Positions 1 to 64,000 of a stretch of 64,000 nucleotides of DNA are shown here, one piece after another. The translations under genes were made by a program, and so were the position numbers. How positions within the stretch are numbered: the first letter of the stretch is position 1; each line of letters opens with the position of its first letter. Under the pieces are notes generated by a model. The model saw nothing but the letters and a program-made list of their open reading frames with translations, did not search any database and had not been told where the DNA came from. Location: contig OY821645.1 of NCBI GenBank assembly GCA_963682135.1, positions 512,001 through 576,000 on the forward strand, written 5' to 3'. This stretch comes from Methanothrix sp. (GTDB lineage: Archaea; Halobacteriota; Methanosarcinia; Methanotrichales; Methanotrichaceae).

Positions 1-41
1 AGAACGGCAAGATCGAGTTTGTAATGACCGGGGGGATGTGA
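1..41 (+). CDS. 3' end of upstream eCIS baseplate assembly protein (partial)
   Basis: Frame from base 3 reads NGKIEFVMTGGM*, resembling the ENG-x-I/L...GG C-terminus of eCIS baseplate-J-like proteins; stop lies 3 nt before the next ATG. Confidence 0.65.
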   Translation, partial: NGKIEFVMTGGM

Positions 42-44
42 GCC

Positions 45-3000
45 ATGACTTCTGATGATGGAAAATTGGATAGATGCGGCTGTTGCAAAGGAGTTGAGCC
101 TCGATCGGCTCGTTACAATCGACCCGGTCTGCCGTCCATAGAATACAAGCTGGATACCCATTCTGGCTTCTTTAAGAGAGCTCTCGCAAAGCTGCACCTC
201 CAGAAGGCAGCAGACGATTCTCAGCCCCTCCGGGCTCTGACCACCCGTTCCAAGGACGATTTTGCCATCGCTCTGCTGGATGCCTGGGCAATGGTGGGGG
301 ACGTTATCTCTTTTTATCAGGAGCGTGCGGCCAATGAGGGATTCTTGCGCACCCTGCAGGAAAGGGTTTCGGCCCTGGAAATGGCAAGGGCCATCGGATA
401 CGAGTTGAAGCCGGGCGTTGCCGCCAGCGCTATTCTCGCTTTTACCATGGATGACTCGCCGGGCTCTGCGAAAGTAACTTTGATACCGAAAGCTCTGGCA
501 GTCAAGAGCATCCCGCCGCCGGGAAAATTGCCCCAAACCTTCGAGACGGCTGAGGATCTGGAAGCGAGGGTGGAGTGGAATGCTCTCTCTCCCCTGCTCA
601 CCGAAGAGCAGATGGTAGGAAACGGCTCGACTGGAGTCCTGCTGGAAGGGCTTGATACCTCATTGCAGCCTGGAGACGCTCTACTCTTCGTGGCCGCGGA
701 GGATGACTCTGACCTCGAGGGCGAAGCCTGGCAGAGGTGCGCTGTGAATGATGTGAAATACAGCCCTGAAGATGAGATTGTCACCATCAAGTGGGACAGA
801 CCTCTCAGGGAGAGGGCGAAGGGCCTGCGGCTCGCAGGTGACCACACGAATCTGAAAGCAGGCGATCCCATTCTCTTTGAGAATGAATCCAAAGAGAGCC
901 GATCTCTGGCGGCGGTAGGAGACCTTTGCAAAGACACGCTGGCAATTTGGCAGGAGCCGTTGACGATCAGAGCGACGCAGCTCTTGATTAAATGCCTGGG
1001 AACCGGCATCCGAAAGGGTGACGAGATCCTCTTTGGGCCGGCTGCAGGCCTGAAGGCCCATGTTATCATTAAGAAAACGCCTCTCACCAAGGTGATCGGC
1101 GATATCGAGAGCAATATCACCCTTCTCACATTAGAAGAAGCTTTTCCTTCGGCCAGAGGAGCAACGAAGATTCTCATCGATGGCGATTACCCGAATCTGG
1201 AACCTAAAGATGCCGTGGTTTTCGTGGGCCAATACCGCCAGACTCGGACTCTTGAGTCGGTCAACGTCATTGCCGGTAAAACCAGCATCGTCTGGAAGGT
1301 GCCATTAATAAGCGGCCGGACCACACTTATGCTAGATTCGGGAGTAAGTCCTGTCGATTTACACGCGGGAGATCTTGTGATCTTCATGGAGGCCAGTAGA
1401 GATGTTCGTTTGCTTGATCGCATAGAGAGCTTTGACAGCGTATATCTGGCTACCTGGACCGATCCGCTCCTTGACGGGTCCAGAGGGGTTCTGCTCGGCA
1501 AAGTTTTCGGCCAGATGGGATCGAACCCATCCCTCCTCTTCGAAGGAGACCCCCAGCAGGTCCGGACGGTCGTCGAAGCCTTCGAATGCGCGGACGAAAC
1601 ACTGCTGACCCTCAACAGAGCTATTGAGAAAGGAACAGGGCAGCTTCTGGCCGGGATTCGCAGCGAGAAGCTGAAGCCAACCGAAAATATCCACTTCGGC
1701 AGATACGCCTGGCAGGCTCGATCTATAAACAGCGTCAGAAAGATCTCCGATTCAACCGGAGACACTACCCTGGTATCCTGGGAGATGCCATTATGTGCAA
1801 AGCATATTGGGATGCGCCTCAGAGGGACAGAAGAGTCGATAAAGGTAAACGATCTGATCTGTTTTGAAGACCGGCGCTGGCAGATGCGCATCCTGACGAC
1901 TGTGACTGCCGATCTGCGGTTAAATTCGACATTCGTGAGCTGGGACGCTCCGTTGGCCTACCTTGGAGATCCGGAAGACACCTCTTTTATTAATCCTCTG
2001 GTATTTGCCATGCGAGAGCGGCCCGACCCCGACCGGCTCGGTCTGGATGAGGGAAAAATCGACCTTGAGGGCACCTATCCCAGGATCCTGCCAGGAAGCT
2101 GGGTTGCAATGACCCTCGATGAAGGTCTCTGCAATGTCTTAAACGCCTCCCTTATGTCAGTAGAACGGATTGTCGAAGTTCCCAGGTCTGGGGAAGATCC
2201 CCCTATGCAGTTCAAGTCGAAGGTAAAGATAACTCGCATCGAGCCGGATACGGCCCATGGCCTATCCGAATTTAAAGAGCAGCAAACCGCGGTCTTTGCC
2301 CAGAGTGAACCCCTCAGCATAGCTCTTAAGAGCCGTGAAGGTCTGATCGAAGGGCAGACCATCGAGCTGGACAGAGCGGTTTACGGTCTTGATACCGGAA
2401 AAACCCTGATAGCCAGTGGAAAGCTCATGCGGGCCCAGGTTGGAGTCGACGATCTGAAGCTCGTTTCATCCAAAGATATCGAAAAGCCTCTTTGCAGAGC
2501 TGACTCTCTCCAGGTATTAAAGCCTCCGCGAACGACAGAGTTTCTCTGGACTGCCGAAGATGAGGAAGGATTTGCCGGCACAATAATTGCCGATGCCGGG
2601 GGTATCGCATACGTATCCGGCTCCGGTTCTGATGGCCAGGCAGAGATCGAGGTCAAAGTCGACGGCTTGAAGCTGATTTCACTGGAAGAAGAGAGTAGAG
2701 ATCTGGCCAGGGGCCAGGTATTGAAGGCAACCGGTCTGCCTAAAAGTGTCTCGCTTCGCTGGACCCTGAGGGACGGCGACGGTTTTGAGGGCACAGTGAC
2801 AGCTCTGGCTGGTGAGATCTGTCTGCAGCCAGCTCTTGCCGGGGACTTGAAGGTCAGCGAGGTTGTGACCCTGAGCGGAACGGAGAGGTCTGGAGGGAGG
2901 ACCATCCTCTCGCTCAAAGATCCGATGGAAAGCCCTTATGATCCCGCAACCTTCTTGGTGTTTGCCAACGTCGTTCGTGCCACTCATGGCGAGACGAAGC

Positions 3001-4067
3001 AGGAGGTTTTAGGAAGTGGCGACGGCTCCCGGTCAAACCAGCGGTTCGAGCTTAGCAAGCCCTATCTGACCTATGTCTCCGCTCCTACTTCTAGCGGCAC
3101 CAGTAGCACTCTTGAGGTGAGAGTCAACGGTGTACTCTGGAAAGAGTCGCCTTCTCTCTACGGGATGGACGAAAGGAGCCAGAACTATGTCGCCCGCATA
3201 GATGACAATGCCTTGGCAACCATAATCTTCGGGGACGGCAAGAGCGGAGCGCGTCTTCCCACTGGTGATGAGAACATCACTGCCACCTACCGCAACGGCA
3301 TTGGACCTGACGGCGAGGTGGATTTTGAAAGCCTGACCCTTCTCCAGAGCCGTCCTCCTGGGATCAGCGAGGTGACAAATCCCCTGCCGGCTTCGGGGGC
3401 TGCTGCACCCGAAGAGCTTTCCGATGCCCAGCATAATGCCCCATTGACGGTTCTCACCCTGGATAGGATAGTCTCCTTACGCGACTTTGAGTACTTTGTC
3501 AGATCTTTTGCAGGTATCGGTAAGGCTCAGGCAGTTTCTCTCTCCCAGGGACAGAGCAAAGTGGTGCATATCACCATTGCCTCTTCCAGCGGCTCTGCTG
3601 TTGACCGAGGGTCATACCTCTATAGCAACCTCGTCAAGGCAATAGATGCCATGCGTGACCCCGTGGCCAGGATTCGTGAGCGAGTTATTGTTGACAGCTT
3701 CTCTCTTCAGACCTTCAGTATACAGGCCGGTATTATCATAGATGCCCGCTACCAAGCAGATGATGTAATGGCCCGGGCAGAGGCCGACTTGAGGAAGACC
3801 TTCTCCTTTGAAAACCGCAATTTCGGACAGTTCGTGACTGCCGCCGAAATTTTGGCCGTGATCCAGGCAATCGAGGGCGTGATCGCAGTGGACCTGGATA
3901 AGCTGGAACGAGACGACGCTCCTAAGGTCGGGACATCATTTACCGCCGTCTTACAAGCCGAGAGAGCTCGAATAGACAGGGAAACGGGAGAAATACTGCC
4001 TGCAGAGCTACTATTGCTGAATTTCTCCTCTAAAGGCAATTTACATTTAAAGGAACTGAAATCATGA
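45..4067 (+). CDS. eCIS baseplate assembly protein (baseplate J/gp47-like) with internal module amplification
   Basis: DDFAIALLDAWAMVGDVISFYQERAANEGFLRT, IGYELKPGVAA, ANVVRATHGET-EVLGSGD, FGDGKSGARLPTG, NAPLTVLTLDRIVSLRDFE motifs. Confidence 0.9.
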   Translation: MTSDDGKLDRCGCCKGVEPRSARYNRPGLPSIEYKLDTHSGFFKRALAKLHLQKAADDSQPLRALTTRSKDDFAIALLDAWAMVGDVISFYQERAANEGFLRTLQERVSALEMARAIGYELKPGVAASAILAFTMDDSPGSAKVTLIPKALAVKSIPPPGKLPQTFETAEDLEARVEWNALSPLLTEEQMVGNGSTGVLLEGLDTSLQPGDALLFVAAEDDSDLEGEAWQRCAVNDVKYSPEDEIVTIKWDRPLRERAKGLRLAGDHTNLKAGDPILFENESKESRSLAAVGDLCKDTLAIWQEPLTIRATQLLIKCLGTGIRKGDEILFGPAAGLKAHVIIKKTPLTKVIGDIESNITLLTLEEAFPSARGATKILIDGDYPNLEPKDAVVFVGQYRQTRTLESVNVIAGKTSIVWKVPLISGRTTLMLDSGVSPVDLHAGDLVIFMEASRDVRLLDRIESFDSVYLATWTDPLLDGSRGVLLGKVFGQMGSNPSLLFEGDPQQVRTVVEAFECADETLLTLNRAIEKGTGQLLAGIRSEKLKPTENIHFGRYAWQARSINSVRKISDSTGDTTLVSWEMPLCAKHIGMRLRGTEESIKVNDLICFEDRRWQMRILTTVTADLRLNSTFVSWDAPLAYLGDPEDTSFINPLVFAMRERPDPDRLGLDEGKIDLEGTYPRILPGSWVAMTLDEGLCNVLNASLMSVERIVEVPRSGEDPPMQFKSKVKITRIEPDTAHGLSEFKEQQTAVFAQSEPLSIALKSREGLIEGQTIELDRAVYGLDTGKTLIASGKLMRAQVGVDDLKLVSSKDIEKPLCRADSLQVLKPPRTTEFLWTAEDEEGFAGTIIADAGGIAYVSGSGSDGQAEIEVKVDGLKLISLEEESRDLARGQVLKATGLPKSVSLRWTLRDGDGFEGTVTALAGEICLQPALAGDLKVSEVVTLSGTERSGGRTILSLKDPMESPYDPATFLVFANVVRATHGETKQEVLGSGDGSRSNQRFELSKPYLTYVSAPTSSGTSSTLEVRVNGVLWKESPSLYGMDERSQNYVARIDDNALATIIFGDGKSGARLPTGDENITATYRNGIGPDGEVDFESLTLLQSRPPGISEVTNPLPASGAAAPEELSDAQHNAPLTVLTLDRIVSLRDFEYFVRSFAGIGKAQAVSLSQGQSKVVHITIASSSGSAVDRGSYLYSNLVKAIDAMRDPVARIRERVIVDSFSLQTFSIQAGIIIDARYQADDVMARAEADLRKTFSFENRNFGQFVTAAEILAVIQAIEGVIAVDLDKLERDDAPKVGTSFTAVLQAERARIDRETGEILPAELLLLNFSSKGNLHLKELKS
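633..1955 (+). repeat. About 8 diverged tandem ~55-aa modules inside the baseplate protein
   Basis: Recurring L-x-G...L-x-x-GD-x-I-x-F...R...T-x-x-x-W-x-x-PL pattern (WDRPL, WQEPL, LEEAF, WKVPL, WTDPL, LNRAI, WEMPL, WDAPL). Confidence 0.7.
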
Positions 4068-6271
4068 CCGAAGCTACAAAGGGACGACTCTATAACCTTC
4101 TGCCTGCAGTCTATAGAGCTCGTGACTCCAAGGTGGGCGAGCCCCTGAGAGCTCTGCTGGATCTGATTGAAGGAGAGATGCAGCTCCTGGAGGAGGATAT
4201 TGGTGGGCTCTACGATGATTGGTTCATTGAGACCTGTGACGACTGGGTGATTCCTTACATCGGCGACCTTCTTGGGGTCCACGCACTCCATTCTCTCTCG
4301 GCACGGGGGGCGAACATGCGAGGTTATGTGGCCAACACCATCGCCTACCGCAGGAGAAAGGGAACGGCTGCGGTTCTGGAGCAGGTATCACGCGATGCGA
4401 CTGGCTGGCCGTGTCACGCAGTCGAGTTCTTCCAGCTTCTGGCTGTCACCCAGCATTTGAATCATCTGCGTCTGGACAAGGGTCGAACGGCCTGCGTTCG
4501 CAATGCTGATGAGATTGAGCTGGCGGGCGGGCCCTTTGAGACGACAGCCCATACCCTGGACGCAAGAAGAATAGCCACCAGAGGCGGAAAATACAACATT
4601 GCCAACGTCGGCATCTTTCTCTGGAGGCTGCAAAGTTATCCTTTGAGCCGGTCCTCCGCTCGCAAGATCGGCGAGGAAGGCAGACGGTACACCTTCGATC
4701 CCATCGGCTTTGAGATTCCCCTGTTCAACAGGCCTCAGACCGAAGAATGGATCGTCCATCTCTCTTCGGAGGTTAATGTCCCCGGAACGCTGCGTCGCTA
4801 TCCTCTTTATAGCGAGCTTGAGGCCCGTCGCAAGGGAGAGGTTTTGCAGCCATCTTATTTCGAGCCTCAGCCTGTTTTTGAGATCGAGATCGTACTCGAT
4901 GATGAGACTGAGCCTCACATAGTACCTCTAAAGGACATCTTCATCTGCAATATGGCCCAGTGGCGAGATCCGCCTTCGTCGGAAGAGCTCGAATCAACTG
5001 GGGATAGTGACCAGGCCAAACGCATTCCCGTTGCCATCGATCCGGTGAGGGGAAAGATGACCCTTCCCAAGGATACCTCTCCAAGGGAGGTCCTCGTCAG
5101 CTACTCTTGCGGCTTTAGCGGTGATGTGGGCGCAGGACCCTATGATCGCACATCATCAATAGAGCAAGCCCTGGCAGGCGAAGTGGACTGGCAGGTTGGG
5201 GTGAGCAAAGAGGCTGCAGACGGGGATGCGATATTCGAGACCATCCAGGAGGCGCTGGATGAGTGGAATAATCTGAAGCTTGGGGGCGATTTTGAGGCAA
5301 AGGTAGGTTTGATCGTTATAATGGACAGCCGGACATACAAAGAAGGAAAACTGACAGCATTCGTTCCTTACGGTTGCCAGCTTCTGATCGTAGCCGCAAA
5401 CTGGCCAAAGCCGAGGACGAAGGGACAATTCGCAGCCAGGGGGCTGAGGCCCCATCTGCAGGGAGATATGGCAATATCAGGAGGTACTGCCTCAGACTCG
5501 GGATCTGATCCAGGAGAGCTTGTTATAGATGGCCTCATGATTGAAGGAGAGCTGAGTGTCCCCAAAGGCAACCTCAGCCTTCGAGTGGCTCACAGCACAC
5601 TGAAGGAGCATGACAAGTCCAAGGAGGGCGGCTTCTCGGAGGAAGAAGTTTCCGCTGGTGGCGGCATAAGAGTTGATAGCGCCAGTCTGATAGAATTGAC
5701 CATTGAGAGGTCGATATGCGGACCGATTGAGATAGGTGGCAACGATTGCAGCTTGATTCTGAACGAGAGCATCGAATATGACTCAATTATCGCTGAGAAG
5801 ACTGCCGCTAAAATAGATCGTTGCACAGTTATGGGAGAAAGCAATCTGCGCCGTCTGGAGGCCAGCAACTGCATATTTCTGGAAAAGGTGACTGTTAAGC
5901 AGCGACAGGAAGGATGCGTTCGGTTCTCTTATCTACCCTATGATTCGCTTTCACCCCGGCGCTTCCGCTGCCAGCCTGACCTGGCTATGGCTGAAGAGAA
6001 AGAGGCATTGGGAAGAGATCTCTCCGATGAGGAGAAGAGAGGGGTTATGGTTCGTCTCTGTCCCGCATTTACATCGGTTCGTTACGGCGATCCAGGGTAT
6101 ATTCAGCTCAGCTCCGCCTCTGCTAAGGAGGTTAGGACGGGAGCTGAAGACGGCTCGGAGATGGGCGTCTTCGGGATTTTGGAGCAGCCTTCGCGAGAGT
6201 CTAACCTGAGGATGGCTTTGGAGGAGTACATGAGGTTCGGGCTTGAGGCCGGGATCTTTTACGTGACATAA
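4064..6271 (+). CDS. eCIS baseplate/tail protein (phage tail protein I-like N-terminus)
   Basis: RLYNLLPAVYRARD, LYDDWFIETCDDWVIPYIGDLLG, ANTIAYRRRKGT, C-terminal GAEDGSEMGVF...GLEAGIFYVT; ATGA overlap with the upstream stop. Confidence 0.85.
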   Translation: MTEATKGRLYNLLPAVYRARDSKVGEPLRALLDLIEGEMQLLEEDIGGLYDDWFIETCDDWVIPYIGDLLGVHALHSLSARGANMRGYVANTIAYRRRKGTAAVLEQVSRDATGWPCHAVEFFQLLAVTQHLNHLRLDKGRTACVRNADEIELAGGPFETTAHTLDARRIATRGGKYNIANVGIFLWRLQSYPLSRSSARKIGEEGRRYTFDPIGFEIPLFNRPQTEEWIVHLSSEVNVPGTLRRYPLYSELEARRKGEVLQPSYFEPQPVFEIEIVLDDETEPHIVPLKDIFICNMAQWRDPPSSEELESTGDSDQAKRIPVAIDPVRGKMTLPKDTSPREVLVSYSCGFSGDVGAGPYDRTSSIEQALAGEVDWQVGVSKEAADGDAIFETIQEALDEWNNLKLGGDFEAKVGLIVIMDSRTYKEGKLTAFVPYGCQLLIVAANWPKPRTKGQFAARGLRPHLQGDMAISGGTASDSGSDPGELVIDGLMIEGELSVPKGNLSLRVAHSTLKEHDKSKEGGFSEEEVSAGGGIRVDSASLIELTIERSICGPIEIGGNDCSLILNESIEYDSIIAEKTAAKIDRCTVMGESNLRRLEASNCIFLEKVTVKQRQEGCVRFSYLPYDSLSPRRFRCQPDLAMAEEKEALGRDLSDEEKRGVMVRLCPAFTSVRYGDPGYIQLSSASAKEVRTGAEDGSEMGVFGILEQPSRESNLRMALEEYMRFGLEAGIFYVT

Positions 6272-6290
6272 TTACTGAGAGGGGCACTTT

Positions 6291-9200
6291 ATGAAAGGAG
6301 ATTTTACACGGTTCACATTCGATCCCAAAAAGCATTTCAACAGGGTCTTGATGCAGCAGGGCCGGGTGATCCTGGACGCTGACTGGAACGAGCAATCGGA
6401 TATCCAGAAGCATATCCGGGAAACGGAGGATTCTGATGTCATTGGCCCAAGCGGGGCTCCCATCGATTTTGCCGGTTTCAAGGTCGAGGTTGCACCCGAT
6501 GGTCGAGAGCTGATCCTATCCACCGGCCGGATGTATGTGAATGGGATTTTGTGTGAGCTGGATGCTCATATCCTATATTTTGAAAGTGTAGCCTTCCCAT
6601 CGGAAAAACTGGTAAAGCTTCTCACCCAGAACATCGAAGATATGGGTTTTGAGAAAGGCCAGTGGATTGAGATCTCAGTTAAAAGCGATGAGCAGATTGC
6701 GCCTCAGGTGCTCAAAGTAGTGGAGATAAACGCCGCTGAGTCGATTCTGACCCTAAACGATAATGTCAACGGTAATCTAAGCACTCAGGCGGCATCTTCA
6801 GGCATATTTATAAAAATATTCTCAAAGATAGAAGCAGAGCACGAGCTAGATACCGATGCTTCTGAGACCTTCCTGGCCCATCTGGACGTCTGGGAGAGGC
6901 ACATCACATCTGTGGAAGACGACGGCATTCGGGAAAAGGCCCTGGACGGCCCGGACACCACTACCCGCGCCAAGACTGAGTGGCGCGTGAAACTCTTGCC
7001 CTGCGAGCTGGAGAAAAAATCGTGCCGGGAAGCGGCCTTGAAGCTGAAGAATCTGACGGAAAAGAATGTTTCCCGCCTTGCTGTTCGTCTGCAGCCCTCC
7101 CAGGGTGAATTCTTTGAAGATCCATGTGCCGCACTGCTGCAAGCAGCTTACCGGGGGCTTGAGAACCAGCTCTATCGGGTGGAGATTCACAAGCCAGGTG
7201 AGACAGGAAAGGCTACCTTCAAGTGGTCCCGAAATAACGGGGCGATAGCTTTTGCCATATTGGATTTCATAGCTGAGGAAGCAGCTAACTCCGGGGCAAA
7301 AACCGATCCCAATGTCTACAAGAAGGTGAAGCTGCAGCAGCTCGGATGGGACGAGGAGCTTCGGATCCACAAAGATGATTGGGTCGAGGTCCTGGGCGAT
7401 GAGACTGAGATCTTGGGCAAACCCGGAACTTTGGCCAGAGTTGAGGATATCGATGAGACCGATCTGATCCTGACGCTAACCGTTGATGTGGCCAGGCACC
7501 TGGAAGAATCCAATCCCAAAGTCCGTCTTTGGGATATAGACGCAAGCGAAGGCATATCAACTGTGGGCACCTCTGAAGAGGACTGCTGGATAGAGCTTGA
7601 AAACGGCATAGAGGTCTGCTTTAAAGCGGGCGATTATTACCAGACTGGCGACTACTGGATGATTGCTGCCCGAAGCACGGGAGATATAGAATGGCCTTAT
7701 GACGAGAAAGATTTTGTGCCGAAGTTCGGTATCCAACATCACAATTGTCTGCTGGCTATTTTAACTCGCAATCAGGACAGAATGTGGAAGTTTGAAAAGG
7801 ATTGCCGCAAGCTTTTCCCAAATCTGACGGATATGGTATTCTTCTCCTACGCCGGTGGCGACGGCCAGGAGGCGATGCCTGGAAAGGAGTTGCCATCATC
7901 GCTTCAGGTTGGGGTCCATCGTGGAGGCAGTCCTATTGTTGGGGCAGAGGTGAAGTTTGAGATCGCAAAAGGACAAGGAGAACTTCGATTATCTGATAAT
8001 ACTTTTTCCTATCAAAAAGATTGCACAATTACCACAGGAGAAGACGGCATCGCTGAATGCTTCTGGAAGTTTGGAGAGGACCAGCCAAAAGCAGATCCTA
8101 TCTGGACTGAGATGGTGAAAGCCACACTTCTCTCACCAGAACAGGAGCATCCTCCATCGATTCTCTTTAATGCAAGCGCCAGTGCTGCGTCTCTGTCTTA
8201 CGTCGAAGGGGACGGCCAGGAAGCGATGCCTGGAGAAGAGTTGCCTGCACCTCTCCTGGCGAGGGTCTTTGTGGGCGGCTATCCCTTAAAGAATGCAGAG
8301 GTCGAATTCGAGATTTTAAAAGGTCAAGGAGAGCTGCGTTCGTCAGAAAGCGCATTCTCCGGACTAAGAAATCTTAAAGTAACCGCAGGAGAAGACGGTA
8401 TCGCCCGATGCTTCTGGAAGATTGGGACAGATCAGCCTGAAGGCGCTCTGATCTGGACCGAGCAGGTTGAAGCTAGGCTCATCAATCCAAAACAAGAGCA
8501 TTCCCCATCGATGTTTTTTAACGCCAATGTTATCGCTCTGGCTCTATCCTACGCCGGTGGCGATGGTCAGGAGGCAATGCCTGGAAAGGGTCTGCCTGCA
8601 CCGTTCAGGGTCAGAGTCTCCAGAGGCGAACGTCCAGTTGAAGGGGCAGAGGTCGTATTCGAAATCCTGGAAGGTCAGGGAGTCCTGAATCCTGCCGGCT
8701 CTGTTCCTACCGGAAAGGACGGGATTGCCCAGTGCGCATGTCAGCTTGCAGATGGGGTAGGCAGCATGCACCTTCAAGTAAGGGCTGCGCTTATCAATAT
8801 CGTATGTCCTGACAAAACCGGCGCTCTTTCTCATCCTTCAATTATCTTTAACGCAAATGCCAGTATTGCAGAAGAGGTAGCCTGTGTTCCGCCGACAGAG
8901 TGTTCCCAGCTTAAGGATGTCAGGACCGTCCAAGGTGCCATCAATCGTCTCTGCCAACAGGTCTCATTTTCCTGTATTGGCGGCGATGGCCAGGAGGCTA
9001 TGCCTGGACTTGAGCTTGCCAGCCCGTTACAGGTCAGAGTGGCCAGGGGATCTTACCCTGTCAATGGCGCAAGTGTCAAGTTCAAGATCGAGAGCGAAAA
9101 TGGACTGCTCAGGGATTCAAAAGGTGTGACTGGATATGAGCTTTCAGTTTTAACAGATGAGAACGGTATAGCTGCCTGCTTTTGCATATTGTACAAGAGC

Positions 9201-9827
9201 GCCAGGATCGAGGCAAGACTGTGGCAGCCCGCTCCTCCCGATCAAAGCTTAATATGGTTTAACGCAAGCCTTAGCACCGCAGAAGAGGTGGCTTATGTTC
9301 CGCCTGCAGCGTGCCCCCAGCTGAAAGATGTCAGAACCGTCCAGGCTGCCATTGATGGTCTGTGCAAAACCCTCTCAGAGAGGACATCCCGGGTCGTGTG
9401 GGTTCACGGCAATAGCCTGCAGGTTGAAAAAATGGCAGGAGAAATTACGGTTGTGCGGGAAAATTATGCAACCGCAGTCAGAATGACAGGCGGCTCTAAG
9501 GCCGGAATGCATTTTTCAATTCCAACCATCCAGTCTCCGGGCGGCATCCCCCCGCTGGCTCAGGGGTCCCTGGTTCGTCTCAGAGCATCATCTGATTCTG
9601 CAGCTGCATTTTCTCTTTCCATTGCCGTATCAATCTATGATGGTGAGATTTCGATATCTGATGGTAATAGAATAGGGATTTCCGGAACATGGGAGACAAA
9701 AGAGATCGACTTTCCCGATAAAGAAATAAAGACCGGGCTAGGTATATCGATATATGCAGAGTGCACCGCAGGAAGCGGCAAGATAGAGCTTAGCGCTGCT
9801 GGATGCAGGATTTTATCAGACTGGTGA
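6291..9827 (+). CDS. DUF6519 protein 1 (putative eCIS tail fibre) with four Ig-like repeats and a distinct C-terminal domain
   Basis: MKGDFTRFTFDP...MQQGRVILDADWNEQ, YRGLENQLYRVEIH, ATFKWSRNNG, GDYWMI; four GDGQEAMPG repeats. Confidence 0.85.
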   Translation: MKGDFTRFTFDPKKHFNRVLMQQGRVILDADWNEQSDIQKHIRETEDSDVIGPSGAPIDFAGFKVEVAPDGRELILSTGRMYVNGILCELDAHILYFESVAFPSEKLVKLLTQNIEDMGFEKGQWIEISVKSDEQIAPQVLKVVEINAAESILTLNDNVNGNLSTQAASSGIFIKIFSKIEAEHELDTDASETFLAHLDVWERHITSVEDDGIREKALDGPDTTTRAKTEWRVKLLPCELEKKSCREAALKLKNLTEKNVSRLAVRLQPSQGEFFEDPCAALLQAAYRGLENQLYRVEIHKPGETGKATFKWSRNNGAIAFAILDFIAEEAANSGAKTDPNVYKKVKLQQLGWDEELRIHKDDWVEVLGDETEILGKPGTLARVEDIDETDLILTLTVDVARHLEESNPKVRLWDIDASEGISTVGTSEEDCWIELENGIEVCFKAGDYYQTGDYWMIAARSTGDIEWPYDEKDFVPKFGIQHHNCLLAILTRNQDRMWKFEKDCRKLFPNLTDMVFFSYAGGDGQEAMPGKELPSSLQVGVHRGGSPIVGAEVKFEIAKGQGELRLSDNTFSYQKDCTITTGEDGIAECFWKFGEDQPKADPIWTEMVKATLLSPEQEHPPSILFNASASAASLSYVEGDGQEAMPGEELPAPLLARVFVGGYPLKNAEVEFEILKGQGELRSSESAFSGLRNLKVTAGEDGIARCFWKIGTDQPEGALIWTEQVEARLINPKQEHSPSMFFNANVIALALSYAGGDGQEAMPGKGLPAPFRVRVSRGERPVEGAEVVFEILEGQGVLNPAGSVPTGKDGIAQCACQLADGVGSMHLQVRAALINIVCPDKTGALSHPSIIFNANASIAEEVACVPPTECSQLKDVRTVQGAINRLCQQVSFSCIGGDGQEAMPGLELASPLQVRVARGSYPVNGASVKFKIESENGLLRDSKGVTGYELSVLTDENGIAACFCILYKSARIEARLWQPAPPDQSLIWFNASLSTAEEVAYVPPAACPQLKDVRTVQAAIDGLCKTLSERTSRVVWVHGNSLQVEKMAGEITVVRENYATAVRMTGGSKAGMHFSIPTIQSPGGIPPLAQGSLVRLRASSDSAAAFSLSIAVSIYDGEISISDGNRIGISGTWETKEIDFPDKEIKTGLGISIYAECTAGSGKIELSAAGCRILSDW

Positions 9828-9860
9828 GCTTCTAGAATGCGATGAAATTGAGGAAGTCTT

Positions 9861-12800
9861 ATGAAAGGCGATTTCACACGGTTTACATTTGATCCCACGA
9901 AGCATTACAGCAGCGTGCGGATGCAACAGGGACGCATTCAGCTCGATGCAGATTGGAACGAACAGGCTGAGATCCAACTGTATCACAGTTATATCACCAA
10001 TCATGACGTAATTGGACTATGCGGCGCTCCCAAACACAATCCCGGATTTGCTATCGGCGTTTCTTCCGGCGAGCTGACAATAGGAAAGGGCCGTTACTAT
10101 GTTGGGGGTATCCTCTGTGAGAATGAGCAGGATATATCTTACTTAGCACAACCGGATATTATTCCTGAGAAGGTTGAGAGCGACGGCCGGTATCTGGCCT
10201 ACCTCGAGGTCTGGCAGAGGCATCTGACTGCTGTTGAGGATGAGGATATCAAGGAGGTGGCCCTCGGTGGGACCGATACCGCAACTCGCACCAAGACCGT
10301 ATGGCAGGTCAAGCTGCGGCGGCTGGAGACCCTCTCTGCAAATCCGGGCGATGACTGTCCCTGTCCCACGGTGACCCGCATTGCCGGTCTTGCTGTCCGA
10401 ACCGATCCCCTGGGGCCTGAGGATCCTTGCATCTTGCAGCAGGGCGCAGGTTACCACGGTCTGGGAAACCAACTATATCGTGTGGAGATCCACCAGCAGG
10501 GAAGGACGGGCGTTGCCACCTTCAAGTGGTCGCGTGATAACGGCTCTATTGTCCGTGCTGTGGAAAAGGTTGACGGCAACTCGATCACATTGCAGGATTG
10601 TGCCCAAGGCATACAGGATATATTTCTGCCAGGCAAGCTGATTGAGATATCCGATGAGCTGCGGGATCTCAGAGGAGCGCCGGGAGTGCTGGCAGCAGTC
10701 CAGTCTGTGCAGGGCAATGTCCTGGTTGTGGCAGAAAGCAAAAGGATAAGCGGAAAGGACTTTCCATCGAGCGGTAAGCCTAAGGTGCGGCTGTGGGATA
10801 ATCAGATTAAAAATAAGCTGGCGAATAATGATGGCAGCCTGAAGACAGGAGCTGATTGGATCGGTCTGGAGACCGGCATTATGGTCCGGTTTGATCCCAA
10901 TGGCGATTATAGGTGTGGCGATTATTGGCTTATTCCGGCCCGCCGGGCCACAGGCCTGATACAATGGCCTCATAGCGAGAATGAATTCGTGCCGCGTCTG
11001 GGCATAATCCGCCATCGCTGCTCTCTGGCCGTCCTGCAGAAGTCCGGCGAATCATGGTCCGCGTTAAAAGACTGCCGCAGAGTATTTCCTCCCCTCACTG
11101 AGATCGAAGTTACGGGTGGTTCGGGCAGCTGCTCGGTCACAGTTGGAAAAGGCGGAGAGTACTCTGATCTGTCTGCTGCCATCGGAGATCTAATTGGCAA
11201 GCACAAAAATGATTCACTGAAGACGATCTGCATCTGTCTGCTGCCTGGAGAGCATATTGTCAAAAACCTGACTGTGGATACGCCGACGAAAACCCCTCAA
11301 TTTAATTTGCACATAAGAGGCTGCGCAAGCTCCACTCTTCTTGTTTCATCCGGCCAGATGAAGATAATCGGACTGGCCAGCGTATCCTTTGAAAATATGC
11401 TGATCAAGACGATAGAATGCAATGATGAGGCGCTGCACGCATCTGGGGCAATCTTCTTAGAGGGCACGGAGAGTATCGCAGTTCGTTCCTGTCGGGTGGA
11501 AGGTGAGGGAATTCCTTTGCTGAGGATCGGTCCCACCGCCAGGCATATCGTCATCAGTAATAGCTTCCTACTTCCCACAGATGTTAGCGAGAGGTTAGCT
11601 CTGGTAATTCATCAGGTAACTGAAGATGCGACCCTGACCCACAATTGGATCAGAGGAAAGCTAAGCCTGGGTCCGACGGGAGTGCATATCGGTACCTGGC
11701 CGGATCTATCTCGCCAGGAGATGAGCCTTGCTGGCGATCTCATGAGGCGTGGTCTGCTCAAGCTGGGGGGAATGAGCAGCGGAACCTTACGGATGCAAGG
11801 AAACCGGCTAACCAGAGTTCTGGCGGGAGATATTATAATTGAGGAGATCAAAGAACTGCTAAAGACAGATGAAGTCACCAAAGAGGGTCCGGGAAGGCCG
11901 TCAAGACCTCTGCAAAAAGTAATTAAATCCTGGTTTTTCCGGCAGGTATTATTCTCGGAAAACATCATTGAAGAGGAGAATGTTGCCCTGCAAGGAAACA
12001 ATCAGGTAATAGGAGAGAGCGTTTCCATTAACTCCAACTGGTTAAGCCCGGCCAGGGGAGATGATACGACTGGAAAGAAGCTATTGGGATGGTCGATGGC
12101 GGACAGCGCTTTTTATGCAGGAAACAGCGGCCTTGAGGATGTTCAGATCTGTGATCTATCCAGGATAAGCAGCAAGGCGGGCAATACCATTGATATCATG
12201 AAGTGCCGGCCTGCCGCTCATTATCTGGCTTATCGATCTCGGGGCGGAAGAGCTCAGAGCTACCGCTGGCATAATGACCGCGTCAGAGCTAACATTATCA
12301 CGGAAAAATGGGAGGAAAACTGTGATTTACTTTCCGCCTTACTGGGAGGCAAGCCGCATTTCCTGCTTCGTGGTCCTACTGCCGATGGAAAGGCGCCTTT
12401 TGCTCTTTATGGCATCAAATCCAAAGCCGTCAGAGAGATGATCTGGTCGGAGAGCTGGGAGTATGATCCGAGTTATGCAATAACCCCTCTGGATATTGGC
12501 GGCCAGATGAACTTTGTCTCTTACAGATCAACTGATGGAGATGTGCAGCTCTGGCGCAGGAATTCGCAGGGAGGCAAGGATATTATCGGCTACGGTTGGG
12601 GCGTAGGATATGAGATAGTGCCGTTTTCGTTCAATTCTGAGCCGCATTTCGTTGCCTACAAGTCGGAGAACGGCAGCGCCGAGATATACCATTGGACATC
12701 TGATGGCAAAAGAGAGACTGTCAGATCGGAGAAGTGGAAAGAGACCTGTAAGCTGGTGCCTTTTGAACTGGAGGGCAAGTCCTATCTCTTGATGTACGGG

Positions 12801-13973
12801 CCCAAAGGAATTTTTAATGACGGACCGGGCAGGTTATTCAACTCGAAGGTCTATATCTGGAATGCCGATAAGAGCAGATCCGAGGCTTATTCTTTTAACC
12901 GCCAGGAAGACTCCATTGTCATGCCCTTCAAGCGGGCTGCGGTTCCTTATGTCATGATATATAAGGAGAGCACAGCCGCTTTTGAGATACATCGCTGGGT
13001 GCAAAAGACGGGGGGAAAGCTGGATCTAGAGATCCTGGCAACAGGGACGATGCCGATCTCTCTGAAGAGCAATCTTACCATTCCTTTTTATCAGGTAACT
13101 GATCTCTATTTCGCTTCTTACGACACGACTACCGGCTTAGCCGTTTTATGTAAAGGATTGGCGGGCGGCACTCCTAAAAATCCAATAGTGACCATTACCC
13201 CGGGAAAGTCCTTCACCTGGCAGAAGGATTCAAATGTGATCGTATTTGAGGCCAATAACCTGCTTCATTTCGTGGTTTACAACCCTAAATCAGGGGCAGT
13301 ACTCTTATCCCGCGGTAAGTCGGAGAAAGAAGGCTATTCTCTGGAGACTGTGTGGACTGGAACCTGGGAACCATCCGATGCTTTGATGGTATTTGATCTG
13401 GGCGGAAAGCCTCACTATTTGGCCAGTATGCAGGAGAAGCGGCTGATTCAGTTAAGCCGCTGGAAGCTGGAAGACGGAACTAATGAATTGATCTGGTCGA
13501 GCGGTTGGGAGGCAGGATATGTCCTTTATAGAGTGCTGCTCTCCGGCCAGTCTCTTGTTCTGGCCTACAAGCCGGGCGACGGGAAGGTGGAGCTGTGCAG
13601 CTGGGATGCAGGTGGTGTGAGGGTGAGCATCTGGGTCAATAGCTGGGAAAAAGGCTACAGCAGGCTGGTCTTCTTTGAGATTGGAGGCCAGCCGGTCTTC
13701 CTGGGCTACCGGCCTGAGGACGGACAGGCAACGCTCTGTAGCTGGGATCCGGCCAAGGGAACTCATGAGGTTGTTTGGAGTGACGAGTGGGGGCAAAATT
13801 ATGCTCCTATGGCCTTCGAGCTGGAGGGCAGCGCTTATCTATTGGTCTACAGGGCGGCGGACGGGCGGGCTGCTCTCTACCGCTGGAACCCTGACGGCAG
13901 CCGGGTGGCGGTCTGGCAGGAAGAGTGGGGGCAGGGATACACGCTGATGCCTTTTTCGCTTTCTGAGGATTAG
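9861..13973 (+). CDS. DUF6519 protein 2 (putative eCIS tail fibre) with beta-helix-like middle and Trp-rich propeller-like C-terminus
   Basis: Same DUF6519 motifs (QQGRIQLDADWNEQ, GNQLYRVEIH, FKWSRDNGS, GDYWLIPAR), ICLLPGEH, then about 12 repeats of 45-55 aa. Confidence 0.85.
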   Translation: MKGDFTRFTFDPTKHYSSVRMQQGRIQLDADWNEQAEIQLYHSYITNHDVIGLCGAPKHNPGFAIGVSSGELTIGKGRYYVGGILCENEQDISYLAQPDIIPEKVESDGRYLAYLEVWQRHLTAVEDEDIKEVALGGTDTATRTKTVWQVKLRRLETLSANPGDDCPCPTVTRIAGLAVRTDPLGPEDPCILQQGAGYHGLGNQLYRVEIHQQGRTGVATFKWSRDNGSIVRAVEKVDGNSITLQDCAQGIQDIFLPGKLIEISDELRDLRGAPGVLAAVQSVQGNVLVVAESKRISGKDFPSSGKPKVRLWDNQIKNKLANNDGSLKTGADWIGLETGIMVRFDPNGDYRCGDYWLIPARRATGLIQWPHSENEFVPRLGIIRHRCSLAVLQKSGESWSALKDCRRVFPPLTEIEVTGGSGSCSVTVGKGGEYSDLSAAIGDLIGKHKNDSLKTICICLLPGEHIVKNLTVDTPTKTPQFNLHIRGCASSTLLVSSGQMKIIGLASVSFENMLIKTIECNDEALHASGAIFLEGTESIAVRSCRVEGEGIPLLRIGPTARHIVISNSFLLPTDVSERLALVIHQVTEDATLTHNWIRGKLSLGPTGVHIGTWPDLSRQEMSLAGDLMRRGLLKLGGMSSGTLRMQGNRLTRVLAGDIIIEEIKELLKTDEVTKEGPGRPSRPLQKVIKSWFFRQVLFSENIIEEENVALQGNNQVIGESVSINSNWLSPARGDDTTGKKLLGWSMADSAFYAGNSGLEDVQICDLSRISSKAGNTIDIMKCRPAAHYLAYRSRGGRAQSYRWHNDRVRANIITEKWEENCDLLSALLGGKPHFLLRGPTADGKAPFALYGIKSKAVREMIWSESWEYDPSYAITPLDIGGQMNFVSYRSTDGDVQLWRRNSQGGKDIIGYGWGVGYEIVPFSFNSEPHFVAYKSENGSAEIYHWTSDGKRETVRSEKWKETCKLVPFELEGKSYLLMYGPKGIFNDGPGRLFNSKVYIWNADKSRSEAYSFNRQEDSIVMPFKRAAVPYVMIYKESTAAFEIHRWVQKTGGKLDLEILATGTMPISLKSNLTIPFYQVTDLYFASYDTTTGLAVLCKGLAGGTPKNPIVTITPGKSFTWQKDSNVIVFEANNLLHFVVYNPKSGAVLLSRGKSEKEGYSLETVWTGTWEPSDALMVFDLGGKPHYLASMQEKRLIQLSRWKLEDGTNELIWSSGWEAGYVLYRVLLSGQSLVLAYKPGDGKVELCSWDAGGVRVSIWVNSWEKGYSRLVFFEIGGQPVFLGYRPEDGQATLCSWDPAKGTHEVVWSDEWGQNYAPMAFELEGSAYLLVYRAADGRAALYRWNPDGSRVAVWQEEWGQGYTLMPFSLSED

Positions 13974-13987
13974 GGGGAGAAGCAATT

Positions 13988-16138
13988 ATGATGACTAGAT
14001 TGAGGAAACCTGCACAGGAATCTGGAAGGTTCGTTGTGCCGCAGCATAGTCATTTCGCATCGCGCCACTTTGCTCAGAGAGCTGAGGAGCACGAGGCCCC
14101 GGCTGCGAAGTCACCTGTCCCCTTCAGCCTTGCCGATATCGACATCTTCCCACGGGAGACCGTGCAGCCAAAGCTGTGGCTGGGGCCGGTCGGGGATCGA
14201 TACGAGGAGGAGGCGGACCAGATGGCCGGCCGGGTGGTCCAGATTATCTCATCTCCTGATCCAGGTCCTGTGCAGAGGCAGGAAGACCTGAAAGACGAGG
14301 ATGAACTGGATCTGGAAGAGGACGGAGCGCTACAGCGAAAAGTCGCAGGACCCGCTCCATCAACCAGGGTCGCAGATCTCGGGCCCGAATTTGATTCTTC
14401 CATTCAACGGGCGCGGCTAGGCGGAAAAACCCTTCCGGATAGCGTCCGCCTGCCGATGGAGCGGGCTTTTGGCGCCGACTTTGGCGGCGTGAGAATCCAC
14501 GCCGATGAAGTAGCAAACAGGCTCAATCGATCGATCCAGGCGCGAGCCTTCACGACGGGGCAGGACGTCTTCCTCAGGCAAGGCGAGTACCGCCCCGGAA
14601 GCTTTGAGGGACAGAGGCTGCTGGCACACGAGCTGACGCATGTAGTGCAGCAAAATGGTAGTAAGATGCAGAAGGAAAATGTAATTCAGCGATATATGCT
14701 TTACAATCCGGGGGCGGGGGCAGGACAGTATCAGACCAACGGAGGTGCCGACTTTACTAGCCAGATCACGGGAGGGGCTGGTAATTCGTTTATTGATCCT
14801 GGTACCCAATTGCCTCGTTTGCAGAATCAGGTAAATCCACCAGCAGTGCGCGTCTCTCAAAATGGCCACCTCGCTATCGAGGACGCTCAACTAACCAATA
14901 GGCAACCCAAGTTCTTCTATGCCAACGTCGCTATGGTGCCTGCATGGAACGATACCTTGCAGTCTCAGGGATCATTCTACCGGCTGGTCGTGGTTGGCGG
15001 GCCAATCCTTACCTTTGTTATGCCTGGAGGCGATGCCCGGCATCTAGCCAAAATCGAGGCGCGAAATCTGGAGCGGGGCAATCAAGGGCTGGGTATGACC
15101 ACAGCCCAGCGATGTGACGAGATGGTGCGAGAGGTACTGGGCACAATAGGTACAGAACCGAAGGCTTTGTTCAATAATGCGCCCATGCAACTCCCTGAAG
15201 CAAATCAGGTGACACAAGAAATCATCCGGCACTACTACGTGGCTGCCGAGCTTGCTTACGAAGCAGCCGGTGGGGGAGGGGCTGGCGCAGGCGGTGCGTG
15301 GGGCGTCGGCGGAATGCCAGTTAACGGAGTGGACTTCTCAAATAGCGATCCTGTGTTTAATGCTGTGGCAGCAAACTACGGCAACGAGATGAATTTGCAT
15401 CTGGGCGCAGTACCCAACGCTGCGCTGGCCGCACGAATGCAATTTCTTGGGGTGAATGAGTACGCAGCTCCCGAGGTAGGCCAGGGACTTGTTACGCACA
15501 AACTGGGAAAAGAGACTGCTGCACCGGGAGCAGGGGGAGGAACACAACTGATTGATGCATACAACAACCGCGTCGTACCAAATCCGAACAACAACACAAT
15601 GTGGGGATTTCATTGGGCAGGAGTGATTGCCAAAGACGGAACAGATTATATAACCATAGAGAACTACGCACGCAATGCAGAAGACAATCACTTACCCCTG
15701 TCCCCTGCTGATCCACGGTTTTACTTCCAGATGTATGGGGCTGATGCCCAATCCTGGCACGCCCAATGGTCGGCTATCGGACGCGGGGGACGAGAGTTTG
15801 TCAACCCGGTTAGCATGGTGGTCGCGGCAGAAGAAACGCCAGAGGTTTACGAAGAGCGAGCGATGCGAAACTTTGGGAACAACATCTATGCCATCCGATA
15901 TGATTACAACACTTTGGCCGTCGTGGGGGCGACGGACGACCAGTTAAGGATCGGACTGTTAAAAGGTTTGGCGTATGCAAAATACATTCTCGACAACAAT
16001 GTTTGGGGAAATCAGGGAACGGTTAATGCGTGGGTGACAGCTGTGACCAATGTTGCTAACCCAGCGGTCACAGCACTGCGCGACCATGTACTGGCCCGAC
16101 TCGGCCAAATCTGGAGAATCCCAATTGTTGGTCTGTAG
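13988..16138 (+). CDS. DUF4157 (eCIS core domain) effector with C-terminal putative toxin domain
   Basis: QPKLWLGPVGDRYEEEADQMA, QR motifs, MERAFGADFGGVRIH...ARAFTTGQDVF...LLAHELTHVVQQ (HExxH), VIQR, then about 480 aa of unrelated sequence. Confidence 0.88.
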   Translation: MMTRLRKPAQESGRFVVPQHSHFASRHFAQRAEEHEAPAAKSPVPFSLADIDIFPRETVQPKLWLGPVGDRYEEEADQMAGRVVQIISSPDPGPVQRQEDLKDEDELDLEEDGALQRKVAGPAPSTRVADLGPEFDSSIQRARLGGKTLPDSVRLPMERAFGADFGGVRIHADEVANRLNRSIQARAFTTGQDVFLRQGEYRPGSFEGQRLLAHELTHVVQQNGSKMQKENVIQRYMLYNPGAGAGQYQTNGGADFTSQITGGAGNSFIDPGTQLPRLQNQVNPPAVRVSQNGHLAIEDAQLTNRQPKFFYANVAMVPAWNDTLQSQGSFYRLVVVGGPILTFVMPGGDARHLAKIEARNLERGNQGLGMTTAQRCDEMVREVLGTIGTEPKALFNNAPMQLPEANQVTQEIIRHYYVAAELAYEAAGGGGAGAGGAWGVGGMPVNGVDFSNSDPVFNAVAANYGNEMNLHLGAVPNAALAARMQFLGVNEYAAPEVGQGLVTHKLGKETAAPGAGGGTQLIDAYNNRVVPNPNNNTMWGFHWAGVIAKDGTDYITIENYARNAEDNHLPLSPADPRFYFQMYGADAQSWHAQWSAIGRGGREFVNPVSMVVAAEETPEVYEERAMRNFGNNIYAIRYDYNTLAVVGATDDQLRIGLLKGLAYAKYILDNNVWGNQGTVNAWVTAVTNVANPAVTALRDHVLARLGQIWRIPIVGL

Positions 16139-16203
16139 TGCGATCGCCGATCTTGTAGGTTGGAGTGCGTTATGGAGTGTTGGGTTGTACTTCGTTTCAC
16201 TCG

Positions 16204-16474
16204 CAATTACTGGCTAAACTCAAGCGGCTCTACAGCCCCGAGGCATTAGCCCAGATCCGCTGGCAGAACGAAAACCCGGCGTCGGTTCGCCACAAATGAG
16301 GAAACGGAGGTGCTGCGCGAGGGATTCTTCAGCAGGATGTGGGACGTGATCTTCTTCATGAAGGGGCTCAAGCAACTGTTCATCTGCTGGTACAATCGGC
16401 GGCATGGGCGCAGAGGCACGCAGCAGGAGGAGCACTTCAAGAGTGTGCTCATGGCAAGCAGCGAGGTAGCCTAG
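16204..16474 (+). mobile_element. Degenerate fragment of a REP-associated tyrosine transposase (RAYT, IS200/IS605 Y1 superfamily)
   Basis: Manual translation across one frameshift: QLLAKLKRLYSPEALAQIRWQ / EETEVLREGFFSRMWDVIFFMKGLKQLFICWYNRRHGRRGTQQEEHFKSVL, matching the RAYT FMK-LKQ-F-x-x-W-Y/F-N-R-x-H-x-R-x-G-T-L-W-E-x-R-F-K-S motif. Confidence 0.75.
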
Positions 16475-16910
16475 ATCAATGATATATACGGATATAAATC
16501 TGCTTTACCTTTTCTTGCTGAACGAACAGAGCACATCTGCGATGGCCACAGTCTTTTCCCCTATCTAGCTGGCATCTTAATTAATAAGCTAAAAAATTTA
16601 ATTATATATATGAATTGTATTTGATTTTTAGATACTAGTATAATAATATAAAAACCATTCTGCAATCTAAGGCAACGGTCATGAGAATGATCTGCTCGAT
16701 AATTAGCGAAAAATTGATTTGGAAGTCATATTACGTAACAAAGTTTTTAAAGGACGACACCCCTTGAGTGTAGCATACTGGAGGAATAATCTTTTCGGAG
16801 ATCTGGAGGCCAGGCTGAAAGGCAAGCGCCTGGGCTGTGAAATCTTTGACCCGGCCATTAGGGCTTCTGAGAGTTCCTGACAAATTATCAAGCTCATGTG
16901 AGATGGTATC

Positions 16911-17258
16911 TTGAAAAGGACAATACTATGCGAGTGCGGCGAGTTCGTCCAGGGTCACACCTTCAAGGATTACATTCCGACCACTATCGGCCCATCCACA
17001 TGCACATTCGGCCACAGTGGCTGCGGGCTGATCTTCAACCTTGTCGACGGAAATCTTCCTAAAAGTTTCTCGACGCGCATACAGCTCAAGGGCATAGCCA
17101 TGAGATTTGCAGAGATGAACAAGATGGAGGACGAATCTGTGGGACTCTTCTTGCTTGAGGTGGATCGTTTGAAGTCTCAGGGCAACATCTGCGACATTGA
17201 TATACTCATTTCGGCCCATAAGGCGATCCAAGGCAAAACCTCATCGGCAGGGGTGTAA
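16911..17258 (+). CDS. Hypothetical protein with Cys/His cluster (possible Zn binding)
   Basis: 115-aa ORF after an AT-rich spacer; CECG...CTFGHSGC. Confidence 0.65.
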   Translation: MKRTILCECGEFVQGHTFKDYIPTTIGPSTCTFGHSGCGLIFNLVDGNLPKSFSTRIQLKGIAMRFAEMNKMEDESVGLFLLEVDRLKSQGNICDIDILISAHKAIQGKTSSAGV

Positions 17259-17312
17259 TATCGAGGGAAATTTGGTGGCGTGAAATATAATCTCAGAAAC
17301 AGGTGATTCTAA

Positions 17313-18146
17313 ATGATAGTAATAGTCTCGGATGTCCACCTCGGCAGCGACGTGGGCAGGAAATGCAGGGGAACCGGACGAGCATGTGACGATCTGGATC
17401 TCGATCCGCTCTTCCAGACCTTCGTAGGGTACATTGGCAAGGAGTATCTGCAAACCAAGGAGGATAGGCTTATCCTATTGGGCGATATCTTCGACTTCTG
17501 GAGAAAAGATGCAGCAGAGGTCATGATAGAGAACCAGGAAGCCGTCTCCAAGATGAAGGAGATCGCCGATCGATCGGTCATCAACTACGTTGTCGGAAAC
17601 CATGATTACTCCATCCGGGAAATGTGGAGAGCGGCCGGCACGAAGAACCTGTTTAGCACTATGGACAAGAGACTTCACCTGGATATAGATGGCAATGCGT
17701 TCACTTTCATGCACGGCCATCAATTAGAGGTCCTGGCAAACCCCTACGACAAGAGCGAAAAGCTTTACGATTCAATATCCTCCATGCTGTGCAATTCTGC
17801 CGGAGTCACAGGTTCGGCTGCGAGCGCGATATGGGCCGCCATAGACCCTGAGGCGCACTTGGATTACATGAAGTCTGTGAAAAAGTCAACATCTGAAAGG
17901 CTCAAAGGCAAACATAGTGCCCTGGATACAGTAGAGAAGCTTGCCCAGTCCAAGTCCCGGTCCATCTACACCGGTGCAGAGGGCTGGCTGGTATACGGGC
18001 ATACCCATAGAGGCTATGTGGATGAGGATAGCATGACCGCCAATACGGGCTCCTGGGGAAGGAACGAAGATGACGATGACTGTGGCCTTGATTATATGAT
18101 CATAGAAGAAGGAAAGCCAAAGCTATGTTCCTACGAAATTAAATAA
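17313..18146 (+). CDS. Calcineurin-like metallophosphoesterase (LpxH-like family)
   Basis: SDVHLG, LGDIFD, GNHD, HGH, GHTH, NTGSW motifs. Confidence 0.9.
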   Translation: MIVIVSDVHLGSDVGRKCRGTGRACDDLDLDPLFQTFVGYIGKEYLQTKEDRLILLGDIFDFWRKDAAEVMIENQEAVSKMKEIADRSVINYVVGNHDYSIREMWRAAGTKNLFSTMDKRLHLDIDGNAFTFMHGHQLEVLANPYDKSEKLYDSISSMLCNSAGVTGSAASAIWAAIDPEAHLDYMKSVKKSTSERLKGKHSALDTVEKLAQSKSRSIYTGAEGWLVYGHTHRGYVDEDSMTANTGSWGRNEDDDDCGLDYMIIEEGKPKLCSYEIK

Positions 18147-18148
18147 GA

Positions 18149-18913
18149 TCATCTAAATCCTTCAATAAAGCTCTTTATGCACCATTTCAGATCCGGGTGG
18201 TATCCGCCTTCCAGCACGGCAAATCTGTGCCCGTCGCACATTTTTGCCCCTTCTTTAATGACTTTGCCAATCCTGTAATAGTCCTCTTTTTTCAGCAGCT
18301 TGCCCCAGTCCTCCAGATATGTGTCAAAGCCAGCCGAAACGCCGACAATGTCGTAATCAAAACCCTGGAATGCTCCATTTACCTGGCTTAAATAGCGGCT
18401 CTCATCCATGTTAAGGTATTCAAAGTTCTCATCTACCGACCAGGGATTGACGATTTTGACATTCTGATCTCCCCGGAAGATGCTGACGGTGCCGTCTCCA
18501 AAGTGCAGGTCAATATCGATGATCAGCGCTCTCTTCGCCCTGGGACGGATATTTTTTATGGCAATGGCTATATTGTTGAAGTAGCACATTCCCCAGGCCC
18601 GATTAGCTGCGGCATGATGCCCGGGGGGGCGCAGCAGAGCGAAAGCAGGCTCGCCCTGCATGGCCATCTCGGCTGCGGCAAGAGCGCCACCAGCCGCAAG
18701 TGATGCTGCTTCATAGTGGCCGCTAAGTATTACGCGATCGATATGCTCCCTGCCGTGGACTTTTCGGATCGCATCCAGGTCACATGGCTGCGGCTCCCTG
18801 AATTGATATCCGGCTTTTTCGAGCTCTACAGCCGGCAATCGCACACGATCCGGATTTTCCACCGGGTTAGCCGGATATTTTTGCTCATATTTTCTGCTGT
18901 ATACTATTATCAC
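18149..18913 (-). CDS. Histone deacetylase-family protein
   Basis: RPPGHHA, GMCYFNN, DIDLHFGDGT, SAGFD, LEGGY. Confidence 0.92.
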   Translation of the reverse strand: MIIVYSRKYEQKYPANPVENPDRVRLPAVELEKAGYQFREPQPCDLDAIRKVHGREHIDRVILSGHYEAASLAAGGALAAAEMAMQGEPAFALLRPPGHHAAANRAWGMCYFNNIAIAIKNIRPRAKRALIIDIDLHFGDGTVSIFRGDQNVKIVNPWSVDENFEYLNMDESRYLSQVNGAFQGFDYDIVGVSAGFDTYLEDWGKLLKKEDYYRIGKVIKEGAKMCDGHRFAVLEGGYHPDLKWCIKSFIEGFR

Positions 18914-19063
18914 GTTATAATTTGTAAATCATAAGGACTATATGAATGGTCCTACACAATGATTCATTCCAGGCCAGGCTGACCGTTAACCCGCCTGGCG
19001 ACCAGTACGAGCCAGACACTGGCGGGAAAAGTAAATATGATACAAGTTCATAAACATCTCTGA

Positions 19064-19408
19064 ATGCCGAATTTCAATGTCCTTCTGGAAGGTGCCTGGC
19101 TGGTAAGAGATGTCAAGACTGAGGATGATGCCATCGGTGTGGCCATCTCGGAAGCCGGCAAGCGGTTGAATCAGAGAAAGATGGACTTCGTCGAGGTGGA
19201 GACGGGTCAGTGGGACTGCCCGGAGTGCAGCGAACCTTTGCCCGGCGTATTTCTCGTTGCCAACACCGCCCTTGTGGCGCTGCTCTTTGAGATCAAGATC
19301 TTTAATGCAGAAAGTGAAGAGCATGCCGGGCGCATAGCCAAATCCTCAATTGGAAAGGCCCTGGGAGCCATACCCCTGAACGTTTTGGAGACGACTCTGA
19401 TCGATTAG
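19064..19408 (+). CDS. UPF0212/DUF555 archaeal protein
   Basis: DDAIGVAISEAGKRLN, CPEC, ANTALV, FNAESEEHAGRIAKS. Confidence 0.88.
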   Translation: MPNFNVLLEGAWLVRDVKTEDDAIGVAISEAGKRLNQRKMDFVEVETGQWDCPECSEPLPGVFLVANTALVALLFEIKIFNAESEEHAGRIAKSSIGKALGAIPLNVLETTLID

Positions 19409-19426
19409 CCCCTTTTTAGAAAAATT

Positions 19427-21751
19427 CTAACTTTTCTCGATGGAGCTTTTTGGGCTTGGCTTTGCAGAACTCTTGGCTGCAGATTTGGCTGTTCCCAGTC
19501 CCAGTGCCTTGGCCAGCTCCCTGAGATCTCTTTTGCCGGGCTTTGCCGCTTTTGATCTCCAGGGCATTTGCGGCATCTCTTGGTCTGTATTAATCTCTGT
19601 CTTATTATGGGGTGTTTTATTCAGGTGAGGTTTGTCCATCTTCCAATCCGCGATCTTCTTTAAAATTATCTCTTTGCCCTCTCTTGCGTCTACCAGTATC
19701 AAATCTTCTCTCACCCAATCCGGCAAAAATTCATTGACGCTTCCCGGGCTGTTATCCCCAAACCTGCGATCGCAAAATAGGATCACGCCTCGTTCCAATT
19801 CGGAGCGAATGACTCTGCCGGCTGCCTGCAGTCCGCGGTTGACCGCCGGCAGGGTATAGGCGATGAGCATTCCTTTGGACCGGCCATACTTTCTGGTATA
19901 GTAGCCGTTGATCTCTTTTTGAATCTCATCGTATGCAGCCAGGGGCAGGCCCACCACGGCCACGCCGTTTAGTGCCTCGCCCTTGTAATCGATTCCCTCT
20001 GCCAGCTTTCCGCCACATACACCCGTCAAGACGCCGCCGCCCCTACCTGCCAGGCGGAAGAATTCCTGCAAGACAGAGGGGACTTCTTCGCTACTTCGAG
20101 GCTCGATACATAGCTTCTTTCCCGCTTTTTTGCAGGAGGTGAGACATACTTCCCGGTAATTGTTCATCATCGGGTAGGAGGTAAAGAAGATAGCTACGCT
20201 GCCGGGAACACATTCTATTATCGATCTGATGTGCCCGGATATCTCCTCCCTGTTATCCGCATCTTCCCTGATATCGAGCTGCGTCGTCGCCTTCTTTGCG
20301 GCCATTAGCAGACGGTTTTCTTTAGGGAAGGGATTGGGCAGGCTCAGTTTTTGAGCTCTGTTCTCTTCTCCCAGGCAGTACAGCTCATAGGCTTCCAGTG
20401 GCGAGAATGTACCGGAGAGCATAATAGTAGCATTGATGTTGTCGGTGATGCGCCTGATATTAATGGCCGGATCGATATTATTGACCTCCAGGCGCGCAAA
20501 TTTCTTGCCGCCACTTCCGCTCACCATGATCTTTCTCTGATAGGATGAATCCTTTTCTGCGGTCTCAACATCCATGAGATAAAGCAGCACCAGCGCAAGA
20601 CTGGGCTGAATATCGCCTTGCAGGTTCTCGCGATCGCCTTCCGCCAGATTCAGGTCGGCTACAGCCACGGCGACATCTGAGAAATTGGATAGTGCTTCAT
20701 CAATATTCTCGATCCCATTGTAAAGGAAGGTGCGAAATAGATCCGCGTCCAAGAGAGCCTCACTCTCTTGCATCCTCTCCTGTTTGCTCTGCAAAAATTT
20801 CCTCAATCTGGGAAGAAGCATGCGGATGACTCTGATTCCTTCCCTTCTCCAGGAAGCCTTTTCTCGCGTCTCTTCCAGCCGGGCCTGGCCGAGTGTACCT
20901 TCGAACTTCTCTACCTCTTTTTCCGCCATATCTATCATGCGCATGGAAAGAAGTCGCGAGTTCATGGCCCGCACGCCATCACCAAGGTTATGCGCCTCAT
21001 CTATGATCAGGGTAACCTTTTCGGATTCCATCTCCAGCCACTCAAAGATTATGTCTTGAAAGTCCGGGGAGAATAGATGGGAATAATTCATAATAACTAT
21101 GTCGCAATTTTTAGCATAAAGGCTCTGGATTTCGTAAGGACAGATTCCCTGGCAGGATTCCAAAAGTCGGGATGGTGGTGTGATCGTCTTTTTCAAGTTC
21201 TCCACTACATCCAGAGCAAGTCCTGACCGCCGGAAATGGACTGTACCGTTGAGATCGAAACCCTCTCTGCTTCTCAGGTAATAGGGACAGAAGGTTCTGT
21301 AACCTGGCTCCTCCTCCGGAATAATGTCGGAGGCAGGGTCATAGATGCTTGCGTTTCTCTTGCCGATCCTTGACGAGACATAATTTTTGGTCCACTCTTT
21401 TAGCCTTGAGCAGCCGGCATAGACGCTTTCCCCGCGAAATTCATCTTCCAGGGGACAGATCTTCTGCTTGCCTACCATATAGGCTATCTCCGGCCTGTGT
21501 CTGGTCTTTGACCAGATCTTGCTTATCTCTTCGATGTAGATATCGATCTGAGATACCGTTCGCACAGCCACGATGGTCTTTCCTGGAGCCGCAGCTAAGA
21601 CCGAGCAAATGCAGCTCGTCTTCCCAGTGCCGGTTGGCGCGTCTATCATCAGCACACCGTGGCCACCTTTGCTCACAATTTCATAGACCGCGTCCAACAT
21701 TCTATCCTGGTAAGGCCGGAGGGAATCATAGGGGAAATAGTCCAGGTACAC
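19427..21751 (-). CDS. XPD/Rad3/DinG-family Fe-S DNA helicase
   Basis: APTGTGKT, Cys cluster with CPY, IIDEAHNL, SGT, EGIDY, QAAGRVIRS. Confidence 0.92.
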   Translation of the reverse strand: MYLDYFPYDSLRPYQDRMLDAVYEIVSKGGHGVLMIDAPTGTGKTSCICSVLAAAPGKTIVAVRTVSQIDIYIEEISKIWSKTRHRPEIAYMVGKQKICPLEDEFRGESVYAGCSRLKEWTKNYVSSRIGKRNASIYDPASDIIPEEEPGYRTFCPYYLRSREGFDLNGTVHFRRSGLALDVVENLKKTITPPSRLLESCQGICPYEIQSLYAKNCDIVIMNYSHLFSPDFQDIIFEWLEMESEKVTLIIDEAHNLGDGVRAMNSRLLSMRMIDMAEKEVEKFEGTLGQARLEETREKASWRREGIRVIRMLLPRLRKFLQSKQERMQESEALLDADLFRTFLYNGIENIDEALSNFSDVAVAVADLNLAEGDRENLQGDIQPSLALVLLYLMDVETAEKDSSYQRKIMVSGSGGKKFARLEVNNIDPAINIRRITDNINATIMLSGTFSPLEAYELYCLGEENRAQKLSLPNPFPKENRLLMAAKKATTQLDIREDADNREEISGHIRSIIECVPGSVAIFFTSYPMMNNYREVCLTSCKKAGKKLCIEPRSSEEVPSVLQEFFRLAGRGGGVLTGVCGGKLAEGIDYKGEALNGVAVVGLPLAAYDEIQKEINGYYTRKYGRSKGMLIAYTLPAVNRGLQAAGRVIRSELERGVILFCDRRFGDNSPGSVNEFLPDWVREDLILVDAREGKEIILKKIADWKMDKPHLNKTPHNKTEINTDQEMPQMPWRSKAAKPGKRDLRELAKALGLGTAKSAAKSSAKPSPKSSIEKS

Positions 21752-21865
21752 ATGAGTTGGATAATACTAGGAAGAGATAAATGCTCTCCACAGGGTGAAA
21801 ATGAAATTTGTTATAGAAAAGTTAAAATTGTATTGGAGACTTGATAAATTAAGGGAGCACATGAG

Positions 21866-22459
21866 GTGGGAATTATGAAGCGGATCATAGTAATCTTATT
21901 AATGCTCTTAACAGCGGCAGATCTTCTATTAGCGGCGGCATTGTCGAGTGAATCCGGCTTTGCGAGCATCCTCGGGCCGGATGGAGATGTTATCTCAACA
22001 CCTGGAACAGATACTAAGAAGGTGGAGGATAGGATGGCTGAGGCTTTGGCCAGCCTTGATTCCTGGAAAAAGGCCCGGGCAAAAGAGAAGACAGAGCCGG
22101 TTGTCGGCAACAAAGACCAAACCGAATTGACCTCCATACCTTCTCTTAATTCAACTGAAGCTAATTCGATTCAAGCTAACTCAACTGAGGCCAATTCAAC
22201 TTCAGACAATTCAACCTCGGACAATTTAACCTCGGACAATAATAGCATCATCAGTCCACTCGGCAATTCATCCCCTGCAAATAGCCCCACCGGCATGCAA
22301 AATGTTGGTTCCAGCTCCGAAGGGAAGTTCAAAGGTTTCTACGGCATGACTGCTTCCCGGCATGAGATAGGCAAAAGCGGCATAGATTCCCACATGTTTT
22401 TAAGCGGGAACTTTGAGATGGACAAGACTGTCAAATTCCATGACCAGGGCATCGATTAA
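21866..22459 (+). CDS. Secreted hypothetical protein with N-x-S/T-rich linker
   Basis: N-terminal hydrophobic signal; NSTEANSIQANSTEANSTSDNSTSDNLTSD. Confidence 0.8.
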   Translation: MGIMKRIIVILLMLLTAADLLLAAALSSESGFASILGPDGDVISTPGTDTKKVEDRMAEALASLDSWKKARAKEKTEPVVGNKDQTELTSIPSLNSTEANSIQANSTEANSTSDNSTSDNLTSDNNSIISPLGNSSPANSPTGMQNVGSSSEGKFKGFYGMTASRHEIGKSGIDSHMFLSGNFEMDKTVKFHDQGID

Positions 22460-22476
22460 GTCAGGGAGTCCGAGAG

Positions 22477-23679
22477 ATGAAACTTTCTTTTATCTTTTTC
22501 CTCCTCTTTTTTCTCGGCTGTCTTTCAGCCTCAGCGGCAGAGCCTCTGGAAGAGTGGAATTTAACCTTTGGGGGGCAGTACGCAGATGGCGCCTGGTGTT
22601 TGCAGGAGACAGAGGATGGCGGCTATATCCTGGTGGGAAATTCGGCTTCAAGGGGTGAGGGAAGCGACCTGTTCCTGATCAGGACCGACAGCATGGGGAA
22701 ATGCATCTGGAGCCGGATTTGGGGAGGATCAGCCGAGGACGTAGGATACTTCGTGCAAGAGACGAAAGAAGGCGGATTTATTATTACGGGGAGCACAAAA
22801 TCCTATTCCATGGGCGAGGAGCTGCTCTGGCTTGTCAAGACGGACGGCAATGGCAACCTCAGTTGGGACAGAACCTTTGGCGGATTTGTATCTTCCTCAG
22901 GGGATGGCGGATGGTCTGTGGATGAGACCGATGACGGGGGCTACATCATCACCGGATACACTCAATCTCTGGGAAGCGGCAGAAAAGATCTCTGGCTGCT
23001 GAAGACCGATGGACAGGGAGCCAAGATCTGGGATAAGGCCTTTGGAGGAAGGGAAGATGATGTGGGCATGTCCGTCTTGCAGAGCCGGGACGGTGGGTAT
23101 ATTGCAGCAGGGCGGACTGCATCCTTCACCAGGGGTGGAGACGACATCTGGCTCCTTAAGACTGATTCTCTGGGAGAAGAGCAATGGAATAAGACCTTTG
23201 GCGGCAACCTGGATGATGCCGGCTTTCAGGTTGTAGAGCTTGCAGACGGATATGCGGTTGTTGGCAGGACCGAATCCGGCTCGGATAGGGAGAAGATAAT
23301 TCTCATAAAAGTGGACCCAAACGGCCGGAGACTGTGGGAGAGATCTTACGAGGGAAGTTCAGCTTCATCTCTGCAGTCGACTGCAGAAGGCGGCTATATC
23401 ATTGCAGGAAGAATCGACAATAAGAGTACTGGAAGAGATGCTCTCATCATTAAGACCGATTCCACAGGCCGCGAAGAGTGGTCGATGATCTTGGGCGGGA
23501 TCGCTGATGATATCGGCACTTTTGTCGTTTCGAACAAAGACGGTTCCTATACAATGGCAGGCATTACAGATTCCTATGGACAGGGAAGGGAAGATGCCTG
23601 GCTGGTCAGGATTCGAGCAGAATCACAGATCAAGGAAAATGAGACACAAATGCGGCATTTAGTTTTTCCTAGCTCTTAG
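22477..23679 (+). CDS. Secreted beta-propeller-like repeat protein
   Basis: Signal peptide; repeats of Q-T-x-DGGYI-x-x-G...D-x-WL-x-KTD-x-x-G...W-x-x-TFGG. Confidence 0.85.
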   Translation: MKLSFIFFLLFFLGCLSASAAEPLEEWNLTFGGQYADGAWCLQETEDGGYILVGNSASRGEGSDLFLIRTDSMGKCIWSRIWGGSAEDVGYFVQETKEGGFIITGSTKSYSMGEELLWLVKTDGNGNLSWDRTFGGFVSSSGDGGWSVDETDDGGYIITGYTQSLGSGRKDLWLLKTDGQGAKIWDKAFGGREDDVGMSVLQSRDGGYIAAGRTASFTRGGDDIWLLKTDSLGEEQWNKTFGGNLDDAGFQVVELADGYAVVGRTESGSDREKIILIKVDPNGRRLWERSYEGSSASSLQSTAEGGYIIAGRIDNKSTGRDALIIKTDSTGREEWSMILGGIADDIGTFVVSNKDGSYTMAGITDSYGQGREDAWLVRIRAESQIKENETQMRHLVFPSS

Positions 23680-23720
23680 ATTGGAAAAATTTTTAAAAGA
23701 TGAAAGGCATATAGCCACTG

Positions 23721-24437
23721 ATGCATACGCCCGTCAGAATCCATGAAATCGGCCTCTATCTGCGCTGCCCCCGGCTTATTTTCTTTGAAAATCTGAGAAA
23801 TACTTCCAGGAAGATCGATGCCAAGCATATCCTTTTGCATAGCCTCATGCTCTCCATTTCCCAAAAAAATGATCTGGAAGGCCAGCTAAGAGAGACCCTG
23901 GCTAGATTGCAGGAGGAGTTGCCTCTGGTTTATGAGATTGATCCGGTTGAAGTCGAGCAGGCCTGTCGGGAACTGGAAGGAGAGATTGCCGGTATTGCCC
24001 GGGGTCTGGCCGGGCAGCTGGATCTTCTGCTTCCCTGCCAGGCAGAGGTTGACCTATATTCCGATAAATTGGGATTGTCAGGTAGATTGGACCGGCTGAC
24101 AGCGGGCGGCACCCCCAGCCTCATTCGCACCGGCAAAGCCCCGCAGGACGGCATCTGGAAAAGAGACCGGCTCATGCTGGCGGGCTATGCTCTTCTTTTG
24201 GGCGAGAAGCAGAGGACGCACATAAATCAAGGACTGGTGGAGTATCCGCGCCAGGGCCTGGTGCGGTCTGCCGAGATTTACAGCGTGGATAGAGCACGAG
24301 TGCTGCGCATTCGGGATAGAATAAAACAGATAAAAGAGGGCCAGCTTCCAGACCGGCCCGAGGATGCACCCTGCCCGGATTGCGAGGCGAGAGAGATCTG
24401 CGAGACGAGGCACAGTCTGGCGTCGAGATTTTTTTAG
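23721..24437 (+). CDS. Solo Cas4/Dna2-like (RecB-fold, Fe-S) protein
   Basis: YLRCPR, GLSGRLDRL, LAGYALLL, C-terminal CPDCEAREIC; no other cas genes or array nearby. Confidence 0.85.
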   Translation: MHTPVRIHEIGLYLRCPRLIFFENLRNTSRKIDAKHILLHSLMLSISQKNDLEGQLRETLARLQEELPLVYEIDPVEVEQACRELEGEIAGIARGLAGQLDLLLPCQAEVDLYSDKLGLSGRLDRLTAGGTPSLIRTGKAPQDGIWKRDRLMLAGYALLLGEKQRTHINQGLVEYPRQGLVRSAEIYSVDRARVLRIRDRIKQIKEGQLPDRPEDAPCPDCEAREICETRHSLASRFF

Positions 24438-24644
24438 GGGTAATTCTCTGGCGCTTCGAAGCTGATGGTAGAGTGCGATGTTCTTGGTTTATTGGATGAT
24501 TATTGGGATAGTGACTTCTATTTCGCTTCAAGTTCAATAGCAGTAGGTAGGCATTCATCCTACCACTTGTTGGGAGCGAGTCTTCTGCCTGCAGTGGAAG
24601 CTGTTAACTGTTTTTGCCAGGCCGCAAAAAAGTTTTTAGCCTAA

Positions 24645-25016
24645 CTACCTGGCAAAGACGTCGTTAAACATCAGGCATTGGACTATTTTCGCATTAACTT
24701 GTCGTTTAAGATCGGAATCTGCCTCTCCTAGGATGCCTTTGATAAACGTTTTTTCTATGGTGGCAATTTTATCTATTAAGATGATGGAAGTCTTTTTCAA
24801 TCCGGTGGCTTCGAAGGAGGAAACCCCTTTAAAAATTGGCAAGTCGGTCAGCAATAATATTTTGGGTATCTCACTGGTTATGGCAGCCACAGTTACATCT
24901 AAGTACCCTTCGTAGAGAACTAGTGCCGGCCTCAGCTTTTGGCCATACAAATCTGAAAATGGGAAGTCAATTAGAATAATACTCCCTTTGGGCACTATCG
25001 GCGGCGCTTCGGACAT
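24645..25016 (-). CDS. PemK/MazF-family toxin
   Basis: GSIILIDFPFSDL..KLRPALVL, VAAITS, TGLKKTS, DKIATI. Confidence 0.9.
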   Translation of the reverse strand: MSEAPPIVPKGSIILIDFPFSDLYGQKLRPALVLYEGYLDVTVAAITSEIPKILLLTDLPIFKGVSSFEATGLKKTSIILIDKIATIEKTFIKGILGEADSDLKRQVNAKIVQCLMFNDVFAR

Positions 25017-25019
25017 TGT

Positions 25020-25250
25020 TTATCTGAATCGCACTTTAAGGTCTTCGACGGTATAGATATCTGGTTCGTTTTCGAAAACGCTGGCCAGAGATTTCTCAGA
25101 GAGTATCATGAGGCCTCTGGCAATCGCCCTATCTTCGTCAAGAGGGATTTCGGTCAAGTCGTTCGGTTTGTTTGGCACAATCTGACTTTCTTGATTGTCA
25201 TGCATACCCGCCACCCCGTCATCTCCTGTCATATGCTTCAATTTCGACAT
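25020..25250 (-). CDS. Putative antitoxin of the PemK/MazF module
   Basis: Small acidic ORF ending 3 nt before the toxin start; LSEKSLASVFENEPDIYTVEDLKVRF. Confidence 0.72.
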   Translation of the reverse strand: MSKLKHMTGDDGVAGMHDNQESQIVPNKPNDLTEIPLDEDRAIARGLMILSEKSLASVFENEPDIYTVEDLKVRFR

Positions 25251-25288
25251 CTTAGGTTATAGTACTTTCGTTCTTCTGTCCAATCATA

Positions 25289-25725
25289 GGGGTCTGGCCG
25301 GGCAGCTGGATCTTCTGCTTCCCTGCCAGGCAGAGGTTGACCTATATTCCGATAAATTGGGATTGTCAGGTAGACTGGACCGGCTGACAGCGGGCGGCAC
25401 CCCCAGCCTCATTCGCACCGGCAAAGCCCCGCAGGACGGCATCTGGAAAAGAGACCGGCTCATGCTGGCGGGCTATGCTCTTCTTTTGGGCGAGAAGCAG
25501 AGGACGCACATAAATCAAGGACTGGTGGAGTATCCGCGCCAGGGCCTGGTGCGGGCTGTTGAGATTTACAGCGTGGATAGAGCACGAGTGCTGCGCATTC
25601 GGGATAGAATAAAACAGATAAAAGAGGGCCAGCTTCCCGACCGGCCCGAGGATGCACCCTGCCCGGATTGCGAGGCGAGAGAGATCTGCGAGACGAGGCA
25701 CAGTCTGGCGTCAAGATTTTTTTAA
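25289..25725 (+). pseudogene. 5'-truncated copy of the cas4-like gene (437 bp, equals 24001-24437)
   Basis: Direct repeat with about 7 mismatches by manual comparison; identity ends at the stop codon. Confidence 0.93.
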
Positions 25726-26054
25726 GCCAGATTCTATTTTGCTTCGAGCTTGAGGGAGAAGGTGCTGAATTATCTATCGACGGCAGACTATGGGGTGTTG
25801 GGCTGGAGGAGAGGGCCTGCAACCCCGCTCGACCGCAACAAGAGCCTCCAGAGCGAGCCCCCGGCCTCCTGGCGTGCGTCCTGCCGTCCATCCGTGCTCG
25901 ACCTGATCCTCGCAATCCATGCAGCTGAGATGGCCACCGTGCTCCTGCTCGGCCAGGATCTGGCCGCGCTCCCGGCAGAAGTGCGCAGGCAACCATGCAG
26001 GCTTACTCATGAGGTTGCCCTGGAAACGAGATGCGATCTGAATAAATCCGAACC

Positions 26055-27686
26055 CTATGACAACGATACCTCCCACAACTCGCCTGGTTTCCAGGAAGCG
26101 GTTCCTTCAATACTTGATCCATCTGCTGAGATGGTTCCGGTATAGTACCCCGAATTTCCATGCCGGAATAAAGTAATTTGATCTCCCTCGATTGACTGAA
26201 TATCGATAATATCAGTAATCAGTCCTCCCGACCATGAAGCGTCAATGGTTTTTACATCATCCCGAACAACCCACTCTCCATCCCAGCTACCGCTTTGACC
26301 ATATTCTTTTACAATCCAAGATGCACCTGGCGCGAATAGTGGGCCCAGGCCGTTCCAGATAGATCTTTTTGCAGCTTCGCCAGATGTCTCGGGAACCGGG
26401 TTTCTATAGCTCCCAACTGGTGCCAGGTCGTCTAAGAGATGAGAGTCATCATCATAAGTTCCTGAATTCCACTGATCCGCCGTATCTGCTCCTTCTTGGG
26501 ATCCATCGCAGTCTTTCACCCAGGTGTAGTTGTACATTATTACCGGTCCTGAAGGGAATCCCATTTTTAAAAACCTTTTATCGCCCTCTCTTCCAGCACC
26601 AATACTTTCCACATACATCATACTCTCAGGTCCGGTATGGGCCGTGGGTCCACACCCATTCACGCTATCACCATGCCAATGAAATATCCTCGTACCGCTG
26701 AAGGGACCAGTTCCACTGAAGCTTTGTTCTGGGAAATTAAAACCCGATCCGCGATGATTATATGATTCACCAATATATTGGTAGGGAACCTCAGCCCAAT
26801 CACTGCGCCACTCTAAATACCAATTCCTCCCATCCCAGTTTATCTGGCCAGGCTCTTTAGCCTTTTTGGAAGCGACTATGGTAAGAGGTATGTTGAGCTC
26901 ATATCCAGGATACAGCACACTCTGTGGTGCGTCCCATTTGACGGTATATTCAATAGTAGAATACCAAGTTTTGTCCCATTTACTTCTTACATTTTCCTTT
27001 ACTTCAATTTCGCCATCTAAATCATCATTGAGACCACCATTCCAATAGTAATTATTGATAAAATTACCCGTATATTCATCGTCAGGATAATTTTCCTGCA
27101 CAGTAATGATTTCTCCGTTAATCAATTTCCAGTATCCGCTCGCCTTACTACACTTATCAGAATCGATCTGACTATGGTGGACAGAGACTGCTGAGGTCCT
27201 TTTCTTTTCACCGCCAACGTCATCAGGAACTGGTTGTCCCTCAACTGCTTCGCAACCATCTTCTATAACTTTGTCAGATGTTTCGGGAACCCCCATGACC
27301 TTGGTGAACCCGCAGGGTGATTCTGAGTTCTGAGTCCATGTGGCCGGGTCCGAGTCTTCGACAGTATAGGACCCCGCAGACAGGATCACGTTGGGATGGG
27401 CAATCCAATTAGCGTTAGGCACACCGCTTGAGCCAGGCGTGGTCTCAACATTCCATGGTCCATAGAGGGTACCATCATCCTTTCGTAGGCCGATCGTTCC
27501 TCCTGGTGCACCTTTGCCGTAGTTCCAGTGATATGTATCTATGTAGGTAATCCTCTGTGGTTCCAAGATAGTGAAAATTGGGCTACATGTGGGATTATTG
27601 TCCCCAAAACCTGTATTCCAGCTGTCATAGATTGTTGCTGCTTGCCCGAATGCTGGCGTGCACAACAGCACGGCCAAAACTGCCAA
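26055..27686 (-). CDS. Secreted multidomain hypothetical protein
   Basis: 543-aa ORF with signal-like N-terminus (LAVLAVLLCTPAFG); TYHWNYGKG domain; AT-richer middle; start codon uncertain. Confidence 0.8.
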   Translation of the reverse strand: MAVLAVLLCTPAFGQAATIYDSWNTGFGDNNPTCSPIFTILEPQRITYIDTYHWNYGKGAPGGTIGLRKDDGTLYGPWNVETTPGSSGVPNANWIAHPNVILSAGSYTVEDSDPATWTQNSESPCGFTKVMGVPETSDKVIEDGCEAVEGQPVPDDVGGEKKRTSAVSVHHSQIDSDKCSKASGYWKLINGEIITVQENYPDDEYTGNFINNYYWNGGLNDDLDGEIEVKENVRSKWDKTWYSTIEYTVKWDAPQSVLYPGYELNIPLTIVASKKAKEPGQINWDGRNWYLEWRSDWAEVPYQYIGESYNHRGSGFNFPEQSFSGTGPFSGTRIFHWHGDSVNGCGPTAHTGPESMMYVESIGAGREGDKRFLKMGFPSGPVIMYNYTWVKDCDGSQEGADTADQWNSGTYDDDSHLLDDLAPVGSYRNPVPETSGEAAKRSIWNGLGPLFAPGASWIVKEYGQSGSWDGEWVVRDDVKTIDASWSGGLITDIIDIQSIEGDQITLFRHGNSGYYTGTISADGSSIEGTASWKPGELWEVSLS

Positions 27687-27775
27687 TATCGGGAAAAAAT
27701 TTAGTCGAATAGATATCTCTCCATGTTAACATAATTATCATATAAATGATAAATTTTGCGGGACCGTCTACTCGG

Positions 27776-27946
27776 ATCATCGGGTTCGTTTTCATAGACT
27801 CTGGCCAGCGATTTCTCGGAGAGTGTCATAAGGCCCCTAGTAATCGTTTTATCTTCTTCAAAAGGGTCTTCAGTCAAGTCATTCAGTTTGCTTGGCGTAG
27901 CCTGCTTCGTTTGATGGTTTTGCGGAACCTGATCATCCCCAATCAT
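27776..27946 (-). pseudogene. Diverged, 3'-disrupted paralogue of the 25020-25250 antitoxin with no toxin partner
   Basis: NDLTEDPFEEDKTITRGLMTLSEKSLARVYENEPD aligns with NDLTEIPLDEDRAIARGLMILSEKSLASVFENEPD; similarity stops after EPD. Confidence 0.78.
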
Positions 27947-27962
27947 GCAAATTTATTTCATA

Positions 27963-28157
27963 TATCCGTGCCAGGGCCTGGTGCGGGCTGCCGAGATTTG
28001 CAGCGAAGATAGGGCGCGAGTGCTGCGCATTTGGGATAGAATTGGGCAGATAAAAGAGGGCCAGCTTCCCGACCGGCCCCAGGATGCTCCCTGCCCGGAT
28101 TGCGAGGCGAGAGAGATCTGCAGGGCGAGGCACAGTCTGGCGTCGAGATTTTTTTGG
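27963..28157 (+). pseudogene. Third, shorter copy of the cas4-like 3' end (equals 24243-24437)
   Basis: 195-bp direct repeat with about 19 mismatches; stop TAG changed to TGG. Confidence 0.9.
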
Positions 28158-28188
28158 CTTCGCAGTTCGAATTCATATTGCACCCAAA

Positions 28189-29340
28189 TTATTCAAACAA
28201 CATAACCTCCACCGTCTCCCCTGCATCCAGCCCCTCCTTCTCCTCGGACACTACCACAAAGCCATTCGCCTTTGCCACTGAGCTGAGAATACCCGCGCCT
28301 GAGATCATGATAGGCTCGGCCTCGCCATCCTTGAGGGTCACTCTGACCATGCTCAAATAGTTCGGTCGCGATGGAATCTTTCTCGCCAGACGCGCTGAGA
28401 CTCTTGGCTGATGGTCGGAGCGGTGGCCTATCTTTTGCAGAGCCGGTCGCACGAAAAGATAGAGATCGGATAGCGCCGCCACTGGATAGCCGGGCAGGCA
28501 GACGACAGGCTTGCCCGCCACGGCTCCAAAAGCGGTAGGTTTTCCCGGCTGCAGGCGCACGCCATGAACAAAAAGCTCTCCCATCTCTTCCAGCACCCGA
28601 GGAGCATAGTCCTTTTCACCCACCGAGGTTCCGCCGATTATTATGATCATATCCGCATCTGCGGAAGATGAGATGGCCTCGCGAATGAGTCCTTCGTCAT
28701 CCGGGACGATATCGGTTTTCTTGGCCCGCGCGCCCCATTTTTCTGCGTAGAGACGGGCCATGAGTCCGTTGATCTCGTATGCTTCGCCGGCGCAAAGCGT
28801 GCGCAGTCCAATAGGTACCAGCTCTCCTCCTGTGGGGATGACGACAACCTTGGGCCTTTCATAAACCGATACTTCGCCGATTCCGAGAGCAGAGAGCATT
28901 GCCACATCAGGGGGCCGAAGGGTGTGGCCCTCAGAAAAAACCGTTTCACCAACGCTTATGTCCTCGCCGATGCGAGAGACATTCTTGTAAGCATGCAGCT
29001 GCGTTGTGATCTCTAAAGTTGTCCCGCGCATCCTGCAATCCTCACTCATCACCACGGCATCGTAACACCCCGGAACAGGCATACCGGTACGTAGGGCCAG
29101 GAAATTATCCAGAAGAGCGGGGGCGTTAGGCTTTGCGCCTTTTGTGTCCTCGGACCGCACGGCAAATCCGTCCATGGCCGCCCGATCAAAGCCCGGCAGG
29201 CTCACGGGAGAGCGGATATCTTCCGACAAAATCCGGCCTGATGCCTGCATGCCTGGCAGGTGTTCTGTCCGCTGTAAAGGTAAGCAGCGATCGAGAAGCA
29301 TATCTTTTGCCGCTGCTGCTCCGCGAAAACGTCTAAACAT
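28189..29340 (-). CDS. moeA: Molybdopterin molybdenumtransferase
   Basis: FDRAAMDGFAV, TGGEL, GGTSVGEKD, QPGKP, LPGYP. Confidence 0.93.
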   Translation of the reverse strand: MFRRFRGAAAAKDMLLDRCLPLQRTEHLPGMQASGRILSEDIRSPVSLPGFDRAAMDGFAVRSEDTKGAKPNAPALLDNFLALRTGMPVPGCYDAVVMSEDCRMRGTTLEITTQLHAYKNVSRIGEDISVGETVFSEGHTLRPPDVAMLSALGIGEVSVYERPKVVVIPTGGELVPIGLRTLCAGEAYEINGLMARLYAEKWGARAKKTDIVPDDEGLIREAISSSADADMIIIIGGTSVGEKDYAPRVLEEMGELFVHGVRLQPGKPTAFGAVAGKPVVCLPGYPVAALSDLYLFVRPALQKIGHRSDHQPRVSARLARKIPSRPNYLSMVRVTLKDGEAEPIMISGAGILSSVAKANGFVVVSEEKEGLDAGETVEVMLFE

Positions 29341-29480
29341 GCAAAAGTCTTGTCAGCCATCTCCTGGATATATGCTTTTGTATATTTTCAGGAGATCGTG
29401 TGAAAGCTTCATATAATGTAAAGAGGGAGAGGTGGGCAGATACTGACGGTATAATGAAGAATGAAGAATCATAACGGTGG

Positions 29481-31772
29481 ATGGATGATTTAATGGAAGC
29501 TGTTGTATGGCTGGAAGAAGTGGGAAAGAATGATCTTTCCGTAGTGGGCGGCAAGGGTGCAAGCCTGGGTGAGATGATAAATATCGGCGTTCCCGTACCT
29601 GGCGGATTCGCAGTCACAGCTCAAGCCTTCCGGGATTTCCTTAACCGATCAGGCATCGCCAAGGAGCTATTCGAAGCCCTTAATGTCGATGTTAATCAAG
29701 AGTCTGAGCTGCACCAGGCCGAGAAGACGGCTAAGAAGCTCATCATGGAGGCCAAGGTGCCCGAGGACATCGAGTTGGCCATTAAATCCCGCTATGAGGA
29801 ACTATGCAAGCGCGAAGGAGAACAGGTCTTCGTGGCCGTGCGGTCCAGTGCTACCGCTGAGGATCTTCCTGATGCCAGTTTTGCAGGCCAGCAAGAGACC
29901 TTCCTCAACATGCGCGGAGCTGAGGATGTCTTTAACGCAGTTCGCAAGTGCTGGGCATCACTCTATGGAGCACGCGCTATCTTCTACCGGGTGGAGCAGG
30001 GCTTTGAGCACGATAAGGTCAACCTCTCCGCCATTGTGCAAAAGATGGTGGATTCCGAGAAGTCGGGAGTCATGTTCAGCTCACAACCTTCCACAGGCGA
30101 ACCACTGGTGGTCTTAGAAGGCGCCTGGGGACTGGGCGAATCCGTGGTTAGCGGAAGCGTCTCTCCTGACAATTTTGTCGTGGACAGAAAGACCAAGAAT
30201 ATCTTAAGCAAGTACATCGCCACCAAGGAGATAATGATCATCAGGGACCCCAAGACCCAGAAGACGGTTACAATCCCGGTCCCGGAAGAGAAGAAAGACG
30301 CCATCGTTCTGACGGACAACGAGGCAATTGAGCTCGCCAAATACGCCGAGATTCTGGAGAAGCACTACGGCATCCCCCAGGATATCGAGTGGGGCGTAGA
30401 GAAAAGCAAGATCTACATCCTCCAGTCGCGCCCGATTACTACTATTAATAACGGCAAAAAGAAAGAGCCAGCATCGGCAGCCAGCGGCAAAGTGATCCTC
30501 ACGGGCCTGGGCGCAGCTCCAGGAGTGGCTACAGGCATTGTGCGACTTATTGCCAGCGGCAGAGAGCTGGATAAGGTCAAACAGGGAGACATCATGGTCA
30601 CCAAGATGACCATGCCGGACATGGTTCCAGGCATGAAGCGTGCCGGAGCTATTGTCACCGATGAGGGCGGCATGGCCTGCCACGCAGCTATTGTGAGCCG
30701 CGAACTGGGTTGCCCGGCAGTGGTGGGAACCAAGAAGGCCACAGCGAATCTTAAAGAAGGCATGGAGGTCACAGTGGACGGCGGCAAAGGCACAGTCTAC
30801 GAAGGACGTGTTGCCCTGGCAGCGCCTGCCAAGCCGGCATCCGCAGCCAGCGGCGGTGGCGTGGTGTTCACTAAACCCATTACTGCCACCGAAATCAAGG
30901 TCAACGTCAGCGAGCCGGACCGAGCCGCAGCCGCGGCCGAGACGATGGCTGATGGCGTGGGTTTGCTGCGCATAGAGCACATGATTCTGGGTCTGGGCAA
31001 GACACCTAACTGGTACATCAAGAACGGCAAGTCAGAGGAATACATTGAAGAACTGGTTAAGAACATCAAAATAGTGGCCGATGCCTTCTTCCCACGACCT
31101 GTCTGGGTGCGCACCCTGGATGCCCCCACAGACGAGTTCCGGGCCATGGAGGGCGGCGAGGGCGAGCCTATCGAGCACAATCCCATGCTCGGCTGGCGCG
31201 GCATTCGGCGCGACCTGACGGAAACAGATCACTTCCGCCTGGAAATAAGGGCTTTCAAGAGACTGCATGAGATGGGCCTGTCTAATGTAGGCATCATGCT
31301 GCCCATGGTACAGCACGTTCGCGAGTTTCAGAAGGCCAAGGCCATCATGGTTGATGAGAACCTGGACCTGGAGAAGATCGATGTGGGCATCATGGTAGAG
31401 ACGCCCGGCGCCGCGCTCACCATTGAAGACTTCATCGAGGATGGAATCGATTTCATCTCATTCGGCACCAATGATCTGACCCAGTACACCCTGGCGGTAG
31501 ACCGAAACAACGAGAACGTTGCCGGGCTGTATTCCGAGCTTCATCCCGCCATACTCAAGCTCATCGAGTATGTAGTGGAACGCTGCAATGAGGCGGGAGT
31601 CAAGACCTCCATCTGCGGCCAGGCCGGATCATACCCGGAGATGGCCAAGAGACTGGTGGAGATCGGTATAACCAGCATATCAGCTAATATCGATGCTGTG
31701 GCTACGGTTCGAGAGACGGTGGCTAGAAGCGAGAAGATTCTATTGCTCAATGCCGCGAGAAATACGAAATAA
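29481..31772 (+). CDS. ppsA: Phosphoenolpyruvate synthase
   Basis: VGGKGASLGEM, VAVRSSATAEDLPDASFAGQQ, CHAAIVSRE, SFGTNDLTQ, SICGQA. Confidence 0.96.
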   Translation: MDDLMEAVVWLEEVGKNDLSVVGGKGASLGEMINIGVPVPGGFAVTAQAFRDFLNRSGIAKELFEALNVDVNQESELHQAEKTAKKLIMEAKVPEDIELAIKSRYEELCKREGEQVFVAVRSSATAEDLPDASFAGQQETFLNMRGAEDVFNAVRKCWASLYGARAIFYRVEQGFEHDKVNLSAIVQKMVDSEKSGVMFSSQPSTGEPLVVLEGAWGLGESVVSGSVSPDNFVVDRKTKNILSKYIATKEIMIIRDPKTQKTVTIPVPEEKKDAIVLTDNEAIELAKYAEILEKHYGIPQDIEWGVEKSKIYILQSRPITTINNGKKKEPASAASGKVILTGLGAAPGVATGIVRLIASGRELDKVKQGDIMVTKMTMPDMVPGMKRAGAIVTDEGGMACHAAIVSRELGCPAVVGTKKATANLKEGMEVTVDGGKGTVYEGRVALAAPAKPASAASGGGVVFTKPITATEIKVNVSEPDRAAAAAETMADGVGLLRIEHMILGLGKTPNWYIKNGKSEEYIEELVKNIKIVADAFFPRPVWVRTLDAPTDEFRAMEGGEGEPIEHNPMLGWRGIRRDLTETDHFRLEIRAFKRLHEMGLSNVGIMLPMVQHVREFQKAKAIMVDENLDLEKIDVGIMVETPGAALTIEDFIEDGIDFISFGTNDLTQYTLAVDRNNENVAGLYSELHPAILKLIEYVVERCNEAGVKTSICGQAGSYPEMAKRLVEIGITSISANIDAVATVRETVARSEKILLLNAARNTK

Positions 31773-31787
31773 AGAATGGGATAAAAA

Positions 31788-32924
31788 ATGAGAGACAAAG
31801 CCCTCCCCGAAGATGAGGTAATGCGCATCCTGGCAGAGACGAGAGCACGTGACTACAGCTATGACCGCTTCCTATCCACCATGTGCACCCTGCCCCATCC
31901 TATTGCGGTAAGGGCTCATGACATGTTCCTGGAGACAAACCTGGGAGACCCGGGTTTGTTTCCGGGTGTGGCCGAACTGGAAGAGCGCGTAGTGGCCATG
32001 CTGGGCGAGATGCTGGGCTGTCCGGACGCCTCGGGCTATGTCTCCACAGGCGGCACGGAGTCCAACATCCAGGCCATCCGGGCGGCAAGAAATGAGGCAG
32101 GAAGAAAAGACGGCAATATCGTAGTTCCCGCCTCTGCCCACTTCTCTTTTGACAAGATCGGAGACCTCCTCTGTCTGGAGGTGCGAAAGGCCGAACTGGA
32201 TGAGAGCCTCAAGGTCGATTTATCGTCGGTCGAGTCTTTACTAGACGAGAAGACTGTAGCACTGGTGGGCATCGCCGGGACAACTGAGTTTGGCCAGGTG
32301 GACCCGATAGAGCAGTTAGCAAAAATGGCATCAGATCTGGGTATTCATCTGCATGTGGATGCGGCATTCGGCGGTTTTGTCCTACCCTTCCTGGAAAAGA
32401 AGTTCGCCTGGGATTTTTCTGTGCCCGGGGTCTCCTCCATCACCATCGATCCGCATAAGATGGGCATGAGCACGATTCCCGCCGGGGGACTGCTCTTTCG
32501 CGGACAGGAATGCCTGAGCGCCCTGGAGACGGAGACTCATTATCTCACCAAAGCCCGGCAAGCATCTCTAACCGGCACGAGGAGCGGAGCTGCCGCCGCA
32601 GCCACTTATGCCGTGATGATGCACCTGGGCCGAGAAGGCTTCAAGGAGACTGTCGACTACTGTATGGACCTGACGCATCATCTGGTGGCAGGTGCCAGAG
32701 AGATCGGCATTCAGCCGACGATCGAGCCTATCATGAATGTGGTGGCATTAGAGGTTCCCTCTCCGGCTAAGGTGCGCGAGGAGCTGATGAAGAGGGATTG
32801 GCACGTTTCCATGACCCGTGAGCCCAACCGAGCACTGCGGCTGATACTGATGAAGCATATGACACGAGAAAATATAGATCTGTTTCTGGAGGATCTGCAA
32901 GTAGTTTGTCGAAAACTGATTTAG
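31788..32924 (+). CDS. mfnA: L-tyrosine/L-aspartate decarboxylase
   Basis: ETNLGDPGLFPG, GGTESN, HVDAAFGGF, IDPHKMG (PLP lysine), GTRSGA. Confidence 0.94.
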   Translation: MRDKALPEDEVMRILAETRARDYSYDRFLSTMCTLPHPIAVRAHDMFLETNLGDPGLFPGVAELEERVVAMLGEMLGCPDASGYVSTGGTESNIQAIRAARNEAGRKDGNIVVPASAHFSFDKIGDLLCLEVRKAELDESLKVDLSSVESLLDEKTVALVGIAGTTEFGQVDPIEQLAKMASDLGIHLHVDAAFGGFVLPFLEKKFAWDFSVPGVSSITIDPHKMGMSTIPAGGLLFRGQECLSALETETHYLTKARQASLTGTRSGAAAAATYAVMMHLGREGFKETVDYCMDLTHHLVAGAREIGIQPTIEPIMNVVALEVPSPAKVREELMKRDWHVSMTREPNRALRLILMKHMTRENIDLFLEDLQVVCRKLI

Positions 32925-32989
32925 TTTGTAACGAAGCTTCTCAGACAAGCCTTAAAGAATCAAATAGCTGAGGCGAAAGCAAGAGACGG

Positions 32990-33403
32990 GTGAGCATATT
33001 GTATCTGATATTTATTAGCCATGCTGGCTCTGATACATGGATTGCAAAAAGGATTTCCGAATGCATTGAGAAAAACGGTGCAGATACATTTCTTGATGAG
33101 GCGCAGATAGCTGTTGGCGATGACTTTGAAGATAGAATCTTAGAAGCTCTCGATAAAGCCAATGAGCTACTTGTATATTTTACTCCATGGTCCCTTTTGA
33201 GACCGTATGTCTGGACAGAAATAGGTGCTGCGTGGGGCAAAAGGTTGCCTATAACAGGTGTCCTGCATGGCATAACCCCAGAGGAATTGAGCGCCAAGTC
33301 AGGAATCCCTTTGATGATAAAACAGAGAAACTTAATTGATATAAACGATTTCAGCAAATACCTTTCACAATTGCCCGAAAAAATACAGAGGAAGATATCA
33401 TAA
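32990..33403 (+). CDS. Stand-alone TIR (TIR_2) domain protein
   Basis: IFISHAGSD, TFLDEAQIAVGD, TPWSLLRPYVWTEIGAA with the catalytic-position Glu. Confidence 0.88.
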   Translation: MSILYLIFISHAGSDTWIAKRISECIEKNGADTFLDEAQIAVGDDFEDRILEALDKANELLVYFTPWSLLRPYVWTEIGAAWGKRLPITGVLHGITPEELSAKSGIPLMIKQRNLIDINDFSKYLSQLPEKIQRKIS

Positions 33404-33474
33404 TAAACGAGTATGTATTGCTCAGAAATTCATGCAAGGGCTATTTGCATTTAACATAGTCCTAGATTGAATGT

Positions 33475-33945
33475 TTAGCCGCAGGGATGCAGAGAACTGG
33501 CCGCATCCGCAAGCACTGATTTCAATTTACCTGGCTTGTCTTTCTGAGGTATCGAGACAATGCTTCTCGCGATCTCCTCCGCGGTCGATTTGGGGTCTCC
33601 TTTTCTTAGAAATCTTCTCGATCTTACTGGCCCGGGAAGGTCTTCTATCGGCATATCCTCTGAGACAATAGGTATGAGTACTTTTTTCATGGCCAGAGCA
33701 GCACCTAACTCCGCCGCAGCCCAATTTGAATTCACTGTATCAGGAGTTAATAGCATTACGATGTATCTGCTATCTCTTAAACCTTCTTCCAGCCCACCTA
33801 GTATCGAATCACCAGGTTTGATATTGGTCTCATCATACCAAACACAGAGGCCCTTATTGGATAGTGCTTCAACGAGACTATTTACCCAATCTCGGTCTTT
33901 GTTTGCGTAGGAGATGAAAACGTCGTATTTCTCAGACATCATCAA
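33475..33945 (-). CDS. Stand-alone TIR (TIR_2) domain protein
   Basis: YDVFISYANKD, VWYDETNIKPGDS, SNWAAAELGAA, LIPI. Confidence 0.9.
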   Translation of the reverse strand: MMMSEKYDVFISYANKDRDWVNSLVEALSNKGLCVWYDETNIKPGDSILGGLEEGLRDSRYIVMLLTPDTVNSNWAAAELGAALAMKKVLIPIVSEDMPIEDLPGPVRSRRFLRKGDPKSTAEEIARSIVSIPQKDKPGKLKSVLADAASSLHPCG

Positions 33946-34109
33946 TTCTCCGAATCATACCACCTTCAACGAATTTAGCATTGGATACTTAGGTGGTTCA
34001 TTCTGCCTATTAATTAAACCTATGCGCTTGTATTATTATGTACCTGCTAAAACAAATATGTACTGGTTGGAGAAAACCAGTGAAACCAAATAGACCATTA
34101 AAATACAAA

Positions 34110-34331
34110 TTAGACCTTATGACCGATGGCAAAGCGTCTCATTACCTTCTCGATCTGGATCTTGACAACGTCGCCTACCTTGGTATCGGCCACGAAGATC
34201 ACAAATCCTTCTACTCGGGCAATGCCGTCGCCTTCTCGGGCAATGTCCTCAATATTAACATCGTACTCTTTTCCGACCTCTACCGGGGCAGGAGTGCCCA
34301 TGGCGGATCGATCTGCGTTATAATCTGCCAA
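34110..34331 (-). CDS. Single TRAM-domain RNA chaperone
   Basis: APVEVGKEYDVNIEDIAREGDGIARVEGFVIFV. Confidence 0.93.
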   Translation of the reverse strand: MADYNADRSAMGTPAPVEVGKEYDVNIEDIAREGDGIARVEGFVIFVADTKVGDVVKIQIEKVMRRFAIGHKV

Positions 34332-34523
34332 AATACGTCACCGTCCTTGAAAAGCAATCAGATTTTATGGCCTCAGGCGAAGCGCAACATTGCCATTCTT
34401 CACTATCCTTAGCGATAAGCCACAAGATCATATTTCGCGATCAGCTCCCTCGTTATCCGACTATTAAATCCTTTTGCTCATCCTATGCCAATTTATTTCT
34501 GCTAGGATGCTGCTCTCTCGTAT

Positions 34524-35420
34524 ATGGACTACCTGGATAGATACAGGGAAATTGTGCCGGATTATGCTGCCTTCCGGTCCATTCAATGCCTGCCTCTCTA
34601 CAATTCCGCCCGCATCAATACTCTGAAGATAGAGAGAGAAAAGCTCCTGGAAAGGCTGGAAGAAGAGGGCGTGCTCTACAAGAGCTTTCCATGGTATAAT
34701 CTGGGCCTGAAGCTGGATATGGAGAGCCCCGGCAAGCTGCTGGAAAACCTCCAGGGGTTCATCCACATCCAGGAGGAGCTATCCATGGTCCCGCCCCTGG
34801 TGCTTGACCCACAGCCCGGTGAGAGCGTCCTGGACCTGTGCGCCTCTCCCGGCAGCAAGACCACGCAGATCTCGCAGATGATGGAAAATCAGGGTCTCGT
34901 AATCGCCAATGAGCCATCTTTGGCAAGAGTTGCTCCCCTGCGCTCGAACTGCGAGCGGTTGGGAGTGATAAATGTGGCAGTCACCCGCTATGATGGCCGC
35001 AATTTTCCTCGCGGCCCATTCGACAGGGTTCTGGTGGATGCCCCCTGCTCCAGCGAGGGCCGGGAGAGAAGAGGGCCTGGGGTTTTATCCAGATGCAGCA
35101 GGGAAAGATCCCTTGATTTGGGGATACTGCAGATCTCTCTTCTCAAGAACGCCCTGCGCCTGACCAAGCCGGGTGGTGTCGTGGTCTACTCCACCTGCAC
35201 CTATGCCCCGGAAGAAAACGAGCTGGTAGTGCAGGAGGTACTGGAGGATACAGAGGATCTCCGATTGGAGAAGGTCAGTATTGCTGGCCTTCGGGAGTGT
35301 CCGGGAATCACAGAGTGGAACGGCAAAAGGCTGAACGATGCCCTTTCATGCACCGCCCGCTACTATCCACATATCAATGATACGGGAGGTTTCTATGTCG
35401 CCAAGATCATCAAGAATTAG
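34524..35420 (+). CDS. NOL1/NOP2/RsmB RNA m5C methyltransferase
   Basis: LDLCASPGSKTT, VLVDAPCS, VYSTCT, PEENE. Confidence 0.94.
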   Translation: MDYLDRYREIVPDYAAFRSIQCLPLYNSARINTLKIEREKLLERLEEEGVLYKSFPWYNLGLKLDMESPGKLLENLQGFIHIQEELSMVPPLVLDPQPGESVLDLCASPGSKTTQISQMMENQGLVIANEPSLARVAPLRSNCERLGVINVAVTRYDGRNFPRGPFDRVLVDAPCSSEGRERRGPGVLSRCSRERSLDLGILQISLLKNALRLTKPGGVVVYSTCTYAPEENELVVQEVLEDTEDLRLEKVSIAGLRECPGITEWNGKRLNDALSCTARYYPHINDTGGFYVAKIIKN

Positions 35421-35889
35421 GAATATATTTGAGCCGCTGGATAAGTCTCTCGTAGCAAAGGTTTGGCAAGAGCGGTTCGGCTTTTCAGATCAGGCATTTG
35501 CCGGATGCAAATTCTTCCGGAAATCTAACAGCATCTGGGTTATTAACGATGTAGATCTGCCCGCTCTCAGCTACGAATCTTTGGGAATGCGCATCATGAG
35601 CTGCAAGGATCGCCCGTGGAAGCCTACCACCTCGGCTCTGCAGATCTTTGGCAGATATGCCACCAAGAATATTATTCATCTTAATCGAGAAGAAGCCATG
35701 ATTTTCCTGGAGGGAGGCAGTCAGCCTATCGAATCGGAATGTGAGAATGGCTATGTGGTGGTTTTTTATAGAGGGGATGTGCTTGGGTGCGGTCTATACT
35801 CACACGGCAAGCTTGTCTCTCAAATTCCCAAAGAAAGAAGAATGGCAAGCAGTGTCAAGGGCGCCGAATGTGAAGCTTGGAGAGAGTGA
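35395..35889 (+). CDS. RsmF C-terminal/NIP7-like PUA-fold partner protein
   Basis: ERFG, ESLGMRI, KPTTSALQIFG, GYVVV...LGCG; GGAGGT RBS before ATG 35395. Confidence 0.78.
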   Translation: MSPRSSRIRNIFEPLDKSLVAKVWQERFGFSDQAFAGCKFFRKSNSIWVINDVDLPALSYESLGMRIMSCKDRPWKPTTSALQIFGRYATKNIIHLNREEAMIFLEGGSQPIESECENGYVVVFYRGDVLGCGLYSHGKLVSQIPKERRMASSVKGAECEAWRE

Positions 35890-35898
35890 GAATCCTAA

Positions 35899-36957
35899 AT
35901 GACCTCGGAAGTCTCGGATACTGCGGAAACGGTCTTATTTCCTGCAAAACCATATTCCGATCAAATTGAACTGAAAAAGCTTTGGCAGCAGCCCCTGCGC
36001 CTCTTTCGCCTGGCCAATGCCCTGCGGGAAAAAAGCTGTCAGGATGCCGTTTCATTTGTCATAAACCGAAATATCAACTTCACCAATGAATGCACTGGGA
36101 CATGCAAATTCTGCTCTTTCAAGCACAGTAGCATCTATTTCCTTACAGATGAGCAAATTTTGCAGCGCACCGGGGAGGCTGAGAAGCTGGGTGCAACAGA
36201 GATCTGTCTGCAAGGTGGGCTTGCCCCAAAAATGCATCTGGAGGACTACTGCCAGATCCTGGAGCTTATACATCGCGACTTTCCCAGGATGCATCTGCAT
36301 GCCTACTCTCCCATGGAAGTGCTGCACATGTCACAAAACTCCCGTGTTGAGGCAAAAGAGGCCATGCAGGAGTTAAAAAGAAGTGGCCTTGGCTCCATGC
36401 CGGGAACTGCCGCTGAGATTCTTGTCGACTCTGTGCGCCAGAAGATCTGCCCGAATAAGCTTAAGACTGAGAAGTGGCGGCAGATAATCACCGCTGCGCA
36501 TATGCTGGCAATTCCCACCACCTCGACCATGCTCTTTGGCCATGTTGAGAGTCTGGAGGATCGCCTAAGCCACCTGCAAATCCTAAAAGAGATCCAGTGT
36601 GAGACGGGAGGATTCACAGAGATGGTTCTGCTTCCCTTCATTGCGGATAATAATATGCTCGGCAAGATTGCCAGAGGTGCCGATCTCTTGGATCGTCTTA
36701 AGATGCATGCTCTGGCCAGGGTTGCTCTTTATCCCAACATCACCAACATCCAGGCAAGCTGGACCAAATTGGGCCGCGAAGCCGCTGCTGCCGCTTTGGA
36801 TTGGGGAGCCAATGACCTGGGCGGCACGCTCATGGATGAGGGAATCGCCCGCAATTCCAAGGAAGCACCCAGTATTTCTGCAGAGGAGCTCTCAGAGCTG
36901 ATAGAAGGACGGGGAAAGAGGGCGGTGCAGAGGACTACCCTTTACGAAAGAGCATAA
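35899..36957 (+). CDS. cofH: FO synthase subunit 2 (F420 biosynthesis)
   Basis: NRNINFTNECTGTCKFCSF, SMPGTAAEIL, NIQASW, GANDLGGTLM. Confidence 0.9.
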   Translation: MTSEVSDTAETVLFPAKPYSDQIELKKLWQQPLRLFRLANALREKSCQDAVSFVINRNINFTNECTGTCKFCSFKHSSIYFLTDEQILQRTGEAEKLGATEICLQGGLAPKMHLEDYCQILELIHRDFPRMHLHAYSPMEVLHMSQNSRVEAKEAMQELKRSGLGSMPGTAAEILVDSVRQKICPNKLKTEKWRQIITAAHMLAIPTTSTMLFGHVESLEDRLSHLQILKEIQCETGGFTEMVLLPFIADNNMLGKIARGADLLDRLKMHALARVALYPNITNIQASWTKLGREAAAAALDWGANDLGGTLMDEGIARNSKEAPSISAEELSELIEGRGKRAVQRTTLYERA

Positions 36958-37061
36958 TCTGTGCGTCCGTCATCTGTGTGTCTGACCGACTGATTTTCAT
37001 TTATTGAAATGATCGTAAAATGCGACGATAAGCTTTACATATTTTGACGATACACTTCCTC

Positions 37062-37889
37062 ATGGTGGGGCTCATTAGAAAAATAATAGTCATCATGTTA
37101 ATCGCTTTGCTTGCTTTTATCAACACATGGTCGGTATCTGCTAAGGATGTCACCGTCTCAGGATCATCAACCGTGATGCCTTTGGCTGAGGTTGCGGCAG
37201 AGGAATTCAATATTCAGCAGAAGGATTATGTGGTGACGGTTTCCGCCGGAGGGACTGGTGCCGGAATTCTGGGCATTGCCGAGCGCAAGAATGACATCGC
37301 TATGGCCTCGCGTGAGATAACCGAGGACGAAAGGAAGAGATTTGGCGATTCCTTTGAGGAGTTCCTGGTGGGCCTGGACGGCATCAGCCTGGCGGTGAGC
37401 GATGAGGTATATCAGTCCGGCGTCAAGGGATTGAGCAGAGATCAGGTCAAAGATATCTATTCCGGAAACATCACCAACTGGAAGGAGCTCGGCGGCCCGG
37501 ATACAGATATCTATGTGATATCACGTGAAGAGGGTTCCGGAACTCGCGACAGCTTCAATGAGGTCGTCTTGGGCCGCAAAGATGCCGAGATGCCGGGCGT
37601 TGATACCGTGGCCTTTGGTGGGGCCGAGGTCAAGACTGCTATTTCGGGAAGCGACAAGGCAATAGGCTATCTGGGTTTCAACTATTTGGGGGGCGGAGTT
37701 GCAGGCATAGCCTTTAATGGAATCACGCCCACCTATGAAAATATAAAGTTGGATCTCTATGAACTGCATCGGCATCTATACTTCTATACCTTCGGAAAGC
37801 CTACAAACGGGGCTCAGGCATTCATAGACTTTGTGCAAGGGCCAGAGGGCCAGAAGATCGCTGCGGATGAGGGTTTCATACCAATCTAA
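37062..37889 (+). CDS. pstS: Phosphate ABC transporter substrate-binding protein
   Basis: GSSTVMP, GGTGAGI, DIAMASR, REEGSGTR; start may be 37044. Confidence 0.9.
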   Translation: MVGLIRKIIVIMLIALLAFINTWSVSAKDVTVSGSSTVMPLAEVAAEEFNIQQKDYVVTVSAGGTGAGILGIAERKNDIAMASREITEDERKRFGDSFEEFLVGLDGISLAVSDEVYQSGVKGLSRDQVKDIYSGNITNWKELGGPDTDIYVISREEGSGTRDSFNEVVLGRKDAEMPGVDTVAFGGAEVKTAISGSDKAIGYLGFNYLGGGVAGIAFNGITPTYENIKLDLYELHRHLYFYTFGKPTNGAQAFIDFVQGPEGQKIAADEGFIPI

Positions 37890-37927
37890 ACATCAACCTT
37901 ACATAATAGTATGGCAAATCACATCTG

Positions 37928-38761
37928 ATGAGAGCCGAAAGCATGCTGTCTATATTGTTGCTGTTTTTCATCATGGCCATAGCGCCCGGTGAAGCCAGAG
38001 AGGTAACGGTTGCAGTTTCAGGGTCCAGCACGGTCATGCCCATGGCAGAGCTCGCTGCCGAGGAGTTTAATATGCTGCAGGACGATTACAAAGTAAATGT
38101 GAAATCGGGTGGCAGCGGTGTAGGCATCGTAGACGTAGCTGAAGGCAGATCGGATATTGCCATGAGCTCCCGAGAGATCAAACTGGAAGAGCGGCAAAGG
38201 TATGAGACACCAATAGTCCGTTTTATGGAGATACCGGTAGGTTTTGATGCCATATGCCTGGTGATCAGTCCGGATGTTTATAATGAGGGAGTGACATCGC
38301 TCACCAAGGATGAGGTTAAACGGATCTATTCCGGAGATATAACCAACTGGGAAGAGCTTGGCGGGCCGAACACGGAAATATTCGCTATTGGCAGAAGGCC
38401 AGGCTCGGGAACCAGAGATACCTTCAATGAGATCATAATGGGAAGCCGAGAAGCTGAAACTCCTGCAGTATCTTATGATGCAGGGGAGAGCTCGGAGGTT
38501 AAGTTCAGTACGCAGCGCAGCCGCAATGCTATCGGCTATATGGGGTACAGCTTCGTCATGAAGGGAGACACCAAGGTGATTGCTCTTGATGGCGTCCAGC
38601 CCTCGATTGAGACCATAAAGAGTGGTGCTTATCCGCTGGCCAGAAAGCTATTCTTTATCACTTTGGGAGAGCCCTCCCCCGGTGCCAATGCTTTTATCGA
38701 TTATCTTCTAAGCCCTGAAGGTCAGCAGATAGCTGTAGATAACGGTTTCATACCGATCTGA
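37928..38761 (+). CDS. pstS: Phosphate ABC transporter substrate-binding protein, second paralogue
   Basis: GSSTVMP, GGSGVGI, DIAMSSR, RRPGSGTR, YPLARKL. Confidence 0.9.
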   Translation: MRAESMLSILLLFFIMAIAPGEAREVTVAVSGSSTVMPMAELAAEEFNMLQDDYKVNVKSGGSGVGIVDVAEGRSDIAMSSREIKLEERQRYETPIVRFMEIPVGFDAICLVISPDVYNEGVTSLTKDEVKRIYSGDITNWEELGGPNTEIFAIGRRPGSGTRDTFNEIIMGSREAETPAVSYDAGESSEVKFSTQRSRNAIGYMGYSFVMKGDTKVIALDGVQPSIETIKSGAYPLARKLFFITLGEPSPGANAFIDYLLSPEGQQIAVDNGFIPI

Positions 38762-39085
38762 GATCGGCGCGATCTAATTTTTTCTGATCATTCCGGAGCA
38801 CTTGCAGAATCAGAGCGGTGGCATCTATTATTCATCTTCGATCTGCTCTCTGCTCTTTTACGCAAAGCTATATCTAGAATTCACGCTTATTATTCATGTA
38901 GAACAGGGAATACCTTGATAAATAATCGCGGATAATAGTATAGTCAATCTGTAAGTGGTGTTCACGGATCGGTTCAATAGATTCATGCCGTCGGTTATTG
39001 TCAATCATGCACCTCATCCCTCATTATTACACTGGAAAACATAGCCTGAGAAGGACCGACGCTTTGGAGGAGCACCCGGCAAAAA

Positions 39086-39916
39086 ATGCTATCTGCAAAG
39101 GAGATGAATAAGATGCAAATAAGAAAATGGTTCGGAGCGTCTCTGCTTTTAATATTTTTGGCTGCACTTGCACTTATCCCATGGTTGGCATGCGCTCAGA
39201 CTTCATGCCCTGAGGGATGCAGCTGCATCACTGTGGCCGGCGCAAACCAGCAGTTCGGCGAAGGAAATTTTGATAGGTGTCAGGCAAATCCCTGTGGTGA
39301 AGAGAGGTCACCTACTGGAGCTATGCTTCTTAAGTATTGCTTCAAGTCCAAATGTCCCCAGGGCTGCAGTTGCATGACCGAGGAGAAGGCCAAAGAGATG
39401 GGATACAACCTCTGTTCCGGTCAGAGGATTCCCTGCGGTTATGACCAGTTTAAGAGGCCATTGTATTGCTTCTCGCCCGCCGTCCGGTGTCCGGATGATT
39501 GCCAATGCCTGACGGAAGAGGGGGCCAAGAAGCTGGGGTACGATAAATTCTGCGGGAACGAGAAGAAGGAATGCGGCAAAGATCCTCGCGGATACCCGAA
39601 ATTCTGCTATCAGATTCCCCCCGTCGCCTGTCCTACGGGGTGTGTCTGCGCCAGCAAAGAGGAAGCCGCAGCAAAAGGACTCAAGGACAACTGTCTGGAT
39701 GCCAATGGCAAACCAATTGTCTGCGGCACAATAGACGTCCAGGCAGGATTATTCAGGTACTGCTTTAGGGCGCCGGAGCCGCTCCGGTGCTGGTACGACT
39801 ACTCCTTGGGAAAATGCGTGGGCGGCTGCTCTGACGGAAAGATGTGTCAGTTGAATACTATAAAACGGGATCCCAAGACCATGAAGGTGACATTCGCGGA
39901 GTGCCATTGCAAGTGA
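39086..39916 (+). CDS. Secreted cysteine-rich repeat protein
   Basis: Signal peptide; four CPxxCxC...A...G...C...CG...Y/FCF/Y repeats. Confidence 0.82.
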   Translation: MLSAKEMNKMQIRKWFGASLLLIFLAALALIPWLACAQTSCPEGCSCITVAGANQQFGEGNFDRCQANPCGEERSPTGAMLLKYCFKSKCPQGCSCMTEEKAKEMGYNLCSGQRIPCGYDQFKRPLYCFSPAVRCPDDCQCLTEEGAKKLGYDKFCGNEKKECGKDPRGYPKFCYQIPPVACPTGCVCASKEEAAAKGLKDNCLDANGKPIVCGTIDVQAGLFRYCFRAPEPLRCWYDYSLGKCVGGCSDGKMCQLNTIKRDPKTMKVTFAECHCK

Positions 39917-39966
39917 TGATATCGAGGGGAGGTTCTCACCCAGATTTTTTCATATTATCATCTTTT

Positions 39967-40116
39967 CTATTTTTCCAGATCTCCAATATCCAATCCAGCT
40001 TGTTTTAAAATTCCATTCAATGTCCCTTTCTTCAATTCGTCATGAAGTGGAACCGAAAAAACTTTTTCATTCTTTATCAATTGTATGCCCGAGAGGATCG
40101 GCAATCTAGCAGACAT
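39967..40116 (-). pseudogene. hicA: HicA toxin with in-frame internal deletion (49 aa)
   Basis: Manual translation MSARLPILSGIQLIKNEKVFSVPLHDELKKGTLNGILKQAGLDIGDLEK; the GF...R-x-x-GSH segment is missing; overlaps the hicB stop. Confidence 0.85.
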
Positions 40117-40327
40117 CTGCAAGATCTACCTGGAAGACCTCAGCATTGGTTCGATTCAGGCTTTCCATATCTTCTCTCAGCAATTCCAGAATAAAACCGA
40201 TGGCCTCCTTTATGTTCTCGATGGCTTCCCACCTGGTCTCGCCTTGAGTAATAGCGCCGGGAAGTTCCAGGCAGCGGGCTGTAAAGCCGCCTTCGTCCTG
40301 AGGTTCAAGAACGACCGTGTATTTCAT
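40106..40327 (-). CDS. hicB: HicB-family antitoxin
   Basis: YTVVLEPQDEGGFTARCLELPGAITQGET..EAIENIKEAI. Confidence 0.92.
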   Translation of the reverse strand: MKYTVVLEPQDEGGFTARCLELPGAITQGETRWEAIENIKEAIGFILELLREDMESLNRTNAEVFQVDLADVC

Positions 40328-40393
40328 GAACCAAGCCTTAGTCTCCTTGGAATTTAAGAATTTTCATGGATGAGGAAAAATGGAAACGACTTT

Positions 40394-40851
40394 TCAGCCC
40401 GGCCCATCGATAAGCCGCAGGTAGCACACCACCGAGACCACCAGCGGCGCAAACCCGGCCAGGAGGGCCCAGTAGGCCCGCTTCAGATTTCTGTGCTTGT
40501 AGCCTACCAGTTCCCGGTAGAACTCTTCGGCAAGCTGCGGCGAGCTCTGGTTCGTCTCGTAATTCTTCGGCGTGAATACCCGCACGGCAAAAAAGAGGCA
40601 GACCAGCCACAGGACGATAGGCAACACAAACAGGCCGATCCGAAGCCAAGCTTCCGGGCCCTGCACGACCATGACCTTGCGCAGGTCGCTAAAGAGATAG
40701 CAGCAAAGTAGATGCCTTCTACCAGGGTCACGGCTGCGATGAGCTGCTTGGCCGCCTCCTCCAGAGAGGCGACTGAATCACGCACCGCGGTGCGGGCAGT
40801 CTCCAGCCAGAATTCGTCCATCTCGGTGACGGGCTAGGCGATACCGTGCAT
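40394..40851 (-). pseudogene. Disrupted copy of the 41386-41862 membrane-protein gene
   Basis: Close DNA similarity ending at the stop codon; 1-bp deletion near 40691, TAG at 40834-40836, 5' end replaced. Confidence 0.9.
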
Positions 40852-40903
40852 CTCTCTCTTCTTTTCGCAATCCTTATAGCCTAACAGCGAGAGATTACCT
40901 ATT

Positions 40904-41068
40904 ATGGCAGGAGCAACAGAGAAAGCCGTCATCCAGGATGTCAATGAGGCCGCCCTACAGGAGTTTGAGGCGGGCCTTGCCCGAAGCATCAAGCAGTACA
41001 AAGCAGGTCAGGTCAAGACATTCAAGACCAAAGAGGAATTCATAAACCATCTCAAGAACCTTGAGTAA
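40904..41068 (+). CDS. Small antitoxin (54 aa, not in ORF track)
   Basis: MAGATEK...LARSIKQYKAGQVKTFKTKEEFINHLKNLE, ending 5 nt before the RelE-like gene. Confidence 0.8.
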   Translation: MAGATEKAVIQDVNEAALQEFEAGLARSIKQYKAGQVKTFKTKEEFINHLKNLE

Positions 41069-41073
41069 GATAC

Positions 41074-41364
41074 ATGGATTACGATTCCACACCAGAGTTC
41101 GATGATCAGTTTTTGAGTCTCACCCGGAAGAATAAAGCTCTTGAAGCAAGACTTCTCAAGAAAATCAACCAGATTTTCCATAATCCTTTCATCGGCGATC
41201 CAAAACGTCACGAATTGAAGCACGCCCGCGGCTCTCATGTGGACCCCTATGTAATCGTCTATGTGGTTAAGGATGACATAATCACATTTCTATATGTAGA
41301 CCACCATGATTTTGTCTATGGCAAAGCTGCAGAAATCATGAAGAAATGGGAAAGTGAGATTTAG
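41074..41364 (+). CDS. RelE/ParE-family toxin
   Basis: TPEFDDQF, KINQIFHNPFIG, ARGSHVDPYVIVY, FLYVDHHD. Confidence 0.85.
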   Translation: MDYDSTPEFDDQFLSLTRKNKALEARLLKKINQIFHNPFIGDPKRHELKHARGSHVDPYVIVYVVKDDIITFLYVDHHDFVYGKAAEIMKKWESEI

Positions 41365-41385
41365 CCCCCCCACCTGTGGAAGCCT

Positions 41386-41862
41386 TCAGCCCGGCCCATC
41401 GATAAGCCGCAGGTAGCACACCACCGAGACCACCAGCGGCACAAACCCGGCCAGGAGGGCCCAGTAGGCCCGCTTTAGATTTCTGTGCTTGTAACCTACC
41501 AGTTCCCGGTAGAACTCTTCGGCAAGCTGCGGCGAGCTCATGTTCGTATCGTAATTCTTCGGCGTGAATACCCGCACGGCAAAAAAAAGGCAGACCAGCC
41601 AAAGGACGATGGGCAGGACAAACAGGCCGATCCGAAGCCACGCTTCCAGTCCCTGCACCGCTATGACTTTTCGCAGGTCGCTAAAAGAGATGGCAGCAAA
41701 GTAGATGCCTTCTACCAGGGTCACGGCTGCGATGAGCTGCTTGGCCGCTTCTTCTAGAGAGGCGACGGACTCGCGGACGGCGGTGCGGGCCGTATCCAGC
41801 CAGAACTCGTCCAGCTCAGTGACGGGCTCGGCGACAGCGTCCTGGGATTCGATGTCTGCCAT
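41386..41862 (-). CDS. 3-TM membrane protein, putative effector
   Basis: Three hydrophobic segments; SLEEAAKQLI, VFTP, YKHRNLKRA; last gene of the CHAT-STAND operon. Confidence 0.85.
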   Translation of the reverse strand: MADIESQDAVAEPVTELDEFWLDTARTAVRESVASLEEAAKQLIAAVTLVEGIYFAAISFSDLRKVIAVQGLEAWLRIGLFVLPIVLWLVCLFFAVRVFTPKNYDTNMSSPQLAEEFYRELVGYKHRNLKRAYWALLAGFVPLVVSVVCYLRLIDGPG

Positions 41863-41878
41863 GATTTGAAGATCCTCA

Positions 41879-42091
41879 CTAAATGCCCCGTATTACGGTT
41901 TTCTCTTGCACCTTTGTAACATAGAACTTGTTCCTGGTGCCGCAGAACGGGCAGCGCTCAACAAAGGAAACGGCTCCTGGATCTCCTTTCCTGGCCAGCT
42001 TGCCGTCTGATTGCAGGTGTGGCTGCTCATCCCACTGAAATATCCGGTCTGAGGCTGTGCATCTTTCATTGCAGCATAGGATTTTGAGCAT
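41879..42091 (-). CDS. Small Zn-ribbon-like protein (70 aa)
   Basis: CCNERC...CPFCG; about 15-nt spacers to both neighbours. Confidence 0.8.
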   Translation of the reverse strand: MLKILCCNERCTASDRIFQWDEQPHLQSDGKLARKGDPGAVSFVERCPFCGTRNKFYVTKVQEKTVIRGI

Positions 42092-42106
42092 GATCGATCT
42101 CCCATT

Positions 42107-43069
42107 TCATTGAATTTGCTCCAGTCGTTGCCTGACATATCCAGCGAGTTTGGCGTGGGGACTTCCCAGTTCCAGGAAGGCTGCCTCAGCCAGACGAATC
42201 AATCGCAAAGCCTCCTTCACATTTCCGGTCTTCTCTTCTAGAATGGCAAACTGAGCCATGCTGACAGCAATATCATTTTTATCACCAATCTCCTGAGAGA
42301 TTTCTAAGCTCTTTTGGTAGTGCCGCCGAGCTTCATTAAGATCGCCTTTTAAATATGCTAAATTTGCTAATCCGTTCAAGGATTTTGAAATTCCAGCCTT
42401 ATCTTGTAGTTCTTGAGCAATATCAAGACAATCATGAAATAAACTGTAAGCATGATCATAGTCGCCTTTTATTTCAGCCAAATTGCCAAGTTCACCCATT
42501 GTAGCTAATATACCTTTCTTATCTCCGAGTTTCTGCTTTATTTGGAGACTCTGAATGAGAAAGTCGCGAGCTTCATCCCAATTCTCCTCATTCATGGCTA
42601 GCATGCCTAATTGATGCAATGAAGCTGAAATGTTGCCGATGTTGCCAATTTCTTGGGAGATTTCAAGACTATGTCGAAAGAGCTTCTTAGCGTCTTTATA
42701 ATCACCTGTTAAGTATGCCAAAATACCTAATGATCCAAGAGAGCTAGAAATGCCTCTTTTGTCTCCAATCTCCTGGGAAATTAAAAGACTCTGATGATAG
42801 AGTTTGCCAGCTTCATGGTAGTCGTTTGCATCCTGAGCCAAAGTGCCCAGTTGATATAGCGAAGCTGAAATGTTGCTTTTATCACCGATATCTCTGGCAA
42901 TCTCATGGCTTTGCTTGAATAGCTTTTGAGCGTTATTATATTCGCTTTTTTCTTGAGCCAACATTCCTAGACCGCGCAATGAGTCTGATTTGCACACCTT
43001 GTCGTCTAGCCTATTTGCGATCTCAATACATTGATAAAAGAAATTTTGAGCATCATCGTAGTAACCCAT
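42107..43069 (-). CDS. TPR-repeat C-terminal part of the frameshifted CHAT-STAND-TPR gene
   Basis: About 7-8 MalT-like 40-aa TPRs (SL-x-x-LG-x-LA...SLEISQEIGDK); overlaps the upstream ORF by 64 nt in another frame. Confidence 0.88.
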   Translation of the reverse strand: MGYYDDAQNFFYQCIEIANRLDDKVCKSDSLRGLGMLAQEKSEYNNAQKLFKQSHEIARDIGDKSNISASLYQLGTLAQDANDYHEAGKLYHQSLLISQEIGDKRGISSSLGSLGILAYLTGDYKDAKKLFRHSLEISQEIGNIGNISASLHQLGMLAMNEENWDEARDFLIQSLQIKQKLGDKKGILATMGELGNLAEIKGDYDHAYSLFHDCLDIAQELQDKAGISKSLNGLANLAYLKGDLNEARRHYQKSLEISQEIGDKNDIAVSMAQFAILEEKTGNVKEALRLIRLAEAAFLELGSPHAKLAGYVRQRLEQIQ

Positions 43070-45174
43070 TTATATGATACATGCCCAAGTTGATTTAAGC
43101 AAGTCATCTCAACGTTTTTATTATCAAGCACTTTTGCTGCATCCAGTGCCTGATGGAGGCGAAGCCTGTATTCGCTCCAGTAACCTCGATCGTCTAGATA
43201 ATCCTGTAATACACATAAAAATTGAAGTAATTGATGTGAAGCTCTTTTCAGCTCGTCTCCTTTTTCGTGTTGTAACCGGGCAACAGTAACGTCCATGCCA
43301 GCGAGAATGTTCTCACGTTCCCATTCAAGCATGTCGAAATTAACGCTGAAATGCCGGGCATATTCCAGGAAATACTTTGCTGCTCTTGGTTGAAGATTTG
43401 CCAGAAGCTCTTCTCCAGCTTTGCCGGCAGCGTACTGACGCATGAGAGGATGCAAGCGGTAGCGGTAGAGCGTGACCTCCTTCCCTTCCTCATCCAAAGC
43501 CGCGATCTCCCCCCTATCCAAGAAAGAGCTGCGCACCAGTTCTTCAAGATCACTTTCCCAGTTCATCTGCCCTTGCTGGCCGTCCTCCAGGCAGATGCTC
43601 TTGATCGCATTATCGTTCATCGAGCCAAAGAATACAGCTAGACGAGAGAATAGATTCCTTTGGCCCTCTTCCAGGCTATTGTAAGAGACATCAAATCTAT
43701 CTGATACTTCTTTGGGTGGATTTCGTCTCAGCTCGTCCCTGATTCCAGCCAGGTGTCGCCTGGTTGACTGGACTGCCACCAGCTTGATGGCCAGCGGGTG
43801 ACCCTGCATGAAACCAGCGATCTCGGCCAGGCTGCTCTGCTCTTCAGCGCTCAGATGCTCCCCCCATTTTGGAAAACTCCGGCGGGCTTCTCTAAAAAAT
43901 AGCCTGATTGCTTCCTCCTGCTCCATCTCCGGCACCCGGATCTCCCGGCCACCGCAGGGCAGGCTCTCGCGCGTTGTCAGCAGGGCCGCGCTGGGCTGGG
44001 GGATGCCCTCCAAGAAGCGCCAAAGTCCGGGATCCTTTATGCTCTCGGCGTTGTCCACCACCAGCAGGCTGGCAGTATCGTAATTCCTGAGATAATTCAA
44101 GACCGTGTCCCTTTTTTTATCCAGGGGGTGCATGCGAAATTCCAGGCCAAAGACGTTATCAAAAGCGTTGAGCATCTCCTCTTGGCCCAGGCGCTCCATC
44201 TCGGCGGCGCTCCTCCAGAAGACGCCTCCCGGATAGCGCCAGGCCAGCCTTCTTGCCGCCTCAGCAGCCAATACCGTCTTGCCGATGCCTCCCTGGCCGG
44301 TGAGGACGACCAGCTTCTCTCCAGACTGCAAGGCGTCCATGGCCTGCGAGAGCAACCCTTTGCGCCCTCCTGGCGGATCGCCCCGGAGATAGTCGCCCAC
44401 GAATTCGTGCTCCGGAAGGCCAAAAAGTTTCTCTGCCTCAAAACTGGCCCTGCCCGTGGCTCCGGCGGCCAGAATTACGGCATCCTTTCCCGGGCCCTCC
44501 AGAACAGGGATCTTCTGCAGCTCGCCTCCGTTCTCCAGCCTCTTCAGAGCAGGCAGGGCATTCTTGAAGGCCTGGGCGATGGTCATGCCCGCCCCCAGGC
44601 TCGCGTAAAAGGGCCCGGCCAGAGCCATGGTCGACTTTAGCGAAACGGATTCCTTCATCCCCAGGACGACAGGAACGCCTTTGGCCAGCAGGACGTTCTG
44701 CAGGCTTGCCTCGCCTCCTTTGGCCGATTCACAGGCGCTCAGGAAGACCAGCTTAGCAGGCTGCGGCGCGCTTGTCACAATCTTTGCCAGCTCCTCCGCC
44801 GGCTGAGCGTCCAGCTTGCCGTCCTCCTGCTCGAAGGCGAAGTAGCCCTTCACCTCTTCGTCTTCCAACAAAGCTGTGCATCGGTCGCATTTCTTCTCCT
44901 GCGGCAAGTGAAGAGCGCCGCAATTGGGGCAGCGCCGCCCCAGGGCTGCGTGGCCGTCGAAGTGCACGATCTCGTAGCCGCTCAAAATCTCCTCTCGCAG
45001 CCCTTCCACCGTGGGCGGGCGGAGCATCTTCAGGAAGACCGGCGCCTGCACCCGTCGCAGGCCGCCCTGCAAGGCCCACTGGTCGGCTAAGTTGGGCAGG
45101 TCAGGTAGATTCAGGGGCCGGGAGAGGATCACCAGAATGCGAAAGCCTTTGGGGGAGGAGGCATCTTGCGGCAT
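43006..45174 (-). CDS. CHAT (caspase-like) protease plus STAND/NB-ARC NTPase, N-terminal part
   Basis: VHFDGHA and FLSACES dyad; GQGGIGKT, LLVVDNAE, TTR, GHPLAI, YRLHPLMRQYA. Confidence 0.9.
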   Translation of the reverse strand: MPQDASSPKGFRILVILSRPLNLPDLPNLADQWALQGGLRRVQAPVFLKMLRPPTVEGLREEILSGYEIVHFDGHAALGRRCPNCGALHLPQEKKCDRCTALLEDEEVKGYFAFEQEDGKLDAQPAEELAKIVTSAPQPAKLVFLSACESAKGGEASLQNVLLAKGVPVVLGMKESVSLKSTMALAGPFYASLGAGMTIAQAFKNALPALKRLENGGELQKIPVLEGPGKDAVILAAGATGRASFEAEKLFGLPEHEFVGDYLRGDPPGGRKGLLSQAMDALQSGEKLVVLTGQGGIGKTVLAAEAARRLAWRYPGGVFWRSAAEMERLGQEEMLNAFDNVFGLEFRMHPLDKKRDTVLNYLRNYDTASLLVVDNAESIKDPGLWRFLEGIPQPSAALLTTRESLPCGGREIRVPEMEQEEAIRLFFREARRSFPKWGEHLSAEEQSSLAEIAGFMQGHPLAIKLVAVQSTRRHLAGIRDELRRNPPKEVSDRFDVSYNSLEEGQRNLFSRLAVFFGSMNDNAIKSICLEDGQQGQMNWESDLEELVRSSFLDRGEIAALDEEGKEVTLYRYRLHPLMRQYAAGKAGEELLANLQPRAAKYFLEYARHFSVNFDMLEWERENILAGMDVTVARLQHEKGDELKRASHQLLQFLCVLQDYLDDRGYWSEYRLRLHQALDAAKVLDNKNVEMTCLNQLGHVSYKWVTTMMLKISFINVLRSQIG

Positions 45175-45276
45175 ATCGGCGGCAAGTACGGCTGCGAAAG
45201 TTAATCAATATGTCGATCTTCAGCTTTTTACAAACAGGCAGAATTATCTATTTCTTAGAGCAAAGCAAGCTGACAC

Positions 45277-45870
45277 ATGAGAATCTCGGTAATCCTCGCT
45301 CACCCCCATCCGGGAAGCTTCAATCATGCCATCGCCATGGCAGCAGTGCAAACGCTTGTGCAAAACGGCCATCAGGTCGCCTTTCATGACCTCTACCAGG
45401 AATCCTTTGATCCCATCCTTCGCTCGAAAGAGATTGCCAGAGATGCGCCACAGTGCGACATGATCCAGATTCACTGCCGGGAGCTGGCAAAGGCGGACGG
45501 GATAATAGTAATTCATCCCAACTGGTGGGGCATGCCTCCTGCTATCCTCAAAGGCTGGGTGGACAGAGTGATTCGACCAGGCGTTGCCTATGAGTTTCTG
45601 GAAGGCGACAGCGGAGAGGGAGTGCCTCGCGGTCTGCTCCGGGCCGGGCGGGCCGTGGTCTTCAACACCACCAACACTCTTCCCGAGAGGGAGCAAAGTG
45701 CTTTCGGCGATCCTCTGCAGACCATTTGGGAAAACTGCATCTTTGGCCTGTGTGGCGTCACCAACTTCTACCGCAAGACCTACGGCGTGGTAGTAACCAG
45801 CACAGCAGAGCAGCGTGCCGCCTGGCTGGATGATGTGAGGGCGATAGTTAACGAAAGGTTTCCGAGATGA
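45277..45870 (+). CDS. Flavodoxin-fold NAD(P)H dehydrogenase (quinone)
   Basis: ILAHPHPGSFN, DLY...FDP, HPNWWGMPPAILKGWVDRV. Confidence 0.92.
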   Translation: MRISVILAHPHPGSFNHAIAMAAVQTLVQNGHQVAFHDLYQESFDPILRSKEIARDAPQCDMIQIHCRELAKADGIIVIHPNWWGMPPAILKGWVDRVIRPGVAYEFLEGDSGEGVPRGLLRAGRAVVFNTTNTLPEREQSAFGDPLQTIWENCIFGLCGVTNFYRKTYGVVVTSTAEQRAAWLDDVRAIVNERFPR

Positions 45871-46147
45871 ATGTAGTGCTTCACTCTCTGGCAAAAGCTG
45901 CAAAATTGGCGGCTGAGCCTGTCGAGCCGCCATGAAAACGATCCTAACCGCATCCGGCGTTGGCGTGCACGGTCCCGAGCGACCACATGCCCGCCTGCCC
46001 GCGCGTGCGGGATCCTGACAAGGGTGATACTGGGGCTACCTTATTGTTGCTCAGGCGGAATAGGATTATATCAATTCGAAGCACGTGATCGTTATATTAA
46101 TCATGAATGAAGATTAATTCTTACTTCACAGAAAGGATGTCATTTCC

Positions 46148-46354
46148 ATGTCAGAACTGGAAGAAGTAATTAAAGAGCTACCTCCTGATCTCCATCAAGA
46201 GGTTGCTGATTTCGCTAAGTTCCTGATGGAGAAAAGAGGCAGAAAACCAAAAGGCTGCCTGAAGCTGGATTGGAGAGGTGCTTTGCAAGATATGAAGGAT
46301 CAGTACACATCGGTCGAGCTTCAGCACAAGATCCAGGAATGGAGAGGAGACTGA
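46148..46354 (+). CDS. DUF2281-like antitoxin
   Basis: LPPDLHQEVADFAKFL, LDWRGAL, YTSVELQH; TGATG overlap with the PIN gene. Confidence 0.85.
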   Translation: MSELEEVIKELPPDLHQEVADFAKFLMEKRGRKPKGCLKLDWRGALQDMKDQYTSVELQHKIQEWRGD

Positions 46355-46764
46355 TGTATCTCCTGGATACAAATATTTTCCTGGAGCTACTGCTTAATCA
46401 GGAAAAAGCAGATGAAGTACAACGGCTCCTTCTTGAAACCCCTCCTGAAATGCTCTGCATATCGGAATTCTCTTTGGATTCAATGGGTGTTGCATTGGTG
46501 CGTCGCAACATGCATGATATTTTCTTAAAAGCTGTGGAGGATATGCTTTTAGTGGGAGGTATTCGTCTACTGAGGCTAAGCCCGGAAGATATGCAAAGGA
46601 TTATTCAAGCCTCAAGACGATTCAAGCTTGATTATGATGATGCTTATCAATATGCACTGGCGGAGAAATATAACCTTATCATGGTAAGTCTTGATAGCGA
46701 TTTTGATAGAACAAAAAGAGGAAAGCAAACACCTGCCGAAATATTAAAATCAAGCAATAAGTGA
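46354..46764 (+). CDS. VapC/PIN-domain toxin
   Basis: MYLLDTNIFLE, LDYDDAYQY, VSLDSDFD. Confidence 0.9.
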   Translation: MYLLDTNIFLELLLNQEKADEVQRLLLETPPEMLCISEFSLDSMGVALVRRNMHDIFLKAVEDMLLVGGIRLLRLSPEDMQRIIQASRRFKLDYDDAYQYALAEKYNLIMVSLDSDFDRTKRGKQTPAEILKSSNK

Positions 46765-46783
46765 AATAAAGATACTCGAAGCC

Positions 46784-48289
46784 CTACGTCACACCCTTGC
46801 ACAACTCCCCGCTCGCCAGATCCTCCCGGAAGAAGTCGCGCACCGTGCGCCGCCCCAGCACCAGGTCCAGCTTTCGTTTGGCGTAAAAGGGCGCAAGCCT
46901 TCGCATTTCACGGGCAAACCATTTGGGATAGAGCTTCTTGACTTTATTATAGCGCAGCCACTGCAGATCATAGTAGCGGGCATTCATCTGCCAGGTGATG
47001 AACTGCACCTCTTCTTCGCTCAGGTGTTTGGTCTTCAAATTGGCATGCAGCCCGTCGTACCTGGTGAAATCGCTGTTGGTGACGAGCCCCATCTCCTCCA
47101 ACTCGGAGCGCATCTCAGTCTTGGGGTAGGGAGTGGAGATGTAAAAGATGGGAAAGTCCACCTTGAGTCTCCTGGCCAGCTTGAAGTTCTCCCACAGGTC
47201 CTCCTCATCGTCATCGGGATTGCCGCCGATCAGGCCGGTAGAGACGATTATATTATTATCATGCAGGTACTGCACTGCTTTTTCGGCATCATTGGACATC
47301 TTGCCCTTGCCCAGGAATTCCAGGTTCCTCTTGTTTATGCTCTCTACACCTAAAAAGACGCCGTCAAAGCCTGCCTCTCTCATCTTGTCCACCAGCTGCT
47401 TGCTGGAAGCAATGCCGGAGGCGGAGGCCTGCGTCTTGTAGCGCAGGTAAGTAAGCCCGGCATCGATAATGGCCTGGCATAGGCGTTCCAGCCGCTTGGG
47501 ATCAAGGGTGATGTTGTCGTCCGGGAAGAATATGGAACCAGCCCCGTGCGCCTCAGCATCCCGGATGTCCTCGATCACCCTCTCGATGGAAAAGCGCCGG
47601 AAGCGCCGGCCGTACATGAGATTGATGGAACAGAACTTGCAGCCTTGGGTGCAGCCCCGGCTGGTCTCCACACAGTCAATGGGCACATCAAAGCTGTAAA
47701 AGCCCTTGGTTATGAGACGCGCATCCCTCTTAGGCATGCGGATCTCCTCCACAGAGAGCAGAGGTCTGGGAGGGTTATGAACCATCTTTTTGCCTTTGGC
47801 TTTAGCGCCTCTAACATCTCCCATACCACCGGCATTGCCTTCCTCCTCATGATAAGAGAGGCCCAGTATGCCTCGCGGGCTCTTTGCAGCCAGCATTGAC
47901 ATCACCAGCTCCCGGAAGGTGGCTTCGCCCTCGCCGCGCACAATGTAGTCGATGAGGGCCGCATCCGGGCTACTGCCAATCTCTTCCGCCGCCAGAGTGG
48001 GATGATAGCCGCCGAAAACCGTCTGGGCGCCTGCCTGCTTGGCAATGTCTGCCAGGGCCAGAGCCTCCCTGTACTGAAAGCTCATGGCGGTAAGACCTAC
48101 CAGGTCGTAGCCGTTTACAATCCGGCTCACATATTCTCGGTGGTTTTTCAGGCCGTGAATATCCGCTACATGAACCGTGCACAGATCATCCACATGCGCC
48201 GCCAGCGAGGCCAGGCCAAGATTGGGAACCCGAGCGATGCGATCAAAATCGAGCTGAACTATAGGCGAAGATAATAATAATATTTTCAT
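46784..48289 (-). CDS. B12-binding radical SAM protein
   Basis: PNLGLASLA, VGLTAMSFQ, GGYHPT, RGEGE, TSRGCTQGCKFC, DDN. Confidence 0.9.
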   Translation of the reverse strand: MKILLLSSPIVQLDFDRIARVPNLGLASLAAHVDDLCTVHVADIHGLKNHREYVSRIVNGYDLVGLTAMSFQYREALALADIAKQAGAQTVFGGYHPTLAAEEIGSSPDAALIDYIVRGEGEATFRELVMSMLAAKSPRGILGLSYHEEEGNAGGMGDVRGAKAKGKKMVHNPPRPLLSVEEIRMPKRDARLITKGFYSFDVPIDCVETSRGCTQGCKFCSINLMYGRRFRRFSIERVIEDIRDAEAHGAGSIFFPDDNITLDPKRLERLCQAIIDAGLTYLRYKTQASASGIASSKQLVDKMREAGFDGVFLGVESINKRNLEFLGKGKMSNDAEKAVQYLHDNNIIVSTGLIGGNPDDDEEDLWENFKLARRLKVDFPIFYISTPYPKTEMRSELEEMGLVTNSDFTRYDGLHANLKTKHLSEEEVQFITWQMNARYYDLQWLRYNKVKKLYPKWFAREMRRLAPFYAKRKLDLVLGRRTVRDFFREDLASGELCKGVT

Positions 48290-48306
48290 CCTTTGCCTTC
48301 TGCAAA

Positions 48307-49686
48307 TTAGGCTCGACCGCTCTGGCTCTGTATGCTATCGCTCTCATCCGCCTTCAGCAGCCGCAGTCCGGCATTCCAGTCGAATTTATTGGCCCGGCTG
48401 ATGTAGGAAGCAACCTCCTTGACTCCTGCCCAGCCGCCGTAGCGATAGGCATTGCCCCACACTCGGGATGAAGTGCGAAAAGGCGTATACCAGGGATGGA
48501 CCTGCTTGAAAGACCAATCCAGGATCTTCGGAAACTCCTCAGGCTTGATTTGAGGATGATTCCAGACCATGTGCTTGCCGTCATAGTGATGATAATCCTG
48601 ATCCCAGATGCCGAACTTCTCCTCAATCTCCTTCCACATAGGCGTCTGAGGCAGAGGAGTTATGACGCAGATCTGAGTTATATCCAGCTTTAGGGCTGCC
48701 AGCTTCTTTATGTCCTCGCGTAGCGACTCCTTGCTGTCCTCCTCAAAGCCGATCATGTAATAGCCCACTGTTCCCAGATGCCTGGTCTGCAGCATGCGCA
48801 GCGCCTCTAAAATGTCCTGCGTGCCTTCTTTTTTCTTCATCTGGTTGAGTCGCTCTTGATGCAGGTTCTCTATGCCTATGGCCGCGCCCCCAAAGCCGGA
48901 CACCTTTCTGCCATTCTTCTTCCTCATGTCCGCCCAATCGTCGATCTTCGTCCTCAGATAGTCGGCCCTCGCCATGCATCCCCAAACCATCTGGTACTTG
49001 TCAAGAAGTTCTACAACCGCATCGGCATGACGGCGATTGCAGCCGAAGTTCTCATCCTCGATCAGGACCACATTGATGTCATGCTCTTTGTAGTAGGCCA
49101 AGACCCTCTCGATGCTCTGCAAAGAGATGATATTGGGTTTGTTGCAGAAGACCGGCGTCTGGCAGAACTTGCAGCCCACCGGGCAGCCGCGCGTGGTGAA
49201 TAGCACACCGTAAATATTCAGCTTGATGTTGAAGGGCGTATTGAGATATTCGATAAGCGGAGGGTGAATAATGTCCTTAACCTGCCGTCCGAAATAGGGT
49301 GCGACCTCTCGCTCCGAGTAGCCCACGAAGATCCGATCGAACTTATCCTGCACGGCGGTGGTCAGCGCGCCATAATTTCCTGCCCACACCTCGCCTACGC
49401 CGGCAGAGCGCGCCGCCTGCACCATCTCTATGGCTTCATGGGTCTCGCTCAGATAAAACGAGAGCCCCACCACATCCCATCCCTCTTGCAGCTTCTTTTG
49501 GTACTCATCCCAGGTGGGAAACTCCAGGATCTCCAGCTCAGGGATGTTCTGCTTTAGAAATCGCAGACCAAACGACTGGATGCGCGGCCAGTAGAATCTG
49601 AACCATGACCTGGTATTGGCTCCGATGTAATCGTAAGGCTCGGTGCCCTTTCTATAAATGGTTGTGAACAGAACCCTGGGAGTCAT
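48307..49686 (-). CDS. Radical SAM protein with degenerate B12-binding-like N-terminal domain
   Basis: GLRFLKQN, WDVVGLSF, WAGNYGA, TTRGCPVGCKFC, DENF; start taken at MTPRV. Confidence 0.87.
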   Translation of the reverse strand: MTPRVLFTTIYRKGTEPYDYIGANTRSWFRFYWPRIQSFGLRFLKQNIPELEILEFPTWDEYQKKLQEGWDVVGLSFYLSETHEAIEMVQAARSAGVGEVWAGNYGALTTAVQDKFDRIFVGYSEREVAPYFGRQVKDIIHPPLIEYLNTPFNIKLNIYGVLFTTRGCPVGCKFCQTPVFCNKPNIISLQSIERVLAYYKEHDINVVLIEDENFGCNRRHADAVVELLDKYQMVWGCMARADYLRTKIDDWADMRKKNGRKVSGFGGAAIGIENLHQERLNQMKKKEGTQDILEALRMLQTRHLGTVGYYMIGFEEDSKESLREDIKKLAALKLDITQICVITPLPQTPMWKEIEEKFGIWDQDYHHYDGKHMVWNHPQIKPEEFPKILDWSFKQVHPWYTPFRTSSRVWGNAYRYGGWAGVKEVASYISRANKFDWNAGLRLLKADESDSIQSQSGRA

Positions 49687-49714
49687 AAATCCCCTGTCCC
49701 TTCTCCATGGAAGA

Positions 49715-50212
49715 TTAATCTTGCGATTCCGCATGGGCGGAAATGCCCTTCTCTTCCTTTCCGCGGGCCAGCAAGTTCTGGTAGGCACTGGCGGCCAGTT
49801 CGCTGACATCGATGCCCATCTCCCTGGCGATGAGCAGAACTACGGCGTCCAGCTCCACCAGCTTCTTCAGAGAATCCTGTTTCTCATTGGCAAGAGCAAT
49901 AACCTCTTTTCGGCTCATGCCCGTATGAGATGTGATGAGCCGAATTCCCTGATCCAGTATTCCCTCCTCAGTGGAAGGCTTGAATCCCAGGGGAACCGCC
50001 ACTGCCGCTGCATCGAAGGAGGCAATTACCATGTCATCCTCCATCTTAACCATGCCTTCAGCTTCCGCTTCCCGCAGAAGAGCGCGCACCTTCTCCGGCG
50101 GCCCCCATTTCAGGTCGAGGGATAGAGCAAAGATAAAGTCGCTGATCTTCAGGCTAGTCTTGCCGCGCTTCTTGAAGGGCGTGGCTACCAGAAAGGCTTT
50201 TTCAGGATCCAA
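49715..50212 (-). CDS. DUF2240-family archaeal protein
   Basis: VATPFKKRG, FIFALSLDLKW, VPLGFKP. Confidence 0.82.
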   Translation of the reverse strand: MDPEKAFLVATPFKKRGKTSLKISDFIFALSLDLKWGPPEKVRALLREAEAEGMVKMEDDMVIASFDAAAVAVPLGFKPSTEEGILDQGIRLITSHTGMSRKEVIALANEKQDSLKKLVELDAVVLLIAREMGIDVSELAASAYQNLLARGKEEKGISAHAESQD

Positions 50213-50368
50213 GCAAACACCTGCCTGCTGGTCTAATGCATAACAGATATAAACTAGCCCGTTGAGAGGAGAAGGTTATTTATTCCTTTGAGTGAGAATT
50301 TATAAATGGGAAAAGCAGTTGGATACTAACTATATCAAAATCTGGCGTATGCCGTCGTGTGGTGTTAG

Positions 50369-51955
50369 ATGAGGCAGATATACCCGATTATTATTCTATT
50401 CCTGCTGATTGCCGCCAGCTCTGCCCAGCTGGAAGCAGACAAGGAAAGATTTGATGTTGTGCTCCATTCCGGTGACTTGGAGGAGAGAACGCTTAAGGTA
50501 ACCAATATAGGAGATGCGACGATCTTCAAGATATCAAAAACCGAGATGAGTGGAACTGCCAGAGATTACATATTCCTGGGCATGCCGGAAGAACAACCAC
50601 TTAAGCCTCAGGATAAGGCAGAAATTAAGATATACTTTGCCTTACCACCGGAGACGCGACCCGGATCCTACACAGGATTTCTGTATTTGCTGGATAGCGC
50701 CCCTCCCTCGCTTCCCATGAGAATTGACTTTAACCTGACAGTCATCGGACAGGAGAGCTACGGCATAAGCATGACCATAGATGATGCCAAGTCTGCCCAG
50801 CTATCTGCCAATGCTAACGACATAGCTCAGTTCGATCTGGCTGTCAAGAATTTGGGCGTTTTTAGAGATGTAGCCTCAATCGATGCCGGAACGCTCCCTG
50901 ACGGGTGGAGTGTGACCTTGCTCGATGGAGAAAAAACGCAAAGTCTTCCCTATGATGTGCCTCTAGACCCGGGCATAACCCATACCATGAAGCTTCAGGT
51001 GCAAACATCATTGCCTGGCAAGAAAGCCAGCTTGGCAATCCTAGCCAAATCGTTAGGCAACCAGTCCAAGAATTCTTCTGTTGAGGCGGAGGTTGATTTT
51101 GCCGCGGAAGTTAGGGGATATAACGTGGATATCAAGGTTCCGGAAAAGATTGTAACCAACAAAACCTACAAGGGCTCCTTCAATATCATGCTGGATGTTA
51201 AGGAAAAGGTGATGGTTGGGATAGTAACGCCTCCTGAGCTTATGGTTATACCTTTAGCTCAAACGGTAGAGGTCACACCACTAAATCCCGGAATCGCCAA
51301 TTTCACCATGCTGGCATCAAAGAGCGGCGACTATCCGCTAGTCTTCCGTCTCATGGACTCCCAGGGCATTCCCATGCCGGAAGAGGTAGCATCCATCAAG
51401 GTGATCCTGCCGCAGGGTATGGTCATTCTTACGGGGGATGACTTCCTCTACAGCACTATCGCATCAGTATCCACTATGGGCAATGGAACAGCCGATTTCG
51501 ACCTAATAACAATACCTCCTGGAAAGATAAGCGAAACAGATCAGGAGAAGCTGCAAGACTATTCCAGGGTCTTGATATTGGGCAATCAATCCATCGTCAC
51601 TAAAGATGCGGAAACGTCATTGAAGGGTGTGGAAATCAAGCGTATTGACACAGGCAGCCTTTACGAAGAATGCTGGCTGTTTGCCGCAGAGGTTTGGCGG
51701 AATGGAACGGCCGAGGTGGTCTTATCCAGTCCTCTGCCCGCTGATATCTTCAGGGCCTATGAGATGGCCAGGGTGGCGGGAGCGCCAATAATAGTATGCG
51801 AGGGCGATGTGACTGAGAAGGTCAATACTGTGATCGCGGAAATGACAAAACGAAATATTACCCTCTCCAAGGCGCTTCTCATAGGCGAGATTGGAGCGGA
51901 ATATGCAAAGCCGCTGCAAAGTGCAGGCATCAAAACCGAAGAGGTGAAAGCGTGA
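50369..51955 (+). CDS. Secreted Ig/NEW3-like multidomain surface protein
   Basis: Signal peptide; VTNIG, PGSYTG, VKNLG..LPDGW beta-sandwich motifs. Confidence 0.78.
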   Translation: MRQIYPIIILFLLIAASSAQLEADKERFDVVLHSGDLEERTLKVTNIGDATIFKISKTEMSGTARDYIFLGMPEEQPLKPQDKAEIKIYFALPPETRPGSYTGFLYLLDSAPPSLPMRIDFNLTVIGQESYGISMTIDDAKSAQLSANANDIAQFDLAVKNLGVFRDVASIDAGTLPDGWSVTLLDGEKTQSLPYDVPLDPGITHTMKLQVQTSLPGKKASLAILAKSLGNQSKNSSVEAEVDFAAEVRGYNVDIKVPEKIVTNKTYKGSFNIMLDVKEKVMVGIVTPPELMVIPLAQTVEVTPLNPGIANFTMLASKSGDYPLVFRLMDSQGIPMPEEVASIKVILPQGMVILTGDDFLYSTIASVSTMGNGTADFDLITIPPGKISETDQEKLQDYSRVLILGNQSIVTKDAETSLKGVEIKRIDTGSLYEECWLFAAEVWRNGTAEVVLSSPLPADIFRAYEMARVAGAPIIVCEGDVTEKVNTVIAEMTKRNITLSKALLIGEIGAEYAKPLQSAGIKTEEVKA

Positions 51956-54900
51956 GGCTGCAATATCTAATACTATTCATAGCAATCATGTCCATTTCAG
52001 GGCTATGCTTCGCAGAGGACACGCCCTTGGAAAGAGGTGTTAAGGGCGACCTGGTGGATGTGGTTATGGTTGGAGCAGACGATTGGCATGCAGCCATTGC
52101 AGCTACTCCTCTGGCCATCTGGTCTGAGGAGAATCAGACTCGAGCTTTGCCCATGTTGATTCTTCCCAAAGCGGTCCAGGCTGGTGACCGAAATGGCTGG
52201 GTAGAAGAGAACGATCTTCAGAAATATGGTGTATCCGCTATCCTTAGCACATTCAAAGCGGCAAATATCAGCGCCATAACTATCCATGCACCAGCTGGAG
52301 ATCTAGTTAAATCTCTGGTTGATGCCGCTCACAAAGACGGGCTGAAAGCTTATATTACAGCAACTCTTGAGGTTCCCGTTATCGCCGAGCCGCTGGCGGC
52401 AGAAGATATCAAAGAATTGCCCCAGGCCAGGAAAGCCATGCTTGCACAAGCCGGCCTAGACCTTGCCGTGTCGGACGATTCAAAAATCGACAAAAGTTTG
52501 CTGCAAGTGGCAAATCCCGATATAGGTGGCAATGCCACACTTTACTGTCCGGCAAACCCAGAGACAAAGGAAAATCTCTACAGTCTTATTGAAACGCTCA
52601 TTGACGACTACAAGGCTGACGGCATTGTCCTCTATAATTTCGGCTTCCAGGATGAGAATTATTGCTACTGCAATATCTGCAAGGAGAAGTTCTATCAGGA
52701 TACTGGAATTGACCTGAGTAAAGCCAATATCAATAGCTACAACCAGGAGAGATGGACGCAGTGGAAGCAGGATCAGCTCATAGAGATTGTAAATTATGCC
52801 CGGAATATAACCAATGATTTAGGTCCCGTAAAGCTTGGCGCGGCTTTTGATAATCCTGCCGATCGCAGCCGCGGCTACAACTTCGCCGAGATCTCAAAGA
52901 TAACGGACTTTTCCATAATATCTCCCCTTTCCGCTCAGGATGCGGGACAGGTTTGCCTTCTCAGCAAGAAGCCGGTTTATGTCCGTTTGAGTGACGATTA
53001 CCTTGGATATGTTCTCTCCACACTGAATGTGGAGGGTGCAGTTGAGTATATCGAGGACCTCGTAAAATCCGGCTCAGCAGGTGTTGCTTTCGAGTATAAC
53101 GTCGTTCATACACCAATCTGGTCGGAATTGCAGCCCGCATCAAAGGCTTCTCAGTGGCTGCTGGGTCAATTGGGCGGAAAGACTCTCGCCATTGGAAACG
53201 TCTCCTGGAAATGCGATGCGAGAATAGCCGCAAACAGCAGCTTTGAGATGGCGGAAAAGATAAGCCGGTTTTGGAAAAGCTCGCCGGGAGCCGTAATCGT
53301 AGGCGAAAATTACAGCGCGGCTCTAACCGCGACACCAATTGCCTCTTATCTAAATTGGCCACTGCTCTTTGTGAACAGTATGCTGCCCAATGAGACTGCG
53401 GCTGCATTATCACGTCTGGATGTAAAAGAAGCGATCATCGTAGGTCCAATCTCGCCAATTGTGAGACAGAACCTGAGCCAGATGAATATCACTCTGCTGG
53501 ATGGAAGCCCGGAATTTCTCACCCAGCAGATGCTCAAAAGGGGAGATCATCCGAATATGGTTGTCTTTACCAACTCTCATGATCTCTCGCTTCTACCACC
53601 CGTGCCAAATCCTGTGGTAAAGAGAACACTTGTTAACGATCTGCTGATAAGAACCGAAATGAGCCCAAGCCAGGTACCGGCCGAGGAGCTGGGCGAGATT
53701 GTGAGACTCAACATAACCATGAGCAATACCGGCAAAGAAATGCTGAAAGATGTGCGATTGCTGGACGTCTTCCCCATGGGTCGGTTCATAAAATGGCCGC
53801 GGCCGCAAATAGGTGAAGCAAATATTACCGATCCCTATAGCGGCAAGCCCTCGGATGCCATAAATTCATTCCTCAATGGGTCCATGCTTCGCTGGAATAT
53901 GAACCGGCTTGATCCAGGAAAGTCTGCCAGCCTCAATGTAGAAGTAGAACTGCTCTACCCCATGGATTCCGGTTGGAAAGAGAGGCTGGACACAGGGGCT
54001 ACAGCCGCATACGAGGGATTTTCCTACAACCATACAATTCAGAATCTGGATGACGGGCCTGTAATCAACCTGACCTATCCTACCTGGATCTACTCGGGCA
54101 GAACGAACATCAGCTGGAACCTCGACCGGGAAGCGAGTTACACTGCCCTGAACCTCTACAGCCCGGAAAAACGAACCGGAAGCATCAGGATCGCAGAGAT
54201 CAAGCCTGATAAACTCTATGAAGTGAGAGTGCAGATGCTAACTCCAGGCAAGTGGATCTTCAATATCGAGGCAGGCAATGGTTTTGTCCATACTACGAAG
54301 AACTACACCATCGATGTTCGCTCCAATATTGAGGCTCTGAATATTACTGCATTCAGCCACACCAAAGTCCCCCGGCTATCACTGGTTGCAGCAGCGGCAG
54401 CCGCAGCACGCCAGGCAATTTTGCTGGATGTGGCCAAGGATCCGCAGCAAATTGATCCTCTGATTGAGGAGCAAGCATTGAGGCAGAAGGTTGAGGATCT
54501 CATGCTTTCACCTCGCTATCTGATGGTCGTGGGCGACCCTGGGTCGCTGCCCTTCATGTCCACCGGCCAAATTCAGAGGCTATCAGAGGTCATGGAGTAC
54601 GAGGTCTACAGGGACTATCAATTGCCCATGAATGATGAGAATTACAGCAGCGTAGCCGTAGGCCGAATCATGGGGCTTTCCGTTTACGATGCGTCTCAGC
54701 TTCTGGCTCGCACCCTGGCCTATGATCGATTGAACGGATCCTGGAAGAATAATGCCCTGGTCATATCTTCGCCGCCCCTCTCTTACCCTCAGGCTCCTAT
54801 CGCCATGAGAATCAGAGACTATTTGGCAGAGGCAGGGCTGCAAGTCAAGGACCTGCGTTACGAGGAAGCCACCTACCAGCAAGTCATATCGCAGATGAAT

Positions 54901-56310
54901 AACGGCAAGAACATTGTGCATTTTGATCATCACGGCAATGAAAACGCATGGCAGTTGTCTGATTGGTCGCTGATGGATTCTGCGCTTACGCAGGCGCATG
55001 TGAAGGAGTTGACTCTTTCACCCCAGACGACCACCTCCAGTGCCTGTGTTACTGCAAACCTCAAGGGATACTATCTCAATGTAACCGGCACCAGGATGTA
55101 CATCCCAATTAACCTGGAGGATTCCATTGCCCTGGCCTTCATAAGAGCTGGATCTGTAAATTATATTGGTGAGTCAGCTCTATCCTGGATCTTCGTTTCG
55201 GATGACTTCCTAAAGAGTCTCTATCAATCTCTGGTCTTTGAGAATGCTACCGTTGGTGAGGCAGCTCTTGAAGCAGATAACCTCTACCGATTGAAGTTTC
55301 AGGGTGCAGGGAACATCAAGGAGATCTCCGATTACGATGAGGCCTTGCCGGAATGGGATACCTCAGTCTCCGAGATGCTCAATCAGACGGCCTACATGGC
55401 CGTCATGCTGGGAGACCCCAGCTTCCGGCCAACTCTGCCCAAGACACCAATTCGTCCCTACAGCACCGTGCTGCAAACCGCCAACACCACAGGCGAGAAC
55501 AAGAGCATAATCAAGGCATCCGTAACGCCAATAAACGAGAGCGCAACCGACTGGATCTACTGGATCGAGACAGATAGCACCAGCGGCAAGCTCAATCTAA
55601 ACGCACCGCCTGCCATCATCGGTGAGGTATTGCTGCCTAAAGATGCAGACAAGATCGTCGTTAAGGAAAACGGACTTTCTGTGTGGCATGACGAATATAC
55701 ATTTGGCGAAAACAAAAAGGTGATGTGGCCCATATTGCGACCCAGGCTTGCTGAGGAGAGGGGCTTTGAGATAGAGTATGTGATCATTCCCGGCCAGGTT
55801 CAGCGCATCAATATAACCGCAGGCTGGAATGCCATCGCCGTATACCTCAAGCCGAAAGATGCAACTGCCTCCAAGTACCTGGCGAATAAGCCCTATCGGA
55901 GCATATTCTCCATCGCCGGCGAGGGGTGGGATTTTGGCATGAAGGATGGGAGCATGATCAATGTGACTCGTTTTTCACCCGGTGAAGGCTATCTCATCGA
56001 CAGCGCCAACAACTTCACCATGGAAATATCCGGCAAACCGGTCGATCTGCCTTATCGCATTAATTTGCATGCCGGATGGAATATGATTGGTCTTCCCGTG
56101 AACAATACGGTAGATTTAGGCAACATAACCGTGAATGCCGAGCATAAGAGGTACAAGTATCAGGAAGCAGTGACGAAAGGCCTGGTCTCGGCTTTCGTCT
56201 GGAAGTATGAGAAGCAGGGTTGGACCCACCTGGGCGAGAATGAGACTCTGGTCCCGGGAATGGCCTATCTATTCGAGGCAATGAACGAGGCCAAGCTGGA
56301 GTTCCGCTGA
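51952..56310 (+). CDS. Large secreted protein with GH-like TIM segment and C25 (gingipain-like) peptidase domain
   Basis: Signal peptide; ADGI...YCYCNICKEKF; LMVVGD...LP, VAVGRI, HFDHHG, SACVTA, MLGDPS. Confidence 0.78.
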   Translation: MRLQYLILFIAIMSISGLCFAEDTPLERGVKGDLVDVVMVGADDWHAAIAATPLAIWSEENQTRALPMLILPKAVQAGDRNGWVEENDLQKYGVSAILSTFKAANISAITIHAPAGDLVKSLVDAAHKDGLKAYITATLEVPVIAEPLAAEDIKELPQARKAMLAQAGLDLAVSDDSKIDKSLLQVANPDIGGNATLYCPANPETKENLYSLIETLIDDYKADGIVLYNFGFQDENYCYCNICKEKFYQDTGIDLSKANINSYNQERWTQWKQDQLIEIVNYARNITNDLGPVKLGAAFDNPADRSRGYNFAEISKITDFSIISPLSAQDAGQVCLLSKKPVYVRLSDDYLGYVLSTLNVEGAVEYIEDLVKSGSAGVAFEYNVVHTPIWSELQPASKASQWLLGQLGGKTLAIGNVSWKCDARIAANSSFEMAEKISRFWKSSPGAVIVGENYSAALTATPIASYLNWPLLFVNSMLPNETAAALSRLDVKEAIIVGPISPIVRQNLSQMNITLLDGSPEFLTQQMLKRGDHPNMVVFTNSHDLSLLPPVPNPVVKRTLVNDLLIRTEMSPSQVPAEELGEIVRLNITMSNTGKEMLKDVRLLDVFPMGRFIKWPRPQIGEANITDPYSGKPSDAINSFLNGSMLRWNMNRLDPGKSASLNVEVELLYPMDSGWKERLDTGATAAYEGFSYNHTIQNLDDGPVINLTYPTWIYSGRTNISWNLDREASYTALNLYSPEKRTGSIRIAEIKPDKLYEVRVQMLTPGKWIFNIEAGNGFVHTTKNYTIDVRSNIEALNITAFSHTKVPRLSLVAAAAAAARQAILLDVAKDPQQIDPLIEEQALRQKVEDLMLSPRYLMVVGDPGSLPFMSTGQIQRLSEVMEYEVYRDYQLPMNDENYSSVAVGRIMGLSVYDASQLLARTLAYDRLNGSWKNNALVISSPPLSYPQAPIAMRIRDYLAEAGLQVKDLRYEEATYQQVISQMNNGKNIVHFDHHGNENAWQLSDWSLMDSALTQAHVKELTLSPQTTTSSACVTANLKGYYLNVTGTRMYIPINLEDSIALAFIRAGSVNYIGESALSWIFVSDDFLKSLYQSLVFENATVGEAALEADNLYRLKFQGAGNIKEISDYDEALPEWDTSVSEMLNQTAYMAVMLGDPSFRPTLPKTPIRPYSTVLQTANTTGENKSIIKASVTPINESATDWIYWIETDSTSGKLNLNAPPAIIGEVLLPKDADKIVVKENGLSVWHDEYTFGENKKVMWPILRPRLAEERGFEIEYVIIPGQVQRINITAGWNAIAVYLKPKDATASKYLANKPYRSIFSIAGEGWDFGMKDGSMINVTRFSPGEGYLIDSANNFTMEISGKPVDLPYRINLHAGWNMIGLPVNNTVDLGNITVNAEHKRYKYQEAVTKGLVSAFVWKYEKQGWTHLGENETLVPGMAYLFEAMNEAKLEFR

Positions 56311-56576
56311 AGGCAATATCAGCCGAACTCCTTGCCATAATTTTTTAATATAGGTGTTCAGCTGCCGATCACCCCATCCGAGCCGCTCCCACCCATCCCT
56401 GGCCATCCATCGCGGCTCGCTGGTCATCGGATCGGTGCAGGAAAAGAGATCAACTGTCTAGGAAGCGCTTGCGAACCTCGAAGAGACCACACAGGCTTTT
56501 CTACCCATTTCAGGCCTTAAGTGCCTGTATGGCCTATTTCGCATTTTTTGCCTCCCGAACTCTCAATTTCCAACTA

Positions 56577-57425
56577 TTACGCACCCATACTAAAACGTTG
56601 CCATGTTATATATGATATATCGACAGTTCCGGACCATTTATCCAGAGTCTCATGGATGCTGACCTTGGACCAGCCGCCTTGATCAGTATTTACCCAAATG
56701 TATTTCTCCTCCGGCCATTTGCTTATGTCAATATTGGTGTTGGGGTCAACCTTGATACCCAGCCCATCAGGCCAAAATGGATAGTCACTCTCATTCGATA
56801 CAATTGTTGCACCATATACCGGAATAATCCCGATATCTGCAGTGAATGGTGCCTTGAAATACCCTCCGTAATTGAGGTCAGAAACTGGGTCGGAATTATC
56901 ATCTTCGGGATCTGCATCATCGAGGTTGAGGTCCAGGTCTATGCCTCTTCCTTGAGCTAGCCCATTCACTTCTAAGGTTATATTTCCATTCGCGTAGCAA
57001 TATGCATCCAGCACCTCCAGACGGACGGAATCAGCTACCTGCTCAGTTCCATTCATCGCGGTAAGACTGTATTCCGTTGTCGTTTCCGGCGAGACTAGTA
57101 AAAATCCTTCAGGGTCTACTTGAAGCAGCCCAGGAAGTATGCTAACTTTTTTGGCGCCAGAGACCGCCCAGCTCAAATTTGAGCTATCACCTTTAAGGAT
57201 CGTAGCATAATCCAAATGGAAGCTATTGATCTTCAAGGGTTCATCTATAGAAGGTTCTACCATAACAGGCTCCGGTATAAGATTATCCTGTTCTGACCCA
57301 TCATCATTGCCTTGCCAATCAATTGCGGTCAGTAATCCACCCACAGCAGTTAATAATGCAGCCACTCCCGTCAGGATGCCGGGCAGCGTGGTCCAGAAGG
57401 ATTTAGTATTATCGTCGTTGCTCAT
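56577..57425 (-). CDS. Membrane-anchored hypothetical protein
   Basis: FWTTLPGILTGVAALLTAVGGLL anchor, Ig-like LSWAV...SPETTTEYSLTA; GAGGTG RBS before ATG 57425. Confidence 0.78.
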   Translation of the reverse strand: MSNDDNTKSFWTTLPGILTGVAALLTAVGGLLTAIDWQGNDDGSEQDNLIPEPVMVEPSIDEPLKINSFHLDYATILKGDSSNLSWAVSGAKKVSILPGLLQVDPEGFLLVSPETTTEYSLTAMNGTEQVADSVRLEVLDAYCYANGNITLEVNGLAQGRGIDLDLNLDDADPEDDNSDPVSDLNYGGYFKAPFTADIGIIPVYGATIVSNESDYPFWPDGLGIKVDPNTNIDISKWPEEKYIWVNTDQGGWSKVSIHETLDKWSGTVDISYITWQRFSMGA

Positions 57426-57620
57426 TATTTCCCACCTCATCTATCGCCAATTGAATTATATTCATTTAAATATCCATTTTTTCGCAGAAAGGCCAAAATG
57501 ATTTGTACCGGCCTAGGTTAAAAATTTTTCGATCGTATTTTCTGATTGAGGAACAAATATAATATTAGATCATCATGAATGGATCCGATGATCTTTTTCC
57601 GCTTCTTTTGGCTCTTTTTG

Positions 57621-58550
57621 CTACTTCTTTCGGTGCAGCTCTCGAATCATCTCCCGGTGCATCGAGGCCATCATATCTCCCTGCATGCCGATCAGAAATA
57701 GCTGGAAGCCTACGATAATCAGAATGGCTGTAAGGATTGTGAGGGGAATGTGTTCAATGCGCCAGTAGAGCCAATCCCTGGCCACAAATAAGCCGATGAT
57801 AAATCCGGCCATACCAAAGAGTGATCCGATCAGGCCGAAGTAGAACATGGGATTTTCGGTCTTGGCCATGCGAAAGATGGTAAGTATGATCTTGAGGCCG
57901 TCGCGAAAAGGATGCAGCTTGGTCTTGGTGCCGGCTGGACGGGGCATGTAGGTTATGGGAACCTCAATGATGCGCAGACCCTTCTTCACGCTCTCAATGG
58001 TTATCTCCGATTCGATCTCAAAGCCCGGAGTAGAGAGGTCCAGGCGGCGAATGCCTTCTCTGGTGAACGCCCGGTAGCCGGAGAGAATGTCGCTCAAATG
58101 AACGCGATAGATGGTGGCGAAGAAGAGATTGATCATCTTATTGCCGAACATGTTCAGACCCTTCAAGGCCCCAACTCGTACATTGCCCAGCCTGTTCCCC
58201 ACGACGTGGTCGGCCTTTCCCAGCAAGACCGGCTCCAGGACGAGAGATGCTTCAGCCGGCAGGTAGGTGCCGTCCCCGTCGATGAGAAGGATATATTCCT
58301 CTTCGATCTCTTCGAAGACCTCTTTTAGAGCCTGTCCCTTGCCAAAGCCGGACTGGATAAATATGCGCGCTCCGGCGGCTTTCGCTTTGGCGACAGTAGC
58401 GTCGCTGCTGTGGCCGTCCGCCACCAGGATATTTTCGAAGCCCAGGGCTTTGAATTCCCGAATGACGGGCTCGATCGATTCCTCTTCATTGAGGGTAGGA
58501 ATGAGAACGCAGACGTCTTTGTGGCTCACGCGAAGATCAGCTCTGTACAA
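57621..58550 (-). CDS. aglJ: GT2 dolichol-phosphate glycosyltransferase (S-layer N-glycosylation)
   Basis: LIPTLNEE, DGHSSDAT, GKGQA, DGDGTY, DILSGYRAF, FEIESE, two C-terminal TMs. Confidence 0.82.
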   Translation of the reverse strand: MYRADLRVSHKDVCVLIPTLNEEESIEPVIREFKALGFENILVADGHSSDATVAKAKAAGARIFIQSGFGKGQALKEVFEEIEEEYILLIDGDGTYLPAEASLVLEPVLLGKADHVVGNRLGNVRVGALKGLNMFGNKMINLFFATIYRVHLSDILSGYRAFTREGIRRLDLSTPGFEIESEITIESVKKGLRIIEVPITYMPRPAGTKTKLHPFRDGLKIILTIFRMAKTENPMFYFGLIGSLFGMAGFIIGLFVARDWLYWRIEHIPLTILTAILIIVGFQLFLIGMQGDMMASMHREMIRELHRKK

Positions 58551-58610
58551 TGGTTATCAGCCAATACGATTGTGTCGGATTAAATAGGTTGCTTTGCCCA
58601 AAAAATTGAT

Positions 58611-59924
58611 TCATGCCTTCATGGCTCTATGTATGATCTTCTCATAGCGTTCCTCCAGCTCTGCCATGTCGCCTGCCGCGGTCTCGATGTAGAGCCTTAA
58701 GATGGGCTCGGTATTGCTGGGCCGGATGAGAACGCTGTAGCTATCGGTGGTGATCTTAAGTCCGTCCAATGTATTCGGCTCCATTCCGGCGAGGGCATCC
58801 TTTAGCCTCAGCATTACTCCAGCCGGATCCTCATTGAGGCGTATGCTGATCTGCTTATAGGGATATTCGGGTATCTCGTCCGCGAGAACAGAGAGCTTCT
58901 CGCCTTTGGAGATGATCTCGGCGATGGCCAGGCTCATGGCGAAGGGATCGTCCGAGTACTGGAATTCAGGCAGGAAGAAGTGGCCGCTGCGCTCAACACC
59001 TAAAACAGCATTCTCATTCTTCACCCGGTTGGCTACGAAGACATCGCCCACCCTCTCCCGTAATATCCTGATGCCGTCCTCTTGCAGTTCGCGTTCCAGC
59101 ATCATAGAGCAGTCAAATCCGGAGATGACCAGATCGTCGCGTTTGTATCTTCTCCTGGCTATGATGATGGCTACCTTCTCAGGCGGCAAAACCCGACCTA
59201 GGTCATCGATGATGATACCTCGATCTGCATCAGGATCAAATCCAACCCCAAAATCTGCCTGATTTTTTCGTACCTCCAGGCAGGCGGGCTGCAGGGACTC
59301 TTCATTGGGAGCCGGGCCGCGACCTGGGAAGTGGCCGTCCATGATGCCGTTGATCACAGAGCATTTTAAACCCAGTTTTTCATAAAATGAGGCCATTGTG
59401 CAGGCAGAACCGTTGCCCATGTCCAACACAACTCTCAGTGGGCGCTCTAAGTGTAGCTTATCTGCCACATAGCGGCGGTACTCGTCGATAGCTTCCCCAG
59501 AAGAACGATCCTCTACTCTTCCAATTCCCGAGAGAAAGCCGCCTTCTCGATAGTATTTCATAATGGACGACTCCTGGTAGAGCAGCCCATAGCCATCACC
59601 AGTTCTAAACCGCACGCCATTGTACTCCGGTGGGTTATGAGAGGCAGAGATGTAAGCTGCAGCTTTCAAGCCATTTTTGCGGGTAATATAGCTCAGAACG
59701 GCAATGGGAATTATGCCGTAGCTATACACCTGGCAGCCCGTTCTTAAAAGGCCTTCCAGGAAGGCCTTCTCCAGAGACGGGCCGCTGATTCGCGTATCCC
59801 TGCCCAAAGAGACACTGCCCCCTCCCGCAAAAGATCCGAAGGAGACACCCACTCGCCTGGCCAGATCCTCTGTCAAATCGGTGCCGTAGACACCTCGAAC
59901 ATCATAAGCTCTAAAGACGGTCAC
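58611..59924 (-). CDS. Phosphomannomutase/phosphoglucomutase
   Basis: FRAYDVRG, SASHNP, FDPDADR, ERSGH, RPSNTEP. Confidence 0.93.
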   Translation of the reverse strand: MTVFRAYDVRGVYGTDLTEDLARRVGVSFGSFAGGGSVSLGRDTRISGPSLEKAFLEGLLRTGCQVYSYGIIPIAVLSYITRKNGLKAAAYISASHNPPEYNGVRFRTGDGYGLLYQESSIMKYYREGGFLSGIGRVEDRSSGEAIDEYRRYVADKLHLERPLRVVLDMGNGSACTMASFYEKLGLKCSVINGIMDGHFPGRGPAPNEESLQPACLEVRKNQADFGVGFDPDADRGIIIDDLGRVLPPEKVAIIIARRRYKRDDLVISGFDCSMMLERELQEDGIRILRERVGDVFVANRVKNENAVLGVERSGHFFLPEFQYSDDPFAMSLAIAEIISKGEKLSVLADEIPEYPYKQISIRLNEDPAGVMLRLKDALAGMEPNTLDGLKITTDSYSVLIRPSNTEPILRLYIETAAGDMAELEERYEKIIHRAMKA

Positions 59925-60049
59925 GAGACTTCTTTAGACTCGAGCATTTAAATTATTTTCTGCCAGGCAGCGACTTGCCGGAACAATAGTGGAGCAATTA
60001 TAATCAACGCAAAAGGCTATAGGGGAAAAAATCATCCGTCTAAACTGAG

Positions 60050-60595
60050 ATGATTAAGAAGATGATTTCAATGCCATACGTCCTGGCGGCTGCAATCGCC
60101 TTCGCCATCCTCTTTGCTAATGCCGTCCAGGCAGAGGAGACAGATATGAAGAGTCTTGTTGTCAAATTGGGTTTTGACCGGTTTCCCGATGAATCTACCT
60201 GTCAGGGAATGGATGTATCGCCAATGATCGAGATTAAAGGGCTTAATGCCACATCCCTGGCCGTGATTATTGACGACCCGGACGCGCCCTCTGCCGTCTT
60301 CACTCACTGGCTTATCTGGAATATCCCGCCGACGGAAATCATTCCCAGGGCGATAGCCAAAAAAGCCAATATCAATGAGCCCTTCATCGCAGTGCAAGGC
60401 ACGAACGACTTTGGCGAGATTGGATATTCCGGCCCATGTCCGCCTTCCGGAAAGCCGCACAGATATTTCTTGCGTGTCTTTGGTTTGGACCGGATGCTTG
60501 ACCTTCCGGCGGGCGCCTTTGCCGCTGATTTGCAGAAGGCAATGAAAGGCCATGTGATGCAGAAGGGAGAAGCAATGGCAACCTACGGGAGGTGA
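60050..60595 (+). CDS. YbhB/YbcL (PEBP) family protein
   Basis: DDPDAP, FTHW, GYSGPCPP, HRYF. Confidence 0.93.
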   Translation: MIKKMISMPYVLAAAIAFAILFANAVQAEETDMKSLVVKLGFDRFPDESTCQGMDVSPMIEIKGLNATSLAVIIDDPDAPSAVFTHWLIWNIPPTEIIPRAIAKKANINEPFIAVQGTNDFGEIGYSGPCPPSGKPHRYFLRVFGLDRMLDLPAGAFAADLQKAMKGHVMQKGEAMATYGR

Positions 60596-60631
60596 TTCTC
60601 TCCTGCGGTCTTCCCTGATTTAAAAAATACC

Positions 60632-60671
60632 AAAAAAAGTAGGTGCGGCCCAACTCTTATGACCGCACCTA
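60632..60671 (-). terminator. Hairpin plus U-tract between convergent genes
   Basis: TAGGTGCGG (60640-48) / CCGCACCTA (60663-71) inverted repeat, followed on the minus strand by a T7 tract. Confidence 0.55.
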
Positions 60672-60691
60672 TGGTGAGACTTCCCCTTATC

Positions 60692-62710
60692 TTAAGGCTG
60701 ATTTATGATGGTTGCACCTTTTACCAGCCCGTTTATGAGTGAGAATCCAACACCATTAGCTCCCGGACTTATGGGCCTAATCTCTATCCCCCAATTCCCC
60801 TGAGCGGCATTTCTCAGGAAGTAGTAATCATAGTTCGAACCAATAAGGTGTATCACATTCCCATTATCTCCCTGGACAGGAAGAGCGCTTCCATTCGGCT
60901 GGATTAGAGTCATAGTGAAGCTTGCAGCATCCTTCCAGGAGAGACCAATCATCTCAGAGCGTTCCGAGATAGAGGGTTCTGTTTGGTATCCTGAGATGGC
61001 CTGACCTTCTAAGCCCAGCGATCTCACAAACTTCAAGGGTGATGCGCCCGGATATGCTACTGCGTTCTCCACCTTCAGCGTATTCAGAGCCGTAACCGAG
61101 CCGGCCCAGGGCAGTGTTATGGCCGTCCCGGCAGGAATTGTATAGGATTGGGCGGCTGGAATGGCACTGGCCGTGGGTGCGACATATGGCTGATAGTAGG
61201 GATAATAGGGCGTAGCATAGGGATAATACAGATACTGACAGACGCCATCAATGCATGTCTTACCTGGCGCGCAGACAACGGGTTTATGCAGGCATCCCCG
61301 GATCGAATCGCAATAGTCTACTGTGCAGGGATTGCCGTCGTCGCATTTCCAGGTACTGATACAGCTGCCGGTCTTGCTGTCGCATTTGTCGGATGTACAT
61401 GGGTTGCCGTCATCGCAGTTCTTGGGCGTATGCACGCATTTTCCATCCTTGCAGGTATCAATGGTGCAGGCATTGTGATCATCACAATTCATGGGCGTAT
61501 GCACACATGCGCTACCATTGAACGAATCGATGGTACAGGGATTTCCATCATCGCAATTTGTTGTAGTATTGTGGCAGACCCCTTCGAAGCAGTAATCGTA
61601 TGTGTTGGGATCTCCATCATCGCAATTTTTCGGTTTATGCTCGCATTCTTTGCCATTGAAAGTATCCTCTGTACAGAGATCATGATCATCGCAGCTCGGA
61701 TGATGAGCGGCTAAGGGCGCCTGGCTTGAGGATAGGTTAGTACTATTATTTTCGCTAGGGATGCTGACGCTATCCAGGGGCTTATTAATGCAAGCGCCGT
61801 CCATGCAGGAATCCAGAGTACTATCATTTCCGTCATCACAATTCAATGATGTATAAACGCAGTTTTCGCCATCATAGGAATCTGTTGTGCAGGGGTTGCC
61901 GTCATTGCATACCGGCAGCAATTCTTCTACTTCTACGACCTCTTGAGAATCATTGGTGGTCGTATTCTCTTCTGCAGCTTCATTTTTTATTTCTGATTCT
62001 ATGGGGCTGGGAGATTGCACTAATTCGGTCTTGCTGCTTTCTCCAAGCAATGGTATATTGATGCAACCCGATGAACTGCACTGGTCAGATGTGCTTGCAT
62101 TTCCGTCGTCGCAATTCACTGGATCGTGAACGCAGCCGTTAGCTCCGCAAGAATCCGTTGTGCAGGGACTTCCGTCATCGCAATTCACTGGATCGTGAAC
62201 ACAGCCGTTAGCTCCGCAAGAATCCGTTGTGCAGGGACTTCCGTCATCGCAATTCACTGGATTGTGAACGCAGCCGTTAGCTCCGCAAGAATCTGTTGTG
62301 CAGGGACTTCCGTCATCGCAATTCACTGGATTGTGAACGCAGCCGTTGGCTGCGTAAGAATCACTGGTACATGGGTTGTTATCATCACAACTTATGGGTG
62401 TGTTGACAGCTTCATTTGATGCAGAAACCCCCTGTGGCTTTTGAACTGGAGTCTCAGCATTTTTTGGGGTGCTGTTAGCGCCGCTGCCTAATGACACACC
62501 TGCCGCGGAATTTGCATTATCGCAGCTCTGAGGAATATGTTGACAGGTCGCGGCTTCGCACAAGTCCTTGGTACAGGGATTATTATCATCACAATCACTG
62601 CACTGGGCAGAAACCCAGCTTGATAATAATAGGAAACTTACAATAAATATGGCGAAAGATAAGCAGCGCTTATCTCTTCTCATTTGTTTATCCACACATT
62701 TCACTCCCAA
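60692..62710 (-). CDS. Secreted Cys-rich protein with CDDGNPCT-x-D-x-C repeats
   Basis: Signal peptide; many CDDxxxCTxDxC...C units; start may be 62683. Confidence 0.85.
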   Translation of the reverse strand: MGVKCVDKQMRRDKRCLSFAIFIVSFLLLSSWVSAQCSDCDDNNPCTKDLCEAATCQHIPQSCDNANSAAGVSLGSGANSTPKNAETPVQKPQGVSASNEAVNTPISCDDNNPCTSDSYAANGCVHNPVNCDDGSPCTTDSCGANGCVHNPVNCDDGSPCTTDSCGANGCVHDPVNCDDGSPCTTDSCGANGCVHDPVNCDDGNASTSDQCSSSGCINIPLLGESSKTELVQSPSPIESEIKNEAAEENTTTNDSQEVVEVEELLPVCNDGNPCTTDSYDGENCVYTSLNCDDGNDSTLDSCMDGACINKPLDSVSIPSENNSTNLSSSQAPLAAHHPSCDDHDLCTEDTFNGKECEHKPKNCDDGDPNTYDYCFEGVCHNTTTNCDDGNPCTIDSFNGSACVHTPMNCDDHNACTIDTCKDGKCVHTPKNCDDGNPCTSDKCDSKTGSCISTWKCDDGNPCTVDYCDSIRGCLHKPVVCAPGKTCIDGVCQYLYYPYATPYYPYYQPYVAPTASAIPAAQSYTIPAGTAITLPWAGSVTALNTLKVENAVAYPGASPLKFVRSLGLEGQAISGYQTEPSISERSEMIGLSWKDAASFTMTLIQPNGSALPVQGDNGNVIHLIGSNYDYYFLRNAAQGNWGIEIRPISPGANGVGFSLINGLVKGATIINQP
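62101..62348. repeat. 69-bp coding tandem repeat, about 3.6 copies
   Basis: Units start at 62101, 62170, 62239, 62308; encode CDDGSPCTTDSCGANGCVH(N/D)PVN. Confidence 0.92.
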
Positions 62711-62771
62711 TAAATTAATGAGTTCGTTTTATATCTAATTTTCGCTCATCGAAATCCAATATTTGATGAGA

Positions 62772-63935
62772 TCAAGAGAAAGAGCTTAGCGTAGTCTGTC
62801 GTGATTTGAGCTGCTCCTTTAGCAGGTCGCTTTGCTGGATGAATTTCTTGAGAGGCATCTGCAGCTTGCTGCAAATATACCATAAAGCACTCTTCATATC
62901 CTCAAAAGGTAAAGCAGTCTCTTGCATAGCATTTCTCACATTCTCCCTTACGTTAAAGACACCCAATGGCACATACCCGGAATAAGCTTCTCGCAAGATG
63001 ATCGCACCTGCCTGTTTCTTTTCACGGGCCAGAGCCTCCAAGACAGCCATTTTGCAGGAATAGTAGCATCCTCCCACTCGAGAATAGCCCTTCTTGCCTC
63101 CATTCTTCTCATAGTCTGAGAATATCAGCTCTTCATTTCCCAGGATACGCAAAAAGGCCTCCATCCACTCGTATTGCCATAGTGTAGGCAGGAGAAGGAC
63201 CGCATAATAATTGTTGAGACTGGAGAACTCTCTCACCTGGCAGCAATCGATGGTGTCGTATTCCCTGACCTCTTGCAGAAGCCGATTGCCCAGAATGCTG
63301 TCGCAGGCAGTGATGGACCAGCGGGTGGGAACCAGGCGTCGTCTCTTCCGGATGCCCATGGTTCCCATGGAGAATGCCTTCTGAATGCAGGAAAATGGCA
63401 TACCCTTCTGGTGCAAATCGACAACCGCGTCCCCTGCCAGTAGATCGCCGTCGTAATAGACCTTCTCTAAATTCGGCTCCCATTTGGCACTGCAGATTTC
63501 CAGCCGGTCCAAAGGTGCACTGGGGCCGAAGGGAGTATGCTCGTCACTAAATGACATGCCTTTCGGAGAGTGGGAAAACTGTGCTTCGCTCTCAATGGAG
63601 CAAGCAGATAGAGAAATATCTCGTAGCTTATCTATGTAGCGATCTTGTAGGCTTGTGACTCTGACGGATCTCTTGCCTCTGATCAGATTCAGCCGGTATC
63701 TTATGATCTCTTCCTGGGTCTTCTTCTCCGGTATCCACGACTCGGGCCGGTCCATGATAATGGTGTCTCCATGCACAGGTGCAATCATGGGACCGGCATA
63801 AACCTTAGGATAATTCCAGCTCCCAATGAAGACTGAGGGAGGTGAGCTGCCATCAAGATTTGTGCCTACCTCCTGAGAGGGAATATACATATTGGCCGTC
63901 AACTTCTTCAAATAGGCTTCTTTGCCTTTGATCAC
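62772..63935 (-). CDS. nreA: Archaeal Nre DNA repair protein
   Basis: [42 protein letters not shown]-terminal PIP box QTTLSSF. Confidence 0.9.
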
Positions 63936-64000
63936 AATTGATGCCGTCTGACAAATTCCAATAAAAGCATAATGGACGCGGGGCGAAAGTGTTTTTTTGC

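What the first reader, a model, noticed from the sequence alone, without database searches (positions are those of the whole stretch)
41386..45174. Candidate undescribed defence operon: CHAT protease-STAND-TPR, Zn-ribbon peptide and 3-TM protein
Seen: a compact operon (about 15-nt spacers) encoding a caspase-like CHAT domain with intact His/Cys, an NB-ARC-type NTPase and TPRs. It continues with a 70-aa Cys-motif protein ending VIRGI and a 158-aa 3-TM protein, all within a TA-rich islet. Known: Avs/NLR-like STAND proteins sense phage proteins through TPRs, and CHAT proteases activate separate effectors (Csx29-Csx30, bacterial gasdermins). The TM layout (helix-TM1-TM2-P-loop-K-x-x-x-L-x-x-A-TM3) recalls PycTM/DUF5706. 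Inference: sensing triggers the protease, which cleaves the small protein or the TM protein's N-terminus and unleashes a membrane effector. I do not know a named system with this composition.
Basis: partly seen in the sequence, partly recalled or inferred. Interest (0 to 1): 0.8.

Follow-up and report, generated by a model that had tools for sequence, protein, structure and literature searches.

The report
Protease-STAND, zinc-ribbon, membrane-effector operon
A methane-producing archaeon carries a three-gene cassette, also found in distant bacteria, that looks like an undescribed immune module in which a caspase-like sensor protein controls a membrane-damaging protein; the copy in this genome is broken by a frameshift.

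Summary
On the minus strand lie a CHAT-NB-ARC-TPR gene (split by a 1-nt frameshift at 43069-43071), a 70-aa four-Cys zinc ribbon (ZnR) and a 158-aa three-helix membrane protein (TM), with 15- and 16-nt spacers. The host is a Methanothrix.

The trio is a conserved unit. In 59 genomes of the genus, every ZnR match lies just upstream of a TM match. Among 39 assessable loci from reference genomes of archaea and bacteria, 33 have a CHAT gene beside ZnR-TM and one has a clostripain-family protease with the ZnR fused to its C-terminus. A CHAT-NB-ARC-TPR-ZnR fusion also exists. Catalytic His is kept in 34/34 and Cys in 33/34.

The TM family is a remote relative of the Pycsar effector PycTM (hhalign 95%, E 2.7e-8). 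It is below Pfam's threshold and has no cyclase beside it in the window.

Best reading (confidence 0.5): an NLR/Avs-like abortive-infection module whose protease licenses a PycTM-type membrane effector through the ZnR. Cleavage, toxicity and protection are untested.

No named system matched in PADLOC, Pfam, NCBIfam or the papers I could read. The CATRA/CATASP source papers were not available.

This genome's copy is probably inactive.

The parts
43006..45174 (-). 5' piece of the sensor/protease gene: CHAT caspase-like domain (His75/Cys148), NB-ARC STAND NTPase (Walker A at 291-298) and the start of the TPR array. The last 20 codons are out of frame.
   Evidence: ORF. Pfam CHAT 1.3e-19 and NB-ARC 1.2e-6. 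Motifs. Relatives align to residues 1-702 only.
43069..43071 (-). Site of a 1-nt frameshift that splits the CHAT-NB-ARC-TPR gene, in an A run.
   Evidence: Sequence. In relatives the two pieces are contiguous in one frame (e.g. L026 6254/6255). Contigs of runs X1, X3 and X4 (two studies) cover the site with 0 differences.
42107..43069 (-). 3' piece of the same gene: TPR sensor array (320-aa ORF).
   Evidence: Pfam TPR_12 3.1e-48, TPR_10 9.3e-29, TPR_MalT 2.2e-15.
41879..42091 (-). 70-aa four-Cys zinc-ribbon protein (ZnR). It is always directly upstream of the TM gene. The C-terminal tail 61-70 is predicted disordered.
   Evidence: Four Cys invariant in 38 sequences. Only generic Zn_ribbon Pfam hits: 18 of 38 members match Zn_ribbon_4. 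AlphaFold2 pLDDT 83.6. Adjacency.
41386..41862 (-). 158-aa three-helix membrane protein, a remote PycTM homologue and the presumed effector.
   Evidence: Hydropathy. AlphaFold2 pLDDT 92.8. hhalign against six true PycTM proteins: 95.2%, E 2.7e-8. 678 cluster representatives at E<=1e-3.
40397..40848 (-). Second, degenerate copy of the TM gene. Residues 58-158 are 92% identical; residues 8-62 lie in another frame with a TAG.
   Evidence: the genome search own-genome rows G000:C1:552397-552699 and 552684-552848.

Best explanation
This is a three-gene, horizontally mobile immune-type module of the NLR/Avs kind.

Proposed mechanism:
1. The large protein senses a trigger with its TPR array (inferred).
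2. It oligomerises through its NB-ARC NTPase (inferred from the family).
3. Oligomerisation activates its N-terminal CHAT caspase-like protease by proximity (inferred).
4. The protease acts on the ZnR/TM pair, with the zinc-ribbon protein serving as the adaptor or latch that couples the protease-bearing protein to the membrane protein (inferred from gene fusions).
5. The released or rearranged PycTM-like three-helix protein damages the membrane, stopping or killing the infected cell (inferred from homology to the Pycsar effector).

Shown here: the domain content, the conserved gene order across domains of life, conservation of the catalytic dyad, the ZnR-protease fusions and the remote PycTM homology.

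Not shown: the trigger, the cleavage site, toxicity and protection.

In this genome the sensor/protease gene carries a real frameshift and a second TM copy is degenerate, so the local copy is probably inactive.
For: Domains: CHAT, NB-ARC and TPR.

Conserved trio within the genus:
- All 15 genomes with a ZnR match have it upstream of a TM match. In 14 the gap is within about 130 nt. In one an IS element lies between them.
- A close CHAT gene lies upstream on the same contig in 10 genomes.

A second subfamily has the same order with overlapping stops and starts. It shows about 25% identity in the large protein, about 39% in TM, and a 63-66-aa ZnR.

Beyond the genus:
- 33 of 39 assessable loci from reference genomes have a CHAT ORF beside ZnR-TM. 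Twelve of these 33 helped build the HMM.
- Pfam on 9 upstream proteins gave CHAT and TPR in 9 of 9 and NB-ARC/NACHT in 8 of 9.
- Other clan-CD arrangements keep the link: a divergently transcribed AAA_16 + C-terminal CHAT gene in L088, and a Peptidase_C11 in L094.

ZnR fusions: to the C11 protease and to a CHAT-NB-ARC-TPR protein, P0294.

Catalytic residues: His in 34 of 34, Cys in 33 of 34.

TM to PycTM: PADLOC E 1.5e-4; hhalign 95.2%, E 2.7e-8 over 120 columns.

Cognate subtypes stay together in genomes with two operons, for example G059 C53 and C74.

Mobility and decay are typical of defence genes:
- Bacterial TM sequences nest among archaeal ones.
- Copies are decayed in G065, G066, G011, G068, G010 and G013.
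- The locus sits beside ParE and PIN toxin genes.
- One viral contig carries the trio next to head genes.

Precedent: protease-licensed pore formers such as Pepco and EACC1 (abstract, section 4 and figure legends of PMC12642450).
Against: - No experiment of any kind supports it.
- No conserved cleavage motif was identified.
- 5 of 39 assessable loci have ZnR-TM with no clan-CD protease nearby (L061, L063, L083, L089, L093). The pair may therefore work, or persist, without the protease.
- The TM family fails Pfam's PycTM threshold: 0 of 123 members are over the cut-off and only 5 of 123 reach E<=0.01. The Pfam model finds nothing at this locus in the genome.
- One family member (L090) has Tyr in place of the catalytic Cys.
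- The TM model has only about 15 disordered N-terminal residues, which gives little room for an autoinhibitory propeptide.
- The local gene is frameshifted.
Confidence: 0.5

Rival explanations
1. The ZnR-TM pair is the membrane anchor or sensor, not the killer. It reports a membrane or entry event to the STAND protein, and the CHAT protease is itself the effector, degrading cellular or viral proteins.
For: - Caspase-like proteases act as terminal effectors in other systems. Type IV Thoeris is cited in passages of PMC13069673.
- Kaur et al. proposed a sensor role for the membrane protein EACC1 (passages of PMC7159879).
- ZnR is fused to the C-terminus of the sensor end of the large protein in P0294.
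- The TM protein has no obvious propeptide.
Against: - TM is homologous to an effector family, PycTM.
- EACC1 was later shown to be a cleaved pore former, not a sensor (abstract of PMC12642450).
- The TPR array already supplies a sensor.
Confidence: 0.2
2. It is an already described system that I could not recognise. Examples are the caspase-dependent CATRA ternary system with its small protein CATASP, or a numbered Avs family with accessory genes.
For: - CATASP is listed as a 'CATRA-associated small protein' / 'caspase associated regulator component' among ten protease-linked modules (PMC12642450 introduction and Fig. 1 legend).
- A 'caspase-dependent CATRA ternary conflict system' is mentioned in PMC8195603.
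- At least 90 defence STAND families are catalogued in PMC13581612 (abstract and passages).
Against: - Neither ZnR nor TM hits any dedicated Pfam, NCBIfam or PADLOC family. ZnR members hit only generic zinc-ribbon models.
- The ZnR profile finds no Csx30 or Csx31 chain in the PDB.
- The terms PycTM and CHAT occur together in one unrelated paper, and DUF5706 occurs in none.
- The source papers for CATRA/CATASP (PMC7685563, PMC10681802) are not held, and supplements are closed. The question stays open.
Confidence: 0.15
3. It is not antiviral. It is a regulated cell-death or kin-conflict module of filamentous or aggregate-forming anaerobes, or a stress-triggered membrane switch.
For: - The hosts are Methanothrix, Anaerolineae/Chloroflexia, ANME, Methanosarcina and Methanoperedens. 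That these are mostly filamentous or aggregate-forming is my own knowledge, not a tool result.
- Kaur et al. tie caspase/STAND conflict systems to a multicellular habit (PMC7159879 passages).
- Only 1 locus was found among IMG/VR viral contigs.
Against: - The mechanism would be the same, and the two roles are not exclusive.
- Patchy distribution, decay and inter-domain transfer fit defence genes.
- The locus is flanked by toxin-antitoxin genes.
Confidence: 0.1

Closest known systems
Avs / bacterial NLR-like STAND defence proteins with N-terminal protease effectors and a linked, proteolytically licensed partner (Pepco, EACC1, MBL; Evans et al. preprint, PMC12642450)
   Same: A STAND NTPase with a TPR-type C-terminal sensor and an N-terminal protease. 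A small neighbouring gene encodes a candidate membrane-active partner. The module is exchanged among lineages.
   Different: The partner here is a helical three-TM PycTM-like protein plus a separate zinc-ribbon protein. Neither is among the ten modules named in that paper's Fig. 1 legend. The partners lie downstream of the protease gene. The system is mainly archaeal. No cleavage has been shown.
Pycsar effector PycTM
   Same: Size and topology match: an N-terminal cytosolic helix running into TM1, then TM2, a cytosolic loop, and an amphipathic helix running into TM3. The conserved K-x-x-x-L-x-x-A ... GF motif precedes TM3. Profile-profile match 95.2%, E 2.7e-8.
   Different: The family is below Pfam's gathering score. 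The loop between TM2 and the last helix is about 30 residues shorter. No cyclase gene is next to it in the window. Its partner is a protease/STAND protein and a ZnR rather than a pyrimidine cyclase.
Bacterial gasdermin systems (caspase-like or CHAT protease plus pore former)
   Same: The logic is the same: a clan-CD protease encoded beside a membrane-permeabilising protein.
   Different: The TM protein is all-helical and has no gasdermin Pfam hit. There is an extra ZnR gene. No C-terminal inhibitory peptide is evident.
Type III-E CRISPR Craspase (Csx29 TPR-CHAT with Csx30/Csx31)
   Same: A CHAT protease combined with TPR repeats acts on small neighbouring proteins.
   Different: There is an NTPase domain here. 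CHAT is N-terminal to the TPRs. No match of ZnR to Csx30 or Csx31 chains in the PDB. I did not search the window for CRISPR arrays or gRAMP.
EACC1-caspase two-gene system (Kaur et al. 2020, PMC7159879)
   Same: A small membrane protein is paired with a caspase-superfamily protein that carries variable sensor regions.
   Different: EACC1 has a single conserved TM helix and is encoded 5' of the caspase gene (passages). Here the membrane protein has three helices, lies 3' of the protease gene, and is accompanied by a ZnR.

Membership tests
STAND/NLR-like (Avs-type) defence NTPase | P-loop STAND NTPase module (NB-ARC/NACHT) with Walker A | tested here: met
   Pfam NB-ARC 1.2e-6, above the cut-off (28.5 against 23.5 bits), with weaker NACHT and nSTAND3 hits. 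GQGGIGKT motif.
STAND/NLR-like (Avs-type) defence NTPase | C-terminal repeat sensor and N-terminal effector domain in one protein | tested here: met
   CHAT at 49-207 and a TPR array in the 3' piece. Relatives carry both in a single frame of 946-1214 aa. In this genome the frame is broken.
STAND/NLR-like (Avs-type) defence NTPase | Recognition of a viral protein and protection from infection | not testable with these tools
   No experiment was possible. Assignment to a numbered Avs family was not tested because the supplements of PMC13581612 are closed.
Pycsar (PycC cyclase + PycTM effector) | Effector matches the PycTM family model (PF18967) over its curated cut-off | tested here: not met
   The window protein has no Pfam hit. 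7 of 18 members (best E 0.03) and 5 of 123 members (best E 3e-4) match, none over the cut-off. The PF18967 search of the genome finds nothing at the locus. Remote homology does hold: hhalign 95.2%.
Pycsar (PycC cyclase + PycTM effector) | Adjacent pyrimidine cyclase gene | tested here: not met
   The neighbours in the window are ParE, a phosphate-binding protein, a flavodoxin-like protein, PIN and radical SAM enzymes. The upstream partner is CHAT-STAND. This was not checked systematically in all other loci.
Bacterial gasdermin system | A gasdermin-fold pore-forming protein next to the protease | tested here: not met
   No gasdermin hit in Pfam or PADLOC. The model is three long helices.
EACC1-caspase system | Single-TM EACC1 protein encoded 5' of the caspase gene | tested here: not met
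   The membrane protein has three hydrophobic helices and lies 3' of the protease gene. No EACC1 family hit in Pfam. The definition is taken from passages of PMC7159879.
CATRA/CATASP caspase-dependent ternary system | Small protein homologous to CATASP and a CATRA component | not testable with these tools
   The defining papers are not held. The ZnR matches only generic zinc-ribbon Pfam models.
Type III-E Craspase accessory set | Csx30/Csx31-like substrates | tested here: not met
   The ZnR profile against PDB sequences returns only ribosomal and other generic zinc ribbons.

The most novel reading that the evidence does not exclude
The PycTM class of membrane effectors has been rewired from cyclic-nucleotide control to proteolytic control. 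A dedicated zinc-ribbon adaptor would link a three-helix effector to clan-CD proteases (CHAT-STAND-TPR, AAA-CHAT or clostripain-like). This would form an undescribed immune module shared by methanogenic and methanotrophic archaea and their bacterial neighbours, and it would be a protease-gated helical membrane effector in archaea.
Probability: 0.4. Interest if true: 0.75.

Novelty: new variant of a known kind. Interest (0 to 1): 0.62.

Why it matters
Protease-licensed death effectors are emerging as a common logic of prokaryotic immunity. The known partners are gasdermins, Pepco, EACC1 and hydrolases, mostly in bacteria.

This cassette would add a new effector pair, a PycTM-type helical membrane protein plus a zinc-ribbon adaptor. 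It would also show that one effector family can be driven either by cyclic nucleotides or by a protease.

It is concentrated in Methanothrix, ANME, Methanoperedens and Methanosarcina, which are key organisms of the methane cycle whose antiviral defences are little studied. It appears to have moved between archaea and Chloroflexota/Acidobacteriota.

The natural fusions and the three co-varying subtypes give a direct handle for experiments.

Tried and rejected
- **Complex prediction of TM with ZnR**: no verdict (score 0.09, mark 0.32). It says nothing either way.
- **Fold search of the TM model against the PDB**: nothing at E<=0.001. The best rows are unrelated helical bundles.
- **ZnR profile against PDB sequences**: only generic zinc ribbons.
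- **PADLOC on the four proteins**: no system-level match. Hits were weak: mad8 0.005, SAVED_CHAT 0.017 and PycTM 1.5e-4, plus a generic TPR model.
- **NCBIfam**: nothing over any cut-off.
- **RNA evidence**: no RNA holder was listed among the sequencing runs, so expression was not examined.
- **Empty-site test**:
  - In five genomes without the close operon, the flanking radical-SAM and phosphate-binding genes are not adjacent. They are 167 kb apart in G005, 22 kb apart in G022, and on different contigs in the others. No clean empty site could be shown.
  - In G015 and G074, TM remnants lie about 1 kb from the phosphate-binding gene.
- **Papers**: PMC7685563 and PMC10681802 are not held. The search for Methanothrix/CHAT/NLR returned only unrelated papers.
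- **Chance neighbourhood** was considered and rejected. The same order recurs in three co-varying subtypes across phyla.
- **Sequencing error as the cause of the frameshift** was considered and rejected. Contigs of three runs from two studies agree with the window, although they may include the source sample.
- **Not done**: Each was searched separately.


Full report
**1. What is in the window**

Four ORFs lie head to tail on the minus strand:
- 43006-45174 (722 aa)
- 42107-43069 (320 aa)
- 41879-42091 (70 aa)
- 41386-41862 (158 aa)

The last three are separated by 15 and 16 nt.

Pfam places a CHAT domain (1.3e-19, residues 49-207) and an NB-ARC NTPase (1.2e-6) in the first ORF, and a dense TPR array (TPR_12 3.1e-48) in the second. 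The caspase-type His (HFDGH) and Cys (LSACES) and a Walker A loop are present.

The first two ORFs are one gene. In relatives, residue 702 of the first continues in frame into residue 1 of the second. Relatives' open frames are 946-1214 aa. The break is a 1-nt frameshift at 43069-43071 in an A run. Contigs assembled from three public runs of two studies cover the site without any difference. The frameshift is therefore in the DNA, although those runs may include the source sample.

The 70-aa protein has four Cys and only weak generic zinc-ribbon hits. The 158-aa protein has no Pfam hit and a weak PADLOC PycTM hit (E 1.5e-4).

GC is low only over the TPR part (0.41-0.44), not over the whole operon.

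Hit labels identify the host as a Methanothrix. The genome is a single 3.04-Mb contig.

**2. The trio is a conserved unit**

In 59 genomes of the genus:
- The TM query matches in 33 genomes and the ZnR query in 15.
- In all 15 genomes with a ZnR match, it lies upstream of a TM match. In 14 the gap is within about 130 nt. In one an IS element lies between them.
- A close homologue of the large gene lies upstream on the same contig in 10 genomes.

The usual order in close relatives is radical-SAM gene, CHAT-STAND-TPR, ZnR, TM, phosphate-binding protein.

A second subfamily occurs in the same genus (L033, L036, L037, L038). Its large protein is about 25% identical and its TM about 39% identical. 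It has a 63-66-aa CxxC...CxxC protein between them, with overlapping stops and starts.

Some genomes carry both subfamilies, each with its own cognate set, for example G059 contigs 53 and 74.

Many copies are decayed: G065, G066, G011, G068, G010 and G013.

**3. Beyond the genus**

A scan of one genome per species with the TM alignment returned 51 loci. They come from Methanotrichaceae, Methanosarcinaceae, Methanoperedens, ANME-1, ANME-2, Chloroflexota, Acidobacteriota, Nitrospirota and Omnitrophota.

Thirty-nine of the 51 have at least 2.8 kb of DNA upstream of the TM gene and can be assessed. With an HMM built from 13 Pfam-confirmed CHAT domains, 12 of them from these same loci:
- 33 of 39 have a CHAT ORF beside ZnR-TM.
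- 5 of 39 have none (L061, L063, L083, L089, L093).
- 1 of 39 (L094) instead has a clostripain-family (Peptidase_C11) protease.

Pfam on nine upstream proteins from bacteria and archaea gave CHAT and TPR in 9 of 9, and NB-ARC or NACHT at E<=1e-5 in 8 of 9. L086 was the exception.

Other arrangements keep the link to a clan-CD protease:
- L092 has CHAT-AAA_16 and TPR as two ORFs.
- L088 has a divergently transcribed AAA_16 protein with a C-terminal CHAT domain.

Catalytic His is kept in 34 of 34 family members and Cys in 33 of 34. L090 has Tyr.

**4. The zinc ribbon goes with the protease**

Thirty-eight ZnR sequences align with four invariant Cys and fall into three subtypes that track the TM and large-protein subtypes. 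As single sequences they hit only generic zinc-ribbon Pfam models.

Two fusions were found:
- In L094 the third-subtype ZnR forms the C-terminus of the C11 protease, and the TM gene follows directly.
- A search for longer proteins found one 1183-aa CHAT-NB-ARC-TPR protein ending in a second-subtype ZnR. This is a single sequence from one short contig, so a frame error cannot be excluded.

AlphaFold2 gives a beta-rich ribbon (pLDDT 83.6) with a disordered C-terminal tail, residues 61-70.

**5. The membrane protein**

A profile search of 1.84 billion cluster representatives found 678 relatives at E<=1e-3 and 303 at E<=1e-10. Most of the 150 listed are standalone proteins of about 150 aa.

The relation to PycTM by single-sequence search is weak:
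- PF18967 is the most recurrent Pfam hit, but always below threshold: 7 of 18 members (best E 0.03) and 5 of 123 members (best E 3e-4).
- The Pfam model finds nothing at this locus in the genome.

I took six true PycTM proteins, all over the cut-off, from 301 Acidobacteriota genomes. hhalign between the two alignments gives 95.2% probability and E 2.7e-8 over 120 columns. The match includes the conserved K...L..A...GF stretch before the last helix. PycTM has a loop about 30 residues longer.

The AlphaFold2 model (pLDDT 92.8) has helices 16-60, 72-97 and 111-154. Hydropathy gives three membrane segments. The PDB holds no significant structural match.

**6. Distribution and context**

The TM tree has two main clades:
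- Chloroflexota and a Pyrinomonadaceae sequence form a supported group (97/92) that sits among Methanotrichaceae groups.
- An Omnitrophota sequence sits among archaeal ones.

The backbone is poorly resolved and no direction of transfer is claimed.

In the window the operon is flanked by a ParE toxin gene and a PIN-domain gene. A second, degenerate TM copy lies at 40397-40848.

One of 2.9 million viral contigs carries the trio. It is directly followed by a truncated large-terminase gene and then portal, maturation protease, scaffold and major head genes.

**7. Interpretation**

The best-supported reading is an NLR/Avs-like module in which the protease controls a PycTM-type membrane effector through the ZnR.

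The steps from sensing to membrane damage are inferred from three sources:
- the families involved;
- the fusions;
- the precedent of protease-licensed pore formers. For PMC12642450 I read the abstract, section 4, the figure legends, part 1 of the reference list and search passages.

Nothing here shows cleavage, toxicity or protection.

The main rival keeps the same parts but makes ZnR-TM an anchor or sensor and the protease the effector.

The 5 of 39 loci without a protease show that the ZnR-TM pair can at least persist alone.

**8. Novelty**

No named system matched in PADLOC, Pfam or NCBIfam.

Paper searches:
- PycTM+CHAT gave 1 unrelated paper.
- DUF5706 gave 0 papers.
- PycTM gave 11 papers. 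Of the 10 listed, I opened one: PMC13069673, read as passages, describes a Pycsar operon joined to type IV Thoeris with no cross-activation.

The ten protease-linked modules named in PMC12642450 do not include a PycTM-like protein or a zinc ribbon by name. One of them, CATASP, is a small caspase-associated protein. Its defining papers were not available and supplements are closed, so identity with the ZnR cannot be excluded.

I rate this a new variant of a known kind.

Noticed in passing
window 40397-40848 (-), with 39086-39916 (+): There is a second, degenerate copy of the TM gene downstream of the first. A 276-aa ORF with no Pfam or PHROG hit (39086-39916) lies beside it. In relative G016 the same ORF sits between a full and a partial TM copy (L042). 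This suggests an insertion that duplicated part of the TM gene.
   Followed up: partly
window 40904-41364 (+) and 46148-46764 (+): Two toxin-antitoxin-like cassettes flank the operon. One is a ParE-family toxin (41074-41364) preceded by a 54-aa ORF. The other is a PIN-domain protein (46270-46764) preceded by a 68-aa ORF. Neither is present at this position in the close relatives mapped.
   Followed up: partly
window 44878-44931 (-), residues 82-99 of the 722-aa ORF: A CxxC...CxxC zinc-ribbon-like insert of about 30 residues sits inside the CHAT domain, between the catalytic His and Cys. It is present in the Methanotrichaceae members of subfamily 1 and absent from the bacterial members and the other subfamilies.
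   Followed up: partly
L101 (IMG/VR contig), 1-9237: The only viral-contig hit carries the whole trio. It is followed within about 130 nt by a 196-aa C-terminal fragment of a large terminase, then portal, head maturation protease, scaffold and major head genes. The cassette appears to sit where the terminase N-terminus should be.
   Followed up: partly
window 6291-16138 (+): Two very large DUF6519 proteins (1178 and 1370 aa) are followed by a 716-aa protein with an eCIS_core domain. Two large ORFs without Pfam hits (45-6271) precede them. This may be part of a contractile-injection-like locus.
   Followed up: no
window 51952-56310 (+): A 1452-aa protein has a Peptidase_C25 (gingipain-family, clan CD) domain and a weak cell-wall-binding repeat.
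   Followed up: no
L061, L063, L066 (Chloroflexota) against Methanotrichaceae loci: TM proteins of Anaerolineae/Chloroflexota are about 55% identical to the Methanothrix protein and group among Methanotrichaceae sequences. This suggests gene transfer between archaea and bacteria. The direction was not determined.
   Followed up: partly
L090:3711-7748: One Methanosarcinaceae homologue has Tyr in place of the catalytic Cys of the CHAT domain (SSYES instead of SACES), and no ZnR ORF was found between it and the TM gene.
   Followed up: no
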